This document shows, piece by piece, positions 1 to 47,770 of a stretch of 47,770 nt of DNA (positions are counted from its first letter, which is position 1; each line of letters opens with the position of its first letter). The position numbers and the translations under genes were made by a program. The stretch is taken from positions 1-47,770 of the IMG/VR virus record IMGVR_UViG_3300002461_000080. One strand, 5' to 3'. The notes under the pieces were generated by a model. The model made no database searches. It was not told the DNA's origin and saw only the letters and a program-made list of their open reading frames with translations. This stretch comes from a virus.

Positions 1-94
1 CCGCCACTGCGGCAGCCGAGCGCGTCCTGCCACTTCTGAGGCCGGACCGCCGTGAGCGGCAGCCTGAACGCGGCCAGCACGCCCTGAATGTTCC
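1..94. repeat. Terminal direct repeat copy 1, identical to 47677..47770. Likely a closure overlap of a circular or circularly permuted genome.
   Basis: Bases 1-94 match the last 94 bases of the window base for base. Joining the ends restores one in-frame ORF. Confidence 0.95.
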
Positions 95-344
95 CGAGCC
101 CGCATCCGAACGTGAACGCGCTCACGACGCCCATCTGCGGAGTCGCATGCACGAACTCGGTGTAGACCTTGCTCCGCTCCGGCAGCGTCGCCACGAACGC
201 CGCCAGCTCGTCGACCGTCGCCGGCATCCGACGCGCTGCCAGCACCTTGCCGCGCCGGCTCAGGACCGCGATGCCCCCACCCTTGCCCGGATCGATGCCG
301 ACGATGCAGCTCACCCGGAGATTCTTGACAGAAACCTTCGCCAT
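1..344 (-). CDS. ruvC: RuvC-like Holliday junction resolvase, 5-prime part. The gene wraps the contig junction and continues at 47676 down to 47535.
   Basis: ATG at 344 lies 1 nt after the dnaB stop. The translation is MAKVSVKNLRVSCIVGIDPGKGGGIAVL..YTEFVHA, with the GIDPG catalytic Asp motif. The phase matches ORF 47535..47756 across the 94-bp overlap, giving 486 nt / 161 aa in total. Confidence 0.85.
   Translation of the reverse strand, partial: MAKVSVKNLRVSCIVGIDPGKGGGIAVLSRRGKVLAARRMPATVDELAAFVATLPERSKVYTEFVHATPQMGVVSAFTFGCGLGNIQGVLAAFRLPLTAVRPQKWQDALGCRSG
321..336 (+). promoter_or_regulatory. Inverted copy of the phage 12-mer TTGACAGAAACC, which reads on the plus strand at 325..336.
   Basis: Exact 12-mer match to the three minus-strand copies. 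It overlaps ruvC codons 3-7 (KVSVK). No convincing -10 follows it on the plus strand. Confidence 0.4.
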
Positions 345-345
345 G

Positions 346-1812
346 TCAAATCGTGACCTTCCGGCGATGCTTGGCAATCGCCTTGCCCTTCGCGGCCCGC
401 TGCTCCTCCGCCTCCGCCGCCGCCTCGTCCTCCGGCGTGATGACGTCGTCGCAGTCGTCGAACCGGACCGTGTCCTTGTGGAACGTGAGCAGCTCGGTCC
501 CGGTCGGACCGTTGCGGTTCTTCTCGACGATGAACTCGGTGCGCCCGCCCTCCTTGTGATTCTTCCGGTGGAGCATGCCGACGATGTCCGCGTCCTGCTC
601 GAGCCCACCACTTTCGCGAAGGTCCTCGAGCTTCGGACGCCCGCCGCCGGTGCGCTTGAGCTGCGACGCGATGATGAACGCCACGCCTAGCTCGCCGGCC
701 AGGACCTTCAACCGTCGCGAGATGTCGGCCAGCTCCTCCGTCCTCGTCGCGTTGCGCCGCTGGAGTGACCCCTGCATCAGTTGCACGTAGTCGAGCGCGA
801 CGAGGTCGAGCCGGCCCTCCTCCGCCTGGACACGTCGACACTCGGCCCGCACGTCGCCCACTGTGAGGCCCGGCGTGTCGTCGATGTAGATGCCGGCGTT
901 GTGCATCCGCTCGATCGCCGCGTTCAGCGCCCGCCAGTCGTCGGAACCGGCCGCCGCCATGTAGCCGGCCGCGAGTCGGAGCGCCGGGATGCCGCTCAGC
1001 GACGACAGGAACCGATACTCGAGCTGTCGAGCCTTCATCTCCATCGAGAACACGAGCGCCACGCGCCGGCCGGCGTCGCCCTCCGGCAGCGCGAACTCCG
1101 CCGCCGCCATCAGCGTGTTGCACAGAAGCGCCGTCTTGCCCATCGACGGCCGCGCCGCGAAGATGATGAGGTCGCCGGCCTGCCAGCCGTTCGTCAGGTC
1201 GTTGATCTTCTTGAACCCGGTGTCGAGCCCGGTCAGCTTGCCCCGGTTCGCGACGCGGAACTCGAGGTCGGCCATCAGCGCCGAGCTGCGCGACGCCAGG
1301 GACGTGACGTCGGTCCGTCGCCCGCCGTGGCGGAGCTGCACGATCTCCCGGTCGACGTCCTCGAGCACGACGTCGATCTCGAGGTCCTGCTCGTAGGTCG
1401 CCGCGACGCCCTTGTTGAGCGCGTAGATGAGCGCCCGGCTGCGCGACTTCTGCCGCACGATGTCCGCGTAGTAGCGGACGTTAGTCGAGCGCGGCACGCC
1501 GTCGACGAGACTCGCGAGGTAGGCGGCGCCGCCGGCGTCCTCGAGGTCGCCGCGCCGCGTCATCTCCTCGCGGAGCAGCACGAAATCGACCGCGCCGCCA
1601 GGACGCTCGAGCAGCGACACCATCGCCTCGAAGATCCGCCGGTGCGCGTCGCGGAAGAAATCCGCCGGCTTCACCACCCGCGCCGCCTCGACGTAGGCCG
1701 CGTTGTTGATGAGCACCGCGCCGAGCACCGAACGCTCCGCGTCGAGATTGTGCGGCAGACTGCGCTCCGGCGCCGATTCGGCGCGCGGGTCCGCGCCGCG
1801 TTGCCGGCTCAC
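346..1812 (-). CDS. dnaB: Replicative DNA helicase, DnaB family.
   Basis: 488 aa. It has the DnaB N-terminal motif LPHNLDAERSVLGAVL, the Walker A motif ARPSMGKTALL and a RecA-like C-terminal domain. The GTG start overlaps the upstream stop (GTGA). Confidence 0.93.
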   Translation of the reverse strand: MSRQRGADPRAESAPERSLPHNLDAERSVLGAVLINNAAYVEAARVVKPADFFRDAHRRIFEAMVSLLERPGGAVDFVLLREEMTRRGDLEDAGGAAYLASLVDGVPRSTNVRYYADIVRQKSRSRALIYALNKGVAATYEQDLEIDVVLEDVDREIVQLRHGGRRTDVTSLASRSSALMADLEFRVANRGKLTGLDTGFKKINDLTNGWQAGDLIIFAARPSMGKTALLCNTLMAAAEFALPEGDAGRRVALVFSMEMKARQLEYRFLSSLSGIPALRLAAGYMAAAGSDDWRALNAAIERMHNAGIYIDDTPGLTVGDVRAECRRVQAEEGRLDLVALDYVQLMQGSLQRRNATRTEELADISRRLKVLAGELGVAFIIASQLKRTGGGRPKLEDLRESGGLEQDADIVGMLHRKNHKEGGRTEFIVEKNRNGPTGTELLTFHKDTVRFDDCDDVITPEDEAAAEAEEQRAAKGKAIAKHRRKVTI

Positions 1813-2285
1813 TGCCGCATCTCCGCGATCGAGCGCCGCGTGTGCTCGACGTCGGAGCGGCAGGGCGGCTTGTGTTTACAGCCAGCCGGCGCGTTGCCGC
1901 CCTCGAGCAGCTCGCCCTGGTCGGCGCCGTGCTGGTTGATCGTCGACGCGAACATCGACAGCGAGTGACTGACCTTCCCGTAGAACGGATCGTCGTTCGT
2001 GATGTAGCGCGGGATGCGCGCCAGGACCTCGTCGACCGGCATCGCCTTGAGCAGCCGCTTCACGGCCTGAGCATCCTTCGCGCCGACGAACACGTAGTCG
2101 CGACCGTAGCGTTTGCGCCACGCCAGCATGAACGCATCGCTGACGCGCTTCATCTGCTGCCCCAGGGTTTCCGAGCCCTCGAGCTTCGCCTCGAGCGCCT
2201 TCACCAGCTCGCCGCCACGCTCGAGCAGCGCCCGCATATCGCCCACGAACTTCCGCACATCCTCAACCTTCAACGTGTCACCCAT
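1809..2285 (-). CDS. Hypothetical protein. Its position suggests a helicase loader or replication organiser.
   Basis: 158 aa. A strong SD (AGGAGAG) precedes the ATG at 2285, and the stop overlaps the dnaB start. No catalytic motif was recognised. Confidence 0.7.
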   Translation of the reverse strand: MGDTLKVEDVRKFVGDMRALLERGGELVKALEAKLEGSETLGQQMKRVSDAFMLAWRKRYGRDYVFVGAKDAQAVKRLLKAMPVDEVLARIPRYITNDDPFYGKVSHSLSMFASTINQHGADQGELLEGGNAPAGCKHKPPCRSDVEHTRRSIAEMRQ

Positions 2286-2785
2286 TGGGCTCTCCTACTC
2301 TCGAACCTAGTGATGATCTCCAATCGATCATCCCGGAGGTTTCAGCCGGAATTGGCAAGGCTCCCCTATGCAGTCCGGGCAGCCTCGCCGTTGGTTGTCG
2401 GTTCGCTTTGCAGCTCCGTCCTACGGCCCGCAGTGACGCACGACGCCCTGCGGATGGTCAGACTATCGTCGGCGTCGTGCGCCGTCCCCTGCGGGCTCTA
2501 ACCTCGAGGCCCCACCCTGCGCGCTGAGCAGCTCCCGGTAGCGCGCTTCTATGGCCGATGCACCCCGGTGGCGTCGCTTGGCTCCCGGTGCGTCGGTGAT
2601 GGGTTGTGTGCGAGAATTGGCGGGTCCTCACCGACCGGCGTCGACGGGACCTTGACCCTTCCACCTCCGCCGGTCGGCTGACCAATGCGGGCGCCGTGAG
2701 CCCAACACTCACGGCGCCCGTGGACTTTAAGCGTCCCGGTTCTCGGAACGCAACACCCCAACAGGTAGTAGCGAACAGACGGCGA
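2286..2785. other. 500-bp non-coding region packed with GC-rich stem-loops. Candidate ncRNA, structured leader or replication origin.
   Basis: No credible minus-strand ORF is present. At least six perfect or near-perfect stems of 7-13 bp were read directly from the sequence; coordinates are in the findings. Confidence 0.6.
2687..2721 (-). terminator. Strong hairpin downstream of the early operon: 12-13 bp stem, 7-nt loop, no U tract.
   Basis: GGGCGCCGTGAG (2689..2700) pairs perfectly with CTCACGGCGCCC (2708..2719), and c2688 pairs with g2720. The hairpin lies about 70 nt after the stop at 2786. The minus strand has no T run after the stem. Confidence 0.4.
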
Positions 2786-3376
2786 TCAGCGCCAGCGACA
2801 CAGCGGCGTCGCCGGCCCGATCTTCGGATCGTTGAACCGTAGCGCGTTGAGGTTCAGCGTCACCGTGCCCGCGCCGGTCCACCGCCAGGACCACATCGCG
2901 CCGCCGTGCCACCAGATCGAATCGACGTCCGTCGCCCACTTCACGCTGCCCCAGGTGAGCGGCGCTCCGATGCCGGCGTCGAAGTTTCGATGAACCTGCG
3001 CGACGCACGTCGCGATGTCGAGCACGAGCGCCGAGCGCGTCGTCGTCTCGTAGGTGAGTAGCATCCAGCGCCCGCCGACGACTCGCAGGTCGCCCGGCAG
3101 GAAATGGAACCCGTGAACGCCCAGGTCGAACGGCGGCAGCGGCGGCAGCTCCGGCGGCGGCGCCGGCTTGCCTGGAGGTCCCGGAGGTCCCGGAGGCCCC
3201 TGCGGTCCCGGAGGTCCGGGGTTGCCCTTCGGTCCCGGAGGTCCCGGCGGACCGGGCGGACACTCGACCTTGCACTCGGTCGGCGGCGGCTGCCATGTCC
3301 GCGTGAGCTGCTCAGCCTGCACGCTCGTTGCTGCGAGCGCCAGAACCACGATCGTTGATAGTGCATACTGCTTCAT
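2786..3376 (-). CDS. Secreted collagen-like protein: signal peptide, 10 G-X-Y triplets and a globular C-terminal domain.
   Basis: The ATG at 3376 has SD GAGGAGG. The N-terminus is [23 protein letters not shown]. The collagen run is [30 protein letters not shown] (3164..3253), followed by a roughly 110-aa Trp-rich C-terminal domain. Confidence 0.75.
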
Positions 3377-3535
3377 GGAACGAGCCTCCTCGGCTCGACG
3401 TTGCCCGGCGACGCCCACCGCCGCCGGGTTCTTCACACTGGAGGGAACCATGCCGGTCATCTTCTTCATCGACGCTGCTGCGATCACGATCAACTGGTTT
3501 CTCGCGTGGGGCGGCGTCTGCTACTACTACCCGGA

Positions 3536-5401
3536 CTATTGCCCCGTCGGCTGGCGCCGCTGCCGGGACATGTAGAGGTCGATGAGCTTACTCGCCTCGC
3601 CCTTCTTGATGGTTGCCGCGTGGGGAATGCGGAGCCGCCGCAACAGTGCGAGCTGCTTCGGTGACGGCTCGTCATTCAGCCACGCGGCATCCTTCGACGT
3701 CAGCTTTGTGACCGCGCGCCGATGCTGGAGGATGAACGCCTCCGCCACGCCGGCGGCGCCGTCGGACGTGATGATCTGATTCGCGATCGTGGACTGCCGG
3801 CGCTCAGGCCGGCGCTTCTCGCCCTTCTCGAGCCGCTCGGTGAACGTGAGCACGACCTCCCACCGATCGAGGTAGTCCTTGCGGACCTCGATGCGCTCGT
3901 GGCCGTTGACGCCGGCCGCATCCTTCCACGGGTATTCCATCCGATACTCGTCGTCGCTCACCTTGAGCCACGTCATCGCCCGGCCCGTGCCGAACGCGCC
4001 CAGGTCCGGCACCTTCCAGATGTCGACGAGCTGCGCCTTCGCGCGGAGCTGCTCGAGCGTCAGGTGCGCGCCGTCCTCGAACGCCTTGCTCGAGTCGAAC
4101 CGCTCGAACTCCTTCATCAGCGCGTCGTAGTCGTCGGCCAGCCGCTCGAGCGGGTCGCCCTTGCCGATGAGGCCCGGCGGCAGCCCGTAGAGCACCGGCG
4201 CCGTCTGGAGTGAATGCCGACGCGCGACGTCGACGAGGTCGATGACGACACAATCGGCCTTGCCGTCGAACAGCCGGAGCCCGCGCCCGGTCATCTGCTC
4301 GTAGAGCGTCGACGACTTCGTCGGTTTCGCGTGGAGGATGCAGCTCGCGATCGGCAGGTCCGTCCCCTCGGTCAGCACCATGCAATTCGTGAGCACGTCG
4401 AGCCCGCCGGCGCTGAACCGCTCGAGGATGGCGCGGCGCTCGTCCTTCGGCGTCTCACCGCTCACGGCTGCCGCGCGATAGCCGGCCTTGTCGAACTCCG
4501 CCGCCAGCGCGTGAGCATGCGCGACGTCGACCGTGAACGCGATCGTCGGCCGGCCTTCCGCGTGTTCCCGCCAGCCGGCGACGGCCCGCAGGTTCCGCTC
4601 GTCCGTGTTGACCGCGTCCGCCAGCTCCCGCTGGTTGAACTCGCCCCGCGCGATGCGGACGCCGTCGAGCGACGTATCCGTCTCGATGGCCCACGGCACG
4701 ATCGGCACGAGCCAGCCGTCGCTGATAGCGTCGCGGAGCGCGTAGCTGTAGGCGATCGTCTGGAACACACAGCCGAGCCCGACGGCGTCCGAGCGGTTCG
4801 GCGTCGCTGTCACGCCGACGAGAAGCTGGTCCTTCGGAGCGACGCGGTCCCACCCCTTGAGCGCCTGCTCCATCGCCGCGACGTCCGTCTCCTCCGCGCG
4901 CTCGATGTCGTCGGCGCCGTCGTTCGGCATCGCCGGCAGGAACCGGAGTCGCGCCAGGGCGGCGCGGTAGGTGCGCGCGGCCGAGTGATGCGCCTCGTCG
5001 ACGATGACGATCCGGAACTTCATCGCCTTCGTCAGCCGCTCGAGCCGCCGGAACTTCATCGCGGCGAGTGTCTGAATGCTGGCGACCACGACGTCGAGCG
5101 ACGTCGACGCGCGGCGCTCGCCCTGCTCGACGCCCACGAGCAGCCCAGGGTTCGCCGCCCGGATCTTCGCCGCCGCTTGGTCGAGCAGCTCCTCACGGTG
5201 CGCGATGACGAGCATCCGGCGCTCGCCGGCCGGGAACGTCTCGAGCCACTCGCGGATGCGCTGCCACTTCATCATCTCCGCGAACGTGACCGTCTTGCCG
5301 GTCCCGGTCGGGCTCTTGATGAGCAGCCGGTTGAGGTTCTTCTCGAGAAACGTCGTCGCGATCGCCTCGAGCTGGTCCTGCTGGTAGGGCCGGAGCTTCA
5401 C
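3536..5401 (-). CDS. Superfamily 2 DEAH-box DNA helicase.
   Basis: 621 aa from a GTG at 5401 (GTGA overlap). Motifs are SPTGTGKT (I), VDEAHH (II), TATPNR (III) and QMTGRGLR (VI). Confidence 0.88.
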   Translation of the reverse strand: MKLRPYQQDQLEAIATTFLEKNLNRLLIKSPTGTGKTVTFAEMMKWQRIREWLETFPAGERRMLVIAHREELLDQAAAKIRAANPGLLVGVEQGERRASTSLDVVVASIQTLAAMKFRRLERLTKAMKFRIVIVDEAHHSAARTYRAALARLRFLPAMPNDGADDIERAEETDVAAMEQALKGWDRVAPKDQLLVGVTATPNRSDAVGLGCVFQTIAYSYALRDAISDGWLVPIVPWAIETDTSLDGVRIARGEFNQRELADAVNTDERNLRAVAGWREHAEGRPTIAFTVDVAHAHALAAEFDKAGYRAAAVSGETPKDERRAILERFSAGGLDVLTNCMVLTEGTDLPIASCILHAKPTKSSTLYEQMTGRGLRLFDGKADCVVIDLVDVARRHSLQTAPVLYGLPPGLIGKGDPLERLADDYDALMKEFERFDSSKAFEDGAHLTLEQLRAKAQLVDIWKVPDLGAFGTGRAMTWLKVSDDEYRMEYPWKDAAGVNGHERIEVRKDYLDRWEVVLTFTERLEKGEKRRPERRQSTIANQIITSDGAAGVAEAFILQHRRAVTKLTSKDAAWLNDEPSPKQLALLRRLRIPHAATIKKGEASKLIDLYMSRQRRQPTGQ

Positions 5402-5769
5402 CGCTTCGCCCTCCGTGCCTTCGCCAGCGCCGCCGCGTTGCCGATCGGGATGCCCGCCTCGCGCTTCGTCTCGACGGCCTTGCGGGCGCCGCGCCGGCGG
5501 TTCCGCGTCGTGATCTGGTCGCGCTGCGCGGCGATCGCGGCCGTCACCGGCGGCGGCACGTAGAACCTCGAGCCGCCCTCCGCGCCGACACGCTGCACGA
5601 ATACCGTCTCGCCCTTCTCGGTCCGGATCGTGAACACGATCCACGTCTCCGTATGACCGAGCAGGTCCTTCACTTCGATGCTCGAGCGCCGCGTCTCGAC
5701 GGCGGCAGGGTTGTTGCGGAGCCGTTCCAGCTCGCGGCTGTAGGCATCAGTCGGCAGGGTGTCGTTCAT
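5398..5769 (-). CDS. Hypothetical early protein with a basic C-terminal tail.
   Basis: 123 aa. The start has an ATGA overlap with the upstream gene and the stop overlaps the helicase start. The C-terminus is RNRRRGARKAVETKR..AKARRAKR. Confidence 0.6.
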   Translation of the reverse strand: MNDTLPTDAYSRELERLRNNPAAVETRRSSIEVKDLLGHTETWIVFTIRTEKGETVFVQRVGAEGGSRFYVPPPVTAAIAAQRDQITTRNRRRGARKAVETKREAGIPIGNAAALAKARRAKR

Positions 5770-5990
5770 CGGGTCCTCGGTTCTCGTGGCCGGCCAGCGT
5801 TCGCGGGCCGGGGGTTCTTCGGGTAGCACGGCTCGACGAGGTAGTCGGTCGGGTCGAGCTTGAGCACGTCGCGCGCCTCCGCGTGCGCGTCGTCGTCGGT
5901 GTCGAAGTGCGTCGCGATCTGCGCGTCGCCATACCACCGTGGATTGGCGCCCTGCGCGTAGAAGTGACGCCCGACTCTGATGGTCCACAT
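5766..5990 (-). CDS. Hypothetical early protein.
   Basis: 74 aa. It is tightly packed between neighbouring genes in the same operon. Confidence 0.55.
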   Translation of the reverse strand: MWTIRVGRHFYAQGANPRWYGDAQIATHFDTDDDAHAEARDVLKLDPTDYLVEPCYPKNPRPANAGRPREPRTR

Positions 5991-5992
5991 GG

Positions 5993-6193
5993 TCAGCCCC
6001 TCCTCACCGTGGCCGTCGCCGGCCCTCTCACCGCCTTACGTGACTTGTTCCGCGCCGCCTTGCGTGCGAGCTGGTAGAGCTGCCCGTCGTCGAGCACGAC
6101 GTCGACGTGTGCGTCGCGCTCGAGCACGATGGACTCCCCGCCGCGCCGACGGCCCACACTCTCGCCGGCGCGGAACGTGACGACGACTCTCAC
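5993..6193 (-). CDS. Hypothetical early protein.
   Basis: 66 aa from a GTG at 6193 that overlaps the upstream stop (GTGA). It has a basic C-terminus. Confidence 0.45.
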   Translation of the reverse strand: MRVVVTFRAGESVGRRRGGESIVLERDAHVDVVLDDGQLYQLARKAARNKSRKAVRGPATATVRRG

Positions 6194-7191
6194 CGGAGCA
6201 CCGTCGTGTTCTTCGTGGCCTTGACGCCCGGCCACATCTCGACGCGCTTGCCGAGCGAACGCGCGGCCCGGTTCAGCGCCGCCGCGTCGACGATGAACAC
6301 GTCGCGCGGGATGCCGTAGCCGCCCTCGAATGCCGCGTCGCGGAACTTCTCGAGGTCGACGACCGCCGCGCTCCACTGCTCCCGGTCGCCCGTGTTGAGC
6401 GCCGGCTTCGCCGCTGCCTCGATCTTGCCCTCGTCGACGTAGACGGGCATCTCCTTCATCACATCGATCTGCGTCCGCATCGTGTGAGCGGTCCGACGCG
6501 CCTCGATCGCCTTGAGGATCTTCTCGCTCGCCAGGAGCCGCGACGCCTGCCCGTTCGGGTCCTTGAACCCGGCTTCACGCGCCGCGCGCTCGCCGGCGCC
6601 GTGCCGCATGTAGCCCTCGACGAACGCCGTCTCGCGGTCGCTGAGGTCCGGGCTCGACTCCTCCGCCCGCAGCGCCGCCGCCTCGAACTCCGCCAGCTTG
6701 CGAGCGCGGTCCGCTTCCGCCTCCGCCTCCTGCTTGCGGCGCTCCTCCTGCTCGGCCAGGGCGGCGCGGCGCTTCTCGTTGTCGACGTAGGTCGTATGCA
6801 GCCGGGTCCCGTGCTTCTCCGCGTCCTCGAGCGGGTCGGTCGCTCGAGCGCGGCCGGCCGTCGTCATCCGGTGGAGCTTCGACAGCGCCGACGTGATGAC
6901 CTCCCAATGCGCCATCGCCGCCTTGCGCGCGTCGCGTGCGTCGATGACCTCCTGCCGGATCGCCGCGTCCTGTTCCTTCGTCGTCGGCACGGCCAGCGCC
7001 ATGATGCGATCGCGGCGCTCGACGGCCGCGCGTTCGATCTGCTGCGACGTGCGGAAGAACGTCGTCAGGTTCCGCAGCCAGTCGACGATGCCGATGCTCT
7101 CGGTCGCGACGAGCGCGACCTCCTGCGGCTCCGGCTCGAGAACCTCCGGAACCGCTGCCTTCGTCGTGCCCTTCTTCGTTGCCTTTGCCAT
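6190..7191 (-). CDS. Early protein with a coiled-coil region and a terminase-small-subunit-like HTH segment.
   Basis: 333 aa from the ATG at 7191 with SD GGGAGGG. The segment SDRETAFVEGYMRHGAGERAAREAGFKDPNGQASRLLASEKILKAIE resembles the N-terminal HTH of Terminase_2-type TerS. Confidence 0.7.
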   Translation of the reverse strand: MAKATKKGTTKAAVPEVLEPEPQEVALVATESIGIVDWLRNLTTFFRTSQQIERAAVERRDRIMALAVPTTKEQDAAIRQEVIDARDARKAAMAHWEVITSALSKLHRMTTAGRARATDPLEDAEKHGTRLHTTYVDNEKRRAALAEQEERRKQEAEAEADRARKLAEFEAAALRAEESSPDLSDRETAFVEGYMRHGAGERAAREAGFKDPNGQASRLLASEKILKAIEARRTAHTMRTQIDVMKEMPVYVDEGKIEAAAKPALNTGDREQWSAAVVDLEKFRDAAFEGGYGIPRDVFIVDAAALNRAARSLGKRVEMWPGVKATKNTTVLR

Positions 7192-7201
7192 GTGACCCTC
7201 C

Positions 7202-7417
7202 CTACTGAACGCCGAGCGCACGCTCGGCACGATCGACGCTGTCGCCAGCGCCGTAGTCCTGCTCGATCTTCTCCATGAGCTGCTCGGCTTCACGCTGCTG
7301 GCGGATGAACTGCTGCCCGATACGCCCCGGCGTGAGCTTCGCGTCAGCCGCGTAGGTTTCGGCCGCGACGCGCAGCGCGTTGATGATCGTCCACTGCTCG
7401 TGATCGGTGAGCTTCAT
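7202..7417 (-). CDS. Hypothetical protein, first gene of the early operon.
   Basis: 71 aa. SD GGGAGGG precedes the ATG at 7417, and the gene is directly downstream of the motif and palindrome. Confidence 0.65.
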   Translation of the reverse strand: MKLTDHEQWTIINALRVAAETYAADAKLTPGRIGQQFIRQQREAEQLMEKIEQDYGAGDSVDRAERALGVQ

Positions 7418-7430
7418 TGTCCGGACCCTC

Positions 7431-7461
7431 CCACGTCGGCGGAATACCGCCGCCGACGTGG
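7431..7461. promoter_or_regulatory. Perfect 12-bp inverted repeat with a 7-nt spacer. Candidate operator, 5-prime stem-loop or processing site.
   Basis: CCACGTCGGCGG (7431..7442) is the exact reverse complement of CCGCCGACGTGG (7450..7461). It lies between the promoter-like motif and the SD of gene 7202..7417. Confidence 0.6.
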
Positions 7462-7465
7462 ACCG

Positions 7466-7499
7466 AGGATCTCACGAGTCCGAGGTTTCTGTCAACAAC
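7466..7499 (-). promoter_or_regulatory. Candidate sigma70-type promoter P1: the GTTGTTGACAGAAACC motif plus a weak -10.
   Basis: On the minus strand the sequence reads GTTGTTGACAGAAACC (7484..7499). The -35 TTGACA is at 7490..7495, followed by an 18-nt spacer and then GATCCT preceded by TGA. This is the intergenic gap before the early operon. Confidence 0.5.
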
Positions 7500-7689
7500 C
7501 TCGTTCGCTCGGATGATGCGAGCAGCGTTCGCAACAAGGTCGGTGCGCGAAGTGACACGACTCGGCACACTGGTTTCGGGTCCATCGGCAGTGTTCGCAG
7601 CGCGGCCCGCCGTCAATCGACGTCACGATGACGACCGCCACGAGCGCCAGGAGCAGGACGAGCAGGACGATGTCCGACGTCGTCAGCAC
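7492..7689 (-). CDS. Small membrane-anchored Cys-rich protein (uncertain).
   Basis: 65 aa. It has an N-terminal hydrophobic helix (IVLLVLLLALVAVVIV) followed by a Cys/His-rich tail. It starts 4 nt after the HNH stop, and its own stop lies inside the TTGACA motif. Confidence 0.35.
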   Translation of the reverse strand: MLTTSDIVLLVLLLALVAVVIVTSIDGGPRCEHCRWTRNQCAESCHFAHRPCCERCSHHPSERGC

Positions 7690-7692
7690 GGC

Positions 7693-8208
7693 TCAGAACT
7701 CCATCCGCGCGAGCTGCTCGAGCAGCGCCCGGTCGTCGTCGGCCATCGGCCCCAGGATGCCGACCGCCGTCTCGCGGACGACCTCGACGAGCTTCATCTC
7801 CGCCGGCCGCTGCCCGCCCTGGAGGTAGTAGCGGAGCAGCCGCCGGTCGATGAGCCACTTCACCGGGCCGTTCGCGCCGAGCTTCTTCGTGAGCGGCTCC
7901 CACTCGATCGCCCGGTTGTGAATGCTGAACGGGTTCGTCCGGTGGCGCTCCCGGCACAGTTGCATCATCAGCTCGCTCGTCGACCTCGAGCCGTCCGGGT
8001 TGCCGCCGGCGCCCTTGTGCTCGTTGTGGCTGACCTCGAGCGCCAGCCGCAGCCGGCGGCAGCCGCACAGCGGGAACCGGCAGCCGCGATCGCGCGTGCG
8101 GACCTTCGCCTTCTCCCGGTTCTCCGCGTTGTCGCGCTCGATGCGGCGGAGCGCCCGCTGCACCTTGCCGCTCGGCCGGACCTCTTTGAAATTCGTCACG
8201 AACGCCAT
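7693..8208 (-). CDS. HNH-family endonuclease.
   Basis: 171 aa from the ATG at 8208 with SD GGAGGG. It contains CRFPLCGC..LEVSHNEHKGAGGNP..LCRERH, an HNH-like Cys/His/Asn pattern. Confidence 0.65.
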   Translation of the reverse strand: MAFVTNFKEVRPSGKVQRALRRIERDNAENREKAKVRTRDRGCRFPLCGCRRLRLALEVSHNEHKGAGGNPDGSRSTSELMMQLCRERHRTNPFSIHNRAIEWEPLTKKLGANGPVKWLIDRRLLRYYLQGGQRPAEMKLVEVVRETAVGILGPMADDDRALLEQLARMEF

Positions 8209-8222
8209 CGGTTTGACCCTCC

Positions 8223-8813
8223 TCACAGCTCGCACCACTTCCGGATGATCTTCCGCGCCTCGCGGAAGTCCCGCGCGTGGTCGACGTGCTCCTCGACCTT
8301 GTAGCGGCCGTCGGCCTTGATGTAGAACGCGAACCGCGCGATCGCCTCCGGATGGCAATGCAGCGTCCGCGCCACGAGGATAGCCTGGAGCGCGGTCTGG
8401 AGCGGATGCCACTTCTCGAAGTCGCCGGTCTTGATCTCGCCCACCGACAACAGCCGCCAGACGTGCCCGACGCGGTCCGGCGTGCCACCGAACCGCAGGA
8501 GCGGATGCACGAACGGCTCCTCGAGATGCTCCCACGTCGGCCGCTGGAGCACATTCATCAGCTCGGCCCACGCGAGCAGGTAGCCCTTGAACGGACTGGC
8601 GACCGCCTTCGGGTCGTCGATCGCATCCAGATCGTAGTTGAGCGTCAGACGGTGGACCTCAGTGCCACGACGCCGGCCCTCCTCAGTGAGCCACGTCGTA
8701 TCGATCTTCCCGTCCTTGATGAGCATCTGCGTGACGCTCGGCAGGACCGCGCCGGTCGCCTCGTCGATGTATTCGTGAAGGTCCGCGTCGTAGCGGAGCG
8801 TCTCGCTCACCAC
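8223..8813 (-). CDS. PD-(D/E)XK (RecB/Cas4-like) exonuclease.
   Basis: 196 aa. It has the N-terminal pattern H.Y..........LPSVTQML and the D..(E)IK motif (GGTPDRV ... VGEIKTG). It sits immediately after the annealing-protein gene. Confidence 0.7.
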   Translation of the reverse strand: MVSETLRYDADLHEYIDEATGAVLPSVTQMLIKDGKIDTTWLTEEGRRRGTEVHRLTLNYDLDAIDDPKAVASPFKGYLLAWAELMNVLQRPTWEHLEEPFVHPLLRFGGTPDRVGHVWRLLSVGEIKTGDFEKWHPLQTALQAILVARTLHCHPEAIARFAFYIKADGRYKVEEHVDHARDFREARKIIRKWCEL

Positions 8814-9871
8814 GGCGGACCGTCATCCTCGCCCGGCTCCCTGGTCGCCGGCGCCGCCACCGGGACCATCGGCCCCGGCTTCGTGAGCTGCGAACAGGCT
8901 GCCTCGTAGAAGCGCCGTTCCATGTCGACCGTGTGCTCGACACCACAGACGATCCGCAGGTAGCCCTTGACCTCGTCGTCGGTCCGCTTCGCCTTTCGGG
9001 CGATCGTCCAAAACCGCTTCGCCTGCGGCTGCGAGATTTTCCGCGTGTCGGTCGCGTCGCGGCGCTCCTGAGCGGTCCGCCGGTCAGGCTCCCCGCCCTC
9101 CGTCCGAGGCTCCGATCGCTCGCCCTGCGCCGGCCTGGACCGATTCCCGGCCGTTCTAGGCTCCGCCACCCCCGTCTCGTCGTAGAACGGCGGGTCGACC
9201 TTCCGCCGCCACTGAGGTTTGGACCCCGACCGTCTCCAAACTTGGACACAGTGCTCGGCCTGCCACGCGGCGCCCCAGGACCGATCCCACAGCTCGAGCC
9301 CGATGCCGAGCCGCTTCGCCACCCGCCGGAGCGCGTTCGCGTTCAGCGCCTCGATCACGTCGCCGTAGGTCTGCTCGGCGTTGTCCGGATGGTATTCCTG
9401 CTCGGCCGTCGCCTGAGCGATCGGCTTGCCGTGAACGCACAACACGAACGTCTGCGTCGCGAGATGCTTGACCTCGCCGCCCTCCTGCGGGATCTCGACC
9501 ATCTTCGGCCGCGCCGCCGGCAGCATCGTCCACTGCCCACGCCCGAACGCGCGATTGAACCAGCGCGTGTATTCGATGTGCGAGTAGTAGACCGCGCCCG
9601 TCGGCTTCACGAGCACGCGGGCCGGATCGACCGGCTCCGCCAGGACCGCCTCCGCCTCCGCGCTCAGCGCGAGCGGCTGGAACCCGAGCTGCCCCAGGAT
9701 CGGGTTCTCGCTCAGCTCGACTGCCGCCGCCGGCGCGATCGCCGGCAGGACCTCGACCTTCGGCCGCACGGATGCGAGCCGCTGGACCTGCTTCGCGAGC
9801 TTGTCGAGCTTCGCGTTGTAGTCCGGACGACGCGCGAGCGCCGTCGTCGCCTTCTTCGCTTTCGGTGCCAT
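8807..9871 (-). CDS. Single-strand annealing protein, Rad52-superfamily-like.
   Basis: 354 aa from the ATG at 9871. It contains VYYSHIEYTRWFNRAFGRGQW and ALRRVAKRLGIGLELWD, which are Rad52/Sak-type motifs recalled from memory. It is paired with an exonuclease gene. Confidence 0.5.
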   Translation of the reverse strand: MAPKAKKATTALARRPDYNAKLDKLAKQVQRLASVRPKVEVLPAIAPAAAVELSENPILGQLGFQPLALSAEAEAVLAEPVDPARVLVKPTGAVYYSHIEYTRWFNRAFGRGQWTMLPAARPKMVEIPQEGGEVKHLATQTFVLCVHGKPIAQATAEQEYHPDNAEQTYGDVIEALNANALRRVAKRLGIGLELWDRSWGAAWQAEHCVQVWRRSGSKPQWRRKVDPPFYDETGVAEPRTAGNRSRPAQGERSEPRTEGGEPDRRTAQERRDATDTRKISQPQAKRFWTIARKAKRTDDEVKGYLRIVCGVEHTVDMERRFYEAACSQLTKPGPMVPVAAPATREPGEDDGPPW

Positions 9872-9906
9872 CGTTCCCCCCAACAAAGGGAACGGGCCGG
9901 CCGGCT

Positions 9907-10146
9907 CTATGCCGACGCGGCCCGCTTCGCCTCGAGATACTTCAACGTGTCCGTCTCACCCCGAGCCATGAACTCGATGGTGTCCGCGTCGCTGACCTGC
10001 TCCGGTTCCCAACCTGCGAGCTTTGCCAGTCGCCGCCGTGCCGCCTCGAATCGCTTCGAGCCCGTGATCGTGAGCGCCTGAGCGCGCACCGGCTCGCCGT
10101 CCTTCGGGGCGAAGATCGTCGGCCTGCCGCCGGGTGTCTTTGCCAT
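9907..10146 (-). CDS. Hypothetical protein, first gene of the recombination operon and apparently leaderless.
   Basis: 79 aa. The ATG at 10146 lies about 7 nt after the candidate -10 of P2, and no SD is visible. Confidence 0.6.
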   Translation of the reverse strand: MAKTPGGRPTIFAPKDGEPVRAQALTITGSKRFEAARRRLAKLAGWEPEQVSDADTIEFMARGETDTLKYLEAKRAASA

Positions 10147-10152
10147 GCGGAA

Positions 10153-10186
10153 AGACTAGCCCCGGCGGCTGGTTTCTGTCAACAAC
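10153..10186 (-). promoter_or_regulatory. Candidate sigma70-type promoter P2: GTTGTTGACAGAAACC plus TAGTCT.
   Basis: The minus strand reads GGTTGTTGACAGAAACCAGCCGCCGGGGCTAGTCTTTCCGCATG. The -35 TTGACA is at 10177..10182, followed by an 18-nt spacer and TAGTCT at 10153..10158. It occupies the only gap between the lysis and recombination modules. Confidence 0.55.
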
Positions 10187-10187
10187 C

Positions 10188-10529
10188 TCACCGCTTGAGG
10201 TATCGCTGGTAGATCCACTCCGTCAGGCCGAACTGCGCCGCGACGCCGAGGATGAAATACGACAGGTTCAGCGGCGTCATCCCGTCGATGACGAGTCGCC
10301 CGGTGCCCAGGTCGTAGCTGTAGCCGATGCCGAGGCTCGTGAGCAGCGTCGCCGTGACCGTCAGGGTCCGGAGGATGACCGCGTGATTCTTGTCGACGAA
10401 CGGCACGCGGCCCTTGAGCGCGTTGATGAGGATCGGCAGCGCGGCGGCGACTCCGCCGATCGTGCCGATGTAGAGGATGGCCCGCGTGATGCCGTCCGCA
10501 AGGATCGGCGCGAGTAGCTTCTCGAGCAT
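10188..10529 (-). CDS. Holin-like membrane protein with three predicted TM helices.
   Basis: 113 aa. It has three hydrophobic stretches and a basic C-terminus (QRYLKR), and it is the last gene of the lysis cassette. Confidence 0.5.
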   Translation of the reverse strand: MLEKLLAPILADGITRAILYIGTIGGVAAALPILINALKGRVPFVDKNHAVILRTLTVTATLLTSLGIGYSYDLGTGRLVIDGMTPLNLSYFILGVAAQFGLTEWIYQRYLKR

Positions 10530-10538
10530 CGTTCTCTC

Positions 10539-12101
10539 CTACAGCGCGCGTGACTTGAGAAGGTAGTCCGGATGCTGCGCGCTGAACCGCACCCGCTCCC
10601 CCGCCCCGATTGTCCGCTCCCACAACAGATCGTTGACGTCCTGCTGGAAGCATTCGACGCGGAGCGGTCGCACCGCTCGCAGCTCGAAGTCGCTCACCGG
10701 CCCGAACGGGACCGTGAACTGGAACCCGCCCTGCTGCACGCCGTAGGCCCGCACGATGCCCCGCCGGTTGTCGTTCGCCGCGCGGAGGTATTCGTCCTCG
10801 AGCTGCCAGTGACGGCCAGGGAAATTCGTGTTGGCGTTCTGCTGCGAACCGTTCGGCAGGTCGCCCGGCAGGAACCGCTTGCACGCTGCGAACTCGCGGT
10901 AGCCCGGCACGCTGGCGAGGTCGCCGTTCCCCCGGATGCCCTCGTCGGCGTGGAACACGCTGCCCATGAACCGCGCCATGAACGCGACCGTCGCGTGCGA
11001 CCGCAGCACCAGCGGCCGGTCCTCGCTCGCCACCGATGCGCGCGGCCCGATCGGCTCGTCGTTCATCAGGCCGTGATCGCCGGCGCTCAGGCCCCAATCC
11101 CACGGCTGGCGCCAGGGACGATCGCGCTGCTCGCTCCGCGACTGGTCGCGATCGAGATGCGGCGTGCCGACCATACCCCAGGTTCGCGGGTCGAGCCCGT
11201 CCATGCCGCCCTCGAGGTCGCCGTAGGCGCCCGTGCTCGTCACGAGGTTCGGCGCCGTCGACCGCAGGATCGATTCCAGCTCGAGGATCTCGTCGGCCGT
11301 GATGCGGCCCTCGATGCTCGGCTCGTTCATGATCTGCGCGAGCAGCACGACGTCCGGGAAGTCGCGGAGCACTTCCGCCATCCGCTGCACGTAGGGCCGG
11401 CGATTGCTCTGCCGGTCCATGCCGTTGCCCTTGCCGATGATGCACGCCGAGATTCGCATGCCGCGCTCTCGAGCGCCGGCGCACATGTCCGCGACGAGCT
11501 GCTGATGGTCCGGCCAATTCTGGTCAGCGACGCGGCCGGCCCAATAGTCGGACGGGTCGAGCGAACCGACCTGTAGCAGCACGCGCTTGAAGTCCATGCC
11601 GACCGCGACGTCGGAGTCGTCCTCCCGCTTCACGCGGTCCGGGTCGTTCTTCATCGCCCAGACGTGATAGAAGCGGCTCAGGCCGGCGTAGAGCTGCGGC
11701 CCGCGATCGTCGCCCACGGCGCGCGGCCCGTAGCGGCGCACGGGTCCGAACAGCACCGGCGTCGGCTCCGGTCCGGGCTCACCCGGATCGAACCCCGGCG
11801 TCGACCACACCGTCGCCAGCGCCTTGATCTTGAGGCCCTCGCGCGTCAGCTCGAGCGCGCCGCCAGGAACGAACGTGTCGCTCGCCCACACCGGCACACC
11901 GCCGGCGTCGTAGATGACGAGGTTGCCGTCACCCTGCATCGTCACGAACCCGGCCGCGCCGAACGTGTCGCTCGCCCACACTGGCGTTCCGTCGCGCCGG
12001 TAGAGCACGAGGTTCCCGTCGCCCTGGTAGGCGAGTAGCATGCCGTCGGCCCGGACCTCCTGCCCCGGAACGAGCCGCTCCCCTGGTTTCAACACAATCA
12101 T
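10539..12101 (-). CDS. Bulb-type (B-) lectin fused to a clan GH-A / GH5-like glycoside hydrolase.
   Basis: 520 aa from the ATG at 12101 (ATGA overlap). There are two QxDxNxVxY lectin motifs (YQGDGNLVLY, MQGDGNLVIY). A TIM-barrel-like region follows, with IMNEPS (the NEP acid/base signature) and a later LMNDEPIG. Confidence 0.65.
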   Translation of the reverse strand: MIVLKPGERLVPGQEVRADGMLLAYQGDGNLVLYRRDGTPVWASDTFGAAGFVTMQGDGNLVIYDAGGVPVWASDTFVPGGALELTREGLKIKALATVWSTPGFDPGEPGPEPTPVLFGPVRRYGPRAVGDDRGPQLYAGLSRFYHVWAMKNDPDRVKREDDSDVAVGMDFKRVLLQVGSLDPSDYWAGRVADQNWPDHQQLVADMCAGARERGMRISACIIGKGNGMDRQSNRRPYVQRMAEVLRDFPDVVLLAQIMNEPSIEGRITADEILELESILRSTAPNLVTSTGAYGDLEGGMDGLDPRTWGMVGTPHLDRDQSRSEQRDRPWRQPWDWGLSAGDHGLMNDEPIGPRASVASEDRPLVLRSHATVAFMARFMGSVFHADEGIRGNGDLASVPGYREFAACKRFLPGDLPNGSQQNANTNFPGRHWQLEDEYLRAANDNRRGIVRAYGVQQGGFQFTVPFGPVSDFELRAVRPLRVECFQQDVNDLLWERTIGAGERVRFSAQHPDYLLKSRAL

Positions 12102-12514
12102 CTGACCCCTCCCACTTCGTTGAACATCTCGGCGCTCACGATCGTGAGCCACGCCGGCCCGCGCTCGAGCTTCTCGAACAGCCGCATGAACGCCGTCCTC
12201 GACTGGAGCACGCGATCGCCATCGCGCACCAGCCCCGGAAGGATACAGCCCTCGGTGTCCCGTGCGCTATTGCCCGCGTGGATGCGGACCCCGGAGAACC
12301 CCGGCACGTTCTCGAGCAGCGGCAGCCGCTTCTGGAACCGTGGCGACCATGAGACGACGACACGGTAGCGGCCTGGAGGGATGGCTGTCACGCCGGCGAC
12401 CTTCTCGGCCCGCACGACGTCCTCGAGTGTGTGGCACTCGAACACGCCGTCGACGAACAGCACGCCGAACGTGCGCTCGTTCGCGCTCGGCTCACGAACG
12501 AGCGTCAGCTTCAC
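12098..12514 (-). CDS. DUF5675-like protein, a candidate cell-wall enzyme.
   Basis: 138 aa with a GTG start (GTGA overlap). The pattern TFGVL..DG...CHTLED....IPPGRY......SPRF....LL.NVPGFSGVRIHAGNSARDTEGCILPG matches my memory of the DUF5675 family. Confidence 0.55.
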   Translation of the reverse strand: MKLTLVREPSANERTFGVLFVDGVFECHTLEDVVRAEKVAGVTAIPPGRYRVVVSWSPRFQKRLPLLENVPGFSGVRIHAGNSARDTEGCILPGLVRDGDRVLQSRTAFMRLFEKLERGPAWLTIVSAEMFNEVGGVR

Positions 12515-12825
12515 GAGCTACTACCTGCCGGCTTGCGGCGATCCGGCCCGGTCCACTGCGCGCGAGCGTCGCGGCCCATCTCTCCGAAAATGCGCGCGAC
12601 GTCTTGCAGCACTTCGATGAGCATGCCCTCGTGGCGCTCGGCTTGGTCCTCGCGTTTCGTCAGCGCCGCCGCGTGTTGCTCGAGCGTCCGCTCGGCGTCG
12701 GTGATGCGGAGGTCGACCTTGTGCCAGAAGCGCAGCATCGCCCCGTAGGTCCCGACGATCGCCAGGAACCCGGAGACGAGCCCGCCCAGGACTGCACCGA
12801 TGTTGATGGTCCAATCGATCGTCAT
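12511..12825 (-). CDS. Membrane-anchored coiled-coil protein, either holin-like or i-spanin-like.
   Basis: 104 aa from the ATG at 12825. It has one N-terminal TM helix (INIGAVLGGLVSGFLAIVGTYGAML) followed by a charged helical region. Confidence 0.5.
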   Translation of the reverse strand: MTIDWTINIGAVLGGLVSGFLAIVGTYGAMLRFWHKVDLRITDAERTLEQHAAALTKREDQAERHEGMLIEVLQDVARIFGEMGRDARAQWTGPDRRKPAGSSS

Positions 12826-12875
12826 GCCACCGTCCACCCTGCGGAGATCACAAGGCCCCGCCAGAATACCGCGTC

Positions 12876-12910
12876 GCAGCGACCGGCCCCGGAACAGGAC
12901 CGGCCGCTGC
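12876..12910 (-). terminator. Candidate hairpin terminator or attenuator between the fibre genes and the lysis cassette.
   Basis: On the minus strand GCAGCGGCCGG pairs with CCGGTCGCTGC, an 11-bp stem with one G-U. It starts about 12 nt after the stop at 12922, and only a weak T-containing tail follows. Confidence 0.35.
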
Positions 12911-12921
12911 ACGGGAAATTT

Positions 12922-13287
12922 CTACGCCTTGCTTAGCCGCGCGTCCGCCTCGAACACGATCGCGGTCGCCGTGCCCGCCACGCCGGTGAGGAACCCGTTC
13001 GCGCCCTCGAGCACCTTGTTGCAGTAAGCCTCGACGTGGCTGTTCGCCGGGATCGAGATACCTGCGAACAGGAACTCGGTGCCCGCGACGCCGGCGCCCG
13101 TCGCACCGACGAACAGCGAGACGCCCGTCACCGGGCTCGCCGTCCGGTTGATGAGACGGACGCGCGTCACGGTGAGCCGGTCAGCCGGCGCCGTGTGTCC
13201 GACTGCGCCCGCGCCGGCGGCTGCGGGAGCTGCGAGGTTGCCGACGGCGTTCGCCACGAACGACGGCCCGAGAGTGATTTCCTTCAT
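12922..13287 (-). CDS. Hypothetical structural protein, Ala/Gly/Thr-rich and beta-type.
   Basis: 121 aa. It follows the fibre genes and no motif was recognised. Confidence 0.55.
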   Translation of the reverse strand: MKEITLGPSFVANAVGNLAAPAAAGAGAVGHTAPADRLTVTRVRLINRTASPVTGVSLFVGATGAGVAGTEFLFAGISIPANSHVEAYCNKVLEGANGFLTGVAGTATAIVFEADARLSKA

Positions 13288-13303
13288 TGGACGAGTCTCC
13301 TGT

Positions 13304-14113
13304 TTAGAGGCCGACGTAGTAGCCGACGTTGATACGGTTCAGCACGGCAGCCCCCGCCGCCGGCATCGTGAATGTGGTGTTGGTGTTGGCGACGAGTGAC
13401 TTGAGCGGGTTCGCGAGCTGCATGTCGACGTCGATCTGCGTGCCGCCGGCAGCCATCGCATTGCCCACCGACCACACCGGACTCCCCGGCAGGTTCGCGG
13501 ACGTGTGGAGCAGGGTCGCCGTGCCCGCGAGCGCGGCCGTCGCGTTCCGCATCATGTTCAGATACGTGATGTAGTGGAACAGGCCGACGCCAGCGGCCGG
13601 CAGCGTCGCCGTTGCGCCCGTGTTGGCTGCGGCCGTCACCGTCACCCATAGGACGGTCGGCAGCGGCTTACTGTAGGCGATGATCCGCGCGCCGCTCGCC
13701 CTGAGCGCGACCGTGATGTTCCCCGACGTGAAGGCTGAGACGCGCACACGCACGCGCTTGTAACCGCTGCATCCGACGAAATAGCTGGCGGAGTGCGTCG
13801 TCGTGATCGTGACGCTGTTGACGAACTGCTCGCTCGCCGCTGTTGCTGCAACGAGACTGCCGACCGCCAGCGCCGGCAGCGGGAAGTAGTTGGTTCCGTC
13901 GACCGTTCCCTCGAACACGTAGGTCAGCGATCCGGCGCCAGTGCGAACGTCGATCGCGACTGTCGAGCAGCCGTCCACGTCCGCCAGGACCTCGGCGTTC
14001 GCCGCCGCGAGGAGGTTGGTGAACGTCCGGCTGTCCGTGTTGACTTCGCCGTTGACGCGATCGGGGAACAGGCCCCGGATCTCATTCCCTCGAGCATCGT
14101 AGAGTGTCGGCAT
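13304..14113 (-). CDS. Hypothetical tail or fibre-associated protein.
   Basis: 269 aa. The start overlaps the collagen-fibre stop (TGATG), and the composition is Thr/Ala/Val-rich and beta-type. Confidence 0.6.
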   Translation of the reverse strand: MPTLYDARGNEIRGLFPDRVNGEVNTDSRTFTNLLAAANAEVLADVDGCSTVAIDVRTGAGSLTYVFEGTVDGTNYFPLPALAVGSLVAATAASEQFVNSVTITTTHSASYFVGCSGYKRVRVRVSAFTSGNITVALRASGARIIAYSKPLPTVLWVTVTAAANTGATATLPAAGVGLFHYITYLNMMRNATAALAGTATLLHTSANLPGSPVWSVGNAMAAGGTQIDVDMQLANPLKSLVANTNTTFTMPAAGAAVLNRINVGYYVGL

Positions 14114-15096
14114 CAGAGCACCATGTAATCGAGCACGAGGTTCCCCCCGAGCGGCTGCTCGCCCTCGAGGAGCAACGTGAAGTTACCAGAACCCGGCACG
14201 GCCCGCATGCACAGGTCATCTTCCATCGGCGCGTCGACGTCCGTCTCTGCGACGCCCGCCAGCCACGGCAGCACCTTCGAGGCTCCCGTGACGCTGCCCG
14301 CCGTGACCACGACCGAATGCGACCGCTTCGCCGGCCAGCCGAGCGCCACGACGACGCGCGTCGCGGAGCCGCCACCGCCGCCCGCCGGTCCCTGCGGCCC
14401 GGTCGCGCCCGGCGGTCCCGGTGGCCCCGGCACGCCGACGCCGTCGCGGCCCGGCGGACCCTGGAGGCCCTGAGCGCCTGCCGGTCCCTGCGGGCCGGTG
14501 GCGCCCGGCGCCCCCTGCGCTCCCGGAGGTCCGGCTGGTCCGGCCATACCGGCGGCGCCTGGAGGCCCAGGAGCGCCCTGCGGCCCGGCTGGACCCTGCG
14601 GCCCGGTCGAGCCCGTGGCGCCAGGAGTGCCCGCGACGCCTGGAGGCCCCTGCGGACCCACCGGGCCGGCCGCTCCGACGGGTCCGGGCGCCCCAGGGTT
14701 CCCCGGTGGCCCCTGCGGGCCGGTCGCTCCTGCGGGTCCCTGTGAGCCCTGGACGCCCGGCGGACCCTGCGGCCCGGTGGCGCCCGGAGGCCCCATCATG
14801 CCCGGCGTGCCCGCCGGTCCCTGTGCGCCCGTCGCGCCGGCGGGTCCCTGAGCGCCGAACGCGCCCGGCGGTCCGCCCGGTCCCGGAGGCCCGGCGGGTC
14901 CCGGCGGTCCCGGAGGTCCGGGCGCTCCGCTGCCGCCGCCGCTCGAGCTGCTGCCGCCGAGGCCGATCGCCGGCGTGCCGTCCTGCCGTGCGAGCCCGAC
15001 GTTGATGCGATTCGAGACGCGCGTAACCTTCCCGCGCGCCGACGGGTCGACCGTCGTGCGATTGAGTCCGCGCTGCGCCTTCGAGAACTTCGGCAT
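14113..15096 (-). CDS. Collagen-like tail fibre protein.
   Basis: 327 aa. It has about 55 uninterrupted G-X-Y triplets, one interruption (GVGV), then about 6 more. Non-collagen N- and C-terminal domains flank the repeat. The gene occupies the gp17 position after the internal proteins. Confidence 0.75.
14377..14928 (-). repeat. Coding 9-bp-periodic G-X-Y (collagen) repeat tract.
   Basis: GGN-CCN-rich triplet periodicity is visible in the DNA and translates to [13 protein letters not shown]... Confidence 0.85.
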
Positions 15097-18000
15097 CTAC
15101 TTCGGCGCTCCGGAGATGAGTGCCATCGGGTTCGACGTCTTGCCCTCGACGAGCGCCGCGAACCCTTCGATCGTCCGCTTCACCTGTCCCGCAGGATAGT
15201 GGAACACGGCGCCGGCCGTGTCATTGAGTGACCGCCAGAACGCCGCGTCAGGCTCACCCTGTTCGACCTGCTGCACGAGCCGCGACGCGCTCGAGAACGC
15301 CCGCGCGCCGGCCGGTCCCTCGTAGCCGTAGCCGTTGCCGACGACGCCGGCGATCTCGCGCGTGATGACCATCGTGCCCAGGATGTAGGCAGCCTGCTCC
15401 CGCGCCAGCCGCACCGCGAGGTCCTCGTCGTCCTCGTCGCTGCCCGGCTTGATCGCCTCTCGCAGCGCCAGCCCCATCAGCGCCGGCACGGTGTAGAGCA
15501 GGAGGTAGTCGACCATCAGCCGGCCGATGTCCCCCGGCTTGCGGAAGTTGGTGCGCCGCGTCGACTCGGCCGCGAGGTTGTAGGTGACGTTGAAGAACGA
15601 ATAGAAATTCGTCCACAGCCGCAGGAGCGGCCCGCCGCGCTGGATGCCGGCGAGGTCCTTGACCTGCCCGCCGCCCTGCGAGTCGAGCACCGCCTGATCG
15701 GCCTGCGCGATCGCCGCCGCCTCGTCGACGCCACTCTCGAGCGCCTTCTCATACTGGCCGAGCCACGTCGGCAGGTCCGCGATGAGCTGCGCCTGCTGGA
15801 TGAGGAAGAAATAGCTATCCGCGACACCCTGCCGCGTCGCCTTGCCGCCGCTCACGCCCTTGAGCACGTCGTCGATCCAGCCGGAGAACGTGCCCGTGTT
15901 GACGCCGACGGCGTTGCGGATCTCGTTGATCTCGCGCTGCTGCGTCCGGCCGCGCTCGCGCATGAACGTCGACCGCTCCCGGACCCATGCCGCCGTGTTC
16001 TCCATCGTTGCCGCGTCGCGGAGCCAGCGCGCCATGCCGCGCGCTACCCACTTCGGCCCGATGCGGACCATCGACTGCGTGAGGCCGATCGGCTGGAGCA
16101 GCGCCGTCGTGATGTTCCAACCGAGCCCGGCGATCGTCGCGCCCTGCCGGAGATGGTTGATTGCGCGCTCGAACGCGCCGGTCGCCGGCACGTCCCCGAT
16201 CGCGATGTCGCGGACGCCGTTCTTGAGCTGCTTGTAGACGACGTCGCCGTGCGTCTCGTAGATCGCCGCCTGCACCGCCGGATGCCCCAGGACGCGGCCC
16301 ACGTCGATGAGCGTCTCGTGGTGGCTCAGGTCGTGGATGACCTGCCGAACGTGCTCGAACATCACACCGAAGTCCCGGCGGACCGGCAGCTTCACGCCGT
16401 CGACGCGCGCCTTCGTGTGCCCGCGCTTCGTCGTGCTCTGCGCGTAGGCAGCCGCTCGAGCCAGCCCCGCCTCCTCGACGTCGACGAACGCGCCGGCCTT
16501 CGCGCTCCGCCGCTCGTCATACTTGAGCGGGAAGTAGCCGCCAGCGAACTCCCCGAACGGCGTGCGGATCGTTGCCGCTTCGACCTTCTCCGGCGCGATG
16601 CCGTAGACGCGCTCCTGCTTCGCGGCGATGTCCGACCAATACCCGTTGATCATGTCGAGCACGCCCTGAACGAACTGCCAGTCGCTTTCCGACAGCGTCG
16701 CCAGGATGCCGGCGACCTGCTCGTCGGTCCACCGCTCGGAGCGCCGGATGCGGTCCCGGTTGCCCTCGTTGCCCCAATTCAGGGCGATGCCGATGCGCTC
16801 CATCTTCGATAGTGACCGGCCCACCGACGGCGCCAGCTCCTTCGTGTAAAGCGCCCGCTTGTCTCGAGCCGTCGGGAACGCCGCGTCGACGAGCGCCTGG
16901 AACTTCGCCGCCGCCTGCGCGTTCATCTCCGCCTCTCGAGCGCCGGCTTCGTTCAGCGGCCGGACGACCGCCTCCCACATGGCGCCGCCGTCCTCGAACC
17001 CGTCCATCTCGCGCACGAGGCTGGCGATCTTCCGGTGGCTGGCGATGAAATCCTGCACGCCGCGCATGCGCTCCGTCGACGGCCGGCGATCCATCTCACC
17101 GGCGCTCGCCGGCTTGCCCTTGAAGTTGGCGCGGATCGCCGTGGCGATCTCGTCGGCCGTGGCATCCAGCTCCCGCTGCGCCGCCGCCTTGAGTAGCCGG
17201 TTCTTGAGCCGCGCCAGATGCACCAGCGCCTTGAGGCCGTCCGTCACGCCGACGAGCTGCTCCACCGTGAGGTTCTGGTAGTTGGTTCGCAGCGCCTCGT
17301 TGAGCAGCTCCTCCGGCATGTCCGTCGGGAGCCCCTGCGACTCGAGCCCTTCGATGAACTTCACCAGCGACGCGCGGCGGTCGAGCGCCTGCTGGCTTAC
17401 CCGCGCGAACTCGAACCGATCGAGGATGCCGTCGATCTGGTCGAGATAGTTGTGCCCGGCGAGGCCGATGCTCGAGCGCGTCGTCGGCCGCGCCAGTCCC
17501 CGCGCGAACTTCACCCGCGCCTCGACGTCCTCGAGCACGCGCTGAGCTTCGCGGTAGAGCGCGAGGTTGAGCAGCTCCTTCCGCTTCGACTCGATCGCGC
17601 CGTCGTAGTCGGTGCGCGCGGCGCGCTCGAGCGCCTGCTGCGCGGCCCGGCGGCTGGCGTGCCAGAACACATCCGGCTTGACCTGCCGGATCTTCATGCT
17701 GGCGATCCGCGCCTTTGCCGCCGCGACGACGTCCTCGTGTCGCGGCAGCGCCGCGTTGATGACGCGCGCCCCGCCTCGAGCCTTGCGCCGCAGCTCCGAC
17801 AGCTCGGCCTGGAGCTGGTCGATCTCGAGCTGCTTGGCGCCCTCCGCGATCGCGACTCGCAGCTTCGTCTCCGCCTCGAGGAACCGGCGCTCGTAGTCCC
17901 GCTCCCGGCGCTCGGCTGCGAGCTGCCGGCCCGCCGCCTGCTCGAACGGCCGCACCGTGGCCCTCAGCTTCGCCAGGGCTCGCAGCTCGGCCCGGACGAT

Positions 18001-21000
18001 GACGTCCCGGTCCTCATTCGAGATAGCGGCCTGAGCGGCATTCTGGAGCGTCCCATCGAGCAACAGGCTCCCGTGCTCGGCCAGCATCCGCTGTTCGGTC
18101 CGCGCCCGGATGACCTCCCGCGCCGGCGCCGCCTCCGTAACCGCCTGGAGCAGCGCGTCGCCAGAGTCGTAGCCGAACATGCTGGCGACGAACTCCGGGT
18201 CGAGCCCGCCGTCGGCCGCGTAGATGTAGGGCCGTGGCAGCCGCTTGAGGTAGTCGAGCCCGTAGCGCGCGACGAGGATCGCCCGCGACAGCCGCAGCGG
18301 CTCCGTCTCGAGGCCCTCAACCATCGGGCTCCCGTCGGGCAGCGTCCCCCGCTGCATCGCCGCCAGCGCCCGGTAGACCGGCTCCGCGTAGACCTCCGCC
18401 GCGACCTCCGCCTCGATCTCGTTCCGCCGCGCCTTCCACTGCTTCGTCTGCTCGCGCTGAACCTCCGCCATCAGCCGGCGATCGAGCTGCTCGCGGGCCG
18501 TCCGGTTCGCCGCCTGGATGGTCCCCTCGTAGAGCGCGAACTCCTCCGGCGTCATGCCCGCCGACTCCGCCGTCGTGAACATCGGCGGCGCGTTGCGGAG
18601 GTCGTTGGCCTGTGCGATCGCCACGTCGCCGGCGACCATGCGGTCGACCACCGCCCGCACTTCCGGCGTGAACTGCACGCCGAGCCGGCTGAGCGAACGG
18701 TAGACGCCGAGAATCCACGCGCGGAACCTCGAGAACGCGCTCTGCAACCGGAGCGACGGCGCCTTGCCTTCGCCCAGGTATGCCTCGAACGCCGCCGCAA
18801 ACTTCTCGTGCTGGTCGACGCCGATGCCGGCGCGGCTGTCAACCTCGAACCACTCGAGCAGCGTCGCGTAGTCCGCGATGAGCGCCTGCTGCTGCGCGGT
18901 CCGAGTCGCCGGGTCGCTCGCCTTTACCTTGTCGACGAGGTCGCCCATCAGCTCGAGGAACAGGTGCCCCGACTCGTGGAGGAACGTCGTCAGGTCCGCA
19001 CGCTCGAACAGGCTGATGCTGACCTGCCGGCCAGGACCGAACCGGATCGCCCCGCGACGGCCGCGCTCCTCGGTCTGGTAGAGGATGCGCGGGTCGTTCG
19101 GGTCGAACGTGCCCACGTTGCCGACGGCGCTCTTGACCTGCTCCGGCTTGAACACGATGTAGTGAACCGTGTCCGCGTCCATGCCGGCCATCGGCGTGCC
19201 CATCTTCTTCTGGCTGCCGAACTTCGTGTCGACCGTCGTGTCGACGATGCCGTCGTAGCCGAGCCGCTCGATCGTCCGGCGGATGATCTCGCCGCGAATC
19301 AGGTTCCCCTGGTCGTCGGTCGCGTAGCCGAGCTGCTCGCTCGTGAGCAGGATCTCGATCGCCCCTCGGAGCGGGATGCCGTCGTAGTCGCGCGCCCGTT
19401 CCATGATGCGGTCGACGACGTCGCCCAGGTCGGAGAACTCGACGTCGTTCGCGAGGTCGACCTCCGCCTGGAGCGCCTCGAGGAACTCGAGCACGCCGCC
19501 GCCCTCGGTCGGGTCGTAGCCCTCGCGGTCGCTCAGCTCTTGGACGATCTGCTCGTCGTCCATGCCCTCCGCCCGCAGCTCCTCGACGTCGGCCGGCTCG
19601 AACGACGTGATCGGCTCGTCGTAGACGCGCGTGTAGTCGAGCAGTGACTCGTTGCGCCCGCCGAGCCGCGCCGGCCGCTCCATCTTGAGGTAGACGGGCA
19701 TCGTCATCCCGCCATGCTTCACGCCGAGCCGGTCGAGCGCCAGCAACCGCACCGCCGCGAACCGATCGTCTGGCGCCAGCGTCCGGTCCTGCCGCGTGAG
19801 GTCCTGCTTCGCCCGCGCGATCTCCTCCGGCCGCTCCGCGACGATCGCGTCGAGCTGCTCGATGATGTCCTCGTCGTCCATCTCGAGCGCGCTCTCGATG
19901 CGCTCCACTTCGCGCGACAGCTTGCTTGCGAGGTCCGGCCCCGCCTCGGTGGCGTAGTTGGCGCCGACGTCGCGCGGGTTGTTCGAGAAGTAGATGCCGG
20001 CGCCCAGGTCCGACTCGACGTTCGCCCGCGTGGGATCGAACGTGTCGAAGTCGCCCGTCGTGCCGTGGTAGACCACCAGCGGCTCGCCGTCCTCGTCGAC
20101 GATCTGGCTTTCCCCGAACCACTTCCGGAGGTTCTGCTCGCGCGCCGTCGAGCCGTGCGCTTCGTTCGACTGCTCGGTGACGGCCTGCACGAAATCGCGG
20201 CGCTCCTTGCCCGTGACCGGCTTGCCGTTCTTGTGCGTGAGCTGAACGATCGAGTCGTCGAACACGACCATGTTGCGGAGCTTCTTCCGCTTGCCCTGGT
20301 CGCGGCTGTTGGCGTCCTCGTATTTCAGCCCCGGCACGCCGGCAGCCAGGAGCTTGAGGCTCGCCAGCCGCGCCGCATCCTCCGCCGCGCGCTCCTCGAG
20401 CACTGCGAGCTGCACGAACTCGTCGTAGTCGGCGCCGAACTGCGCCCGCACCCGCTCCTCGCTCGAGCCGGATGCGATGCCGCCGCCCGTCGGCTGCGCC
20501 GGATGCTTCGCCCGCAGCTCCTCCGCGCGCTCGCGGAGCGGCTTGCGGATGCGCTCCTCCTCGTCGGCCTGGATGATGCGATAGGCCATCTCGCCGTTCG
20601 CCGGCTGCGACATGCTGCCGCGCTCGAGCGTGTAAGCCTTGAACGCGCTCTTGAGCTGACGCGGCCCGTTGTCCTTCGGCCCCAGGTAGCCGCGCCGCTT
20701 GAGGCCCTCCCGCACGAGGTCCTGCACCGGCTTCGGCTGCTTGTCGATCGGCGCGTCCCAATCGAGCATCTTCGCGACCTGCGCGTCGTCGATCTCGATC
20801 TGGTAGACCCCGCCCTTCACCGGGTCCCATCGCACGGACGCGGCGCCCGGCTTCGCCAGCTCGTCGCGGAGCCGCTTCGTCGCCTCGATGCCCTCGGTCC
20901 ACTCCTCGATCGCGAGGTCCTTCGCGTGTTGATCGAGCCACTCGAGCACGTAAGCCTGGAACCCGTCCTCGCCGCGCCCGAGCAGCTCGAGCGGATTCGC

Positions 21001-24000
21001 CAGGAGGTTCTCCGCCAGCGACGCGCGGACGTTCTCGATGTCGCTCTCCGATGCCCGGCGCGAGTAGTCGAACCCGTTCTTGTCATTCAGTCGCATGCTG
21101 CCGAGACGCATCTCGACCATCTGCGGCTCACCGCTCAGGGTGTCGAAGTAGTGCCCGGCGATCGCCGGGTCCTCCGCGAAGTAGAGGCCCCAACCGTAGG
21201 CAGCCGCGCCCTCGCCCGTGCCGATGTGCTCGACCGAGAAGCGATCGAAGTCGTGCGGGCTCCCGTGATAGAGCGGCTGGTCGAACTCGCGCACGCCGGC
21301 GCGGAACGCCCGGAGCTGCTCGCGCGACGGCCCGACACTGCGCGGCTGGCTCGGCCCGTCCGCGTAGACGGTCGGCTCGCGATACATGCCCTCGCGCGTC
21401 GTGAAGTCCTTCGCCCGGCCCCGGTTGTCGACGAACCCGAACCGCCGATAGAAGGTCCGCAGCCGCGACGCGCTCGAGGTCCGCTCCGTGTTCGGCGTAT
21501 ACGGCCAGCCCTTTTCCGCCGGCGACAGCTCGAGCCGGATGCCGCTGCGATCCGCCCACCGCGTCAGCTCGCGCATGACCTTCGAGCCGAGCCCCTGCCG
21601 AGCGGCGCCGCGACGGATGAGGATCGTCTCGAGCTTCACGACGTTCTCGCGGAGCGGGTCCACCCGCAGCTCGAATGACACCAGCTCGTCGCCGGCGGCG
21701 CGCTTCACCGTGTCCGCGAATGCGTCGGCCGTCTGCTGCGGGTCGGCCGTCTCCTCCGCCGGCAGACTTTCGCGGTCGATGACCACCAGCGCCGGGAACC
21801 GCTTCGCGCCGAGCAGCTTGAGCGCGTCGAACCGATGCGCGCCCTCGAGGATGTAAGGCCCCTGCTTGTCGACGACCACGATGAGCGGGTTCAGGACGTT
21901 GTTCTCGCGGATCGCCTCCGCCAGAGCCCGCGTGCGCTGCTCCTCACTCGTCGAGTAGAACGACGGCGCGTTCTCGCTGAACAGCGACATCGGCACGTCG
22001 CGGATGCCGGCCAGGACCTCGTAGTCCTCGAGCGACGCGGCGATCGACGACGTGTTCGGGACCTCCGCCTGGACGACGCGGCCGTCGACGACGTCATCCG
22101 CGACCGGATACTCTGCATCGAACGCCGTCGGCGCCGGCGTCACGTCCGGCTGGTTGTAGATGACCGCGTCGTCGCGATCGAACGCGCCGCTGTTGTTGTT
22201 CGCGTGCTTGACCTGCGTCGGTCGGAACGCGATGTATTGAACCTCGCCGTCCTCCGCGTCGCGGAACACAGCGCCGTCGTAGCCCATCGCCTCGTAGCGC
22301 GCGATGTCCTTCGGTCCCCACCCGATCCAGTCGTCGAAGTTGTCGATCTCGACCGGGTTCTCGATGCGCGCGTAGAGCGGCAGCACGATCACGCCGTCGT
22401 AGGGGTCCGGCACGTCCTGTGCCTTCGTCGCCTTCGGCGCCCGCTCCGCCCCGAACTCGAGCGCGACGTCGCTCAGGTTGGTGAGGTAGATCGGCAGCGT
22501 CGGGTCGAACGCATCGAACTCCACCGCCGTCCCGTGGAACAGCGTCATCGGGTTCCCGGCGCCGTCGACGACGACACTGTTGCCGAACCACCGGCGGAAC
22601 GCCGGCGAGTCGATCGGGTTCCACGGCTGGAACAGCGTCGTCTGGAAACCCTTGCGCTGCTCGACCTCGCTCGTGAGCCGGAACTCGTCCTCGACGTCCG
22701 ACATCTTCGGCGTCGGCCGCTCCTCCTCGCGCACGTCGCCCACGTCGCCAGGGAGTCGCGGCTGCGCCTCGCCGGTGTCGAGAAGGTCCGCCTTCGTCGT
22801 GAGCTGCTCGGCCGCGCCGGGCTCCTCGAGCTGGTCGAACAACGACTGCGCGAAGTCCGCCACGTTGAACGACGTGTCGACCGGGCCGTCGGGCTCGAGG
22901 ATGTCCCGCTCCATGTCGTCGACGTCGAGCAGGTCGACAGCCTGCCGGTCGACGTCGTTCCACCAGTCGCGCGAGAAGTCGATGCCGAGCCCCTTGAGGT
23001 CGCTCGCATCGGGAACCGCGCCGAGCCCTTCCGGGATGCCGTTCAGCCGGACGTCGTCGAGAAACGCGACGAGGTCCTCGATGTCCTGCAACCACGGCCA
23101 GCGGCCTTCCGCCTGGAGGTCTTGCAGCATGACGTCGAGCCCGAGCCCGCCGCGCTGCTCCTGCCGGATCTCCCACTTACCATCGATCTTCTTCCGGACG
23201 TTGACGAGCTTGCGCGGCTTGACGACGAGCACGCCCGGCACGCCGCCGACCTTCCCGAAGATCGTGCCCTCGCGGAGCCGCGCCATCTCGCCGGCCTGCC
23301 CGCGTTCGCTCTCGTAGATGCCGCCCTTCGCGGCGATCGCCTTGAGCAGTTGGACCGGGCTCTCCTCGTTCTGGATGCCCTTGATGTCGTCGAAGATGTC
23401 GAGCCGGTAGTCGAACTCGGCGCGGAACTTCCGCTCGTCGAGCGCCGGGTCTAGTGAACGCGCCGCGTCGAGCGCGTCCGCGTAGAGGCCGAGCCGCTCC
23501 GCGTTCGCATACGGTTCCAGCGGCCCGGCGGCGAGAACGTCTCCGTCTGCTCCGCCTCCTTCGCCGCGCGGCGGAGCGCCAGCTTCGCCGGCATCCCTGC
23601 CAGCACGCGCCGCCTGAGCTTCTCGAGATCCACCGGCATCGGTCCCCCCATCCTCCCGCGCGGGAAGGTTTCTGTCAACAACACGCCCGCCGTTGTCGGT
23701 CAGGACGCGGAACCCGTCCGGGCCGGCAATGCCGAACGTCTGACCCTTGCGCGGCTGGTAGTCGACCGCGTCGGCGCCGATGACCGGCGTGAACCGCCCG
23801 GCCCGGTCGAAGTAGCCGAACGCCTCGCCGCGCGCCTTCATGCCCTCGAGCCGGGACATCGCCTCGAAGGACGCGCCCGACTCGCCGCTGGCGTTGACCT
23901 CGAGCCCCGGTCCCTGGTCCCCTTCGCCCAGGACCGGCTCGATCGTCGCGCCGGCGGATGCCGCCTCGAGCGCCGCCATGCCGGGAACCTCGTCCCCGAA

Positions 24001-26028
24001 CGCCGGCGCCGCTTCACCCTCAGCCGGTGCGAGCGGGAGCGCCCGAGACTCCGCCGTTGAGGTCGCCCCGCTCCCAGCTCCTACGGGGCCGGCAGCCGCC
24101 TCCGCCGGCGTCCCGCTCGCAGCCCGAGCCTTCGGACGCTCGAGCGCCGGACGGTCGATCGACAGCCCCAGGTCGGCCAGCATCGAGCGCGGGTCCACGC
24201 CGGCGCGCTCGGCCAGGGAACCGAACGTCGACTCGTAGAGGTCCGCGTAGCTCTCCGCCGTGCTGCGCTCGACGCCTGCGCCCTCGAGCTGCGTCAGGAT
24301 GTCGCCCCGGACCTGCTGCGCCGGCGTGAGCGCCGCGTCGACCGTGGCCTGCTCCTGCGCCGCCGCCTCCGCCTCGAGCTGCGCCTTGAACTCGCGCGCT
24401 TCTCGAGCGTTCATCTCGCCCGGCGCCAGCCGCAGCTCCTCAGCGAAGAACCGATTGTGTTCGGTCGCCGCCAGCGTCACGGCGTAGCGCGCCGTCGGAA
24501 TCGCGAGGTCCTCGCCGGTCGCAAGCGCCCGCTCGAGCGCCTCACTCGAGCCGATGACGTCCCGCGCGATCTCGGCCGGGTCGACGCCCTGCGACTGCCA
24601 ATACTGGACCCACGCCTCCGCCGGCGCGTAGATGGTCCCGATCGGGCCGTCCTTCGTCGCGCGCTCGAGGAACGCCTGCGCCGCCTCCGGCGCTCGCTTG
24701 ATGGTTGCGGACGCGGACGCTTGCCCGCCGAGCGCCTTGAAGAACTGCGCCGTCGCCTCGCCCTGCTGGATCTGCCGCTGCGCTCGAGCGGCGCCCATCG
24801 CCGGGCCGGCGCCCGACAGGAGCCCGAACCCCTCGATCGCGCCGATGCCCTCGTTGACGAGGTCCTCCGCGATGTCGCCGCCGGTGCGCGTCGGAATCGA
24901 CTGGTCGGATGCGGCCTTCGCCAGCTCGCCGGCCATGATGGTGATGCCGCGCTGCGCGACCTCGGTCGCCGTCTCGACGGTGAGCGTCGTCCCGTAGGAG
25001 CGGACCGCCTCCGCCAGCGCCGCGCGCACGGTCGGCTGCCGGAGCGCCCGCTTCACTGCCGCTCGAGCGCCGACCGACGTCAGCTTGTCGAGCCCCGGAA
25101 TCGTCTTGGCGATCGCCTCGAACCCGACCGCCTCGAACCCTGCCGCCATCGCGCCGGCCGACAGCGCCGCCACCCGCGCGATCGCCGGGTCGAGCGTCTG
25201 CCCCGTCTCGTCCTTGAACGCCAGGAACTCGTCGAGCGCCAGCCCCGACTCGATTACAAAACCGAACTTCGCCGCCCCGTAGAGCGCGCCGGCCCTCGCG
25301 CCATACGGCGCTGCCGCCAAAGCGCCCGGAATCGCCCCCACGCCGCCCGCCACAGCGCCCACGCCGGCGCCCACGGCTCCCGTAGTGGCGGCGCCGGCGA
25401 CGCCGTAGGCGCCCGCGTAGAGGCTCGCGCCGAACAGGTTCGGGAGCTGCTGCGCGCCGCCGGTGACGGCCTTCTTGAACCAGCTCGAGCCGGTCCCCAG
25501 GGCTCCGCCGTCGACCATGTGGAACCGATACGCCTCGAGCTGGTCCTGCTCGGCCCTGGTCAGCTCCCGGAACAGGCTCTCGTGGCGGAGCTGCGCGAAC
25601 CGGACCTGATTGATGCCCTGCGAGAACGCCCGGCCCGGCGCCGACACCAGCCACTCGAGCGCGCCGAGCTGCTCCATGTCGTCGGCCGCGACCTGCGCGT
25701 TCATTGGGTCGCTTGCCCACTCGGCCAGGGCCGGCGTCTCCGCGAACATCGCCTCGTATGGCGTGCGGCCGTTGTCCGCCTCGAGCTTCACCCGATCGAA
25801 GTTGGCTTCGACGAGACGGGCCGGCAGCCCCGTCTCCTTCGACAGCTTCATCGCTTCGGCCGCGCGCTCCGGCGCCACCTTGTCGCGCTCGAGCATCGCC
25901 GCCCGGAGCCGCTGCTCGCGGCCGTCGTGGAGCCGCGAGACGGCTGCCTCGAACGGGTCCTGCTGCGGCCCCTGCGCCTGCTCGTCGTCGAGCGCGCCGA
26001 GCGCGTCGTCGTAGATGTTGCCGGCCAT
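15097..26028 (-). CDS. Giant polyvalent internal virion / ejection protein in the gp16 position, 3643 aa.
   Basis: A single uninterrupted ORF of 10,932 nt. Motifs seen are FRRWFGNSVVVDGAGNPMTLFHGT, LRKWFGESQIVDEDGEPLVVYHGT and LYHGSPHDFDRF..GWGLYFA (ART-like); PYILEGAHRFDALKLLG (ParB/Srx-like); RQGLGSKVMREL..FYRRFGF (GNAT-like); and FLHESGHLFLE (HExxH). Confidence 0.85.
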   Translation of the reverse strand: MAGNIYDDALGALDDEQAQGPQQDPFEAAVSRLHDGREQRLRAAMLERDKVAPERAAEAMKLSKETGLPARLVEANFDRVKLEADNGRTPYEAMFAETPALAEWASDPMNAQVAADDMEQLGALEWLVSAPGRAFSQGINQVRFAQLRHESLFRELTRAEQDQLEAYRFHMVDGGALGTGSSWFKKAVTGGAQQLPNLFGASLYAGAYGVAGAATTGAVGAGVGAVAGGVGAIPGALAAAPYGARAGALYGAAKFGFVIESGLALDEFLAFKDETGQTLDPAIARVAALSAGAMAAGFEAVGFEAIAKTIPGLDKLTSVGARAAVKRALRQPTVRAALAEAVRSYGTTLTVETATEVAQRGITIMAGELAKAASDQSIPTRTGGDIAEDLVNEGIGAIEGFGLLSGAGPAMGAARAQRQIQQGEATAQFFKALGGQASASATIKRAPEAAQAFLERATKDGPIGTIYAPAEAWVQYWQSQGVDPAEIARDVIGSSEALERALATGEDLAIPTARYAVTLAATEHNRFFAEELRLAPGEMNAREAREFKAQLEAEAAAQEQATVDAALTPAQQVRGDILTQLEGAGVERSTAESYADLYESTFGSLAERAGVDPRSMLADLGLSIDRPALERPKARAASGTPAEAAAGPVGAGSGATSTAESRALPLAPAEGEAAPAFGDEVPGMAALEAASAGATIEPVLGEGDQGPGLEVNASGESGASFEAMSRLEGMKARGEAFGYFDRAGRFTPVIGADAVDYQPRKGQTFGIAGPDGFRVLTDNGGRVVDRNLPAREDGGTDAGGSREAQAARAGRDAGEAGAPPRGEGGGADGDVLAAGPLEPYANAERLGLYADALDAARSLDPALDERKFRAEFDYRLDIFDDIKGIQNEESPVQLLKAIAAKGGIYESERGQAGEMARLREGTIFGKVGGVPGVLVVKPRKLVNVRKKIDGKWEIRQEQRGGLGLDVMLQDLQAEGRWPWLQDIEDLVAFLDDVRLNGIPEGLGAVPDASDLKGLGIDFSRDWWNDVDRQAVDLLDVDDMERDILEPDGPVDTSFNVADFAQSLFDQLEEPGAAEQLTTKADLLDTGEAQPRLPGDVGDVREEERPTPKMSDVEDEFRLTSEVEQRKGFQTTLFQPWNPIDSPAFRRWFGNSVVVDGAGNPMTLFHGTAVEFDAFDPTLPIYLTNLSDVALEFGAERAPKATKAQDVPDPYDGVIVLPLYARIENPVEIDNFDDWIGWGPKDIARYEAMGYDGAVFRDAEDGEVQYIAFRPTQVKHANNNSGAFDRDDAVIYNQPDVTPAPTAFDAEYPVADDVVDGRVVQAEVPNTSSIAASLEDYEVLAGIRDVPMSLFSENAPSFYSTSEEQRTRALAEAIRENNVLNPLIVVVDKQGPYILEGAHRFDALKLLGAKRFPALVVIDRESLPAEETADPQQTADAFADTVKRAAGDELVSFELRVDPLRENVVKLETILIRRGAARQGLGSKVMRELTRWADRSGIRLELSPAEKGWPYTPNTERTSSASRLRTFYRRFGFVDNRGRAKDFTTREGMYREPTVYADGPSQPRSVGPSREQLRAFRAGVREFDQPLYHGSPHDFDRFSVEHIGTGEGAAAYGWGLYFAEDPAIAGHYFDTLSGEPQMVEMRLGSMRLNDKNGFDYSRRASESDIENVRASLAENLLANPLELLGRGEDGFQAYVLEWLDQHAKDLAIEEWTEGIEATKRLRDELAKPGAASVRWDPVKGGVYQIEIDDAQVAKMLDWDAPIDKQPKPVQDLVREGLKRRGYLGPKDNGPRQLKSAFKAYTLERGSMSQPANGEMAYRIIQADEEERIRKPLRERAEELRAKHPAQPTGGGIASGSSEERVRAQFGADYDEFVQLAVLEERAAEDAARLASLKLLAAGVPGLKYEDANSRDQGKRKKLRNMVVFDDSIVQLTHKNGKPVTGKERRDFVQAVTEQSNEAHGSTAREQNLRKWFGESQIVDEDGEPLVVYHGTTGDFDTFDPTRANVESDLGAGIYFSNNPRDVGANYATEAGPDLASKLSREVERIESALEMDDEDIIEQLDAIVAERPEEIARAKQDLTRQDRTLAPDDRFAAVRLLALDRLGVKHGGMTMPVYLKMERPARLGGRNESLLDYTRVYDEPITSFEPADVEELRAEGMDDEQIVQELSDREGYDPTEGGGVLEFLEALQAEVDLANDVEFSDLGDVVDRIMERARDYDGIPLRGAIEILLTSEQLGYATDDQGNLIRGEIIRRTIERLGYDGIVDTTVDTKFGSQKKMGTPMAGMDADTVHYIVFKPEQVKSAVGNVGTFDPNDPRILYQTEERGRRGAIRFGPGRQVSISLFERADLTTFLHESGHLFLELMGDLVDKVKASDPATRTAQQQALIADYATLLEWFEVDSRAGIGVDQHEKFAAAFEAYLGEGKAPSLRLQSAFSRFRAWILGVYRSLSRLGVQFTPEVRAVVDRMVAGDVAIAQANDLRNAPPMFTTAESAGMTPEEFALYEGTIQAANRTAREQLDRRLMAEVQREQTKQWKARRNEIEAEVAAEVYAEPVYRALAAMQRGTLPDGSPMVEGLETEPLRLSRAILVARYGLDYLKRLPRPYIYAADGGLDPEFVASMFGYDSGDALLQAVTEAAPAREVIRARTEQRMLAEHGSLLLDGTLQNAAQAAISNEDRDVIVRAELRALAKLRATVRPFEQAAGRQLAAERRERDYERRFLEAETKLRVAIAEGAKQLEIDQLQAELSELRRKARGGARVINAALPRHEDVVAAAKARIASMKIRQVKPDVFWHASRRAAQQALERAARTDYDGAIESKRKELLNLALYREAQRVLEDVEARVKFARGLARPTTRSSIGLAGHNYLDQIDGILDRFEFARVSQQALDRRASLVKFIEGLESQGLPTDMPEELLNEALRTNYQNLTVEQLVGVTDGLKALVHLARLKNRLLKAAAQRELDATADEIATAIRANFKGKPASAGEMDRRPSTERMRGVQDFIASHRKIASLVREMDGFEDGGAMWEAVVRPLNEAGAREAEMNAQAAAKFQALVDAAFPTARDKRALYTKELAPSVGRSLSKMERIGIALNWGNEGNRDRIRRSERWTDEQVAGILATLSESDWQFVQGVLDMINGYWSDIAAKQERVYGIAPEKVEAATIRTPFGEFAGGYFPLKYDERRSAKAGAFVDVEEAGLARAAAYAQSTTKRGHTKARVDGVKLPVRRDFGVMFEHVRQVIHDLSHHETLIDVGRVLGHPAVQAAIYETHGDVVYKQLKNGVRDIAIGDVPATGAFERAINHLRQGATIAGLGWNITTALLQPIGLTQSMVRIGPKWVARGMARWLRDAATMENTAAWVRERSTFMRERGRTQQREINEIRNAVGVNTGTFSGWIDDVLKGVSGGKATRQGVADSYFFLIQQAQLIADLPTWLGQYEKALESGVDEAAAIAQADQAVLDSQGGGQVKDLAGIQRGGPLLRLWTNFYSFFNVTYNLAAESTRRTNFRKPGDIGRLMVDYLLLYTVPALMGLALREAIKPGSDEDDEDLAVRLAREQAAYILGTMVITREIAGVVGNGYGYEGPAGARAFSSASRLVQQVEQGEPDAAFWRSLNDTAGAVFHYPAGQVKRTIEGFAALVEGKTSNPMALISGAPK
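23649..23682 (-). promoter_or_regulatory. Intragenic copy of the GTTGTTGACAGAAACC motif, followed by the perfect palindrome TCCCGCGCGGGA.
   Basis: The 12-mer is at 23667..23678 in minus orientation and encodes VVDRNL of the giant protein. The 12-bp palindrome is at 23654..23665. Confidence 0.4.
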
Positions 26029-26037
26029 GAGCCCCCG

Positions 26038-27828
26038 CTACTGACGGAACCGCGCTTCGATGAACGTCTCGAGCACCGTGGCGTCGTTGACTGGAATCCG
26101 TCGCGACCTGAGAAGCTGCTCGATGCGCGTGCGGTCCGTCGACGGCACGTCCTCGATCGTCAGCTCGAACGGCCGCGCCTGCCGCTCCGTGTCGAAGAAC
26201 GGCGCCGACGAGAACAGCCCGCCCCAGGTCCCTTCGCGCCGCACCGTGATCTGCGACGACAGGATGCCGTCGAGCATCTCACGAACCTCGTCGTTCGTCG
26301 CCGTCTTGCCCGTCTCGCCGCCGCTCAGCGCCCGCACGCGCCGGTCGAGCATGCCCCGGAGCTGCGCGACCGCCTTCGCCTCCGGCGTGCCCTCCTTCGG
26401 GTTCGGGTCGAGCCCGTAAGCGACGAGCCGGTCGTTGAATACCTGCGTCTTGGACTGGAACTCGTCGACGATGAGCTTCGTCCGTGACTTCTCGGCGTCG
26501 GCCGCTGCGCCGATCGCGTGCTCGCGGAGCGACCGCTGGAGGTTCGCCATCTGCTGAAAGTCCGACTCGCTCAGCTTGCCCTTGTAGCGGAGCAGGTTCT
26601 CGGTCAGGAATCCCTTGTTGGTCGACACCGCCCGGTTCATCAGCGCGTAGTAAGTCTCGAGGTCCGTTTCGACCGGCTCACCCTTCGCGATGTTCCGCGC
26701 GTAGCTGCGGATGCCGGCGAGGTCCTTCGAGTCGAGCGACGCCCACACCGCCGGGTCGATCGCGTTGACGTCGCCGCCGCTCTGCTCGACGACGGCGTAG
26801 ACGCCCCGGAGCGTCGTCTCCTGCCGCTCGCGCTCCTCACGCTCGCGCACCAGCGCCTCGTGCTCGAGCCGCTGCGTCACGCTGTCCCGGACGTCCGGGT
26901 CCTCGATCGCCTTCGCCTTGTTGCGCTGCTCGGTGAGCGTCCCACCCTCCGCGACGATCTTGTCGACGAGCGTCTGCGACTGCTTGCGGATGGTCCCCTC
27001 GCGGAGCGCCTTCTCGACGCGCGTGATCGATTCGCCGTTGATCTGCTCTTTCGCCTCCTCGAAGTAGGCCCGCGCCGCGCCCGGCTGCCCCTGCGAGATG
27101 AGCGACTCGATGACGCCGATATGGCCCTTCGTGCGGACGGCGTCGACCTGCGCCTCGATCTGCTCCGGCCCGAGGCCGAGACGCGGCCCGCTCCGCTGCA
27201 CGGCGTCGACGGCCTTCGCCAGCTCGAACCCCGCGCGTCGCGGGTCGGTGGCATTCGCCGCCATGTCGCTCAGGCTGTTGTCGACGAACGCTTTCAGCTC
27301 GCCCGCCTCATACGCCTGCATCTCGCCCAGGACGTGACGGCGGAGCGTCAGGTCGATCTGCGCTGAGCGGTTGCCCTTCACCCGCTGGAACGCGCGCCGC
27401 TGCCGCTCGGTCCCGAGCCCGCTCTCGATCTCGCCGGCGACCTTCTCGAACTCGCCGGCGACCGACTCCGGCAGCCCGAACGAGTCGCGGCCCTTCGCCG
27501 CCAGCGCGCCGCCCTGCGGGTCGTAGAGCCGCTTGCGCTCCCACGCGCTGAGCTTGTTGTCGGCGTCCATCAGCGCGACCTCGTCGGCCCGCTGCTGCTC
27601 CGCCATCGCGATCTGCCCCAGGACGGCGCCGGCTCGAGCGACGGTGTCCCCGAACCCGGCGATCGCGTTGCCCGTGACCTGCGCGTTCCGGCCGCGCGTG
27701 AGCGCCAGCCCCGCCTCCGCCTCGAACACGCCGGCGCCACGGCTCGCGGCCGTCTCTGCGGCCGTCCGGCGGACGCCAGGGAGCGCCGTCGGTGCGACCT
27801 GCCTCGTGAGCGTAGGAACTCTCGGCAT
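26038..27828 (-). CDS. Internal virion / ejection protein in the gp15 position.
   Basis: 596 aa and largely helical. It lies between the gp14-position and gp16-position genes. The call rests on synteny only. Confidence 0.5.
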   Translation of the reverse strand: MPRVPTLTRQVAPTALPGVRRTAAETAASRGAGVFEAEAGLALTRGRNAQVTGNAIAGFGDTVARAGAVLGQIAMAEQQRADEVALMDADNKLSAWERKRLYDPQGGALAAKGRDSFGLPESVAGEFEKVAGEIESGLGTERQRRAFQRVKGNRSAQIDLTLRRHVLGEMQAYEAGELKAFVDNSLSDMAANATDPRRAGFELAKAVDAVQRSGPRLGLGPEQIEAQVDAVRTKGHIGVIESLISQGQPGAARAYFEEAKEQINGESITRVEKALREGTIRKQSQTLVDKIVAEGGTLTEQRNKAKAIEDPDVRDSVTQRLEHEALVREREERERQETTLRGVYAVVEQSGGDVNAIDPAVWASLDSKDLAGIRSYARNIAKGEPVETDLETYYALMNRAVSTNKGFLTENLLRYKGKLSESDFQQMANLQRSLREHAIGAAADAEKSRTKLIVDEFQSKTQVFNDRLVAYGLDPNPKEGTPEAKAVAQLRGMLDRRVRALSGGETGKTATNDEVREMLDGILSSQITVRREGTWGGLFSSAPFFDTERQARPFELTIEDVPSTDRTRIEQLLRSRRIPVNDATVLETFIEARFRQ

Positions 27829-27832
27829 CGCG

Positions 27833-28456
27833 CTACCTGTTCCGGAATCCGTAGGACATCTGGAGCAGCGACGTCGTGCCGCCGATCAACGTGCCCGCCA
27901 TGCCGAAGTAGTTGGCAGTCGCCGCCGCGCGTCCCGACTCGCGCGTGCCCTGAGCCCCGAGCCGCGCCGCCGCCTCCGCGTTGAGCCCTTCCTTCCGCAT
28001 GATCTCGCCGCGCTTGCGGTAGTCCTCCGCCTGCACCTTGTAGCCCCACGCCTCGCGGCCGGCGTTCGTGCGGATCTGGAGCGCGTCCATCTCGCCCAGG
28101 AACGCGGCGTCGGCTTGGACGTCGACGGCGCTGCCGTAGCTGACGTCGATGTTGCCGCCCGCGAACCCGGCGCGCTGCTCTCCGATCGTCTTGCGGACCT
28201 GCGTGCGGAACCGGCTCTCTGCCTCCGCGCCGCGATCGACGGCGTCGGTCGATTGCAGCTCCGCAACCTGCGCGTTGTAGTCCGCCAGCTCCGCCTGTGA
28301 TTCGGATGCTTCACGCGCGGCCGTGCCCGCCTTCTCCTGAGCAGCCGCCGCCAAGTTGCCAGCCTTCTTCTGCTGCTTGGCGGCGCGATACTGCCCGTAG
28401 GCCGTGACAGCCGTGCCGAGCGCCGAGATGCCGAGTGCCCACCCTGCCAGACCCAT
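27833..28456 (-). CDS. Internal virion / ejection protein in the gp14 position, with an N-terminal membrane anchor.
   Basis: 207 aa. The N-terminus is MGLAGWALGISALGTAVTAYGQY, followed by an Ala/Gln/Glu-rich helical region. It directly follows the nozzle gene, as in T7. Confidence 0.5.
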   Translation of the reverse strand: MGLAGWALGISALGTAVTAYGQYRAAKQQKKAGNLAAAAQEKAGTAAREASESQAELADYNAQVAELQSTDAVDRGAEAESRFRTQVRKTIGEQRAGFAGGNIDVSYGSAVDVQADAAFLGEMDALQIRTNAGREAWGYKVQAEDYRKRGEIMRKEGLNAEAAARLGAQGTRESGRAAATANYFGMAGTLIGGTTSLLQMSYGFRNR

Positions 28457-28460
28457 CGAT

Positions 28461-30698
28461 CTAGCCCCCCATCGTCACGTTCGGGATGATCCCGAGCACA
28501 GTGATCGGAATCGGGTCGCGGACCTGTAGGAACACGCGACCGACGTCATTGTATTCGGTCGTCACGTTCTGCTCGAGCCCGCCCCGGCTGAGCACGCTGT
28601 TCGACTCCCACGGGTTCGGCTTGTAAGGCATGACCTTCACCGAGTCCGGCCCCACGTAGAACAGCTTGGTCGTGTTGTCGACGTGAACCGTGACGCTCTG
28701 AACCTTCTTCTTCTTGTCGCGGATGCCGCTGCCGGCGACGTCAAGGTCGAGCGTTTCCAGCTCCGGGTGCATGATCGGGAGCCCGATGTGGACCGTCGCG
28801 TAGCCGGCCACACCGCCGCCCGGCGCCGGCACCGTCACCGTGCCGCCGGCGCTCACCACGAGCGAGGCCGCGTCCCATCCGTTTGACTTCACCACGCCAT
28901 CAGCCAGGACCGCGACCTTCTGCCCCGCGATGTGACCGAGCCCGGAGAACACGGTCGCCAGCGGCCCGCTGTAGCTCAGGCCGGAGTCGACGAAGAACGA
29001 ATCGGCGTTGTAGTTGAGAATCTCTCGGCTCTCGAGCTTCTCGATGTAGCGCACGACGGTCGTGCCGAACGTCCGCTTGACGATGGTGTAGACGACGTCC
29101 TCGCCCGCCTCCGGGACCACACACACGTCCTCGAACTGCCCGAACACGGTGTCGTGCCGATGCCAGCCCCAGACGTCTTGTTCGCGGAGGTAGGTGAGGC
29201 CGAGCAGCGTGCCGTCGCTGCGGACCGCCCACACCGTCGAGTGCGGCGTCTGCTGGTAGTCGAGCCCGATGATGCTGTAGCCGTCGAACAGGTGCGACGC
29301 GAAGATCGTCAGGTCGCGGCCGGCCAGCCCTTCGACCTCCTGCTCGAACCGCACGTCGCGCACGATCGAGCCCTGCTCCTGCACGTAGAGGATCGCGTTC
29401 CCGATGATGACCGGAAGCAGGTTCTTCGCCACGCCGGCGTAGGTTTCCTGATCGGCCGCGAGGTTCGACGGCGCCAGCGGCACGAGCGGCTGTCCGACCA
29501 CCCATATCCCGGCGTCCGTGCCCACCACGAGCCGCTTGAGCCCCACCAGCCAGCGGACCGGGTTGTGCTGCGCGCCGGCGATCTTGAACGTGATCGCGTC
29601 GTCGTCCTGCAACGGGCTCGAGACGTTGAAATTGTTGATGAACCCCACCCTCGAGCCGAACACGGCGTCGGAGTCTCCGGGGATGTTCGCGAAGAACCGG
29701 CGCTGCTGGTAGTTGCCGACAGCGCGCGGGAAGTTTGGCGTCAGGAACGGCTCACGCACCAGCGGCGGCGTGACCGCGAAATCGGGAGTGAACCCCACGT
29801 CGTTGAACACAGCCGGAGTGCCCGCGACCGGGTCGTCACAGGTCGCCGTGCCGATGAATCCGAAAGTGCCGTTTTCGTAGGGGTCGCAGTAGATGTAATA
29901 CTCCGCCGCGCCCGGCCGTGGCGTCCACGACAGCCCAATCGGCGCGGCCTGCGTCGGCGCGGCCGTCGACGGCACCGAGGCCGTGCCGCTCGGCAGCGAC
30001 TCCTCGTAAGAGTCGGCGGCGCCGGCCGTGACCTTGTAGGCATACGTGAGCCCGCCAGGAGCGCCGGCGGCGCCGACGATGCCGGTCGGCGCCAGGATGC
30101 CCGGCTTCGTGCTCACCGGCCGCAGCACCCACGAGGTCAGGCTCGAGAAAATCAGCTCGTGCGGGTCGGTGCCTCCCGTCTTGCTGACCATCGAGATCAC
30201 GTTCCCGGACTGCGAGCCGTGCCAGCCGTTCGTGAATGGATGCGGCAGCTCGAGCAGGTTGCCCGGCATCGCATACCAGAAGGTCGCATTGGGCGGCGCG
30301 TTCCCGAGTGTGTCCGCGATGCAGTAGTAGTTGACGCCACCGCTCGAGACGAGGTCCCCGACGACGTATTGCGTCGCGCCGCTGTAGGCCGGGACGCTCG
30401 ACACCGTGACGGCGCCGCCGTTCTTGAAGAACCGGAGGTAGTTGGTCCCCGACTCGATGAGCAGCGACTCGCCGGCCGTCTCTGATGCGTAGCGATGCAG
30501 CTCCACCGCCGGGTTCGTCGTCTTGCATGCGGCGACGAACCGCGTGCCCGGCCGGTTCGACACTCCGCCAGACCGCAGGATGATGAAATTGCGGCAGGTC
30601 CGGAGCCCGGTCAGATACTTCGTCAGGTCGGCGCGCGTCGCGAGCTGCGGCGCCAGCTCCCCGCCCGCGAACGTGCGCTGAAAGGTCGGCTCAGCCAT
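28461..30698 (-). CDS. Tail nozzle protein, T7 gp12-like (tail tubular protein B).
   Basis: 745 aa. The N-terminus is TFAGGELAPQLATRADL..G..TCRNF......G..NRPGT. Size and position match T7 (after the gp11-like domain and before the internal proteins). Confidence 0.65.
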   Translation of the reverse strand: MAEPTFQRTFAGGELAPQLATRADLTKYLTGLRTCRNFIILRSGGVSNRPGTRFVAACKTTNPAVELHRYASETAGESLLIESGTNYLRFFKNGGAVTVSSVPAYSGATQYVVGDLVSSGGVNYYCIADTLGNAPPNATFWYAMPGNLLELPHPFTNGWHGSQSGNVISMVSKTGGTDPHELIFSSLTSWVLRPVSTKPGILAPTGIVGAAGAPGGLTYAYKVTAGAADSYEESLPSGTASVPSTAAPTQAAPIGLSWTPRPGAAEYYIYCDPYENGTFGFIGTATCDDPVAGTPAVFNDVGFTPDFAVTPPLVREPFLTPNFPRAVGNYQQRRFFANIPGDSDAVFGSRVGFINNFNVSSPLQDDDAITFKIAGAQHNPVRWLVGLKRLVVGTDAGIWVVGQPLVPLAPSNLAADQETYAGVAKNLLPVIIGNAILYVQEQGSIVRDVRFEQEVEGLAGRDLTIFASHLFDGYSIIGLDYQQTPHSTVWAVRSDGTLLGLTYLREQDVWGWHRHDTVFGQFEDVCVVPEAGEDVVYTIVKRTFGTTVVRYIEKLESREILNYNADSFFVDSGLSYSGPLATVFSGLGHIAGQKVAVLADGVVKSNGWDAASLVVSAGGTVTVPAPGGGVAGYATVHIGLPIMHPELETLDLDVAGSGIRDKKKKVQSVTVHVDNTTKLFYVGPDSVKVMPYKPNPWESNSVLSRGGLEQNVTTEYNDVGRVFLQVRDPIPITVLGIIPNVTMGG

Positions 30699-33600
30699 CT
30701 AGTTGCGCCCCGAGATCCAGTCCGGATCGCTCTCGCGAGGGTCCTGCTTCTCCTGCCCGGCGGACGTCCGCGCGTCGCGGAGCAGCCGCTCGTATTGCGA
30801 CCAACACGACGCCGTGATCTTCTCGTCGCGCGTCAGCGCCGGCGCCAGCGCGTGAGCATGCCGCCACGCCAGGGCGTTGCGGAACAGCGCGTCGCCCTGC
30901 CGCGCGACACAGTTGTCGAGCACCGTGTATTCCAGCTCCGCGTTCGGCTCGTTCGAGTAGATGAGCGCGCCCACGGCGTCGGAGCCCACGCGGAAGTCCG
31001 GCGGCGCCGTGTCCCACATGCGCCGCGTCTTGTCGGTGTTGTTGACCACGCGCCGCGCCATCGCCATGAGGGTCGGCGCCCGGTAGGCATAGAGCCAGTC
31101 GCCATTGACCTCCTCGACCGGCGTCGTCGACCACGCGGCAGGGTCCGTGACCACCGTCCCGGCGGCAGCGTTGCCGAGCGCGTAGTAGTCGATGCCGCTC
31201 ACCCGCACGACGCTGTTCTTCGGGTAGGCCACGGTCGACACCCACGTCTGCACGAGGTCGTTCTCGTAGGCCGGCCCGGCGACCTGCGTCAGAACCTCGT
31301 AGCGCGTTGCGAACGGCCAGGGGAAATCGCGCAGGATGGCCCGCACGTCCTCGTCGTAGTGGAGCCGCGCGACCGTCGCCTCCGGGCTGACCTCGGTGTT
31401 CAGGGTCGTGCTCGTGAGCTGCTTCGAGATGCCGATGCGCGACAGCGCCATGTTGATGACGATCGTCGACTCGGTCGGGCATTGCGTGATCGTCCCGGTC
31501 GGCGTGAGCGGCGTCGTCCCCGGCGGCGTCGGCCCCGGACCACCCGGCGGCACCGGCACCGGCGGCACGATCGGCGGACGCTGCGGCGGGATCGGCTCGA
31601 CCGGAATGTGCTCGCAGTTACCGCCCCATCCGTTGTTGACCGCGACCGCATCGCAGCCAGGGAACACGAGCGCCTCGAACGTGACCGTCGACGTGTTGAG
31701 CGCCGAGCCCACGCTGATGCTGTCCACCGCGCCGGCCGTGATGCCGTCCGTGACCTGCGACAGCGCGGCCATATTCATGCTGTTCGTCGACGTGTGGCTG
31801 GCGTCGCGCTGCCGGCCCACGCCGTTGCTGCCCGTGACCATCGCCCACATCGGACGCCGGCCCGTCACCGGCGCGAGCCCGATCGTTCTCGAGGCCGTGC
31901 CGTCCCCAATCCAGCTTGCGATCTGGAGCACCTTGCCGATGTTCGCGTCGCCGCTCGTGTCGTCGCGCCGGAACACGATGAACGTGAACTGCACCGCCGC
32001 CGAGACGTAGAGGCCCGACGTCGGCGCGATGACGAGCTTCCCGGTTGCGAACTCGAGGCCGGCCGCGATGACCGCCACGTTGAGCAGGTTGACGCCCTGG
32101 AGCGCGTTGCCGGCGCCCTTCGAGTAGAGCCCGGCCGTCGTCGCGTTGCCGGTGATCTGGCGGTAGCCGTAGAACAGCTCCGGCGTGAACTCAGAATTGT
32201 TGAACGACGTGTCACGCGCGACGTCGCCGCCGGCCGTCTCCCACAGCGCCCCGACCTCCGAGAAGCGCATGCCAGGATCGCACCACGCCAACAGGTTGTA
32301 GGTGACTCCGCTGGCGTTGCTGGCGGCGAGGTTGCCGGTCAGCTCGACGATCGTCTGCTCGGTCTGCTGGTCCTCAGCCGCCTCCGTGAAGTTGGGATCG
32401 ATGAACGCCCGGCTGATGAGCGAGCCCCGCGTCGAGACGTCGAACCCGTGGCTCGAGGCCGGCATGCCGCACATCCACCAGAACCCCGTGTGCGTCGCCG
32501 TGTTGCGGACGAAGATCCACGTCGGCGGCACGCGGAACGCAAGCTGCTGGCTCGTGCCGTTGCCGACGTAGGTGCGCGTGTGGATGACCACCAGCGACGG
32601 CGTCGGCTGCCCATACACCGCGTAGGGCGAATCGGCGTAAGGCTGATGCGCCGGGGTCTGCGTCCACTGCGTGAGGCCCGTCGTGAAGCCGGCCGGGTCG
32701 CCCGGCTGCGGCACGTAGTCCTCCGGATGGAAGATACCGATGCACTCGACCTGCGCGATGAGGCTGGCGACCTCCTTCGTCGACACGCTCGAATTGCACT
32801 GGTAGGACATCTCGGAGCCGGCCATCGGTGACACCGGCTCAATCGAGCCGCCGGCGTGCGTCAGGAACCCGTCGGCTTGCGTGATGTCGGCGCCGCTGAT
32901 GACCGGCGGCGTCTTGGTGACTTCGGCCGCGCTCGGAAGCTTGAACCCCACGAGCGAATCCTGCGGCGCCGCCGTGGCATTGCGCGCGTTGACGCCGACC
33001 GAGATGCCGTTCGCGCCTCGGTTCAGCGGATCGAGGTCGATGCGCCGGTCGGCTTCGGTGACGACCGCGATGCGCTGCGAGGCCGATGCCGAGCTGAGGA
33101 ACTGCGTGCTCGTCGACACGACGCACCGCTGCGTAATGAACCGCCAGTCGTTCGCATCCGCGCCGCCAGGGCCGGCCCAATTCCCGGTGTTCGACGCGGC
33201 TGCCGCCTTCGCCCGGAGCCCGACGACCTTCGAGCCGGCGTTCCAGTCGCGCGCCGGGAACAGCTCAGGGTTCGCACCGCCAGCCGGCAGCGGAGAACCA
33301 ATCCAGTCGTCAAGGTCCCACGCGCCACGATGGTTCGACGTGTGTCCGTCCCCGACCTCGGTAAAGGAAACGTTCTGGACCTGCGTGATGCCGGTCCCCG
33401 CCGGCAGACTGCCGCCGTTGATCGTGAAGTCGAGCACGCCGTTGACGTAGACCTTGAGGAACGAGTCCGGCGCCGCGCCCATCCGATAGAGGATGTCGAG
33501 CTTATACCAGCGGTTCAGGTCGAGCGTCTTGCCCGTGCCGATCGCGTTGCGCGTGCTGCCCGAGTCGACGTTCTGATACTCGAGCTGCCGGCTCGGATTG

Positions 33601-34289
33601 ATGAGGATGCGACCGCTGGCGTTCGGGCTCGTCGCGCCGATCGTTTTCCACATGTCCTGTGACGTCTGCGGCGCGTGGCGGAGTCGGATGTAGATCCGGT
33701 CCCACCCGCGATTGGTGACAGCCGTCACACCGTCCTCGGTCAGTGAGTGCCGCACCGTGCGCCCGCCACCGTTGCGGCACGCAAACCCGAATCCGCCGAG
33801 ATGCCTCGAGGCCGTCGGGCAGAAGAATTGATGCGCGTTGCCGCCAAGGTTCGGCCCGCCGCCCTTCGCCGCCTCGAACCCGTCCACCCATCGCCGCGCG
33901 CCCATCGCGACCGGCGCCGGCTCGCCAGGGATCTCCGTCTCGTTGTCGTCGCTGCCCGCGTAGGTGAAGGTGAAGCACCAGCGATACGTGTGCGTGTCAC
34001 CGAACAGGAGCGGGATGCCGAACCAGCCGCCGCTCTTGCGCGTGAAGCTGGCGACGTTCTTCGGGTAGTTGAACGTGCTCGCGAAGTAGCCCGACGTGAT
34101 GCACGGCGGATCGAACCGCTGCGTCGGGCTCGGAATCACGAGCGCCGCACCGTAGTCGATCGCCGCTTGGTCGGGCGAGATGCCGATGATCCAGCCGCCA
34201 CCCAGGTCCGCCTGAGCCTTCGCCGCCTCGTAGGCGGTCTTGTCGGTCAGGTGGACGTAGCACTGGAGGAAGTGAGTCCGGTTCGCCAT
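30699..34289 (-). CDS. Fusion protein: a roughly 900-aa N-terminal receptor-binding-like region, a Pro-rich linker and a C-terminal T7 gp11-like adaptor domain.
   Basis: 1196 aa. The last 262 aa (about 30702..31487) read VINMALSRIGISKQLTS...RAILRDFPWPFA...ALFRNALAWRHAHALAP, which resembles the gp11 pattern VNDILASIGEPPVS...QSRGWTFN recalled from memory. The Pro-rich linker is PVEPIPPQRPPIVPPVPVPPGGPGPTPPG. Confidence 0.6.
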   Translation of the reverse strand: MANRTHFLQCYVHLTDKTAYEAAKAQADLGGGWIIGISPDQAAIDYGAALVIPSPTQRFDPPCITSGYFASTFNYPKNVASFTRKSGGWFGIPLLFGDTHTYRWCFTFTYAGSDDNETEIPGEPAPVAMGARRWVDGFEAAKGGGPNLGGNAHQFFCPTASRHLGGFGFACRNGGGRTVRHSLTEDGVTAVTNRGWDRIYIRLRHAPQTSQDMWKTIGATSPNASGRILINPSRQLEYQNVDSGSTRNAIGTGKTLDLNRWYKLDILYRMGAAPDSFLKVYVNGVLDFTINGGSLPAGTGITQVQNVSFTEVGDGHTSNHRGAWDLDDWIGSPLPAGGANPELFPARDWNAGSKVVGLRAKAAAASNTGNWAGPGGADANDWRFITQRCVVSTSTQFLSSASASQRIAVVTEADRRIDLDPLNRGANGISVGVNARNATAAPQDSLVGFKLPSAAEVTKTPPVISGADITQADGFLTHAGGSIEPVSPMAGSEMSYQCNSSVSTKEVASLIAQVECIGIFHPEDYVPQPGDPAGFTTGLTQWTQTPAHQPYADSPYAVYGQPTPSLVVIHTRTYVGNGTSQQLAFRVPPTWIFVRNTATHTGFWWMCGMPASSHGFDVSTRGSLISRAFIDPNFTEAAEDQQTEQTIVELTGNLAASNASGVTYNLLAWCDPGMRFSEVGALWETAGGDVARDTSFNNSEFTPELFYGYRQITGNATTAGLYSKGAGNALQGVNLLNVAVIAAGLEFATGKLVIAPTSGLYVSAAVQFTFIVFRRDDTSGDANIGKVLQIASWIGDGTASRTIGLAPVTGRRPMWAMVTGSNGVGRQRDASHTSTNSMNMAALSQVTDGITAGAVDSISVGSALNTSTVTFEALVFPGCDAVAVNNGWGGNCEHIPVEPIPPQRPPIVPPVPVPPGGPGPTPPGTTPLTPTGTITQCPTESTIVINMALSRIGISKQLTSTTLNTEVSPEATVARLHYDEDVRAILRDFPWPFATRYEVLTQVAGPAYENDLVQTWVSTVAYPKNSVVRVSGIDYYALGNAAAGTVVTDPAAWSTTPVEEVNGDWLYAYRAPTLMAMARRVVNNTDKTRRMWDTAPPDFRVGSDAVGALIYSNEPNAELEYTVLDNCVARQGDALFRNALAWRHAHALAPALTRDEKITASCWSQYERLLRDARTSAGQEKQDPRESDPDWISGRN

Positions 34290-34305
34290 CTCGCCCTCGC
34301 AAGCC

Positions 34306-34662
34306 TTAGATCACGCCGTCATCGCGCGAGGTCGAGCGCGTGCCCAGGACCTCGTCGTGCTGCTGCCGGATGGCCTGCGCCGCCGTCGTCACCCGCTCCG
34401 GCGTGTGCGCGTCGACGGGCTCCATCCACTTCGCGCTGAACTGCTTCGCGTCCACGACGAACACGTCGCCGGCGCGGCGCCGAACGTGGTCGTAGTAGCC
34501 GAGCTGCGTCGCGCGCACCTTGATCGGCTCGTTCTTGTGAACGGGCCGGGTCCGCGCCTGCGGGTCCATGAACCTCGGTTGCGTCGACGCCGGAATCATC
34601 CGGGCTGCCGGCGACCGACGGGCCGGCCGCGATGCGTTCGTGCCTGCTCCCTTCGTTGCCAT
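34306..34662 (-). CDS. Hypothetical virion-module protein.
   Basis: 118 aa with a strong SD (AGGAGGAG). It has a basic, disordered N-terminus followed by GYYDHVRRRAGDVFVVDAKQFSAKWMEPV. Confidence 0.65.
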   Translation of the reverse strand: MATKGAGTNASRPARRSPAARMIPASTQPRFMDPQARTRPVHKNEPIKVRATQLGYYDHVRRRAGDVFVVDAKQFSAKWMEPVDAHTPERVTTAAQAIRQQHDEVLGTRSTSRDDGVI

Positions 34663-34674
34663 CTCTCGCTCCTC

Positions 34675-34974
34675 CTACGTGAACCGGCCCACCGCCACGA
34701 CAGAGACGCCTGCCGCCGTCGTGACCTTCCAGCCGGGGGTCGTTGTGACCTTCGCTCGAGCGCCAACCTGCACGCTGTAGACGCCGATTGGCGTGTTCGC
34801 CGGCACGATCGTCATCGACACGTTGCCGTCGATGATGCTGACCGCCGACGTCGCGGCCGTGGTGACGTTGACCACGAGCCGCTCGAGGATGTCTCCGAGC
34901 CCGCCCACCGGGCCGAGCTGCTGCGCCGTCTGCCCGGCGGCGACCTCCTCGTAGTCCGTCGCTTTGACCGCCAT
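34675..34974 (-). CDS. Hypothetical small beta-rich head or neck protein.
   Basis: 99 aa with SD GGGAGG. It lies within the structural module. Confidence 0.6.
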   Translation of the reverse strand: MAVKATDYEEVAAGQTAQQLGPVGGLGDILERLVVNVTTAATSAVSIIDGNVSMTIVPANTPIGVYSVQVGARAKVTTTPGWKVTTAAGVSVVAVGRFT

Positions 34975-34992
34975 CGTCCTGCCTCCCTGATG

Positions 34993-35030
34993 AGAGAAAC
35001 GCCGGGAGCCCCCTGGAAAGGCCCCCGGCG
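34993..35030 (-). terminator. Rho-independent terminator or attenuator after the capsid and decoration genes.
   Basis: On the minus strand CGCCGGGGGCC pairs with GGCTCCCGGCG (11 bp, one G-U, 9-nt loop). TTTCTCT follows immediately. Confidence 0.65.
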
Positions 35031-35058
35031 CCCAATCGCCCCCCGACCGTGGGGTCGA

Positions 35059-35502
35059 CTAGCTGATGGTGACGGCGTCCGCGTAGTGCTGCGGCAGGAC
35101 CGAGAACAGGTTCTGATGCGTCAGCCAGATCGTCGCCGTGATCGTCGGCGTCGTGCCGCCCAGGTTGACGCGGATGCCGAGGAACCGCTGACGCGGCCAG
35201 TCCGGCGGGAGCGGGAAGAAATGCAGCGCGCCGGCGGCGAGGTCCGCCTGGAGTCGCGTGTAGTTGGCATGCACGACGACCGACGTCGTCAGGGCGCCGT
35301 CGGTGGCGCTGATGACGTCGAGCGAGAAGGTCGGGGTCGTGCCGGCGAGGCCCACGATGACGGCCATGCCGAACCCGAGCCCCTCACCCGTGCCGATGCG
35401 ACGCTGCGGCGTCGTGAGGCTCAGGTCGATCGAGTCGGTGGAGACGGCCGTGGCCGAGAACGCCTGTGCGTTGCTCACGCGGCCGAGAACGTCGATGAAC
35501 AT
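35059..35502 (-). CDS. Putative capsid decoration or cement protein.
   Basis: 147 aa. It lies immediately downstream of the major capsid gene, has SD AAGGAG, and is beta-rich. The call rests on position. Confidence 0.45.
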   Translation of the reverse strand: MFIDVLGRVSNAQAFSATAVSTDSIDLSLTTPQRRIGTGEGLGFGMAVIVGLAGTTPTFSLDVISATDGALTTSVVVHANYTRLQADLAAGALHFFPLPPDWPRQRFLGIRVNLGGTTPTITATIWLTHQNLFSVLPQHYADAVTIS

Positions 35503-35557
35503 GTGCTCTGCTCCTTGAACGGGGTTGTCGACTGTTGGTGACGACGGATGTCAGCGC

Positions 35558-36559
35558 CTAGCTGACGACCGCCTCCGTCTCGAGCAGCGCATCGCAGATC
35601 GCGATCGGGATGCCCCGGAACGTCGGCCGGCGGATGCCGTCGACGACCTCGTAGGTCAGCGAGCCGCCCGCCTGCACGTCGTCGCGGCGCTGGATGTCGA
35701 GCATCTGGAAGCAGGTCCGGTTCATGTAGAACGCGGCCCGGCCCATGCCCAGGGCAGGGATACGGTGCGTCGCCTTGATCATCAGCTCGGTCAGGTCCGC
35801 CGCCGACGTCTTGGCGACGAGGTTGCTGATGTCGATGTTCGCGATGCGGACCGCGTAGCGCCAGTCCTTCACCACGAGGCCCGACTTCCACTGCCACCGC
35901 TCCTGATACGCGCGCATCCGGGAGCCGGCGATGCCGTTGGTCATCTCGACCGTCACCTTGCCGAAATCTTCGTGGACGAGCCCGGCCTTCGAGCCCTTCG
36001 GGAAGATGCCCGTCACGGTGTTCTCGTTCCAGATCACGAGCCAGATCGAGCTGTTGTCCGAACCGGCGCCCGCGCCGCTCAGGATGTTCTGCCCGTTGCC
36101 GGCGCTCAGGCTGGAGTAGCGCGGCGCGAGGCCGAGGAACTCCTCCGGCGCGAGCCCGACGTTCCCGTAGAACGTGGTCTGCGCCATCTCCTGATTCATC
36201 GCCTCGAGGAACGCGCGGCCCTCCGACAGCCGGAACTCCCCGACGTTGCCGTTCAGCGCCGCGAGGTCCACGTCGACCTCGGACCACGCCTCGAGCATCC
36301 CGGCCTGCTCGTCGATCTGCGCGGTCGTGCTCTTGCTCGGCGTCACGCCCTGGTTGAGCAGACGCCACGCGACCGCCGGGAGCCCGGTGCGGACCGTGGT
36401 CCGGTGGCCCGTCGGCAGGTTCCCCTCGATGAACCGCATATCGAGAAGGATCTGGTTCGTCTGCGCGAGCAGCTCGACGATCGTCGGGATCTTCCCGTCC
36501 GGGTCGAGACGCTTGGCCCAATCGTGGAGGCTCAGCGCCCCCGTGCTCAGAACTGGCAT
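35558..36559 (-). CDS. Major capsid protein (HK97 fold).
   Basis: 333 aa. It follows the scaffold gene and precedes a terminator. The N-terminal pattern LHDWAKRLDPDGKI..IVELL.QTNQIL.DM...EGNLPTGHRTT.RTGLP...WR..NQG recalls a podovirus capsid family. Confidence 0.8.
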   Translation of the reverse strand: MPVLSTGALSLHDWAKRLDPDGKIPTIVELLAQTNQILLDMRFIEGNLPTGHRTTVRTGLPAVAWRLLNQGVTPSKSTTAQIDEQAGMLEAWSEVDVDLAALNGNVGEFRLSEGRAFLEAMNQEMAQTTFYGNVGLAPEEFLGLAPRYSSLSAGNGQNILSGAGAGSDNSSIWLVIWNENTVTGIFPKGSKAGLVHEDFGKVTVEMTNGIAGSRMRAYQERWQWKSGLVVKDWRYAVRIANIDISNLVAKTSAADLTELMIKATHRIPALGMGRAAFYMNRTCFQMLDIQRRDDVQAGGSLTYEVVDGIRRPTFRGIPIAICDALLETEAVVS

Positions 36560-36586
36560 GTGACACTCTCCGTCGACAGCGTCGGA

Positions 36587-37321
36587 CTACGAGCCGCTTT
36601 CGCCACCTTCGGGATAGAGGATCTCCGCAGCCGTGCGATTCCCCCCACCCGCCGAACCGGCGCCAGCGCCCCCGTCCTCCGCCATCATCTTGCCGCCACG
36701 AGCCATCGCTGCGATGACGGCGAGGTTGTTGCCGTAACCCGTCTTGACGAGGATCGAACGAAACTCGTCTCCGAGCGGGTCGCCCTTCGGGGCGATGCGA
36801 TCGAGGAACCGGCTTGCGAACGCCTGCGTCTCCGCCAGCTTCTTGCCGCCCCACGTCGTATCGCTTTCCGTTCGTGCTCGGAAGGCTGCGCTCTGCTCTG
36901 CAACGGCGTCGGCCACGGCTTCGGTGTATGCCTGAGCCTCCTCGTTCGACCAGTCGTTCGCTTTCGCGATCTCGGCGTGTCGCTCGAGGTCCGTTGCATC
37001 GAGGTAGTCCTCCGCCCCCTTGGGCACCGTCAACGTGTAGGAGTCGGGCGCCTTCGGCTTCGGATTCCCCGCGCCGTCCTTGCCCCCGCTGTCACTCGCT
37101 GCCGTGCCACCTGCGGCTGCCGTAGCCGCCGCAGTCCCTTTGCCGGCGCCATCTCCCGCGCCAGCTCCATCTCCGCCGGCGCCCGCGCCAGCACCGTCTC
37201 CGGCGCCCTTGCCGGCGCCCGTCGCCCCTGCCGCTGCGGCGGCTGCCGCTGCTGCTGCCGGAGCACCCGCACCCTTGCCGGCTTCGGTGGTCCCTGCGCC
37301 GGCTGCTGGTTCGTTTGCCAT
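36587..37321 (-). CDS. Scaffolding protein with an Ala/Gly low-complexity N-terminus.
   Basis: 244 aa. It lies between the portal region and the capsid gene. A helical, acidic core follows about 95 aa of poly-Ala/Gly. Confidence 0.65.
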   Translation of the reverse strand: MANEPAAGAGTTEAGKGAGAPAAAAAAAAAAGATGAGKGAGDGAGAGAGGDGAGAGDGAGKGTAAATAAAGGTAASDSGGKDGAGNPKPKAPDSYTLTVPKGAEDYLDATDLERHAEIAKANDWSNEEAQAYTEAVADAVAEQSAAFRARTESDTTWGGKKLAETQAFASRFLDRIAPKGDPLGDEFRSILVKTGYGNNLAVIAAMARGGKMMAEDGGAGAGSAGGGNRTAAEILYPEGGESGS

Positions 37322-37322
37322 G

Positions 37323-37697
37323 TCACTTCGCTCCCTGCTCTGCGCGGGCGGTATGCGCCGCGTCAGTCTCGTTGGCCGTGCGCTTCGCTCGAGCCCGCGC
37401 CTCCCGCGCCATCGTGTCGTAAAGGTCCTCGTCTGCCTCGAGGATGAACGCCTGCAATTCGTGACCGTAGTCCTGCCGGCCGGCGCGGTAGTGGATCTCC
37501 GCGCTCGGATGCCAGATCGAGCGGAACACGCCGGCGCGCTCGAGCAGGTCCCACATGACCGCGCGACCGTTCTCGGTCGACATCACAGCCTTGAGCCGCT
37601 CGAGCCGCTGCTCCTGCGCGTCGCGCTCCTTCCGCTCGGCGCGTCGGACCTGCGCCGGGTCGGCCGCGTTGCGGACCATCGATCGCTGCTCGCTCAC
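37323..37697 (-). CDS. Hypothetical head-assembly-region protein.
   Basis: 124 aa. The start overlaps the portal stop, and the gene lies between portal and scaffold. Confidence 0.6.
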   Translation of the reverse strand: MSEQRSMVRNAADPAQVRRAERKERDAQEQRLERLKAVMSTENGRAVMWDLLERAGVFRSIWHPSAEIHYRAGRQDYGHELQAFILEADEDLYDTMAREARARAKRTANETDAAHTARAEQGAK

Positions 37698-39424
37698 TGG
37701 CCGGTGACTCCCCGCACCATGCGATCGAGCGCCGAGTCGCCGCCCATCGGCGCGTTCGCTCCGTCACGCGCGGCCTTCGCCATCGTCGCGGCCTGCTCCG
37801 CCTCGAACGCCTGCTGCTGCTGCTGCGCCTGCGCGTCGGCCGCTGCCTGCGCGTCGTCGTCGCTGACGATGATGCGCGGGTCGACGCCGAGCATGTCCGC
37901 GTAGCTGTTGACGAGCGCGATCGGGTTGACCTTGTGGCGGACCTCCGGGAATACCTCACTGAGCGGCGCGAACGTCGACAGGAAGCGATCGCTCGCTGCC
38001 ACGCCGATGAGCTTCTGCGCCTGCGCCAGAATCGAGATGTATTCGACGCGGAGGTCGACGCCCTCGATCTCCGGCGGCGGCGGCGGGATGAGCCCGGCCC
38101 GCTGCATCATGTTGAACACGCGATCGATGAGCGGGTCGAGCAGCTCGTCGTTCGTGCGCTCGAGCACGGGACCGAGCGCCAGGAGCTTCTCCTCGTGCCG
38201 CTCCTCGATCTCGCGCGCCGTCGGCGGCGAGGCCCCGCGATAGGGGTCCGACGTGCCGAGCATCAGGAACAGATCCTCGTAGAACGCGCGCTTGATGCGG
38301 AACTCGACGACCTGAATGTTCGCGGCGAGATGCTGGAGGTCGATGCGGACCTCGTGAATCGGCTTGAGCCCCTGCATGCCCTCGCGCACGTCCTGATACG
38401 TGACGTCGCCCGCGAGCAGACTCGTTTTCTGCGACCGCAGCGTCGACGGTCCGGTGAGCGGCGGGTCGATCATCTTCGCGAGCGCCTGCCCGTGGCGCCG
38501 CTCCATGATCTGCAACTGCCGGTTGTCACCGAGCGCCGTCATGCCAGGGCAGTCCGTTCCGTAGGCATCCTCCCCGGTCACGTCCCACCGTGGCACCATG
38601 ATCGGGAACTCGTTGAACCCCGACTCGCGGAGGAACGTGCGCTCGTCGTCCTGCCCCTCCTCGAGATGGATGCTCGCCCAGGGCAGGAACTTCGCCGCCA
38701 GCTTGCCCTCGTCGGCGTAGTCGTTCGGCTTCACCAGCCAGCACACATCGATCGGGTCCTCGTAATTGCCGTTGTCCCACGCCCGCTTGGCAGCCGTCGA
38801 CAGCTTCGACCAGTCGATCGTGCGGCCGTCCTCCTTGAGCGCGAACTCCTCGACAACCTGCCGGACGCTGAGCTGATACTTCCGCACGAACGTCGTCGCG
38901 CGCCCGCGCCGGTCGAGCCCGATCGCGTAGCTGCCGATCGGGAACGTCTGACAGCGGAGCAGCTCCTTCATGTCCTCCGCGACGAACATCGCCGCCGTGC
39001 CGAACACGCCCATGTCGCCGTAGGTGATCGGCAGCGTGTTGTAGAGATTCGACACCGCGAAGATCGTCATCATCCGCTGCCCGACGATATGCAGCCACTC
39101 GCGCACCGGGCCGAAATCGCTGAGGTCCCGGTCCGCGAGCGTCATCTTCATCCACGGCCGCGCCGGCGACGTCAGGCCCGCGTGGAGCCCCGACTGCAAC
39201 GTGCGCGCCGCGAACCGGCCCGTGCTGTTGATGATGTTCTGGTTCCGCTTGTCGCCCTTGTTCCGGTCGCTCTGCGTGAACCGCACGCGACGCGGCACGT
39301 AGAAGTCTGCGAGGTCGCGCCAGTGCGAATCGAACGTCGATCGCTCGGTCCACAGCGCCGACGCCAGCTTGACGTAGCGCCCGCGCCGGCTCCGGTCGTC
39401 GAAGAAATTGGCAGACTCGAGCAC
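37694..39424 (-). CDS. Portal (head-to-tail connector) protein, T7 gp8-like.
   Basis: 576 aa from a GTG at 39424 with SD GGAGG. It contains RSTFDSHWRDLADFYVPRRVRF...INSTGRFAARTLQSGLHAGLTSPARPWMKM and a Gln/Ala-rich C-terminus, as in T7-type connectors. Confidence 0.85.
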   Translation of the reverse strand: MLESANFFDDRSRRGRYVKLASALWTERSTFDSHWRDLADFYVPRRVRFTQSDRNKGDKRNQNIINSTGRFAARTLQSGLHAGLTSPARPWMKMTLADRDLSDFGPVREWLHIVGQRMMTIFAVSNLYNTLPITYGDMGVFGTAAMFVAEDMKELLRCQTFPIGSYAIGLDRRGRATTFVRKYQLSVRQVVEEFALKEDGRTIDWSKLSTAAKRAWDNGNYEDPIDVCWLVKPNDYADEGKLAAKFLPWASIHLEEGQDDERTFLRESGFNEFPIMVPRWDVTGEDAYGTDCPGMTALGDNRQLQIMERRHGQALAKMIDPPLTGPSTLRSQKTSLLAGDVTYQDVREGMQGLKPIHEVRIDLQHLAANIQVVEFRIKRAFYEDLFLMLGTSDPYRGASPPTAREIEERHEEKLLALGPVLERTNDELLDPLIDRVFNMMQRAGLIPPPPPEIEGVDLRVEYISILAQAQKLIGVAASDRFLSTFAPLSEVFPEVRHKVNPIALVNSYADMLGVDPRIIVSDDDAQAAADAQAQQQQQAFEAEQAATMAKAARDGANAPMGGDSALDRMVRGVTGQ

Positions 39425-39425
39425 G

Positions 39426-39791
39426 CTAGCCTCCGATGACCGAGCCCGTAGGCTGCGCGCCGCGTAGCCACGGCGCCGTAGTGTTCTTCCGGGTGAGGTA
39501 GCCGATCGATGCGCCCGCACCGCGCTTCGGCATGCCCGACGCCGAGCGCGAGCCTCGAGCCGCCGGCCCTCGAGCGCCTGAGACACCGCCAGGACCGGCA
39601 GCGCCCGCCGGCAGCGGCGCGCTGATGCCCGTCGGCCCGCCGGCGACCGGCTGCTTGCGGTTCACCGGCATCGGGTCGACCGGCGCCGGCGCGTTCAGGG
39701 TCCGCTCTCCGCCGGTCTGCGTCACACCGCCCGTGATACGCGGGTCGGTGCGCGACATGATGCTGCGGTAGCCGGTGACAGGCATGCCCAC
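39426..39791 (-). CDS. Gly/Pro/Ala-rich low-complexity protein.
   Basis: 121 aa. The start is either a GTG at 39791 or an ATG at 39785, and the gene ends 2 nt before the portal start. Confidence 0.45.
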   Translation of the reverse strand: MGMPVTGYRSIMSRTDPRITGGVTQTGGERTLNAPAPVDPMPVNRKQPVAGGPTGISAPLPAGAAGPGGVSGARGPAARGSRSASGMPKRGAGASIGYLTRKNTTAPWLRGAQPTGSVIGG

Positions 39792-39793
39792 GG

Positions 39794-40171
39794 TTAGGCC
39801 CCGCTCAGCGTCCGGGGCGCGAACCCCGGCGTTCCGGTGGACGTGGGCCGGCTCTTGGCGCCCAGGACGACGCCACCGGCGGCAGCGCGCTTGCGCTGGC
39901 GCTCGGCCGCTCGGCCGGCGTCGACCGTCGCCGCGCTCGTGAGCTGCGGCACGCTCGGCGGCGCCGGCGGCGCGATCGGCGCGGCGGCTGCCTCCTCGCC
40001 TACCTTCTCCTGCCCTGGAGGAACGATCTGGTTGGGGTCGCCGGCATCGACGCGAGCCTGCGCTCGAGCGTCACGCGCGGCCTTGTCCTGCGCGTTCTTC
40101 TTCTTCGCGTAGGCGCCGAGTCCGGCTGCGACCAGACCCACCGCTGCGATGCCGACGTTCGCCCATCCCAT
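39794..40171 (-). CDS. Membrane-anchored Ala/Pro-rich protein.
   Basis: 125 aa. The N-terminal TM segment MGWANVGIAAVGLVAAGLGAY is followed by KKKNAQDKAARDARAQ. Confidence 0.5.
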   Translation of the reverse strand: MGWANVGIAAVGLVAAGLGAYAKKKNAQDKAARDARAQARVDAGDPNQIVPPGQEKVGEEAAAAPIAPPAPPSVPQLTSAATVDAGRAAERQRKRAAAGGVVLGAKSRPTSTGTPGFAPRTLSGA

Positions 40172-40598
40172 GATCGAGCACCTTGACGAACACAGACTCG
40201 AGCGGCCGGTAGCCGCGACGCGCGTAGAACGCGCCCAGGTCGGTTGACGCTGGCGCTGACACTTTTAGCACGTTGGCACGCTTTTGCATAGCCTCGCGCT
40301 CGGCCAGGGCGAACAGCCGGAGAAGGTCTCGAGGGTCGTCCGCGAACATCGCGACCTCCTCGCAGATGGTCGAACCCATGTAGTCGTGGATGGGCGCCAC
40401 GAGCACGCCGACGACGACGCCGGCAGGATTGACCGCCACGAGCGCCACGCCGCGCGCCAGGGCCGCGAACAGGAGCGGGCCGTCGTGTTGTGAGGGGTCC
40501 GGCAGGATCGCCGCGTAGACGCTCTGAGCCACCCACCGCGAGATGTAGGCCAGGACGTCGTCGACGTCATCCTCGACGACCTGCCGGATCGTCGTCAC
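40071..40598 (-). CDS. GNAT-fold-like protein with a degenerate acetyl-CoA loop.
   Basis: 175 aa from a GTG at 40598 (GTGA overlap). The order of secondary-structure-like segments is EEVAMFADD / PRDLLRLFALAEREAMQKRA / NVLKVSA / DLGAFYARRGYRP. The 3-prime 101 nt overlap the next gene out of frame. Confidence 0.45.
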   Translation of the reverse strand: MTTIRQVVEDDVDDVLAYISRWVAQSVYAAILPDPSQHDGPLLFAALARGVALVAVNPAGVVVGVLVAPIHDYMGSTICEEVAMFADDPRDLLRLFALAEREAMQKRANVLKVSAPASTDLGAFYARRGYRPLESVFVKVLDHGMGERRHRSGGSGRSRTRRLREEEERAGQGRA

Positions 40599-41215
40599 TT
40601 CGGCTCTCGGATCGCCGGCTGCTCGGCCTGCGGACGCGACAGCTCGAGCCGCACCACGCGCCCGAGGATGCGCCACTCGAGAATGACCGGCGCCGTGCCG
40701 TAGTGCGTCGTCAGCACGAGCAACCGCTGGAGGAACCCGATCGACGCCAACGATCGCTGATGCTCCCGGTTCGCGAGATGCTCGAGCTTCTGCTCGATGC
40801 GCGCCAGCCGCTCGAGCGCGTCGCCCACGCGGTCGCGCTCGCCGTCGTGGAGATGGTTGGCCGGGATGACCCACGAGACGCCCGGCATCGAGTCGGCCGC
40901 GCTCCGGCGCTCGCTCGCCAGCTCCGGGCTGTATTCGATCGTCTTGCCGCCGGCCGGATGGTCGACGACGAACCACGGATGAATCCGCACGCCGCCGCCA
41001 GGGCCGGCATCCGGGAGCAGCTCGACGAGCCCCGCGCCCGTCACGCTGTTCTGGAGCACGCCCCACCGCTCGCCCGTCTCGTGCGCGAGCTGCTCGGCCA
41101 GGGCCGTCACCCACTTCTCGACCTGCTGCTCGAACTTCTTCGGGTCCGGGCAGCCGTCACACACCGGCCGCGCGATGCGGCCCGCAAACCGCATGACTAC
41201 CTCGAGCATCTCCAT
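40595..41215 (-). CDS. Hypothetical protein.
   Basis: 206 aa from the ATG at 41215 (TGATG overlap). No motif was recognised. Confidence 0.55.
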   Translation of the reverse strand: MEMLEVVMRFAGRIARPVCDGCPDPKKFEQQVEKWVTALAEQLAHETGERWGVLQNSVTGAGLVELLPDAGPGGGVRIHPWFVVDHPAGGKTIEYSPELASERRSAADSMPGVSWVIPANHLHDGERDRVGDALERLARIEQKLEHLANREHQRSLASIGFLQRLLVLTTHYGTAPVILEWRILGRVVRLELSRPQAEQPAIREPK

Positions 41216-41439
41216 CAGGACCTCCGCCCTCGAATCCAGACCACCACGCGCCGCCACCACGGCAGCGCCTCGACGGGCCGGTGCGTCAGGCACCGCGCGC
41301 ACGTCACCGCGTCCCACTCGGCCGTTGACAGCAACGGCAGGAGCTTACGATGCCGCTGGTTGCAGTGAACGCGCGCCTCGACCGGACCGTCGCCAACCTG
41401 CACGGTCCCGGTCAACATGTGAACCTTGCCCTTCGCCAT
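41215..41439 (-). CDS. Small Cys/His-containing protein.
   Basis: 74 aa with SD AGGAG. It contains HCNQRH ... CARC. Confidence 0.55.
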   Translation of the reverse strand: MAKGKVHMLTGTVQVGDGPVEARVHCNQRHRKLLPLLSTAEWDAVTCARCLTHRPVEALPWWRRVVVWIRGRRS

Positions 41440-41446
41440 CAGCTCC

Positions 41447-42907
41447 TCACTTCCACGGGTCGCCGTCGTGCGCCGCGTTGCCCGGCGATGCGACGGTCCA
41501 CGGATCTTCGTCACGCCGAGCGGTCGCCCGGCCCTTGATGCGCTCGATGACTTCGCCCGGCATCTCCTCGAGCGCGTAGGTCTGCATGTATGCGTCCGCA
41601 AGGTCCGGCGACTTGCCGATGCGGAGCTTGATCTGGTCCTTCTCCTCGAGCACGAACACGCCGCCGACGAACGTGTAGGTCGGCTCGGTCAGCTCCGGGA
41701 TCATCTCCGGGATGTAGGGTAGCGCCGCGCCGTTGCGAATCGCCTCCGCGCCCTGGAGCCAGAACTCGACGCGCCGGTTCTTGTAGCGCGGGTCGATCGC
41801 CTTGCCGGCGTAGTTGAGCGGGATCGGCGCCCGGCCGGCGGCGATGAGGTTGTCGATGACGCCGTGGCCCCAATGCCCGGTGTCGTCGACGAACGTCAGC
41901 TCGGAGCGGAATCGGTTCTCCGCCAGGAGCACGCGCGCCGCGATGTCGGTCGTCCGCGCGTTTCGCATGATGACCGGCTTCCACGACATCAGCCCTTGAC
42001 GCGGGAAGATGACCGTCCGGTCGTCTCCGAACCGCGCCACGTCGACGCCGAGCCGCTTCTGTGCCCACGAGTAGGCATCCTCGCGGAGCGCCCGCTTCAT
42101 CGCCGCCTCGACCTCCTCGACGCCGAGCAGCGCGTTGATGCTCGACGGCGGGAACTGGCCGAGCACGTTCACCATGACCCACGGGTTATCGCGGCCGTAG
42201 CTCTCGATCTGCTGCTTCGCCCACTCGACCTTGATGCGCGGCGACCGCTTCGGATCGTCCGGGTCGCCCGTGATCGTGATGACATACCAGAGATGCCGCT
42301 GGCTCGTGCAAGCGACGTAGAGCGGCCCCGTCGTGTGCGTCGGGTTGCCGGCCTGCACGACCTTCGTCTCGATGCCGCTCGCCAGGACCGCCTCCGCTGT
42401 CACCATGACGGCCTGCGGGATGCCGCCGCTCTCGTCGAGCACGAACATGCAGTAATCGCCGTGGATGCCCGCGAGCGCGTTCGCCTGCTCCTCCGCGTTG
42501 CCCGACTTCGGCCACGTCCGCGCGACCGCGAACCACGTCGAGCCGTGCGTGCGATGCTCGACGCGCGTCTTGGTCCACCGGAAGGTTGAGCGGCAGAAAT
42601 CCGACTTGCCCATCCACAGCGCGATCTCCGGCCAGAGGTTCGTGCCCAGGTTGTCGCCCGTGATGCTGGTCGCACCGATCTTCGGGTTCGGCCGCGTCGT
42701 CAGGAAGTTGAGCACCAGCCACGCGAGAATCGCCGTCTTGCCCGGCCCCTTGCACGCCTTCATCGCCAGCCGGTTGTTGTGCGGGAACGCCTGGAGCGCC
42801 TCGAGCTGCCACAGGTCAGGCTCGACGCCGAACTCCTCGCGGACGAACGCCTCCGGATGGTCGCGCCACCGCTCGAACGTCGTGATGGCGTCCTTCTCGA
42901 GATCCAT
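41447..42907 (-). CDS. terL: Terminase large subunit.
   Basis: 486 aa from the ATG at 42907 (TGATG overlap). It has Walker A KACKGPGKTAILAW, Walker B CMFVLDESGG and a C-terminal nuclease-like region. Confidence 0.88.
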   Translation of the reverse strand: MDLEKDAITTFERWRDHPEAFVREEFGVEPDLWQLEALQAFPHNNRLAMKACKGPGKTAILAWLVLNFLTTRPNPKIGATSITGDNLGTNLWPEIALWMGKSDFCRSTFRWTKTRVEHRTHGSTWFAVARTWPKSGNAEEQANALAGIHGDYCMFVLDESGGIPQAVMVTAEAVLASGIETKVVQAGNPTHTTGPLYVACTSQRHLWYVITITGDPDDPKRSPRIKVEWAKQQIESYGRDNPWVMVNVLGQFPPSSINALLGVEEVEAAMKRALREDAYSWAQKRLGVDVARFGDDRTVIFPRQGLMSWKPVIMRNARTTDIAARVLLAENRFRSELTFVDDTGHWGHGVIDNLIAAGRAPIPLNYAGKAIDPRYKNRRVEFWLQGAEAIRNGAALPYIPEMIPELTEPTYTFVGGVFVLEEKDQIKLRIGKSPDLADAYMQTYALEEMPGEVIERIKGRATARRDEDPWTVASPGNAAHDGDPWK

Positions 42908-43206
42908 CAGCGCAGCCCAATCGAAACGAGCACGGCGCCGCCCCGATGCGTCGACACGCGCACGCGGCCGTAGACCGTGAGCCATGCGCGCGGCTGCCGG
43001 CGCCCAGGGCGGAACACGGTCGCCGTGTTGACGTCGCGCGTCACGACATCCGTCGCCCGGATGTAGCGGCGCCGGATGCCCTTCTCGCGCACGGCGCCGC
43101 AGTCGACGCCCCACACCCGCCCATCCTCGTTGTCGAGATGGTCGACGTGGAGCCGCACCATGCGGACGCCCAGGTCCTCGTGCTTGACGACGTCGTCGCT
43201 GCTCAC
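42907..43206 (-). CDS. Hypothetical protein.
   Basis: 99 aa from a GTG at 43206 (GTGA overlap). It is translationally coupled to terL. Confidence 0.45.
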   Translation of the reverse strand: MSSDDVVKHEDLGVRMVRLHVDHLDNEDGRVWGVDCGAVREKGIRRRYIRATDVVTRDVNTATVFRPGRRQPRAWLTVYGRVRVSTHRGGAVLVSIGLR

Positions 43207-43418
43207 CGGCCGATGACCATCGCGCCCGCGTGGCGCTTCACGAGTCGCTCGGCCGCTACGTCCCGGCCGCGCTCGTTCGTCATGATCATCGCCCGGCGGA
43301 CGGCCTTCGCCTGCGTCAGCCTCGAGCCCCGGCGCTCGGCCTTGCGGTCCTTCTTCCACTGCCGCGCCGACTTGCCCATCCGGCGCCGCATCGCCCGCTC
43401 GGTGAATACCCGCATCAT
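43203..43418 (-). CDS. Small, highly basic protein.
   Basis: 71 aa and Arg/Lys-rich. Confidence 0.45.
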   Translation of the reverse strand: MMRVFTERAMRRRMGKSARQWKKDRKAERRGSRLTQAKAVRRAMIMTNERGRDVAAERLVKRHAGAMVIGR

Positions 43419-43591
43419 CGCTTGCTCTCCGCCTGGAGGTTCTTGAACGAACCGCGCTGGTCGAGCGCCTTGAGCCGCTTCGACAGGTCCGCGATCGCCT
43501 CCGGTGAACCCGTGACGAGCCGATCCTCCGGCACGCCCGCTGCCTTTGCCTCCGCCGCGCTGGCGTAGATGTCGCCGTTCCTCGTGTCCAT
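43415..43591 (-). CDS. Small hypothetical protein, below the ORF-track length cutoff.
   Basis: My own translation gives 58 aa: MDTRNGDIYASAAEAKAAGVPEDRLVTGSPEAIADLSKRLKALDQRGSFKNLQAESKR. SD GGAGGG lies 7 nt upstream, and the stop overlaps the next start. Confidence 0.5.
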   Translation of the reverse strand: MDTRNGDIYASAAEAKAAGVPEDRLVTGSPEAIADLSKRLKALDQRGSFKNLQAESKR

Positions 43592-43605
43592 CTGACCCTC
43601 CTGCT

Positions 43606-43824
43606 CTACATCAGGCCGTGGCGCTCTACCAGCTCCCGGCCGTCCATGCTGTTGTGCGTCACGAGCACGCCGCGATCGAGCCGCTCGAGCTTCGGCTCAC
43701 ACCAGCACGCGGTCCCCCGCTCACGGTGCGCCCGCAGGTCGTTCACCGGGACGACGTGAACCGTCTCGAACTCGTCGTGCGTGACGTCCTTCCACGGCCG
43801 CAGCCGGCGCCGCGTCCTAGTCAT
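43606..43824 (-). CDS. Small conserved-looking phage protein with a CWC motif.
   Basis: 72 aa from the ATG at 43824. It contains VVPVNDLRAHRERGTACWCEPK....VLVTHNSMDGRE. Confidence 0.5.
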   Translation of the reverse strand: MTRTRRRLRPWKDVTHDEFETVHVVPVNDLRAHRERGTACWCEPKLERLDRGVLVTHNSMDGRELVERHGLM

Positions 43825-44092
43825 CGAGCCCTCGCAGCACCGCCAGGACCTCACGCGCCTCGTCGACGGCTGCCTGGAGCGTCGGCCCGATCTTGAACCC
43901 GTCCGGCAGCGCCGCGATCGATGCGTCGACGTCGCGCACCAGCTCCTCGAGCGCCTGATGCGTGAGCTGGTAGCGCAGCTCGAGCAGGTCCTTCTCCGCC
44001 TCGAGCCGCTTCACGCGGTCATCCGCGCCGGCGACGCCGGCCACCTTCGCCGCCGCCTTGCCCAACCGCTTCAACATCTCGAGCTTGCCCAT
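43817..44092 (-). CDS. Coiled-coil hypothetical protein.
   Basis: 91 aa. It overlaps the terS 3-prime end by 74 nt, and the start is uncertain. Confidence 0.4.
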   Translation of the reverse strand: MGKLEMLKRLGKAAAKVAGVAGADDRVKRLEAEKDLLELRYQLTHQALEELVRDVDASIAALPDGFKIGPTLQAAVDEAREVLAVLRGLDD

Positions 44093-44594
44093 TCTGCTCT
44101 CCTCGTCGCTTGCGTTCGATCGCCGCGAGATACCCCAGGTGGTCGAAGTGATTGACGTCCACCGTGTCGCGGAGCTTGCCCGTCATCCGGAGCACCGTCT
44201 CGGTCGCCTTCTGCTGGTCGTGGAGTCGCACCGTCCCGTCCGGCTTGATCTCCTTCACGGCCTTCCGGAACTCGAGCGGCCACTCCGAACGCGGCAGTAG
44301 CTCGCCCTTCTCGTCGAGCACCATGCCGATGTCGGCCCGCGCCCGCAGCGCCGTCAGTGCGACCGCCTCGTCACCCGACATCTCGAGCCGCTTGAACCGC
44401 TCGGCCAGCACCCGCCGGATGGCTGACGCCACCTTACCAACCCTCAACAGCCTGGAGCCCGCCGTCCACGAGCCCGCCTCCGTCTGGTTGTTCGGGTAGC
44501 TCCGCCGATAGGCCAGCCCGGCGTTGCCCCCGTTGCGCGTGTATTCGAGCACGAACGCGGCCTGCGCCGGCGTCAGCTCGTCAGGCTTGCCCAT
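44019..44594 (-). CDS. terS: Terminase small subunit, Terminase_2-like.
   Basis: 191 aa from the ATG at 44594. LTPAQAAFVLEYTRNGGNAGLAYRRSYP......SRLL...KV..AI matches the TerS N-terminal HTH pattern LT.KQ..F..EY...GNA..A. Confidence 0.75.
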   Translation of the reverse strand: MGKPDELTPAQAAFVLEYTRNGGNAGLAYRRSYPNNQTEAGSWTAGSRLLRVGKVASAIRRVLAERFKRLEMSGDEAVALTALRARADIGMVLDEKGELLPRSEWPLEFRKAVKEIKPDGTVRLHDQQKATETVLRMTGKLRDTVDVNHFDHLGYLAAIERKRRGEQNGQARDVEAVGQGGGEGGRRRRRG

Positions 44595-44862
44595 CGAACA
44601 GACTCCCCTGCGCTCGAGCCGTGGCCTGCGCCTCAGTCGCTCGAGCCGCCACGATGCCCGCCGCCTCGTCCCGGAACCCGTCCGGGTAGGTGGCGAAACA
44701 GTGTGAGCCTCCGCGCCCGTGTGTCTTGGGCCGGAGCCCCTTCGCCGGCAGCGCCCCGAACCGCGCCGCGTAGGCATCGCGGACGGCCGCGCCGATCTCC
44801 CATGACAGCGGCGCCTCCGGCTCGAACCCCAGGTCGCGCATCAGGTCGATGACCGTGAACAT
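44581..44862 (-). CDS. Hypothetical protein.
   Basis: 93 aa and tightly coupled to its neighbours. Confidence 0.5.
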   Translation of the reverse strand: MFTVIDLMRDLGFEPEAPLSWEIGAAVRDAYAARFGALPAKGLRPKTHGRGGSHCFATYPDGFRDEAAGIVAARATEAQATARAQGSLFDGQA

Positions 44863-45065
44863 CAGAACAGCTCCCCCTGCTTCGCCGTGCCGTCAGGCAC
44901 GAACACCGGCGCCGGCGCCGAGTGAGCCCAGGAAATCGTCCCGGCCCGCCCGCAGCCCTCACAGCGGTAGTTGAACTCCCACGGGCTGAACGTCGGCGTG
45001 ATGACCTGCGTCCCGCTGCATTCGCACCGCTGACTCGAGCCCTGCGTCTCTTTCCGGTCGGCCAT
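44862..45065 (-). CDS. Small zinc-ribbon-like protein.
   Basis: 67 aa with CEC ... CEGC, giving four Cys in two pairs. Confidence 0.5.
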   Translation of the reverse strand: MADRKETQGSSQRCECSGTQVITPTFSPWEFNYRCEGCGRAGTISWAHSAPAPVFVPDGTAKQGELF

Positions 45066-45068
45066 CGC

Positions 45069-45428
45069 TCAGTTGTCCGTGTGGCGCCGGACCGCCGCCG
45101 CCCGCCGTTCGGTCGCCTCGACCGCCTGCTGCCACGCTCGCACGATCTCGCCGTCGACGTGGTGCCACCGGAGCACCGCGCTCGAGCGGCTCGGCTCGGC
45201 CCGCCGGACCGCCCTGAACGACGCGGCGATGTTCTTCCACGCCGCATCGTCGACGAGGTCCGCCACCGTCACCCCCGCCGAGCAGCCGAGGCAGTGCGCC
45301 AGCCCCATGAGCATCGTCGCCGGCGCGTCGCTGCCCGGTGCGTAGAGGTCGATGGCCGGGATGACCACCGCCGGCTGCCCGCACGGCTGCCCGTCCCGGA
45401 GCTTCTGACACGTCGCCGTGAGACTCAC
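45069..45428 (-). CDS. Cys-containing hypothetical protein.
   Basis: 119 aa from a GTG at 45428 (GTGA overlap). It contains TCQKLRDGQPCG ... HCLGC. Confidence 0.45.
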   Translation of the reverse strand: MSLTATCQKLRDGQPCGQPAVVIPAIDLYAPGSDAPATMLMGLAHCLGCSAGVTVADLVDDAAWKNIAASFRAVRRAEPSRSSAVLRWHHVDGEIVRAWQQAVEATERRAAAVRRHTDN

Positions 45429-45694
45429 GCCCGGAACTCCGACAGCGGGTCCTCCGCCGCGCCAGGGAGCACGCGGACGTCGACCGACGTCTCGAGCCTC
45501 GAGCCGTGCGGTCGTGCCCCACGCGCCGCCCTGAGCCGCTGGAACTCGGCCGTCATCCAGTCCGCGAACTTCCCGACGGCCCGCTCGAGCGCCTCCCGCT
45601 CGTCGGTCGCCAGTGAATGCGCCTCCGTCGACGCCGTCCACAGCGTCACCATGACGCCGACCTCAATCGACTCCCGCCGAATCTCGACCTTCAT
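45425..45694 (-). CDS. Hypothetical protein.
   Basis: 89 aa with SD GGGGGAG. Confidence 0.5.
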   Translation of the reverse strand: MKVEIRRESIEVGVMVTLWTASTEAHSLATDEREALERAVGKFADWMTAEFQRLRAARGARPHGSRLETSVDVRVLPGAAEDPLSEFRA

Positions 45695-45722
45695 CGCTCC
45701 CCCAATCCCGACGGTCGGGATT

Positions 45723-46049
45723 CTAGTTGCCGGCCCGCTGATGCAGCTTCGCGACCACGTCCCGCAGCTCCGGGAGTAGCTGCGGGTCCGGATGCTCGGA
45801 CATCGCGATCAGCATCTCCCCCCACTTTCGCATGGCGCCCCGAATGACCGCGTCGTCGCCGGCGGCGCCGGCCGAGATGATGCGGTCGCGTTTCCGCATC
45901 TCGAGGAGCTGCTGACACACCGCCAGGAGCAGCGACATCAGCGCGCCGGCCACCGCGTCGAGCTTCTCGCCCTCGAGCGCCGCCGCCACCTTGAGCATGA
46001 CCTCCCGCGCCTTCGCCTTCGCCGCCGTCTCTCTCGGATCGATGATCAT
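45723..46049 (-). CDS. Hypothetical helical protein.
   Basis: 108 aa from the ATG at 46049 with SD GAGG. Confidence 0.5.
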   Translation of the reverse strand: MIIDPRETAAKAKAREVMLKVAAALEGEKLDAVAGALMSLLLAVCQQLLEMRKRDRIISAGAAGDDAVIRGAMRKWGEMLIAMSEHPDPQLLPELRDVVAKLHQRAGN

Positions 46050-46056
46050 CGGGTCC

Positions 46057-47088
46057 TCACCACAGGTTCGGGTCGTTGCCGAACGCATCCCACCCCTCGA
46101 CCTTCTCACGAGCGAACAGCTCGAGGTAGGGTCCGGTCGTGAACATGCGTTCGATCATCTTGCGCGTGACAGCCGGCTTGACACTGTGCCCGGTCCGCCG
46201 CTCCGTGAACAGGCTCTTGGGGACCTCGCCCTCGTCCGGCGCGCACGAACCGCGCTCGCAGATGACGAGATGCTCCGTGTTGATATGCAGGAACCGGCCA
46301 GGGTTGCCGAGCACCTTGTCCCACGTCTGCATGCTGGCGTAGTTGAACCCCCACGCCTCGAGCACTTCGCGCGGCCCAGGGTTCTCGAGCAGGAGCGGCA
46401 CCGTCACCCACATGAACAGGACCGCATTCTTCAACGTGTGAGCCGCGACCGGGAGCTTGCACAGCTCCTCGATCGACATGTCCGGATAGTGATGCTTGAC
46501 CGAGCTGTTGCCGCCCGTGCCCGACGTGTTCCGGTAGCGCCAGGGCGGATCGGCGTAGATGACGCGGTAGAGCCCCTCGAGCTTCGCCTGCCCCTTCACG
46601 ACGGCCCGGCGCTTCGACGCGCGGACCTCGTTGCGAAGGTCGGCCACGCTCCACCCGTCGCGCTTCGCGCGCTCGAGCCAGATGCGTTGTTGCGCCGGGT
46701 CCATCGACGCCACGACGTCGGCGTGCCCGAGTGAATCGGCCAGGGCGCGCTCCGGCGGCTTGACGTTGCGCGAGATGTAGGTCCGGTTGATGAGCGTCTT
46801 GTGGCTCAGTGTCGAGACGCCCTTGATCTGGTCGACCTTCGCTTTCCAGTCCTCGCGGTTCTCCGCGTAGGCCAGGAGGTCGCCCACCCAATAGTCCGCC
46901 GCGTGCCCGCATGCCTCCGCGAACACGTAGGCCGCTTGCCACTGCGCGGCCGTCGGCGTGCCCATCGGCTCGACGGATTGCGAGTAGAACATGAAGCCGT
47001 CGATCTCGAACGGCTTCTTGTCGAACAACAGCCGAGCGGCCGTGTCGGCAGTGAGCGCCGCCGACACGGCCCGAGCGACTTTACTCAT
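46057..47088 (-). CDS. MT-A70 family DNA N6-adenine methyltransferase with an N-terminal DNA-binding-like domain.
   Basis: 343 aa from the ATG at 47088. It has the catalytic motif VIYADPPWRY and the downstream block LFMWV..WGF...W.K. The N-terminal roughly 190 aa include LGHADVVASMDPAQQRIWLERAKRDGWSVADLRNEV. Confidence 0.85.
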   Translation of the reverse strand: MSKVARAVSAALTADTAARLLFDKKPFEIDGFMFYSQSVEPMGTPTAAQWQAAYVFAEACGHAADYWVGDLLAYAENREDWKAKVDQIKGVSTLSHKTLINRTYISRNVKPPERALADSLGHADVVASMDPAQQRIWLERAKRDGWSVADLRNEVRASKRRAVVKGQAKLEGLYRVIYADPPWRYRNTSGTGGNSSVKHHYPDMSIEELCKLPVAAHTLKNAVLFMWVTVPLLLENPGPREVLEAWGFNYASMQTWDKVLGNPGRFLHINTEHLVICERGSCAPDEGEVPKSLFTERRTGHSVKPAVTRKMIERMFTTGPYLELFAREKVEGWDAFGNDPNLW

Positions 47089-47521
47089 CGCCCTCGCCTT
47101 CACCGAGGTCGTGAGCTTCCGGGTTGCCCAGGTCGTCGACGTCGACCGTGGCCTGCGCGTCGCCCTTGTAGGGTCGAACGCTGAGCTTCGCCGTGCCACC
47201 GCGCACGAGCAGCTCGACGCCGTGGTGATGGTAGCTCTTGGTTTTCGTCTCGAGCATGTGATCGAGCGCGGCCTGCTTGTTCGCCTCGACGTTCGTCCGC
47301 AGCTCGTTCATCGCGGCGCCGTCGTCACCGATACGACGACACAGCTTGTCGAGCGTCGCGTCGCGGACCTGCTCCATGCCAGGGAGCGCCCGCGCCGCCG
47401 GCTGCCGATGCCGTTCGCGCGCCGATCGAACCTTCTTCGCGACGTCCTTCGACTTCGCACCCTTCGCCTTGCCGCGCGGTTTCGGTGTCCGTGCCCGCGC
47501 CGGCTTCGACTTCTTCGCCAT
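47081..47521 (-). CDS. Hypothetical protein with a highly basic N-terminus.
   Basis: 146 aa with SD GGGAGAG. The N-terminus is MAKKSKPARARTPKPRGKAKGAKSK, and the C-terminus is acidic. Confidence 0.6.
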   Translation of the reverse strand: MAKKSKPARARTPKPRGKAKGAKSKDVAKKVRSARERHRQPAARALPGMEQVRDATLDKLCRRIGDDGAAMNELRTNVEANKQAALDHMLETKTKSYHHHGVELLVRGGTAKLSVRPYKGDAQATVDVDDLGNPEAHDLGEGEGDE

Positions 47522-47534
47522 CGTCGTCTCTCCC

Positions 47535-47770
47535 TTACGCTCGAGCGCCTCCGCGCGACGTGCCGACCTCGAGCCGTCGGCCGTGCTCCGCGATCAACAG
47601 GGCATCCGCGATCGCGTGCGTCATGATGATGCGCGGGAACAGCTTCGCCGCGCGTCGCTTCGTGACGTTCTTGTCGCCGCCACTGCGGCAGCCGAGCGCG
47701 TCCTGCCACTTCTGAGGCCGGACCGCCGTGAGCGGCAGCCTGAACGCGGCCAGCACGCCCTGAATGTTCC
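47535..47770 (-). CDS. ruvC: RuvC-like Holliday junction resolvase, 3-prime part.
   Basis: The C-terminal peptide is ..RPQKWQDALGCRSGGDKNVTKRRAAKLFPRIIMTHAIADALLIAEHG, containing the RuvC-type AxADAxxIA acidic motif. It is in frame with the 5-prime part. Confidence 0.85.
   Translation of the reverse strand, partial: NIQGVLAAFRLPLTAVRPQKWQDALGCRSGGDKNVTKRRAAKLFPRIIMTHAIADALLIAEHGRRLEVGTSRGGARA
47677..47770. repeat. Terminal direct repeat copy 2, identical to 1..94.
   Basis: Direct comparison of the two window ends. Confidence 0.95.

Follow-up and report, generated by a model that had tools for sequence, protein, structure and literature searches.

A conserved structured RNA element upstream of the replication genes of an uncultivated phage, with a possible role in initiation or control of replication

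The non-coding gap and its neighbouring genes

The window, which is the whole 47,770-nt stretch of DNA analyzed here, holds a complete podovirus-like genome of about 47.7 kb in which every gene lies on the minus strand. The genome was assembled circularly. The gap under study, at 2286-2785, is flanked by the following features.

346..1812, minus strand: DnaB-type replicative helicase gene (PF00772 and PF03796, E = 2e-72; phrog_19)
1809..2285, minus strand: gene of a 158-aa protein, directly downstream of the gap
2283..2296, minus strand: Shine-Dalgarno GGAGA (2291-2295) and ATG (2285-2283) of the 158-aa gene, read from the sequence
2786-3493, minus strand: collagen-like gene, upstream of the gap
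3536-5644, minus strand: SNF2-type helicase gene, upstream of the gap

The upstream gene ends in the stop codon TGA at 2786-2788, and the DnaB gene overlaps the stop codon of the 158-aa gene. The original prediction described 2286-2785 as gene-free, and base composition agrees: the flanking genes have a third-position GC of about 0.9, whereas all three phases drop to 0.65-0.75 across approximately 2286-2790. A hidden protein gene was considered and rejected, given the lack of codon periodicity and the single-base indels that occur among relatives within the most conserved core of the gap. At the level of the gene calls, which were made crudely, this is the sole long gap both in the window and in its relatives. 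The label of an early operon for the upstream side had to be dropped: the genes there encode the SNF2-type helicase and the collagen-like protein, and they end a genome-long string of minus-strand genes. GC skew, proposed as a guide to the origin, was uninformative, being monotonic because all genes lie on one strand. The lowest G+C content in the gap is 57%, in the final 60 nt ahead of the ATG, and no clear AT-rich block was seen. GATC was not enriched (7.0 per kb in gaps versus 7.5 elsewhere), which led us to discard Dam/GATC clustering as an origin mark. ARAGORN found no tRNA or tmRNA in the window.

The gap was found in 13 of 13 metagenomic relatives with DNA, at a length of 477-506 nt except in one outlier (L013), whose version is longer, strongly diverged and unscored by the covariance model. 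Variability or absence in close relatives, which would have spoken against a functional element, was thus not what we observed: the gap is kept, and its 180-nt core retains 70-86% DNA identity versus 65-76% for the 158-aa and dnaB genes. The relatives that keep it comprise those whose 158-aa protein is 50-94% identical to that of the window and two more distant ones (L031 and L036), in which the protein encoded downstream is remotely homologous (29% identity to the window protein in L031). Each genome carries one copy of the element. In L014, L013, L031 and L036 it directly follows the helicase gene, so that its linkage is to the downstream rather than the upstream gene; across deep divergence, the RNA is strictly tied to one downstream gene family. 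No relatives of the RNA were found among isolated phages, plasmids and bacterial genomes, two contig matches being attributable to chance.

Promoter-like element and consensus fold

Reading along the gene strand from the upstream stop codon, the gap can be divided as follows.

2754..2785, minus strand: conserved block from the upstream stop codon to the -35 box, with near-invariant columns in the 13-sequence alignment
2724..2753, minus strand: candidate sigma-70-like promoter, with -35 TTGCGT (2753-2748), an 18-nt spacer and -10 TAAAGT (2729-2724)
2688..2720, minus strand: H1, a 13-bp G+C-rich hairpin that begins 3 nt after the -10 box
2620..2687, minus strand: variable region of low conservation except for the purine motif GGA(A/G)GGG
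2600..2619, minus strand: C/A-rich, G-poor single-stranded linker AAUUCUCGCACACAACCCA, unpaired in all consensus folds
2555..2596, minus strand: H3 stem-loop, with repeat copy 1 ACCGGGAGC (2581-2589) and GCCACCGGGG
2509..2546, minus strand: H4 hairpin GCGCGC(U)/(A)GCGCGC, with the stem 2519-2525/2540-2546, followed by GGGUGGGGC
2456..2503, minus strand: H5a three-way junction, with a 7-bp closing stem (2497-2503/2456-2462)
2427..2454, minus strand: H5b long hairpin, with compensatory changes in 4 of 12 stem pairs
2354..2389, minus strand: 3' domain hairpin GGCGAGGCU...AGCCUUGCC, from the consensus fold (columns 364-395)
2312..2349, minus strand: two small hairpins ahead of the ribosome-binding site, from the consensus folds

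A minus-strand promoter candidate, TTGCGT-18 nt-TAAAGT, had been proposed from the window alone; it lies where it was placed and is conserved in the relatives. In all 13 sequences a -35 box that retains TTG is separated by 18 nt from a -10 box that retains A2 and T6 (TTG-N3-N18-NANANT), the -10 box itself varying among TAAAGT, TAGAGT and AACAAT, and TTG-N21-TAAAGT occurs once in the genome. Because only 7 of 12 positions match the E. coli consensus, a simple scanner misses this candidate; the scanner called no antisense promoter either. Another promoter-like site is found at 349-321. The block at 2754..2785 reads GATCGCC...TTCGC.CTAC...TTGGGG, with short (A)TCGC(C/T) repeats read from the alignment, and may be an UP element or operator. 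No phage RNA polymerase was found. Hairpin promoters of the N4 virion-RNA-polymerase type, brought to mind by a 3643-aa ORF, were set aside, the encoded protein having neither a polymerase domain nor a PDB relative; it is a polyvalent protein (ART-PolyVal, LPD22, ParB_N, GNAT).

The stem reported at 2689-2700/2708-2719 is present and one pair longer (2688-2700/2708-2720, 13 bp). Compensatory changes affect 6 of 12 pairs of this H1, and L031 and L036 have a perfect stem of different sequence at the same place. The predicted transcription start (~2717-2720) falls inside H1, which would make it the 5'-terminal hairpin of the transcript. H1 was also considered as an intrinsic terminator of the upstream genes, for which the G+C-rich stem is there but the U-tract is not: what comes after H1 in the relatives is CAUUGG, UAUUGU, CGCCAC or the like, with no U-run in any of them.

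Downstream of H1, the 10-bp stem at 2631-2640/2668-2677 was found as predicted and is specific to the window, in the variable region, and the adjacent linker conserves AUUCU and AACCC. The stem predicted at 2555-2564/2587-2596 likewise exists, although its supposed G-U pair, a reading of the plus strand, corresponds on the gene strand to a C·A mismatch. It belongs to H3, in which 7 of 13 pairs show compensatory changes and GCCACCGGGG is invariant in 13/13 sequences. The repeat noted as GCTCCCGGT at 2531 and 2581 is real; on the gene strand its second copy, ACCGGGAGC at 2531-2539, is held in the loop of H4. The 7-bp H4 stem was also correctly located (2519-2525/2540-2546). H4 shows no covariation either way because its sequence is almost invariant, and two alternative pairings were predicted for it.

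The three-way junction H5a encloses hairpin a (2486-2495), hairpin b (2470-2484) and an invariant unpaired ACGAUAG, with compensatory changes at columns 244/289, 245/288, 262/276 and 263/275. A kissing loop or pseudoknot joins the apical loop of H5b (2439-2443) to the hairpin-b loop (2475-2479). In this helix 5 of 5 pairs showed double changes and 78% of cells were paired, compared with 14-54% for the slid controls; its covariation score was reached by 0 of 500 shuffles. The original prediction had a nested pair in this region, 2426-2433/2489-2496 (8 bp) around 2437-2447/2471-2481 (11 bp). Both stems can be read at those coordinates but are not supported as the native fold: the consensus places three local hairpins in that stretch, and the 11-bp inner stem arises from a lengthening, specific to the window, of the conserved loop-loop contact. 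The nested long-range helices were rejected as a conserved alternative fold, covariation being confined to the loop-loop part. A column-pair scan for further pseudoknots returned clade-split artefacts only.

In the 3' domain hairpin, GC to AU double changes occur at columns 365/394. The first of the two small hairpins, CCGG...CCGG (2333-2349), contains a conserved CCUCC. The second (2312-2332) includes the predicted 7-bp stem GAUGAUC/GAUCAUC (2312-2318/2326-2332); other clades have a hairpin of different sequence there. Loop sequences include the palindromes CCGG, AGCU and GCGCGC.

Absence of covariation had been named as a finding that would tell against the stems. Instead, 25 base pairs carry compensatory double changes, compared with 9-11 in controls; 93.5% of cells are paired in the consensus fold versus 39-45% in slid controls; and the covariation score is 0.267 versus 0.04-0.08, a value reached by 0 of 500 shuffles. 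The 13 sequences represent approximately four clades, and these counts are therefore not independent events. On the gene strand, 83 G-U cells stand against 14 A-C cells, and the consensus energy is -97 kcal/mol for the sense strand versus -84 for the antisense strand. The 441-nt sense strand of the window folds at -215 kcal/mol versus -189 ± 6 for dinucleotide shuffles (z = -4.2; 0/100 as good). The comparative evidence for the fold is much stronger than this single-sequence folding energy. The covariation thus speaks for a fold of several helices on the gene strand, and directly for the structured RNA suggested earlier. Searches of Rfam 15 with the window and 5-6 relatives gave no match at the gathering threshold and no related one at a permissive threshold, the best sub-threshold matches (E ~1-4) being to unrelated miRNA and snoRNA models. 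These data point to a well-supported new family of large structured RNAs from uncultivated phages, absent from the RNA database Rfam, whose promoter, predicted 5' end, core fold and tertiary contact suffice for structural and genetic work.

The 158-aa protein and the lambda-type origin position

Over residues 34-125, the 158-aa protein shows homology to the C-terminal domain found in lambda-O-type initiators (hhalign probability 97.9%), the anchoring homology covering about 90 residues at 35% identity. This shared domain (X domain) forms the C-terminus of proteins with an N-terminal Phage_rep_O (Pfam) or O-like (PHROG) part, and the genes of distant X-domain proteins are followed by a DnaB or DnaC-like loader gene. 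In the distant phages, the initiator gene carries 4-5 iterons together with an AT-rich patch, at 20-110 nt upstream of the part that codes for the X domain. In the window, the DNA-binding domain and the iterons are absent, and the promoter and RNA are found in their place. A C-x-H-x3-C-x5-H motif at residues 136-148 occurs only in proteins of the RNA-carrying clade. An AF2 model of the 158-aa protein is all-helical (pLDDT 79), and no PDB match in fold or sequence was obtained.

The lambda O protein consists of an N-terminal wHTH domain and a C-terminal domain that recruits the helicase loader, its gene contains the iterons and AT-rich region, and the lambda origin also requires nearby transcription. 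The present locus resembles the lambda-type origin in the O gene in that an initiator-related gene is followed by a helicase or loader gene, and in that the element stands immediately upstream of the part coding for the shared C-terminal domain, where distant relatives have iterons. It differs from it in that iterons and an origin-binding domain are lacking, and in that the gap is non-coding, has its own promoter and appears to be selected for single-strand (RNA) pairing. No iterons were found in the gap, the only direct repeat being the two-copy 9-mer, and it contains neither DnaA boxes nor a marked AT-rich unwinding element. The gap lies where a lambda-type origin is located, directly upstream of an initiator-C-domain gene and dnaB. 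An origin next to the replication genes, one of the readings first proposed, gains support from this positional homology with iteron-carrying lambda-O-type genes.

Possible functions of the gap RNA

Our preferred reading, to which we give a probability of roughly 0.4, is that the gap RNA is a replication-initiation or control element at the origin position. It draws on the conservation of the promoter-like element, the covariation of a sense-strand structure, the positional homology, and the loss of one domain with the gain of another in the 158-aa protein, all of which the analysis shows. From these we infer that the RNA is made, that the 158-aa protein binds it and that initiation takes place at the gap. 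In such a mechanism, host RNA polymerase would read the conserved sigma-70-like promoter and produce a transcript of ~430 nt on the gene strand, which would begin with a stable 5' hairpin, form the conserved core of H3, H4 and the three-way junction, one hairpin of which makes a kissing contact with the hairpin next to it, and continue into the 158-aa gene and dnaB. The 158-aa protein, an initiator C-terminal domain that would have lost its DNA-binding domain and gained a Cys/His knuckle, would recognize the folded transcript, either at its own template (R-loop or primer) or as a scaffold with the two ACCGGGAGC motifs, and would then recruit the phage DnaB. The more specific proposal of an RNA-specified origin in a double-stranded DNA phage, in which the folded ~430-nt RNA replaces the winged helix and iterons and a knuckle-bearing remnant loads DnaB, is speculative and in our view unlikely. 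If the origin reading is true, evolution can swap a protein-DNA module of origin recognition for RNA, and the phage would offer a counterpart of ColE1-type RNA-primed initiation that uses its own helicase, with a bearing on how replication origins are specified and evolve.

To our knowledge, the RNA II of ColE1/pMB1 is the one known case of a folded RNA coupled to origin function. The gap shares with it a host-polymerase promoter several hundred nucleotides upstream, in a replication-control region, and a conserved multi-stem fold and length (~411-441 nt for the gap RNA). The two have no sequence or Rfam relation, however; an antisense gene like that of RNA I was not identified, the gap RNA enters protein-coding genes, and the phage has its own DnaB and an initiator-like protein. 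At T4 oriF and oriG (uvsY), a small loader protein puts the helicase on an RNA-DNA hybrid. These R-loop origins consist of a promoter and a downstream transcript, as is proposed for the gap, but they need an unwinding element and not a conserved RNA fold, and we found no homology to them. A simple R-loop has no need of a tight RNA fold, an observation that speaks against the origin reading; we know of no system other than the ColE1-type primers that combines fold and R-loop priming. The phage also encodes an exonuclease, a Rad52/Mgm101-like annealing protein and a Holliday-junction resolvase; with these it might replicate through recombination and do without a dedicated origin.

The main rival is a purely cis-regulatory 5' leader that sets the levels of the 158-aa protein and DnaB, the origin being elsewhere or at no fixed site. 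We regard it as possible, if somewhat doubtful. The RNA abuts the ribosome-binding site, and a plain expression-controlling leader is therefore at least as economical as an origin. The anatomy fits the long regulatory leader envisaged originally: the element extends from a conserved promoter to the ribosome-binding site of the first gene, and it has a 5' hairpin of the mRNA-stabilizing kind, a core with covariation-supported stems, and aptamer-like, highly conserved unpaired nucleotides together with a tertiary contact. Such a leader may act as a riboswitch-like sensor of a ligand or host state, in translational autoregulation by the 158-aa protein, for which two hairpin-displayed ACCGGGAGC copies would suit a dimeric RNA-binding protein, or in mRNA stabilization through the 5' hairpin. 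The Shine-Dalgarno could be sequestered by a run of pyrimidines (CCUCC, CUCCC or CUCUC) that lies 40-50 nt ahead of it. However, the predicted unpaired probability of the Shine-Dalgarno is 0.25-0.57, no different from the RNA average, so that a sequestration switch gains no support from this unremarkable accessibility, and the final 40 nt of the gap in L031 and L036 form an open purine tract. Moreover, known bacterial cis-regulators are much shorter than ~430 nt, a platform of the terminator type is lacking, and a leader leaves the missing DNA-binding domain and iterons of the initiator-like protein unexplained. The operators of T4 genes 32 and 43, the former a pseudoknot, are similar as structured RNAs directly upstream of a replication gene and possibly bound by its own product, but they measure tens of nucleotides versus ~430 nt with a 180-nt conserved core. 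A published phage RNA motif catalogue, which mentions the case of gp32 autoregulation, contains motifs of 29-151 nt, a comparison with the gap RNA by length only (PMC10690425). The antiterminator RNAs HK022 put, EAR and conAn are structured RNAs just after a promoter that head long co-directional genes; the gap RNA is much larger, and no gene-strand intrinsic terminators are detectable for it to overcome. The idea of a processive antiterminator heading the one-strand genome was weakened by the finding that gene-strand terminators are not above chance and by the promoter-like site at 349-321. If the leader reading is true, an unusually large regulatory RNA would preside over a replicative helicase operon.

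It is improbable that the RNA is a free-standing, trans-acting ncRNA, processed from the mRNA or ending before it, that acts on the host or on phage particles, with host takeover, an anti-defence decoy or an ornate RNA that self-assembles, like ROOL and GOLLD, as possible roles. Its size, good conservation, tertiary contact and presence in phages would suit this, and its palindromic loops could mediate self-association; ROOL and GOLLD are themselves large phage-associated RNAs that form homo-oligomers, likewise phage-carried, hundreds of nucleotides long and rich in helices and tertiary contacts (PMC12286853). Yet no Rfam family matched, the covariance models of ROOL, GOLLD, HEARO and OLE included, and the gap RNA is not beside tRNA genes. 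Ahead of the ribosome-binding site it has neither a 3' terminator nor a conserved 3' end; it is single copy and keeps its strict link to one replication gene family across deep divergence. A DNA-level element (whether a double-stranded origin, an array of operators, a site of packaging or terminal repeats, or a single-strand initiation site folded as DNA), to which any RNA structure would be secondary, appears very improbable. The sole long non-coding stretch of a circularly assembled genome would give a home to the ori or pac site that is needed, iteron origins occupy the homologous position, and the conserved block upstream of the promoter has short TCGC repeats. On the other hand, the gap lacks iterons, the contig break points of the relatives are scattered with none at the gap, and compensatory changes keep pairing rather than sequence. 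G-U(T) cells are six times commoner than A-C cells, as expected in RNA and costly in DNA, and a symmetric cruciform is therefore excluded. Single-strand origins of plasmids and phages (sso/ssi) are equally strand-specific and folded; the G-U(T) cells favour RNA, although sequence alone cannot separate RNA from DNA here. Finally, the absence of any functional element, with chance hairpins in a 69% G+C spacer or an unannotated protein-coding gene in its stead, is hardly credible. G+C-rich DNA does fold well in silico, and sense-strand ORFs of 70-84 codons exist, but codon periodicity is missing, indels fall in the core, and both the folding energy relative to shuffles (z = -4.2) and covariation far above controls accompany a conservation that exceeds that of the neighbouring genes.

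Genome and gene order

Positions 1-94 of the window are repeated exactly as its last 94 nt (47677-47770); the window is therefore a complete genome of ~47.7 kb, assembled as a closed circle or bearing a short repeat at its termini. The G+C content is 69%, and all real genes, as judged by third-position G+C, are carried on the minus strand. Virion genes encode a T7-type portal (PF12236), major capsid protein, large terminase, and tail tube proteins; an SNF2-type helicase, DnaB helicase, and MT-A70 methylase are also encoded, and neither an RNA polymerase nor a DNA polymerase was found among the window genes. Identity of the portal to those of Vibrio and epsilon15-like podovirus isolates does not exceed 47%, and no isolated phage had DNA-level similarity to the window.

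Features of the window, the first five in gene-direction order
3536-5644, minus: SNF2 helicase gene
2786-3493, minus: collagen-like gene (collagen-repeat, tail-fibre-like)
2286-2785: non-coding gap, ~500 nt
1809-2285, minus: gene for the 158-aa protein, directly after the gap
346-1812, minus: dnaB, followed by a Holliday-junction resolvase gene wrapping the window end (6927-7412 in the relative L003)
321-349, minus: promoter-like match TTGACA-17-AAGAAT
8223-9886, minus: exonuclease and Mgm101/Rad52-like annealing protein
14113-15096, minus: second collagen-repeat, tail-fibre-like gene
15097-26028, minus: 3643-aa ORF, a polyvalent protein with ART-PolyVal ADP-ribosyltransferase, LPD22, ParB_N, and GNAT domains, at the internal-virion-protein position
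46057-47199: MT-A70 methyltransferase gene

An N4-like virion RNA polymerase was considered for the 3643-aa ORF and rejected in favor of the polyvalent protein.

Candidate promoter and predicted folded RNA in the gap

Codon periodicity is absent in the gap, the sense strand of which folds better than shuffles (z = -4.2), and no matches to Rfam or tRNA models were obtained. The stems, 9-nt repeat, and promoter candidate of the original prediction all lie where it placed them. RNAalifold, applied to MAFFT alignments not fitted to any structure, gave a consistent set of helices. The structure statistics rest on 13 sequences from ~4 clades, so that pair counts overstate independent events, and a fairer yardstick is given by controls with slid partners, in which the relatedness of the sequences is preserved. 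These controls were still far below the observed values (n = 13): 93.5% of cells were paired versus 39-45%, 25 pairs changed on both sides versus 9-11, and the covariation score was 0.267 versus 0.04-0.08. None of 500 shuffles reached the observed values. The structured-RNA idea of the original prediction is strongly supported, and we put the probability that a conserved sense-strand structure is under selection in the gap at roughly 90%. Chance hairpins or a coding region are excluded in practice.

Support was strongest for helices H1 (2688-2720) and H3 (2555-2596), the three-way junction H5a (2456-2503), and hairpin H5b (2427-2454); H4 (2509-2546) is almost invariant in sequence, and its pairing is therefore unproven. 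A loop-loop helix joins hairpin b (2470-2484, inside H5a) to the apical loop of H5b, with double changes in all five pairs (CGA/UCG, CGG/CCG, CAA/UUG, and U-A versus A-U) and 78% of cells paired versus 14-54% in slid controls. This contact is lengthened to 9-11 bp in the window, and the inner of the two nested stems proposed earlier corresponds to this window-specific extension; the outer one is not conserved. The excess of G-U over A-C cells (83 versus 14) and the consensus energy (-97 kcal/mol for the sense strand, -84 for the antisense strand) assign the structure to the gene strand, as expected for an RNA.

Immediately past the upstream stop codon, every member carries TTG-N3 and, after an 18-nt spacer, one of the hexamers TAAAGT, TAGAGT, or AACAAT, and substitutions in the -10 box spare A2 and T6. 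This candidate promoter resembles the E. coli consensus only weakly (7-8/12) and was not called by a promoter scanner, so that the evidence for it is comparative. The window genome has a single copy of the pattern, and a start 6-8 nt past the -10 box would lie within the first bases of H1. The best consensus match in the genome (10/12; 321-349) sits exactly at the dnaB stop codon, before the resolvase gene, so that the gap promoter is not the sole candidate.

Relatives of the element

The 158-aa protein has homologues in 18 clusters (32-94% identity), through which contigs of 45-47 kb were identified that share the gene order of the window and carry a gap of 477-506 nt in the corresponding position. 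IMG/VR scans with patterns from the conserved core contributed two deeper members, L031 and L036, in which the downstream protein is a remote homologue (29% identity between the L031 and window proteins). In every member, the core covariance model scored 93-196 bits; each genome has one copy, and no other convincing match was obtained. DNA identity is higher in the core (70-86%) than in the 158-aa and dnaB genes (65-76%). In the relative L013, the gap is 798 nt (4203-5000): over the promoter, H1, and the variable region it is almost identical to L014, beyond which the RNA is longer and strongly diverged, with an H5-like three-way junction of partial resemblance (4495-4575) and an H3-like CCUGGGAGC...CCACCGGGG (4720-4752). 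This version received no score from the core model.

The helicase gene directly precedes the element in L014, L013, L031, and L036, all of which lack the gap-adjacent collagen-repeat gene, and L004 has an unrelated 94-aa ORF instead. The collagen-like gene of the window is therefore an insertion upstream of the element, which moves together with the gene downstream of it; the site adjoining the promoter on its upstream side resembles a slot for mobile cargo. Gene callers placed tiny opposite-strand ORFs of 29-45 aa just after the helicase gene in L003 (3727-3831), L006 (3707-3844), and L004 (3687-3776), which are probably spurious; the spacer at that position is 60-80 nt.

Possible origin position and function

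Neither Pfam, PHROG, nor PDB gave a match to the 158-aa protein, and nothing structurally similar to its helical AF2 model was found. Residues 34-125 align (hhalign probability 97.9%) to the C-terminal part of 290-356-aa proteins of the distant phages L019, L020, and L023. In L019 and L020, the N-terminal half of the protein matches Phage_rep_O, HTH domains, and "replication initiation O-like" PHROGs; the L023 protein had no such match. A DnaB or DnaC-like loader gene follows these initiator-like genes, within which clear iteron arrays and an AT-rich patch lie 20-110 nt upstream of the part encoding the shared domain.

Intragenic iteron arrays with an AT-rich patch
L020, 2276-2407: 5 x 22 bp
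L019, 903-1052: 4-5 x about 26 bp
L023, 2139-2394

Lambda has the same arrangement, and the arrays probably mark lambda-type origins of uncultivated phages. The clade of the window has neither the DNA-binding half nor iterons, and carries the candidate promoter and predicted folded RNA at that position. A C-terminal C-x-H-x3-C-x5-H motif (CKHKPPCRSDVEH, residues 136-148), conserved in the 158-aa family and absent from the distant proteins, is possibly a zinc knuckle; the stretch preceding it (residues 120-132) is modeled by AF2 with low confidence.

We tentatively favor a role of the RNA in the initiation or control of replication at the origin position, on the grounds of the homology in position, the missing DNA-binding module, and, co-occurring with its loss, the acquisition of what may be a knuckle for single-stranded nucleic acid. 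A leader controlling expression only is a possible reading, nearly as good as the replication role and compatible with it. Less likely than either are a trans-acting ornate RNA, which seems improbable, and a DNA-level element, which we regard as slightly more doubtful still.

The exonuclease, annealing protein, and resolvase form a recombination set, and replication of the phage may be recombination-dependent. GATC is common genome-wide, at 6.4 per kb versus ~2.9 expected from base composition.

Follow-up and report, generated by a model that had tools for sequence, protein, structure and literature searches.

What is the role of a short sequence that recurs exactly, four times, in a phage genome, and one copy of which, at positions 10153-10186, lies immediately ahead of a small gene lacking a Shine-Dalgarno sequence? 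The window considered here (the whole stretch of DNA analysed, i.e. the 47,770 nucleotides of IMG/VR record IMGVR_UViG_3300002461_000080) was the subject of an earlier note, in which the repeat was proposed to represent a phage-specific promoter class with an extended -35 box. The repeat was re-examined here in the window and at homologous positions in related metagenomic phages.

The repeated unit

The 12-mer TTGACAGAAACC occurred exactly at 325-336 on the plus strand (copy 1) and at 7484-7495, 10171-10182 and 23667-23678 on the minus strand (copies 2, 3 and 4, respectively). These four positions agree with those given in the earlier note, and no match was obtained in 100 dinucleotide-preserving shuffles. 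As also reported there, GTTG precedes all three minus-strand copies, in two cases as part of GAGGTTG. The repeated unit actually covers 17 bp, GGTTGTTGACAGAAACC, and is exact at two copies, with one mismatch in copy 4 and two mismatches in the plus-strand copy. The next-best 17-bp match in the window (41320, plus strand) displayed four mismatches, and no further good copies were found. An exact TTGACA was present in all four copies as well as in an extra -35 box at 349-344, belonging to promoter P1 (see below).

In the clade of the window, the unit reads GGTTGTTG-A-CAGAAACC and forms a quasi-palindrome centred on the A of TTGACA. Arm symmetry concerned six of eight pairs in the window and seven to eight of eight in relatives (e.g. 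AGTTGTTGACAACAACT and ACTTCTTGACAAGAAGT), and the asymmetric GA (or CA) of the window-clade dyad was itself conserved. GAAACC, previously regarded as a one-sided extension of the -35 box, turned out to be the right arm of this dyad, the GGTTG prefix being its left arm. The broader suggestion that recognition involves more than the core -35 contact was upheld.

Genome organization and related phages

Bases 1-94 are identical to bases 47677-47770, and the window was accordingly considered a circular assembly of 47,676 bp. Its GC content is about 69%, and GC content per codon position located nearly all genes on the minus strand. The best reading is that of a podovirus-type phage genome of 47.7 kb from an uncultivated high-GC soil phage family. 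Along the direction of transcription, the first block comprises small and large terminase, portal, Bbp19-like, scaffold and capsid genes, the capsid displaying 58% identity to those of epsilon15/phiV10-type and Caulobacter Jessavirus podoviruses (PMC11053796). It is followed by tail proteins, T7 gp14/gp15-like internal proteins and a 3643-aa polyvalent protein with LPD22 and ART-PolyVal domains (PMC5512222), then by collagen-like fibres, a DUF5675 protein, a 537-aa protein and a 113-aa membrane protein. Next come copy 3, a 79-aa ORF, a Mgm101-type recombinase and an exonuclease; copy 2, a protein with a small-terminase-like DNA-binding domain (6190-7293), an SF2 helicase and DnaB; and copy 1, a RuvC-like gene and an MT-A70 methylase.

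The capsid was the sole kinship observed with cultured phages: neither a megablast search with half of the window nor tblastn searches with the 79-aa and Mgm101-like proteins returned a match among them. An exact 16-mer scan of IMG/VR yielded 35 single, unrelated matches and no related genome, and the only match in a scan of GTDB genomes was a 9.6-kb contig from a metagenome-assembled genome labelled Conexibacter. Searches of the window for tRNAs and Rfam families were negative, no integrase or sign of a prophage state was found in it, and a literature search on the motif strings retrieved primers only. Relatives were reached through homologues of the 79-aa and gp15-like proteins, the latter leading to about 130 of them. 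They are metagenomic contigs of about 45-48 kb (handles beginning with L) and form a large uncultivated phage family.

Probable promoter P3 and the 79-aa gene

The copy that raised the question, copy 3, is organized as follows.

10171-10187, minus strand: copy 3, 17-bp quasi-palindrome GGTTGTTGACAGAAACC, the central TTGACA of which (10182-10177) is the -35 box of promoter P3
10153-10158, minus strand: P3 -10 box TAGTCT, 18 nt past the -35 box and 6 nt ahead of the ATG
9907-10146, minus strand: 79-aa ORF, first gene after P3, with its ATG at 10146-10144

Copy 3 is located in a 41-nt gap between the stop codon of the 113-aa membrane-protein ORF (10188-10529), itself downstream of the DUF5675 and 537-aa ORFs, and the 79-aa ORF that precedes the recombinase and exonuclease genes. 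The label of lysis module given to the upstream genes is plausible. The elements listed in the earlier note (TTGACA, an 18-nt gap, TAGTCT and a nearby ATG without Shine-Dalgarno sequence) were all retrieved, in the form TTGACA-N18-TAGTCT-ttccgc (6 nt)-ATG, and no purine-rich Shine-Dalgarno sequence was found before this ATG. The start codon was considered correct because the N-terminus MAK... is common to close homologues of the 79-aa protein.

Absence of the motif from homologous positions in related phages was to count against the proposal. The motif was in fact present there in L042, L046, L038, L069 and L047, and a palindromic variant occurred in L039 and L060. The same layout, i.e. a -35 box, a spacer of 17-18 nt, a -10 box and 6-9 nt to the ATG, was conserved in eight genomes including the window, with divergent spacers and flanks. 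In the relatives it reads:

L042: TTGACAgaaacc-N12-TAGTCT-N6-ATG
L046: ...TAGGCT-N6-ATG
L038: TTGACAgaagcc...TAGCCT-N6-ATG
L069: TTGACAgaaacg...TAGCCT-N6-ATG
L047: TTGACAcaaacc-N11-TAACCT-N7-ATG
L039 and L060: TTGACAataacg and TTGACAactacg, respectively, ...TAAGCT-N8/9-ATG

The leaderless geometry proposed for this site was therefore conserved in relatives. Judging from this alignment, P3 very probably yields a leaderless mRNA of the 79-aa gene, the transcription of which would begin on the ATG or at most a few bases away from it.

Probable promoters P2 and P4

Copy 2 displayed a comparable -35/-10 organization upstream of the gene coding for the small-terminase-like DNA-binding protein.

7484-7500, minus strand: copy 2, GGTTGTTGACAGAAACC, with the P2 -35 box at 7495-7490
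7466-7471, minus strand: P2 -10 box GATCCT, after an 18-nt spacer
7431-7461, minus strand: conserved hairpin in the 5' UTR of the predicted P2 transcript, abutting GGGAGGG, the Shine-Dalgarno sequence of the ATG at 7417

The TGA within the TTGACA of copy 2 (7494-7492) is also the stop codon of an upstream 66-aa ORF. Homologous sites occurred in L042, L046 and L047, and the P2 -10 boxes of relatives read GAGACT, GATCCT or GACGAT at a spacing of 17-18 nt. In contrast to P3 and P1, P2 is followed by a leader of about 48 nt carrying GGGAGGG. The hairpin of this leader comprises 12 predicted pairs, two of which displayed compensatory changes among the window, L042, L046 and L047.

Copy 4 is peculiar in that it lies within the giant ORF of the 3643-aa polyvalent protein (15097-26028).

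23667-23683, minus strand: copy 4, TGTTGTTGACAGAAACC, with the P4 -35 box at 23678-23673
23650-23655, minus strand: P4 -10 box GAGGAT, after a 17-nt spacer and 10 nt ahead of ATG 23639
23451-23639, minus strand: 62-aa ORF that opens immediately past P4, in frame +1 relative to the giant ORF

This copy was kept inside the giant ORF in L052, L053, L054, L055, L058, L059 and L065, in a comparison that left out L050 and L051 as too distant or frameshift-ridden. The P4 -10 boxes of relatives were GAGGAT, GAGACT, CAGGAT, CAGACT or CAGAAT, at a spacing of 17 nt. The 62-aa ORF looks like a small overprinted gene that has a promoter of its own and is located in a linker of the giant gene, and a recoding event may take place in this region.

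Some further features of this region were recorded. Around 23700-23550, the G+C content at third codon positions (GC3) of the giant frame drops to about 0.5 while that of the +1 frame climbs above 0.9. The first 30 or so residues of the 62-aa ORF (..L..V..GMPAKLALRRA..) were conserved as a peptide in eight genomes, distant ones included. The corresponding translation in the giant frame is of low complexity and variable, yet always open.

Copy 1 and probable promoter P1

The plus-strand copy occupies a different place, as it overlies a promoter directed towards the minus strand.

320-336, plus strand: copy 1, GATTCTTGACAGAAACC, a reversed dyad over the spacer and -10 box of minus-strand promoter P1
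321-349, minus strand: P1, consisting of TTGACA (349-344), a 17-nt spacer and AAGAAT (326-321), followed by ctccgg (6 nt) and GTG (314-312)
1-314, minus strand: 5' part of the RuvC-like resolvase gene, with a GIDPG motif, which runs over the circular junction to 47535

P1 was also picked up independently by a promoter consensus scan, and the TGA in its TTGACA (348-346) is the stop codon of DnaB. The same architecture was observed in L042, L046, L047, L058, L061, L057, L060 and L039, as well as in L059 with a weaker dyad (8/10). GTG 314 (VSCIVGIDPG), rather than ATG 344, was considered the probable true start, since the RuvC-like proteins of relatives start 4-5 residues ahead of GIDPG. The RuvC-like gene, starting at GTG 314, is probably the second leaderless gene of the window, and P1 would serve it.

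Copy 1 had been grouped with the others as a promoter of the same kind, which it probably is not. In L047, the reverse strand of the homologous site reads TTGCCAcaaacc, with TTGCCA and without a -10 box, while the arm was retained and carries the same G-to-C change as the other copies of that genome. The putative antisense promoter is thus not conserved, since L047 has lost both its -35 and -10 boxes. From this comparison, copy 1 is probably an operator-only site, although an antisense promoter (TTGACA-N18-AATCGT) may exist at 325 in the window itself. A reading of the repeat as an ECF-sigma promoter (GAAAC-N16-CGT) was discarded, as it fitted copy 1 only.

The dyad across related phages

Sites agreeing with TTNTTG-N-CAANAA at no fewer than 9 of 10 positions numbered 3-5 per locus of about 20 kb in almost every genome scanned, as opposed to 0-0.15 in shuffles. 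No site was found in L067, nor in those structural-gene regions that were covered. The consensus over the 16 or so genomes was TT-S-TTG-N-CAA-S-AA, in which the information content of the arms is partly circular as sites were chosen by their arms. Several relatives displayed perfect or near-perfect palindromes: AGTTGTTG-A-CAACAACT in L063, L066 and L059, ATTGTTG-A-CAACAAT in L039 and L060, ACTTCTTG-A-CAAGAAGT in L065 and AGTTGTTG-C-CAACAAGT in L057 and L061. The base at the dyad centre varied among A, C, G and T. The data did not bear out a strict compensatory co-variation between the arms, position +/-4 being simply G or C on each side.

Over 20 loci from about 16 genomes, where the centre was TTGACA or TTGCCA, nAnnnT followed at 17-18 nt downstream in 42 of 44 dyads, against a background of 5.2%, many of these sites being homologous and hence non-independent observations. 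Those -10 positions that played no part in the selection gave TAgnCT over the family-wide sites. Fifteen dyads lacked a downstream -10 box, and 13 of them displayed non-consensus centres (CTGTCA, GTGGCA, TTGGCA, TTCGCA, TTAGCA, TTATCA, CTGGCA) with both arms kept. Nine of the fifteen, including copy 1 of the window, sit on the -10 box of a promoter having TTGACA, TTGACG or TTGACT 17-18 nt upstream, so that their right arm (AAGAAT or AACAAT) doubles as the -10 box. Three others (in L057, L061 and L062) were found just past a -10 box (TAGAAT, TAGACT and GATATT), over the predicted transcription start and ATG of the 79-aa gene. The last three fell into neither group. Family-wide, the dyad coincided with a -35 box at 44 sites, with a -10 box at nine and with a transcription start or ATG at three.

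Probable promoters and a proposed shared operator

The -10 hexamers of the window all carry A in second and T in sixth position: TAGTCT (spacer of 18 nt), GATCCT (18), GAGGAT (17) and, for P1, AAGAAT (17). The geometry of P1 to P4 was kept at homologous positions in 5-9 related genomes, in surroundings that drift. Copies 2 to 4 are very probably housekeeping (sigma-70-type) promoters, an assignment made from sequence comparison, because -35 box, spacing, -10 box and distance to the start were all preserved while flanks diverged, and because a -10 box accompanied nearly all family-wide sites with a -35-like centre. The promoter role attributed to the minus-strand copies in the earlier note was thus supported. 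The notion of a phage-specific class was overstated, since the boxes are of the housekeeping type, with a canonical TTGACA / TAnnnT consensus, and the scanned ORFs revealed neither an RNA polymerase nor a sigma factor of the phage. The repeat behaves like an operator instead of defining a special promoter class, because the dyad also occurs away from any -35 role, mostly with centres unlike a -35 box.

The dyad looks like a shared on/off switch site, as it doubles as the -35 box at three promoters and overlaps the -10 box at the fourth. We consider it rather probable that the window contains four early promoters under a common 17-bp dyad operator for a dimeric regulator, which probably represses them. 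P1 to P4 would be transcribed by the host RNA polymerase with its housekeeping sigma factor. The arms around TTGACA would be dispensable for the polymerase and would most likely form the site of a dimeric, sequence-specific regulator; bound to the -35 box of P2 to P4 or to the -10 box of P1, the latter would control all four promoters together, most probably through repression by occlusion. Use of the host polymerase, binding of a protein to the dyad and its repressive effect are what we infer from these data, the promoter part from comparative evidence and the protein part from the symmetry of the dyad and its independence of position. The regulator could be phage-encoded or, equally possibly, a host protein.

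Other readings were weighed against the shared operator. All four copies could be promoters whose flanking bases the RNA polymerase itself recognizes, thanks either to an unusual host sigma/alpha contact or to modification of the polymerase by the phage, with the plus-strand copy as an antisense promoter and no separate operator protein. The (nearly) invariant TTGACA and the -10 boxes at 17-18 nt fit this scheme, as do the AATCGT or AATTGT found 18 nt from the plus-strand copy in the window, L042 and L046, and the TTG...AA arms common to very divergent phages, as if a conserved host component read them. Yet centres unfit as -35 boxes (TTCGCA, TTAGCA, GTGGCA, CTGTCA) and devoid of a downstream -10 box kept both arms, and these sites overlap with other promoters, at the -10 box or at the transcription start. 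The arm likewise outlived the antisense boxes in L047, and neither a phage sigma factor nor a phage polymerase was detected. Two-fold symmetry is not known to play a role in the reading of the -35 box by sigma-70 region 4. Taken together, we regard this promoter-only explanation as unlikely. It is highly improbable, in our estimation, that the dyad serves an activator or a sigma-remodelling factor, i.e. an early protein of the phage that, sitting at about -32, would bring or redirect RNA polymerase to promoters with weak -10 boxes. Several -10 boxes are indeed poor (GATCCT, GAGGAT, CAGACT), and a site common to all four promoters would permit co-activation. However, a dimer seated on the -35 hexamer, on the -10 box (P1 and its homologues) or on the transcription start would occlude the polymerase, whereas known class II activators centre near -41.5, and a -35 box that matches the consensus perfectly, as here, is usual in strong promoters that call for repression and not activation.

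A role in nucleic-acid structure or DNA transactions (hairpin, terminator or processing site, origin iteron, packaging or recombination site) would account for the perfect palindromes of relatives, which fold well as RNA (-10.9 kcal/mol, z = -3.6), for the small-terminase-like domain in an early protein, and for an overlap, in L039, between one copy and a terminator-like stem with a T run after it. The window motif, although the most strictly conserved variant, folded no better than shuffles (-4.1 kcal/mol, z = -0.9; -2.8 kcal/mol for copy 1), which argues against a hairpin role, and no terminator-like site or T run accompanied the copies of the window. Moreover, copies are single and dispersed at gene starts, unlike clustered iterons, and every one is tied to a -35/-10 geometry. 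Such a role is accordingly very far from probable, and the shared operator remains the preferred reading.

In search of the regulator

Scanning ORFs of the window for Cro/CI, helix-turn-helix, ribbon-helix-helix, integrase and repressor families gave no detection. The 79-aa protein is a candidate autoregulator by position only, as it is the first product of P3 and as the dyad was always found at its promoter. It belongs to a large family of small phage proteins, with 381 representatives at 50% identity. Its AlphaFold2 model (pLDDT 88.9) consists of three helices after an extended N-terminus. No significant match was obtained in Pfam, NCBIfam, PHROG, PDB profile or Foldseek searches. Best hints in the fold search were ribbon-helix-helix-like TCP and NikA domains with non-significant E values of 2-9, and assignment to the ribbon-helix-helix proteins was rejected after negative hhalign comparisons with CopG and Arc and negative PDB and Pfam profile searches.

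A speculative and rather doubtful extension is that a new family of very small phage regulators uses the dyad as its operator. The regulator would be either the 79-aa protein, translated from the leaderless P3 transcript, or the conserved +1-frame peptide of about 30 aa encoded directly after P4, and it would regulate its own synthesis and shut all early promoters together. If true, such a family would span a widespread, uncultivated family of soil podoviruses, and one of the early promoters concerned would be embedded in the gene of an injected 3643-aa polyvalent protein, where it would drive an overprinted gene.

Comparison with known phage operators

The OR and OL operators of lambdoid phages (CI and Cro of lambda and P22) are 17-bp, partly symmetric sites that cover the -35 or -10 box of early promoters of high strength. 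Several promoters per phage carry such sites, which are bound by a dimeric regulator, and the cI mRNA issued from PRM in lambda is leaderless. Likewise, the window displays 17-bp pseudo-symmetric sites on early promoters and a probably leaderless gene. Differences concern the number of sites (one per promoter instead of tandem triplets), the dispersion of the four promoters, all on one strand and without a divergent PR/PRM switch, and the centre of the operator, which is the consensus -35 hexamer itself. In addition, and unlike lambdoid phages, no CI/Cro-like or other helix-turn-helix protein and no integrase were detected in the window.

The 13-mer of mycobacteriophage L5, read on its other strand, also contains TTGACA. 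Repressor sites of L5 and other cluster A phages are short, phage-specific, found genome-wide and overlap early promoters, so that one protein silences many units; the stoperators of L5 are asymmetric 13-mers, more than 20 in number, bound by a monomer, mostly intergenic without a promoter, and active only in one orientation relative to transcription (PMC9283540). The window motif resembles them in being short and in recurring along the genome of a phage that presumably has a high-GC host. It differs from stoperators by its four copies, its dyad symmetry, the inversion of one copy and the location of all copies on promoter elements.

The c repressor of phiC31, a temperate Streptomyces phage, binds 17-bp conserved inverted repeats in the early region, beside near-identical early promoters. 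These promoters are not known to be of the sigma-70 type, and the repeats are found next to the -35 box, not inside it. As in phiC31, the 17-bp inverted repeats of the window are scattered in the early region of a phage with a presumably high-GC host; for phiC31, the repressor has been identified. Finally, Arc and Mnt of P22 and the plasmid protein CopG are autoregulators of 50-80 aa encoded just downstream of the promoter that they repress, with pseudo-symmetric sites at -35/-10. The 79-aa gene has a similar position, but profile comparison of its product with CopG and Arc found nothing.

Implications for the phage family

Phage operators overlapping promoters are textbook biology, and the design proposed for the window is of this known kind, i.e. 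a phage early promoter with an overlapping operator. What is new is the uncharacterised phage family in which it occurs. This study provides a compact and testable regulatory map, four promoters and one 17-bp site, for a common family of soil phages of about 46 kb that has no cultured member and for which no regulators have been annotated so far. The 17-bp element could help to locate early regions and promoters when related metagenomic contigs are searched, and could act as bait for its regulator. It could also yield promoter parts for use in high-GC bacteria that are strong, leaderless and possibly repressible. P4 and the 62-aa ORF, for their part, bring forward an unusual promoter and overlapping ORF inside a giant virion-protein gene.

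Genome ends and proposed promoters merged with gene ends

The first 94 nt of the window (1-94) were identical to the last (47677-47770); the assembly is therefore circular, or circularly permuted, with a unit length of 47,676 bp. Its junction is crossed by the RuvC-like gene, downstream of P1. At two of the proposed early promoters, P1 and P2, the upstream gene's stop codon was the TGA within the TTGACA -35 box, leaving zero intergenic space, i.e. the promoter is merged with the end of the preceding gene:

346-348, minus strand: stop codon of DnaB, TGA of the P1 -35 box
7492-7494, minus strand: stop codon of a 66-aa Cys-rich membrane ORF, TGA of the P2 -35 box

For the RuvC-like gene (312-344, minus strand), the start codon that gives the longest ORF, ATG 344, is probably wrong, since homologues begin 4-5 residues ahead of GIDPG and GTG 314 lies 6 nt past the AAGAAT -10 box of P1 on the same strand. 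This spacing would imply a second leaderless gene, the RuvC-like one. In some relatives, the RuvC-type promoter displayed a tandem pair of dyads (the 17-bp quasi-palindrome, a putative operator) about 18 bp apart, of which one occupies the -35 box and the other the -10 box:

L039, 17506-17545: tandem dyads, RuvC-type promoter
L060, 12581-12620: tandem dyads, RuvC-type promoter

The first of the L039 dyads was also set within a terminator-like stem followed by TTTTT.

Hairpins

Two hairpins were recorded in the window:

7431-7461, minus strand: 12-bp perfect stem (ccacgtcggcgg / ccgccgacgtgg) in the 5' UTR of the 71-aa ORF
41320-41337, plus strand: hairpin GCCGTTG-ACAG-CAACGGC with a 7-bp stem, directly past the large-terminase stop codon

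The former, which lies downstream of P2 and ahead of its ORF's Shine-Dalgarno sequence, was retained in the related contigs L042, L046 and L047 with some compensatory changes, and had no match in Rfam. P2-type leaders were also GC-rich and structured in more distant relatives. The latter includes TTGACAGCAACG, the sole 2-mismatch relative of the 12-mer (the four-copy exact repeat) in the window, with a weak dyad score (7/10), and may be a terminator, a degenerate operator or a product of chance.

Coding regions

Several proteins or ORFs deserve mention:

2786-3493, minus strand: collagen-like Gly-X-Y repeat ORF, early region
14113-15096, minus strand: collagen-like Gly-X-Y repeat ORF, tail-fibre region
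6190-7293, minus strand: early-region protein with a small-terminase DNA-binding domain (Terminase_2 / phrog_51)
9907-10146, minus strand: 79-aa protein

The large direct-repeat family D1 arises from the Gly-X-Y repeats of the first two. Standalone proteins of 70-90 aa make up the extensive family to which the 79-aa protein belongs; clustering at 50% identity leaves 381 representatives, and residues F12, F33, R37, L40, S52, D55, E58, R62 and G63 are near-invariant. Annotation of the 79-aa protein was found nowhere, including Pfam, PHROG and NCBIfam.

Inside the 3643-aa polyvalent-protein ORF (15097-26028), the GC3 codon signal moves to the +1 frame over about 150 nt:

23451-23700, minus strand: GC3 switch and +1-frame ORF

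A 62-aa +1-frame ORF starts here 10 nt past the -10 box of P4, another proposed early promoter, and its N-terminal 30 or so residues were kept in eight related genomes. The main-frame translation of this stretch is of low complexity, yet open throughout. On these sequence features, the region is possibly an overprinted gene or a recoding site.

The window encodes two proteins with small-terminase domains, that at 6190-7293 and the packaging-module small terminase (44019-44777). In relatives, the P2 operon has the homologue of the early one as its chief product. The early protein is possibly a DNA-binding regulator or a replication initiator.

Follow-up and report, generated by a model that had tools for sequence, protein, structure and literature searches.

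The locus and its giant reading frame

The window, meaning the whole stretch of 47,770 nucleotides that was analysed, carries an exact direct repeat of 94 bp at both termini and, because of this repeat, is taken to be a complete phage genome. The order of its structural genes on the minus strand, as determined from Pfam and PHROGs matches, is the following.

Minus strand: portal protein (PF12236, E 2e-146)
Minus strand: major capsid protein of the epsilon15 GP7 type (PF20911, E 2e-128)
30699..34289, minus strand: 1,196-aa protein with a gp11-like C-terminus (phrog_394 at aa 943-1195, E 8.4e-30)
28461..30698, minus strand: gp12-like tail tube or nozzle protein, 745 aa (phrog_376, E 1.7e-148)
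27833..28456, minus strand: gp14-like internal virion protein, 207 aa (phrog_418, E 3.6e-26)
26038..27828, minus strand: gp15-slot protein, 596 aa (phrog_10475, E 4e-61)
15097..26028, minus strand: giant ORF, 3,643 aa with an ATG start, a gp16-slot protein of the BPP-1 Bbp10 family
14113..15096, minus strand: collagen-repeat tail fibre, 327 aa (Pfam Collagen PF01391, E 1.3e-23, and also tail-fibre PHROGs)

A T7-like gene order around the giant ORF had been proposed in an earlier note, made from the sequence alone, and the matches of the neighbouring genes bear it out. The position after the gp14 and gp15 homologues agrees with the slot of T7 gp16 (IVP-D), and the gene is flanked by the gp15-slot gene on one side and the tail fibre gene on the other, as in the structural module of the epsilon15/BPP-1 type. 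BPP-1 (Bbp14-13-12-11-10-9) and Carin1 have the same order. The similarity of the 207-aa protein to Pfam T7_gp14 is weak (E 0.0089, under the family cut-off), and the 596-aa protein has no Pfam match. In a preprint on PhiXacm4-11, the equivalent proteins gp33/34/35 were treated as analogues of T7 gp14/15/16, and core density was described above the portal.

The giant ORF is 10,932 nt long, which corresponds to 22.9% of the 47.8-kb genome, and its translation contains no internal stop. From the base composition, stops are expected at a frequency of 0.0215 per codon, so that the chance of an open run of this length is 3.5e-35. GC3 is 0.92-0.95 per 300-codon block, falling to 0.83 at aa 601-900, where an Ala/Gly-rich linker is found; because it is high in every block, a single coding frame extends over the whole ORF. 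Thus, the 3,643-residue gene is confirmed as real, and the earlier description of one ORF making up about 23% of the genome holds. A megablast search of the giant ORF against the phage collection gave no match.

Domains of the giant protein

The protein can be divided into an N-terminal scaffold, a cargo block of about 1,180 aa (aa ~1135-2318) and a C-terminal scaffold. The features are listed from the N-terminus.

24109..26028, minus strand: conserved N-terminal module, aa 1-640, made up of LPD22, a hydrophobic stretch rich in Gly and Ala, and a helical region
25621..25905, minus strand: LPD22, aa 42-136 (Pfam PF18834, E 2.3e-18, 66.7 bits, cut-off 28.6)
25126..25461, minus strand: hydrophobic stretch rich in Gly and Ala, aa 190-301 (peaks at 209-241 and 283-301 on the Kyte-Doolittle scale)
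23449..24108, minus strand: low-complexity linker rich in Ala, Gly, Glu, Arg and Pro, aa 641-860 (from composition and the fall in GC3)
22627..23448, minus strand: conserved domain followed by a linear motif that closes with TTLFQ, aa 861-1134, where the N-side scaffold ends
22627..22635, minus strand: first of the two L[FY]Q junction motifs (LFQ, aa 1132-1134), bordering the cargo block on its N side
22180..22566, minus strand: ART-PolyVal copy 1, aa 1155-1283 (Pfam PF18760, full-length model, E 2.4e-13, 51.5 bits)
21784..21996, minus strand: ParB/Srx-like domain, aa 1345-1415 (Pfam ParB_N, 26.7 bits, cut-off 26.3, E 5.8e-6)
21430..21657, minus strand: GNAT acetyltransferase-like domain, aa 1458-1533 (Acetyltransf_1, 24.4 bits, cut-off 20.7)
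20224..21273, minus strand: ART copy 2, aa 1586 to ~1935 (N-terminal half of ART-PolyVal at aa 1586-1655, 29.5 bits, just under the 31.2-bit cut-off)
19105..20097, minus strand: ART-PolyVal copy 3, aa 1978-2308 (Pfam, 60.4 bits over 1978-2028, and a C-terminal piece at 2284-2308)
19075..19083, minus strand: second of the two L[FY]Q junction motifs (LYQ, aa 2316-2318), directly before the conserved C-terminal module
18709..19056, minus strand: zincin-like putative metallopeptidase, aa 2325-2440 (HESGH at 2351-2355, H2407/E2408 on a later helix)
15100..18708, minus strand: all-alpha C-terminal anchor module, aa 2441-3643 (AF2 model and family matches)

On the N-terminal side, the hydrophobic stretch at aa 190-301 is, from its sequence, possibly membrane-active. 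Carin1 gp32 is 38% identical to aa 254-630 of the giant ORF, and segments of the N-terminal module are kept in most of 46 related loci and in the family alignment. Neither the linker nor the domain at aa 861-1134 has a Pfam match; the latter has 21 invariant columns in the family alignment, in which the first L[FY]Q motif is also conserved.

The cargo contains an ART-PolyVal domain, then the ParB/Srx-like and GNAT domains, and then two further ARTs, of which the first is divergent and the other again of the ART-PolyVal type; the overall ART-PolyVal match of the protein has an E value of 8.8e-41 in Pfam. Copy 1 displays the motifs HGT (in LFHGT), IYLT and GYDG, read from the sequence, and copy 3 has VYHGT, GIYFS and GYDG together with a large insert. 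Copy 2, which also matches phrog_4700 (E 2e-6), is a divergent subtype with the signature LYHGSPH...YGWGLYFA, shared with the related locus L005, and with a helical insert of about 250 aa. Thus, each of the three ARTs has HGT/S and YF/YL motifs and copies 1 and 3 share GYDG, the third catalytic residue of copy 2 not being evident. The ParB/Srx-like domain carries the GxHR signature within an EGAHRFDA motif and matches the PDB ParB chain 7o0n_A (E 3.2e-4); a phmmer search of the whole protein against PDB sequences returned weak ParB matches only. The GNAT-like domain has the RxxGxG signature and a motif RQGLGSKV, which resembles the acetyl-CoA loop, and tblastn matches it to parts of DarB-like and PLxRFG giant phage proteins. 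RNA polymerase families are absent from the giant protein in both Pfam and PHROGs. The polyvalent architecture anticipated in the earlier note was recovered when its named domains were searched with HMMs on ten sub-segments, LPD22, ART-PolyVal, ParB_N and Acetyltransf_1 all being matched. The three ARTs and the ParB/Srx-like and GNAT domains are candidate anti-defence or host-takeover enzymes.

The zincin-like call of the same note stands in part. The H, E and H of the HExxH region are 97-100% conserved in 34 family members, and the AF2 model places three strands (15-39) before the HESGH helix, followed by the helix with H2407/E2408, a secondary structure that fits the zincin core described in PMC5512222. 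Because the region has no Pfam or other HMM match and no Foldseek match, that aa 2325-2440 form a zincin-like metallopeptidase is something we infer from the motif and the model.

The C-terminal module that follows was modelled by AF2 over aa 2741-3643 with a pLDDT of 86 and a pTM of 0.83, and includes hydrophobic helices at 3503-3526 and 3546-3564. It has 109 matches in BFVD at E<=1e-3. Foldseek found no fold match in the PDB (best E 0.72 with the model of aa 2741-3643 and 0.76 with that of aa 2301-2760), and the PhiXacm4-11 preprint likewise reports none for gp35. Thus, this all-helical module of about 900 aa has no counterpart among solved structures in the Foldseek search.

The Bbp10 family

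The giant ORF matches phrog_9880 with 1,244 bits, and its last 1,344 aa match 50 phage records in tblastn, among them BPP-1 bbp10 (36.9% identity over 99% of this part) and, together with it, the genes of the Caulobacter phages JessA and SR18 (37-40% identity over 92-99%). With this C-terminal similarity, its gene position and an N-terminal module containing LPD22, the protein belongs to the Bbp10 family. It is also polyvalent, since domains of disparate types of activity occur in one polypeptide and the hallmark domains LPD22 and ART-PolyVal score above their Pfam cut-offs. Its gene has a late or virion gene context, as expected of a polyvalent protein that would be delivered with the DNA.

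The C-terminal module matches 13,045 clusters (50% identity) among 1.84 billion representative proteins, which sets the family size at 13,045 or more. In all of the best 150 matches of these 13,045 clusters, it lies at the extreme C-terminus of a single multi-thousand-residue protein of up to 4,165 aa. The conserved C-terminal part of the family is about 1,330 aa long and consists of the zincin-like HExxH domain and about 1,200 aa that are all helical, and the alignment of the C-terminal module has 51 invariant columns. The giant ORF is therefore large but otherwise typical of a class that is very common and has been described before, namely the oversized gp16-position proteins of BPP-1/epsilon15-like short-tailed phages.

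Across 46 loci, the N and C segments are kept in essentially all cases and the middle is not. Sequence comparison thus shows a family with conserved ends and a hypervariable middle. Pfam searches of 32 middle regions identified ART-PolyVal in 11, PBECR5 in seven, DUF7178 in seven, GNAT in five, and Zeta_toxin, GGDEF and ParB_N in two each, as well as LPD23, RadC and PBECR1; some of the cargo in relatives scores strongly (Zeta_toxin E 3e-39, ART E 8e-45). L005, the closest relative, is 72-84% identical in the scaffold and 30-46% in the ART segments, and lacks the ParB domain. The same note had regarded the joining of a gp16-slot protein to effector domains as an unusual fusion, which is contradicted by the size of the family (at least 13,045 clusters), by the enzyme domains at the same position in relatives and by precedents in Hardies 2016 and Iyer 2017, where ejected podovirus proteins with enzymes destined for the cytoplasm are already described.

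The cargo is bracketed by the only two L[FY]Q motifs of the giant protein. Of 139 family members that are independent of one another, 47 carry an L[FY]Q at most 70 aa upstream of HExxH, against an expectation of about 0.035 occurrences per interval of this kind (~5 of 139). Furthermore, in L007 and L045 the sequence ...TLFQ passes straight into RGAIRFG and the zincin domain, the two points between which the giant ORF has its cargo.

Proposed function and relation to known systems

The giant ORF probably encodes an internal virion protein of the Bbp10 family that fills the gp16 slot in a BPP-1/epsilon15-like podovirus; most likely it is built into the particle, leaves it together with the DNA and supplies early effectors. 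A few copies would be packed on the portal-proximal core with the gp14- and gp15-slot proteins and would pass out through the short tail when the phage infects, the conserved ends serving packaging, ejection and envelope crossing. The cargo would then enter the cytoplasm with the leading DNA and modify host or defence targets before any phage gene expression, by NAD-dependent ADP-ribosylation, by acetylation and through a nucleic-acid or nucleotide activity of the ParB type. This proposal is consistent with the literature: internal virion proteins are stated to contain "domains destined for the cytoplasm" (PMC4819975), and polyvalent proteins are predicted to be injected with DNA and processed by metallopeptidase domains (PMC5512222). 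No published proof of a Bbp10-family protein in virions or ejected from them was found, the mass spectrometry of BPP-1 dealing with capsid proteins only and the OANV1 paper having none.

The more speculative part of the mechanism is that the zincin domain would cut at the L[FY]Q junctions and free the cargo. Extended to the whole family, this gives a tentative picture, which we hold to be unlikely as a whole, of Bbp10 proteins as self-processing delivery scaffolds, in which the cargo is inserted at a fixed L[FY]Q junction, the zincin releases a multi-enzyme block (about 1,180 aa here) after ejection, and the 900-aa all-helical C-terminal module is a second solution to envelope crossing in podoviruses, unrelated to gp16. 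L[FY]Q may also be a mere structural linker motif.

The description of the protein as a channel former, given in the earlier note, rests on gene position, because no profile or fold similarity to T7 gp16 was found, and an ejectosome role follows from synteny and the cited literature. With single-sequence templates, hhalign against T7 gp16 gave E 0.1 and a probability of 0.6% for the C-module and E 0.13 for the N-module. Nothing significant emerged when the family profiles were compared with T7 gp13-16, epsilon15 gp13-17 (gp17: E 0.21, no detectable similarity), N4 gp50-52 and a 7-member profile of N4-like C-termini, and hmmsearch with the C- and N-module profiles found nothing among PDB sequences. 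It is therefore conceivable, although we think it rather less probable, that the protein is a packaged cargo carrier whose ends act as a head-targeting or ejection signal, the conduit being formed by the gp14- and gp15-slot proteins alone. This would agree with an analogy to the C-terminal 1,400 aa of N4 gp50, which are required for encapsidation, with the need for the HExxH-containing gp50 region in that step (PMC5512222), and with two weak, collinear hhalign matches to gp50, one between the N module and residues 262-437 (E 0.003) and one between the HExxH region and residues 2223-2314 (E 0.007); however, the probabilities of these N4 matches are 5-11%, which is not significant. In a separate comparison, the HExxH region matched gp50 weakly (E 0.0048 with a single sequence and 0.077 with a 7-sequence profile), and nothing else in the C-terminal module aligned. 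Moreover, the gene sits precisely in the gp16 position and the phage has no further large helical protein that could take the role, the C-module has two hydrophobic helices, and Hardies 2016 (PMC4819975) lists BPP-1 Bbp10 as a homologue of IVP-D (T7 gp16) and reports HMM-HMM links between them through chained, podovirus-only HMMs, a connection that the single-sequence templates used here did not reproduce. It is improbable that the protein is essentially structural, with enzyme-like domains that are decayed, non-catalytic remnants providing spacer mass in the capsid core. The ParB, GNAT and ART copy 2 scores at or just below the Pfam thresholds and a frameshifted ART remnant between the N and C parts of L004 would fit such decay, but ART copies 1 and 3, ParB and GNAT all retain their key motifs, GC3 and the open frame are held over the 3.5 kb of cargo, and the repeated exchange of the cargo for other intact enzymatic domains, such as the Zeta_toxin and ART named above, points to selection on enzymatic content.

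Homologues in GenBank are annotated as "lysis protein" or "lysin containing a beta/gamma crystallin motif" (the Caulobacter phages JessA, BL94 and RapA, OANV1 gp16 and cyanophage records), and these annotations are the sole support for a role in lysis, which is very unlikely and was rejected: no muralytic, lysozyme, transglycosylase (including SLT) or peptidoglycan-peptidase family was found at E<=5 in the ten sub-segments or in PHROGs, the gene lies in the structural module outside a lysis cassette, and L004 has a separate lysozyme and holin downstream. Scarcely credible, and also rejected, is an assembly or annotation artefact that joins normally separate genes, which the earlier note had said would be indicated if homologous ORFs were split by stops. 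L003, the closest metagenomic relative, does have an in-frame TAG, and L004 is called as two genes (903 aa and 1,376 aa); yet the stop in L003 comes from one CAG-to-TAG difference, the contig has a coverage of 1.9x, and the alignment runs on past the stop in the same frame. Furthermore, 31 related IMG/VR viral contigs contain complete homologous ORFs of 1,998-3,772 aa, the cultured phages have single ORFs as well (BPP-1, 2,052 aa; Carin1, 2,854 aa), as do the 150 best representatives, and GC3 is uniform along the gene.

Taken alone, the giant ORF is one more member, with its particular cargo, of a family of more than 13,000 clusters, and the interest lies in the family, in which "lysin" and "lysis protein" are routine mis-annotations. 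Fixed ends, a swappable enzymatic middle and an invariant peptidase motif make it a natural system for finding the host functions that phages strike in the first seconds of infection, and also for engineering protein delivery by podoviruses.

The closest known proteins are the Bbp10 homologues, namely Cp2 ORF24/PhiXacm4-11 gp35, those of JessA and SR18, Carin1 gp32 and OANV1 gp16 (Cp2 is a phage of Xanthomonas, Carin1 of Cobetia and OANV1 of Octadecabacter). Like the giant ORF, they have an N-terminal LPD22 and are encoded downstream of the gp14- and gp15-slot genes and upstream of the fibre gene, and they are 31-40% identical to it over about 1,300 C-terminal residues. Their length, about 2,040-2,990 aa, places them in the same giant size class, although the giant ORF is longer, at 3,643 aa. 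BPP-1 Bbp10 has just ~175 aa between the conserved parts, whereas the giant ORF has a cargo of its own with three ARTs, ParB and GNAT. T7 gp16 occupies the same slot of the structural operon, is also large and mainly helical, and has a gp14-like neighbour that is recognisably related; the giant ORF is 2.8 times longer, lacks the N-terminal lytic transglycosylase and carries cytoplasmic enzyme domains.

The layout of the giant ORF also resembles that of N4 gp50, a packaged and ejected podovirus protein of about 3,500 aa, in which an enzymatic middle that acts in the cytoplasm is followed by an HExxH region and a long C-terminal encapsidation region (PMC5512222); the gp50 region containing the HExxH domain is needed for encapsidation, and some N4-like polyvalent proteins also have an ART domain. 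Unlike the giant ORF, gp50 has an RNA polymerase domain. The earlier note's statement that polyvalent examples were mostly attached to MuF proteins needs qualification, as the survey of Iyer 2017 (PMC5512222) took its start from the virion RNA polymerase that N4 ejects, with the HExxH peptidase region of this enzyme, and not from MuF proteins alone. P1 DarB/DdrB and the MuF-linked polyvalent proteins are large, multi-enzyme, packaged in the head and injected against host defences, and share ParB-like and metallopeptidase themes with the giant ORF. However, they are head-internal proteins of myo- and siphoviruses or MuF fusions, whereas the giant ORF is built on a gp16-slot scaffold in a podovirus and has no methyltransferase or helicase domain. 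Finally, T4 Alt is a packaged ART that is delivered with the DNA and acts before phage gene expression (PMC5512222), but it stands alone as a protein of about 680 aa, belongs to another ART clade and comes from a myovirus, while the giant ORF has three ARTs inside a structural scaffold.

The giant gene and its structural module

The 3,643-aa protein is encoded by an ATG-initiated ORF on the minus strand (15097-26028), which occupies 22.9% of the window genome. GC3 is 0.92-0.95 across 300-codon blocks and 0.83 in the Ala/Gly-rich linker, indicating that a single frame is coding along the whole ORF, and an open run of 3,643 codons would arise by chance with a probability of about 3.5e-35 (compositional stop frequency, 0.0215 per codon). 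A 94-bp exact direct terminal repeat (1-94 and 47677-47770) indicates that the phage genome is complete in the window (about 47.7 kb), either circularly assembled or terminally redundant, and its GC content of 69% fits an alphaproteobacterial or myxobacterial host. The genes around the giant ORF, all on the same strand, constitute an epsilon15/BPP-1-type podovirus structural module.

Structural genes around the giant ORF
Minus strand, portal (PF12236)
Minus strand, scaffold-like protein, between the portal and the major capsid protein in the gene list
Minus strand, GP7-type major capsid protein (PF20911)
30699-34289, minus strand, 1,196-aa protein, gp11-like in its final 250 aa (phrog_394)
Minus strand, gp12-like nozzle protein (phrog_376)
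Minus strand, 207-aa gp14-like internal virion protein (phrog_418; Pfam T7_gp14 at only E 0.009)
26038-27828, minus strand, 596-aa gp15-slot protein (phrog_10475)
15097-26028, minus strand, giant protein
Minus strand, collagen-repeat fibre, after the giant ORF in gene order

The gene order is identical in BPP-1 (Bbp14-13-12-11-10-9), in which Bbp10 is 2,052 aa long, and the equivalent position in the Cobetia phage Carin1 is occupied by gp32, of 2,854 aa. Both the uninterrupted giant frame and the T7-type tail-module setting described in the earlier note, which ran from gp11- and gp12-like tail genes through the 207-aa and 596-aa proteins to the giant protein and a fibre, were recovered.

Some neighbours have features of their own. 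The gp11-like protein carries a 940-aa N-terminal extension with only a weak Laminin_G_3/ConA-like match (E 8e-4); since its counterparts are much shorter (T7 gp11, 196 aa; BPP-1 Bbp14, 223 aa), it appears to be a fusion serving receptor binding or decoration. The gp15-slot protein aligns with the N-terminal half only of phrog_10475 ("endolysin") and contains no muralytic Pfam domain. Its equivalents in BPP-1, Carin1 and PhiXacm4-11 (about 720 aa) have been described as lysozyme-like; among the core proteins of the window phage, none was recognised as a virion-associated peptidoglycan hydrolase. Two ORFs match the Terminase_2 small-subunit family, 44019-44777 (minus strand, E 1e-16) and 6190-7293 (minus strand, E 5e-5), and the second match falls in the C-terminal portion of a 367-aa protein that is distant from the packaging genes. 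The replication and recombination module, with which the related locus L003 is syntenic, includes the following genes.

Other genes of the window
46057-47199, minus strand, MT-A70 methyltransferase
8807-9886, minus strand, Mgm101-like annealing protein
3536-5644, minus strand, SNF2/ResIII helicase
346-1812, minus strand, DnaB helicase

A conserved scaffold with exchangeable cargo

Pfam searches with the whole giant protein and ten sub-segments bear out the domain content proposed in the earlier note (ART, ParB/Srx-like and GNAT).

Domains of the giant protein (Pfam)
aa 42-136, LPD22, E 2e-18
aa 1155-1283, ART-PolyVal copy 1, full-length, 51.5 bits
aa 1345-1415, ParB_N, 26.7 bits (cut-off 26.3)
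aa 1458-1533, GNAT, 24.4 bits (cut-off 20.7)
aa 1586-1655, ART copy 2, N-terminal half, 29.5 bits (slightly under the cut-off)
aa 1978-2028 and 2284-2308, ART-PolyVal copy 3, split by a large insert, 60.4 bits

The catalytic motifs expected of these domains are intact: HGT/HGS and YF/YL occur in all three ART copies, GYDG in copies 1 and 3, EGAHRFDA in the ParB/Srx-like domain and RQGLGSKV in the GNAT domain. Residues 1341-1450 also match ParB chains of the PDB (E 3e-4). ART copy 2 represents a separate subtype (LYHGSPH...YGWGLYFA), which is found in the closest relative as well. Neither a muralytic nor an RNA polymerase domain was detectable in the giant protein with Pfam (whole protein and sub-segments) or PHROGs.

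Segment-wise blastp across the homologous loci separates a conserved scaffold, made of the N-terminal part (LPD22, a Gly/Ala-rich hydrophobic stretch and a helical region) and the C-terminal ~1,330 aa, from a middle that is not conserved and ranges from less than 200 to about 1,850 aa. Among 32 middle regions, Pfam detected ART-PolyVal (11), DUF7178 (7), PBECR5 (7) and GNAT (5), more rarely Zeta toxin, GGDEF and ParB_N (2 each), and further LPD23, RadC, PBECR1, metallopeptidases and others. Exchange of cassettes is indicated by the closest relative, L005, whose scaffold is 72-84% identical to that of the window protein but whose ART segments are just 30-46% identical, and which has no ParB domain. 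Two other loci, L007 and L045, have no ART/ParB/GNAT block at the junction, and their conserved linker ...LTSE..RK..Q.TLFQ is followed directly by RGAIRFG and then by the HExxH domain.

In the window protein the cargo, about 1,180 aa, lies exactly between TTLFQ (1130-1134) and ILYQ-TEERGRRGAIRFG (2315 onward), and these junctions are the only two places with an L[FY]Q motif (22627-22635 and 19075-19083, minus strand). Over the window protein and 29 homologues the motif is about two-fold enriched (47 seen, 22.9 expected). Among 139 independent family representatives, 47 carry the motif no more than 70 aa upstream of HExxH (expected background, 0.035 per such interval), 41 of them at 30-44 aa, where the enrichment is about ten-fold. 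L[FY]Q is also seen at scaffold/cargo junctions of relatives L006-L045 and P0054-P0198. The motif may serve in processing or as a structural linker; that the zincin-like domain itself cuts at these junctions is speculative.

The C-terminal module and the extent of the family

The HESGH motif (2351-2355) is 97-100% conserved, as are H2407/E2408 and many residues downstream. AlphaFold2 models built with family alignments are confident. In residues 2301-2760 (pLDDT 84), three short strands precede the helix that carries HExxH, and a Glu-bearing helix comes later, a layout consistent with the zincin core as PMC5512222 describes it; residues 2741-3643 (pLDDT 86, pTM 0.83) are nearly all helical. 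Foldseek found no PDB match for either model (best E 0.76 for aa 2301-2760 and 0.72 for aa 2741-3643), and the absence of a solved counterpart makes the fold of this module mildly interesting. According to the PhiXacm4-11 preprint, gp35, which it equates with Cp2 ORF24, is likewise without a fold match in the PDB; Cp2 ORF24 is among the matches to the last 1,344 aa of the giant protein. In BFVD, 109 entries match the C-terminal model at E<=1e-3; these are pieces of giant uncultured-phage proteins, with labels including "Large polyvalent protein associated domain", "PolyVal ADP-ribosyltransferase", "Nuclease" and "N-acetyltransferase".

The giant protein is a homologue of the Bbp10 family. Its last 1,344 aa align with 50 phage records (identity 27-40%, query cover about 90-99%), which include BPP-1 and its siblings, Caulobacter phages JessA, SR18, BL94 and RapA, Xanthomonas Cp2-like phages, Pseudomonas AF, Carin1, OANV1, cyanophages and vibriophages. 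Searching 1.84 billion cluster representatives with a profile built from the final 903 aa retrieved 13,045 proteins (E<=1e-3), of which 8,175 reached E<=1e-30; in each of the 150 best matches the module lies at the extreme C-terminus, and the full-length proteins span about 1,600 to 4,165 aa, so that the window protein is not the largest. IMG/VR yielded 42 loci, 31 of them with complete ORFs of 1,998-3,772 aa. Related C-terminal modules were also seen in MAGs or genomes (L056-L061) of Xanthobacteraceae (45-kb contig), Myxococcota (two copies), Gallionella, Polynucleobacter and a Chloroflexi MAG.

The complete IMG/VR ORFs and the best 150 representatives establish a giant single ORF as the norm, and homologues regularly split by stops, which the earlier note would have read as an assembly artefact, were not what was found. 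Two relatives appear to depart from this pattern. L003, the closest ENA relative, has one in-frame TAG (L003:5686-5688) in place of the window's CAG, and its contig has 1.9x coverage. In L004, a JGI relative, a frameshifted ART remnant (L004:9538-10000) lies between the N and C parts and divides the gene into ORFs of 903 and 1,376 aa. These differences may reflect true cargo decay or an assembly error. Nor does the architecture qualify as the unusual fusion that had been proposed: the class is extremely common and already known (PMC4819975, PMC5512222, and the PHROG and Pfam families derived from it), and the domain set is ordinary within the Bbp10 family.

Several homologues are labelled "lysis protein", "lysin" or "crystallin beta/gamma motif-containing protein" in GenBank (MK942064, OQ135105, OQ137562, MW805363, PP438424, PP438410, NC_005357). 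As the window protein has no detectable muralytic domain, these labels are probably unsupported, propagated annotation.

Relation to known ejected proteins

Bbp10 was assigned by Hardies et al. 2016 (PMC4819975) to the epsilon15 subgroup of IVP-D (gp16) homologues. By hhalign, T7 gp16 showed no direct link to the C- and N-module profiles (E 0.1 and 0.13), nor did epsilon15 gp17 (E 0.21), and the other T7, epsilon15 and N4 core proteins gave nothing. The reading of the giant protein as a gp16 channel former was therefore not reproduced by similarity, and its gp16-equivalent role is positional and literature-based. N4 gp50 gave two weak, collinear matches: residues 2340-2430, the HExxH region, with gp50 2223-2314 (E 0.005-0.007 against gp50 as a single sequence, 0.077 against a 7-member N4-like profile), and residues 220-384, the N-terminal hydrophobic region, with gp50 262-437 (L048; E 0.003). 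These matches, which are not significant, hint that the N4 virion RNA polymerase may be built on a distantly related scaffold.

The giant protein would be packaged on the portal-proximal core alongside the gp14- and gp15-slot proteins and ejected at infection; no published evidence was found for the presence of any family member in virions. Its conserved ends would serve packaging and ejection and might also insert into membranes; hydrophobic stretches are located at aa 209-241, 283-301 and 3503-3564. The cargo, in turn, would act in the cytoplasm ahead of phage transcription. The putative delivery and processing mechanism is of mild interest, as is the question of what the cargo enzymes act on. 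The same deployment logic has been proposed for polyvalent proteins (PMC5512222), and internal virion proteins can carry domains meant for the cytoplasm, as exemplified by the N4 virion RNA polymerase and the H66 gp60 methylase (PMC4819975). The deployment suggested here for the window protein finds parallels in T4 Alt, N4 gp50 and the P1 Dar proteins.

Follow-up and report, generated by a model that had tools for sequence, protein, structure and literature searches.

A predicted polyvalent ejection protein of a BPP-1-like phage carries three ART-PolyVal modules in a variable cargo slot

Introduction

The ART-PolyVal domain (PF18760), which has also been named 'N4-ART' or a Tox-ART-HYD2-related clade, is found in phage polyvalent proteins and has the published triad H-Y-D (Iyer et al. 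2017, PMC5512222). In the same work polyvalent proteins were predicted to be packaged and injected, their ART domains were described as single or multiple, with a GNAT family typically adjoining, and phage T4 Alt was offered as the functional model for these domains (PMC5512222). The modules reported here would resemble Alt, a head-packaged, injected ADP-ribosyltransferase, in being virion-delivered ARTs present at the very start of infection; unlike them, Alt is a protein in its own right, not part of a giant ejection protein, and falls within the R-S-E clade (Alt/VIP2) (PMC5512222). Multi-copy ART-PolyVal proteins, reported as early as 2017, are common, and the three-copy design recurs in phages and is not new. 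The closest described counterparts of the whole protein are Bbp10 of Bordetella phage BPP-1 and gp039 of Caulobacter phage Jess A (Rauchvirus), and the counterpart by position is T7 gp16.

Results

A giant reading frame in a structural gene cassette

The window analysed in this work is the whole 47,770-nt stretch of IMG/VR record IMGVR_UViG_3300002461_000080. The genes considered were the following:

27833..28456, minus strand: gp14-like internal virion protein, 207 aa (PHROG 418, E 3.6e-26)
26038..27828, minus strand: transglycosylase-like internal virion protein, 596 aa (PHROG 10475 and 1044; synteny with bbp11)
15097..26028, minus strand: giant ORF, predicted polyvalent ejection (internal virion) protein, 3,643 aa (ORF list, translation)
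14113..15096, minus strand: collagen-repeat tail fibre, 327 aa (PHROG tail-fibre families; Pfam Collagen, E 1e-23)

The giant ORF (3,643 codons, GC3 of 0.92) encodes modules A, B and C in a single reading frame. This bears out the preliminary description, which had placed three modules in one polypeptide; all the peptides quoted there were found in this ORF, and its coordinates correspond to aa 1125-1300 (A), 1575-1935 (B) and 1960-2318 (C). PHROG 418 is labelled 'internal virion protein', and the gp14-like protein also gave a weak Pfam T7_gp14 match. The 596-aa protein, which matched PHROG 10475 (E 4e-61) and 1044 (E 1e-23) with the label 'endolysin', occupies the position of Bbp11, and the tail fibre gene lies directly downstream of the giant ORF. 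The portal gene is followed by those for the capsid, tail tubular proteins A and B, the gp14-like protein, the transglycosylase, the giant protein and the tail fibre; over the part that spans bbp13 to bbp9, the BPP-1 genes are arranged in the same way.

By sequence and synteny, the giant ORF is the Bbp10 orthologue, located at the place where T7 has gp16. As in the gp14-gp15-gp16 operon of T7, a small gp14-like protein, a middle protein and a very large protein are followed by a tail fibre gene; unlike in T7, the transglycosylase-like domain sits here on the middle protein and not on the large one. The likeness to T7 gp16 is one of gene position and hydrophobic regions; no resemblance in sequence emerged from the searches made here, and gp16 is not known to bear effector enzymes of this kind. 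From synteny and from this analogy we infer the packaging, ejection and topology of the giant protein: its 3,643 residues are probably packed in the head of a short-tailed phage and then ejected into the host, where the cargo would be located in the cytoplasm.

The conserved frame of the protein

In this protein a conserved frame encloses a variable cargo slot. The frame comprises LPD22 and a Gly/Ala-rich hydrophobic region at the N-terminus, the HExxH region, and a body of ~1,300 residues at the C-terminus. The elements of the frame are:

25621..25905, minus strand: LPD22 domain, aa 42-136 (PF18834, 68.5 bits, E 6e-19)
25297..25437, minus strand: candidate membrane-insertion region I, Gly/Ala-rich, aa 198-244 (Kyte-Doolittle scan)
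18679..19056, minus strand: predicted zincin-like metallopeptidase region, aa about 2325-2450 (HExxH and motif conservation)
15100..19113, minus strand: conserved C-terminal ejection-protein body, aa 2306-3643 (PHROG 9880, 1,244 bits)

LPD22 is the N-terminal hallmark of this giant-protein family. It scored above the Pfam cut-off in Bbp10, Jess A gp039, phage AF, CP2 and Carin1, and slightly below it in Mel-JY33 (26.9 bits, cut-off 28.6). The candidate membrane-insertion region is a hydrophobic run of 47 residues without charge, and the hydropathy scan revealed a second hydrophobic segment at aa 3504-3522 (nt 15463-15519), inside the C-terminal body. Hydrophobic regions close to both ends of the large protein, flanking the cargo, are a likeness to T7 gp16 (PMC8954989).

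The HExxH motif reads HESGH (aa 2351-2355, nt 18964-18978) and is followed further downstream by the glutamate of FEAYL (aa 2415); a comparison of the window with Bbp10, Jess A and L001, a related metagenomic contig, showed both HExxH and the pattern HE.FA..FEAYL.EGKAP to be conserved in each of the four sequences. In the profile searches no Pfam model or peptidase profile matched this region, and its zincin-like assignment was taken from the description in PMC5512222. The C-terminal body matched 49 phage records, including BPP-1-like, Caulobacter, Xanthomonas, Pseudomonas, Vibrio and cyanobacterial phages, and shows 37-42% identity to Jess A gp039 and Bbp10 (37-38% when the C-terminal ~1,330-1,390 aa are aligned). 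These two proteins are encoded at the equivalent place among the structural genes and share LPD22, the HExxH region and the ~1,300-aa body, as well as a block conserved at aa 437-624. They are, however, only 2,039-2,052 aa long, against 3,643 here, with a slot of ~150-180 aa that holds one domain, against ~1,650 aa in the window.

Contents of the cargo slot

The slot is expanded here by ~1,500 residues and contains at least six domains, in this order:

22615..23487, minus strand: domain of unknown function at the slot start, aa 848-1138 (37% identity to L001)
22177..22599, minus strand: ART-PolyVal module A, compact form, aa 1144-1284 (PF18760, 51.8 bits)
21784..21993, minus strand: ParB N-terminal-like domain, aa 1346-1415 (PF02195, 26.3 bits, equal to the cut-off)
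21430..21657, minus strand: GNAT acetyltransferase domain, aa 1458-1533 (Acetyltransf_1, 24.3 bits, cut-off 20.7)
20221..21276, minus strand: ART-PolyVal module B, divergent 'HGSPH' subfamily, aa 1585-1936 (Pfam, hhalign, homologues)
19099..20130, minus strand: ART-PolyVal module C, with two helical insertions, aa 1967-2310 (PF18760, 82.8 bits)

The Pfam search assigned no family to aa 848-1138. The ParB-like domain contains the motif ILEGAHRFDA and matched PHROG ParB-like families (E 3e-6 and 5e-6), and the GNAT domain shows the motif RQGLGSKVM and an Acetyltransf_7 match of 25.4 bits; a GNAT domain next to a B-type module is also present in protein P0010 of L001. As in the published ART-PolyVal proteins, modules A and C occur in a phage polyvalent protein, with a GNAT neighbour and in more than one copy per polypeptide. 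The contents of the slot vary from phage to phage: Pfam detected PBECR1 in BPP-1, a single ART-PolyVal in Jess A, LPD23 in phage AF and PBECR5 in Carin1, and no domain in the slots of CP2 and Mel-JY33.

Modules A and C keep the H-Y-D triad

Modules A and C, proposed earlier to match ART-PolyVal, scored far above the cut-off with PF18760, A over the whole profile (1-140, E 2e-13) and C in two stretches (E 5e-23). Both have the H (strand 1), Y (strand 2) and D (strand 5) of the family and keep all its invariant residues, namely His, two Tyr, Asp, Lys and Asn (H1165, Y1181, Y1219, D1251, K1274 and N1279 in A; H1988, Y2013, Y2113, D2259, K2299 and N2304 in C). Among canonical members His and Asp occur in 33/33 sequences, the strand-3 Tyr in 31/33 and Tyr or Phe on strand 2 in 29/33. 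Two near-invariant columns differ in module A, which has Leu for Phe and His for Ser. The preliminary description had expected an H-Y-E triad; the published one is H-Y-D (PMC5512222), and it is conserved in A and C, although not in B, as described below.

Module C is ~200 aa longer than A. The single insertion of roughly 150 aa formerly attributed to it turned out to be two main helical blocks, of ~62 aa (strands 2-3) and ~114 aa (strands 3-5), and the stand-alone homologues P0121-P0125 span at least 92% of C, insertions included. PF18760 is carried by every C homologue among the matches listed. In the AlphaFold2 model of C (pLDDT 87), H29 lies on strand 1, Y54 on strand 2, Y154 on strand 3 and D300 directly ahead of a strand. 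This model had 57 structural matches in BFVD with E <= 1e-3, and among those that bear a name many, the two best included, are called ART-PolyVal-like.

The divergence of the modules that had been proposed was confirmed by pairwise alignment, in which A and C share ~32% identity (BLASTP E 2e-11 and 4e-6). At the DNA level the only likeness is a single 28-nt stretch (about 75%) coding for YHG(T/S)..FD in each module; therefore, the copies are not recent duplications.

Does the fold imply transfer of ADP-ribose?

The best PDB matches of the ART-PolyVal family profile were to the exotoxin A catalytic domain, below threshold (E about 0.6-0.8); the YHGT, the GFY and the third Tyr of the family align in register with 'YHGT', 'GFYI' and 'RVY' of exotoxin A, which we take to be H440, Y470 and Y481. 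The ZAP PARP-like domain (profile) and tankyrase and diphtheria toxin (Foldseek) also appeared below threshold, and neither search gave an above-threshold match to a solved ADP-ribosyltransferase structure. In the literature searched, no published biochemical assay of any ART-PolyVal member was found. The GNAT-ART-NUDIX protein of Myxococcus phage Mx1 links the ART domain by context to ADP-ribose chemistry. We infer the use of NAD+ from superfamily membership, and it is reasonable to regard the modules as putative NAD-utilising effectors with diverged specificity.

The modules might instead be NAD+ glycohydrolases, or domains that deplete or shield NAD+, acting on the NAD+ pool of the host or on NAD+-derived defence signals rather than on macromolecules. 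NADase versions exist within the ART superfamily (PMC9503650), sequence does not separate hydrolysis from transfer, and the NUDIX fusion of Mx1 suits nucleotide turnover as well as transfer. We consider this rather unlikely, since the family has been placed among H-Y-[D/E] transferase clades (PMC5512222) and a few virion-delivered copies seem fitter for specific targets than for a millimolar pool.

The modules might also have a mainly structural role, with the fold reused in the pre-ejectosome of the capsid core and with catalysis, in B at least, gone or of no importance. This is suggested by the top PDB match for the C model, chain 9k3a_B of the cyanophage A4 pre-ejectosome (E 0.024, probability 0.98, 347 columns). 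The B model also matches this chain weakly, A4 gp27 has an ART-PolyVal-like motif set close to its C-terminus, and B lacks the catalytic Asp. Nevertheless, A and C keep all the invariant polar residues, which is unexpected for a purely structural block, and the same ART domain is found in stand-alone proteins of ~200-450 aa. Furthermore, orthologous ejection proteins without ART exist in BPP-1, phage AF and CP2, so the modules are dispensable for the core structure. This role is therefore quite unlikely.

Module B is a divergent member of the family

Module B keeps H1588, Y1616 and Y1742, whereas the position of the catalytic Asp is occupied by P1899. Among B-type sequences this column is Pro in 39/46 and Asp or Glu in 0/46. 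Unlike canonical members, the subfamily has invariant Y-x-D-x-x-S-R and LDWD motifs; its invariant residues in B are D1758, Y1903, D1905, S1908 and R1909. B itself differs from its subfamily at two columns conserved at 93% or more, with Ala in place of Gln and, within YGHGLYF, Trp in place of His. Its insertions (~88 and ~125 aa) are at the same two sites as those of C, and both modules thereby exceed the compact ART-PolyVal form by ~200-240 residues, mostly helical. The AlphaFold2 model of B has a pLDDT of 85, and BLASTP matched B to the N-terminal half of C (E 8e-4).

The preliminary description read B as another HGSPH-type domain. That B falls outside the ART family, in a distinct domain family of large polyvalent proteins, is very improbable: its PF18760 score is slightly below the cut-off (29.5 against 31.2 bits, E 1.4e-6) and covers only profile positions 9-66 (the N-terminal half), BLASTP gave no significant match between A and B, and the B model had no significant PDB match, but PF18760 is precomputed on nearly all of the 120 listed homologues (188 in total), hhalign aligned the B family with compact ART-PolyVal over both its N-terminal half (probability 95%, E 2e-8) and the C-terminal GxxG and VVF strands (E 4.4e-5), and the predicted strand order is that of C. 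On this profile evidence, B is a divergent ART-PolyVal subfamily with its own set of invariant residues.

Discussion

Our preferred reading, to which we assign a probability of roughly 75%, is that the phage is short-tailed and BPP-1-like (Rauchvirus-related), that the giant ORF encodes its large polyvalent ejection protein, and that modules A and C ADP-ribosylate host targets. The protein would be synthesized late and packed in the capsid core together with the gp14-like and transglycosylase-like proteins. Upon infection it would leave through the tail, and the stretch between the two hydrophobic regions would reach the host cytoplasm, by analogy with T7 gp16. There the HExxH peptidase would possibly free the modules first, and A and C, with the complete H-Y-D triad, would use NAD+ to modify macromolecules of the host by ADP-ribosylation within minutes of the start of infection. 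Module B, which keeps the His and Tyr residues of the NAD pocket without the catalytic Asp, may be a catalytically rewired relative or a module that binds NAD+ or ADP-ribose. The aim of this delivery would be the take-over of the host or counter-defence.

Genomic context of the giant open reading frame

The window (47.8 kb, G+C 69%) carries every credible gene on the minus strand, and PHROG and Pfam scans gave it the gene layout of a short-tailed phage.

Gene list of the window, in the order of minus-strand transcription (coordinates descending)
46057-47199, minus: DNA methyltransferase
41447-43114, minus: large terminase
37694-39586, minus: portal
36587-37321, minus: protease/scaffold
35558-36559, minus: major capsid protein
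30699-34289, minus: 1,196-aa protein with a tail tubular A domain at its end
28461-30698, minus: tail tubular B
27833-28456, minus: gp14-like internal virion protein
26038-27828, minus: transglycosylase-like protein, 596 aa
15097-26028, minus: giant ORF, 3,643 codons
14113-15096, minus: tail fibre with collagen triple-helix repeats (Pfam E 1e-23)
8807-9886, minus: Mgm101-like single-strand annealing protein/recombinase (Pfam E 3.5e-27), also found in the related metagenomic contig L001
Low coordinates, downstream of the tail fibre, minus: exonuclease, small-terminase-like protein and replication genes, including two helicases

The giant ORF lies downstream of the tail tubular B, gp14-like and transglycosylase-like genes and is followed by the tail fibre gene, a context consistent with the packaging of a polyvalent protein. 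An assembly or ORF-calling artefact was rejected, since coding bias is uniform and homologous domains occur along the full length of the ORF; orthologues of 2,039 to 4,012 aa in isolated phages also speak against it. No match to the giant gene was obtained by megablast against 50,697 phage records, its relatives being visible at the protein level only.

The 1,196-aa protein encoded at 30699-34289 has an N-terminal extension that is unusually long for an adaptor protein. Its match to tail tubular protein A (PHROG 394) is limited to the last ~250 aa, and the sole match in the first ~940 aa was a weak Laminin_G_3/ConA-like one (aa 207-294).

Modules A and C keep the complete H-Y-D residues of the predicted ART-PolyVal active site

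The preliminary description had placed three ADP-ribosyltransferase (ART)-like modules in one polypeptide. All three (A, aa 1144-1284; B, aa 1585-1936; C, aa 1967-2310) are indeed encoded by the 3,643-codon ORF, and the peptides quoted for them are exact. The assignment of A and C to ART-PolyVal (PF18760) was borne out as well: when pieces of the ORF were scanned against Pfam, both exceeded the gathering score of 31.2 bits, module A with 51.8 bits (E 2e-13, profile positions 1-140 of 140) and module C with 82.8 bits (E 5e-23), the latter matched as two stretches. Pairwise BLASTP aligned A with C at E values of 2e-11 and 4e-6, with an identity of about 32%.

An H-Y-E triad had been predicted for these modules. 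The published triad of the family is H-Y-D, formed by a His in strand 1, a Tyr in strand 2 and an Asp in strand 5 (Iyer et al., PMC5512222), and the Asp of the G-[YH]-D-G motif was present in 33/33 sequences of our canonical alignment, which includes A and C; the Glu of the prediction has to be corrected accordingly. This Asp, at the start of strand 5, is D1251 in A and D2259 in C. The strand 1 His, in the YHG[TS] motif (H1165 in A, H1588 in B and H1988 in C), is found in all 33 canonical and all 46 B-type sequences; in both the B and the C model it is part of the first predicted strand. The strand-2 Tyr of the G-x-Y-F motif (Y1181, Y1616 and Y2013 in A, B and C, respectively) is conserved in 46/46 B-type sequences, the same column holding Tyr in 21 and Phe in 8 of the 33 canonical ones. 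The Tyr of the PVY strand is present in 31/33 canonical sequences, and the Lys of QIKS and the next Asn are each present in 33/33. The other key residues are Y1219, K1274 and N1279 in A, and Y2113, K2299 and N2304 in C. The AlphaFold2 model of C agrees with an ART in the placement of the key residues, which lie in strands 1, 2 and 3 and directly ahead of a later strand. Module A deviates at two near-invariant columns, with Leu instead of Phe after the strand-2 Tyr and His instead of Ser in QIKS.

The spacing between consecutive landmark residues (His, Tyr, Tyr, Asp or Pro, Lys) is 16, 38, 32 and 23 in module A, 25, 100, 146 and 40 in module C, and 28, 126, 157 and 34 in module B. From this spacing, module C is about 200 aa longer than A, mostly as two blocks, and the insertions of module B are located at the same two sites. 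The insertions of B and C are mostly helical as predicted by AlphaFold2 (pLDDT 85.2 and pTM 0.75 for B; pLDDT 87.0 and pTM 0.82 for C).

A recent tandem duplication of the modules was rejected. At the DNA level, no repeat longer than 37 nt was found, and the single three-copy element (28 nt, ~75% alike) encodes the YHG(T/S)..FD motif of C, B and A. The low identity between A and C and the existence elsewhere of closer relatives of B and C also speak against it.

Module B belongs to a divergent ART-PolyVal subfamily

Module B had been described as another HGSPH-type domain, an assignment that has to be withdrawn. Against PF18760 it scored 29.5 bits (E 1.4e-6, profile positions 9-66 only) and thus fell just short of the 31.2-bit cut-off. 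The N-terminal halves of B and C were aligned by pairwise BLASTP (E 8e-4), and no match was obtained between A and B by the same method. A database search with module B retrieved 188 proteins; of the 120 that were listed, nearly all have a precomputed PF18760 match. Many of the homologues stand alone as proteins of 330-450 aa that cover ~90% of B. When the alignment of the B family (46 sequences) was compared by hhalign with that of compact ART-PolyVal domains (18 sequences), the N-terminal halves were matched with 95% probability (E 2e-8), and the C-terminal strands aGIpGIrYlD...NyVvFDd of the B family were paired with GyDGii...YiaFxPeQIK (E 4.4e-5). The PF18760 matches of the homologues, together with these hhalign links, indicate that module B is a divergent ART-PolyVal domain and not a separate family, so that by sequence it is the third such domain of the protein. 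Its middle region (strand 3 and LDWD) could not be aligned to the compact ART-PolyVal profile, and when the B family was compared with the C-type family by hhalign, the alignment was confined to the N-terminal 47 columns; at the sequence level, no homology between the helical insertions of B and C was detectable.

The conserved His-Tyr-acid site expected in the modules is complete in A and C, with Asp as the acid, and incomplete in B, where the Asp column is occupied by P1899. Of the 46 B-type sequences, 39 carry Pro in this column, five Lys, one Met and one Leu, and none has Asp or Glu there, while the His and both Tyr residues are invariant. Despite the absence of the catalytic Asp, the B-type module is more strongly conserved than the canonical domain. 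Its invariant or near-invariant elements are HGSPHDFD, a glycine-rich GTGEGAQAYGHGLYFAE, LDWD, N-x-V-x-F-D and, directly after the Pro of the Asp column, Y-x-D-x-x-S-R. That the 'HGSPHDF...GTGEGAQAYGHGLYFAE' module is an ART derivative whose active site is new or has moved, or a sensor of NAD+ or ADP-ribose, is a conjecture that we consider improbable.

Two lineage-specific substitutions were observed next to the strand-2 Tyr of module B, at aa 1609 and 1613 (window 21160-21200): Gln to Ala at a 93%-conserved column and His to Trp at a 96%-conserved column of the subfamily motif GAQAYGHGLYF. Both changes are shared with the nearest relative of the module, which is encoded in contig L001.

Fold-level comparisons

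Sequence searches of the PDB with the B-family profile, the compact-family profile and module C alone gave nothing significant. The best sub-threshold matches of the compact profile were nine exotoxin A catalytic-domain sequences (E 0.6-0.8) and the ZAP PARP-like domain. In the sub-threshold alignment, YHGT, GFY and the third Tyr of the profile were in register with 'YHGT', 'GFYI' and 'RVY' of exotoxin A, which we take to be H440, Y470 and Y481. Foldseek comparison of the C model with the PDB gave sub-threshold matches to tankyrases and diphtheria toxin (E 2-7 over ~60 columns), and the B model gave nothing significant, with no ART matched; the long helical insertions of both models probably hamper local structural alignment. 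Against predicted viral structures, the C model gave 57 matches (E <= 1e-3). The two best, and many others that have a name, are labelled ART-PolyVal-like or 'PolyVal ADP-ribosyltransferase', and several sit within large multi-domain proteins. Taking the fold-level evidence together, membership of the modules in the ART-PolyVal family is solid, and their direct likeness to solved ADP-ribosyltransferases is suggestive only. A literature search on ART-PolyVal and PF18760 found no experimental study and no assay of any member.

A conserved body with a variable central slot

The C-terminal 900 aa of the giant protein matched 49 phage records by tblastn. The best matches were to the Caulobacter phages Jess A, SR18, RapA and BL94 (42%) and to Bordetella phages of the BPP-1 group (39%), followed by Xanthomonas, Pseudomonas, Vibrio, Cobetia, Octadecabacter, Microcystis and Nostoc phages. 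Identity of the C-terminal body to the orthologues is 37-42% over up to ~1,390 aa. In BPP-1 the orthologue, bbp10 (2,052 aa), is annotated within the structural cassette, and the order bbp13 (tail protein), bbp12 (internal virion protein), bbp11 (transglycosylase), bbp10 and bbp9 (tail fibre) is syntenic with the window. A literature search on Bbp10 found nothing relevant.

Orthologues of the giant protein and content of the central slot
BPP-1, bbp10 (L003 3476-9634), 2,052 aa: PBECR1
Jess A, gp039 (L002 8449-14568), 2,039 aa: one ART-PolyVal
Pseudomonas phage AF (L005 1053-7694), 2,213 aa: LPD23
Cobetia phage Carin1 (L009 101-8665), 2,854 aa: PBECR5
Xanthomonas phage CP2 (L006 192-7628), 2,478 aa: no Pfam domain recognised
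Microcystis phage Mel-JY33 (L010 101-12139), 4,012 aa: no Pfam domain recognised

Bbp10 and Jess A gp039, the two orthologues aligned in detail, have the HExxH region and the C-terminal body throughout in common with the giant protein; for AF, CP2, Carin1 and Mel-JY33 the match was established for the C-terminal ~900 aa. The N-terminal domain LPD22 (PF18834) scored above the Pfam cut-off in all six orthologues except that of Mel-JY33 (26.9 vs 28.6 bits). By BLASTP, aa 4-134 of the giant protein correspond to aa 3-135 of Bbp10, aa 437-624 to aa 406-595 of Bbp10 and aa 377-575 of Jess A gp039, aa 2306-3637 to aa 747-2044 of Bbp10, and aa 2256-3643 to aa 753-2036 of Jess A gp039. These alignments leave a slot of ~150-180 aa in Bbp10 and Jess A gp039 vs ~1,650 aa in the giant protein. 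Judged from such sequence comparisons, the central slot behaves like an exchangeable cargo bay. In contig L001 (ENA contig_150321, 44.5 kb), a GNAT and a B-type ART stand directly ahead of the conserved body, without an A or C module.

The equivalent gene of L001 (5418-15653), the closest metagenomic relative, was called as three ORFs of 1,379, 292 and 1,584 aa, and the tblastn matches change from frame 3 to frame 2 and back to frame 3. These switches are either assembly or frameshift errors or the sign of a genuinely split gene.

Other domains of the giant protein

The 3,643-aa product combines LPD22, three ART-PolyVal domains, ParB_N, GNAT and an HExxH region, the features of a polyvalent protein. 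Between A and B, a ParB N-terminal-like domain was found at the Pfam cut-off (26.3 bits) together with a GNAT domain (24.3 bits vs a cut-off of 20.7); ART is the typical neighbour of the GNAT family of polyvalent proteins (Iyer et al., PMC5512222). Just after module C, an HESGH motif with a downstream FEAYL is kept in all four orthologues compared. The commonest domain of polyvalent proteins is a zincin-like metallopeptidase, a likely processing enzyme (Iyer et al., PMC5512222), and the HESGH and FEAYL region fits a candidate enzyme of this type, with no peptidase profile and no Pfam model matching it. In aa 141-1120, Pfam gave no match except one weak DUF6861. Two hydrophobic stretches (aa 198-244 and aa 3504-3522) bracket the cargo, resembling T7 gp16, in which two membrane regions bracket the cytoplasmic part (PMC8954989).

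Between the conserved N-terminal block and the cargo lies a long stretch of low complexity with abundant Ala, Gly, Glu and Arg (aa ~625-847, window 23490-24150); this stretch gave no family match and probably forms a disordered linker. ART-PolyVal domains end in a 'GN.GTFDP.DP.I' tail; in the giant protein a second, similar element, RGAIRFGPGRQVSISLF (window 19000-19120, aa ~2303-2345), comes after it, and an equivalent 'RGTFDPATLTVSLL' occurs in Bbp10 (aa ~775-796) after the PBECR1 domain, where no ART is present. Elements of the RGAIRFGPGRQVSISLF type may be part of the junction before the HExxH module, possibly outside the ART domain, and might be candidate processing sites.

An ART-PolyVal-like segment in the cyanophage A4 pre-ejectosome

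The best PDB match of the C model was 9k3a chain B, from the cyanophage A4 pre-ejectosome (Foldseek E 0.024, probability 0.98, 347 columns). One component of the solved A4 pre-ejectosome is gp27 of Anabaena phage A-4L (1,717 aa; KF356198, L011 20116-25269, minus strand). Near its C-terminus (aa ~1420-1610), gp27 contains two motif sets, LYHGT...GSGTYFSKS and GVDAL...TLVINPDAVSVI, in the order LYHGT...GSGTYFSKS...GVDAL...LVINPDAVSVI. The ART-PolyVal profile selected only this segment among the four A4 pre-ejectosome proteins, and hhalign placed its His, Tyr and Asp in register (45% probability, E 2e-4). Pfam searches with A4 gp26 and gp27 gave nothing relevant, and ADP-ribosylation is not mentioned in the A4 paper. 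On this motif and profile evidence, gp27 seems to hold an unrecognised ART-PolyVal-like module; if so, an experimental structure would already show such a module within a capsid. The A4 match suggests, further, that ART-PolyVal-like modules could be ordered parts of podophage pre-ejectosomes, which at present appears a long shot. In that event, a single domain would have two roles, that of a packed structural part and that of an enzyme delivered by injection.

Proposed mode of action

From the gene position and the hydrophobic segments, the giant protein is most likely a component of the capsid core that is ejected at infection, and the cargo region would then reach the host cytoplasm. There, modules A and C, given their family and intact H-Y-D site, would ADP-ribosylate host targets with NAD+, perhaps after a speculative first step in which the HExxH region releases them. 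The GNAT and ParB-like domains would act on other targets. Module B might use an alternative acidic residue (D1758 and D1905 are candidates) or might only bind NAD+ or ADP-ribose.

A contextual link of the ART family to ADP-ribose and nucleotide chemistry is provided by a 1,479-aa protein of Myxococcus phage Mx1 (L004 605-5044), annotated as 'NUDIX hydrolase', in which GNAT, ART-PolyVal (aa 649-896; C-like, with insertions) and NUDIX follow in this order. A similar match under a NUDIX annotation was found in Tunturiibacter phage Tunturi_5.

Prevalence and significance

At E <= 1e-3, an exhaustive phmmer search with module A retrieved 9,175 representative clusters; the proteins at the top of the list reach 7,334 aa and contain as many as 21-22 matched stretches. 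A prophage protein with 12 ART copies was reported by Iyer et al. (PMC5512222). Three ART copies per polypeptide are ordinary for the ART-PolyVal family, and the giant protein is a further case of a well-described kind. Polyvalent proteins with several ARTs have been on record since a 2017 catalogue, and sequence databases hold them in large numbers. The current picture is unchanged by this finding, which provides a clean, large example of an ejection protein as a vehicle that delivers several enzymes. In the Bbp10 family the cargo slot is filled by phage-specific effectors: an RNase-like PBECR, one ART, or three ARTs with a GNAT and a ParB-like domain. With this variable slot, the family lends itself to the study of two questions, namely which targets virion-delivered ARTs have in the first minutes of infection, and what role the Asp-less B-type domain plays.
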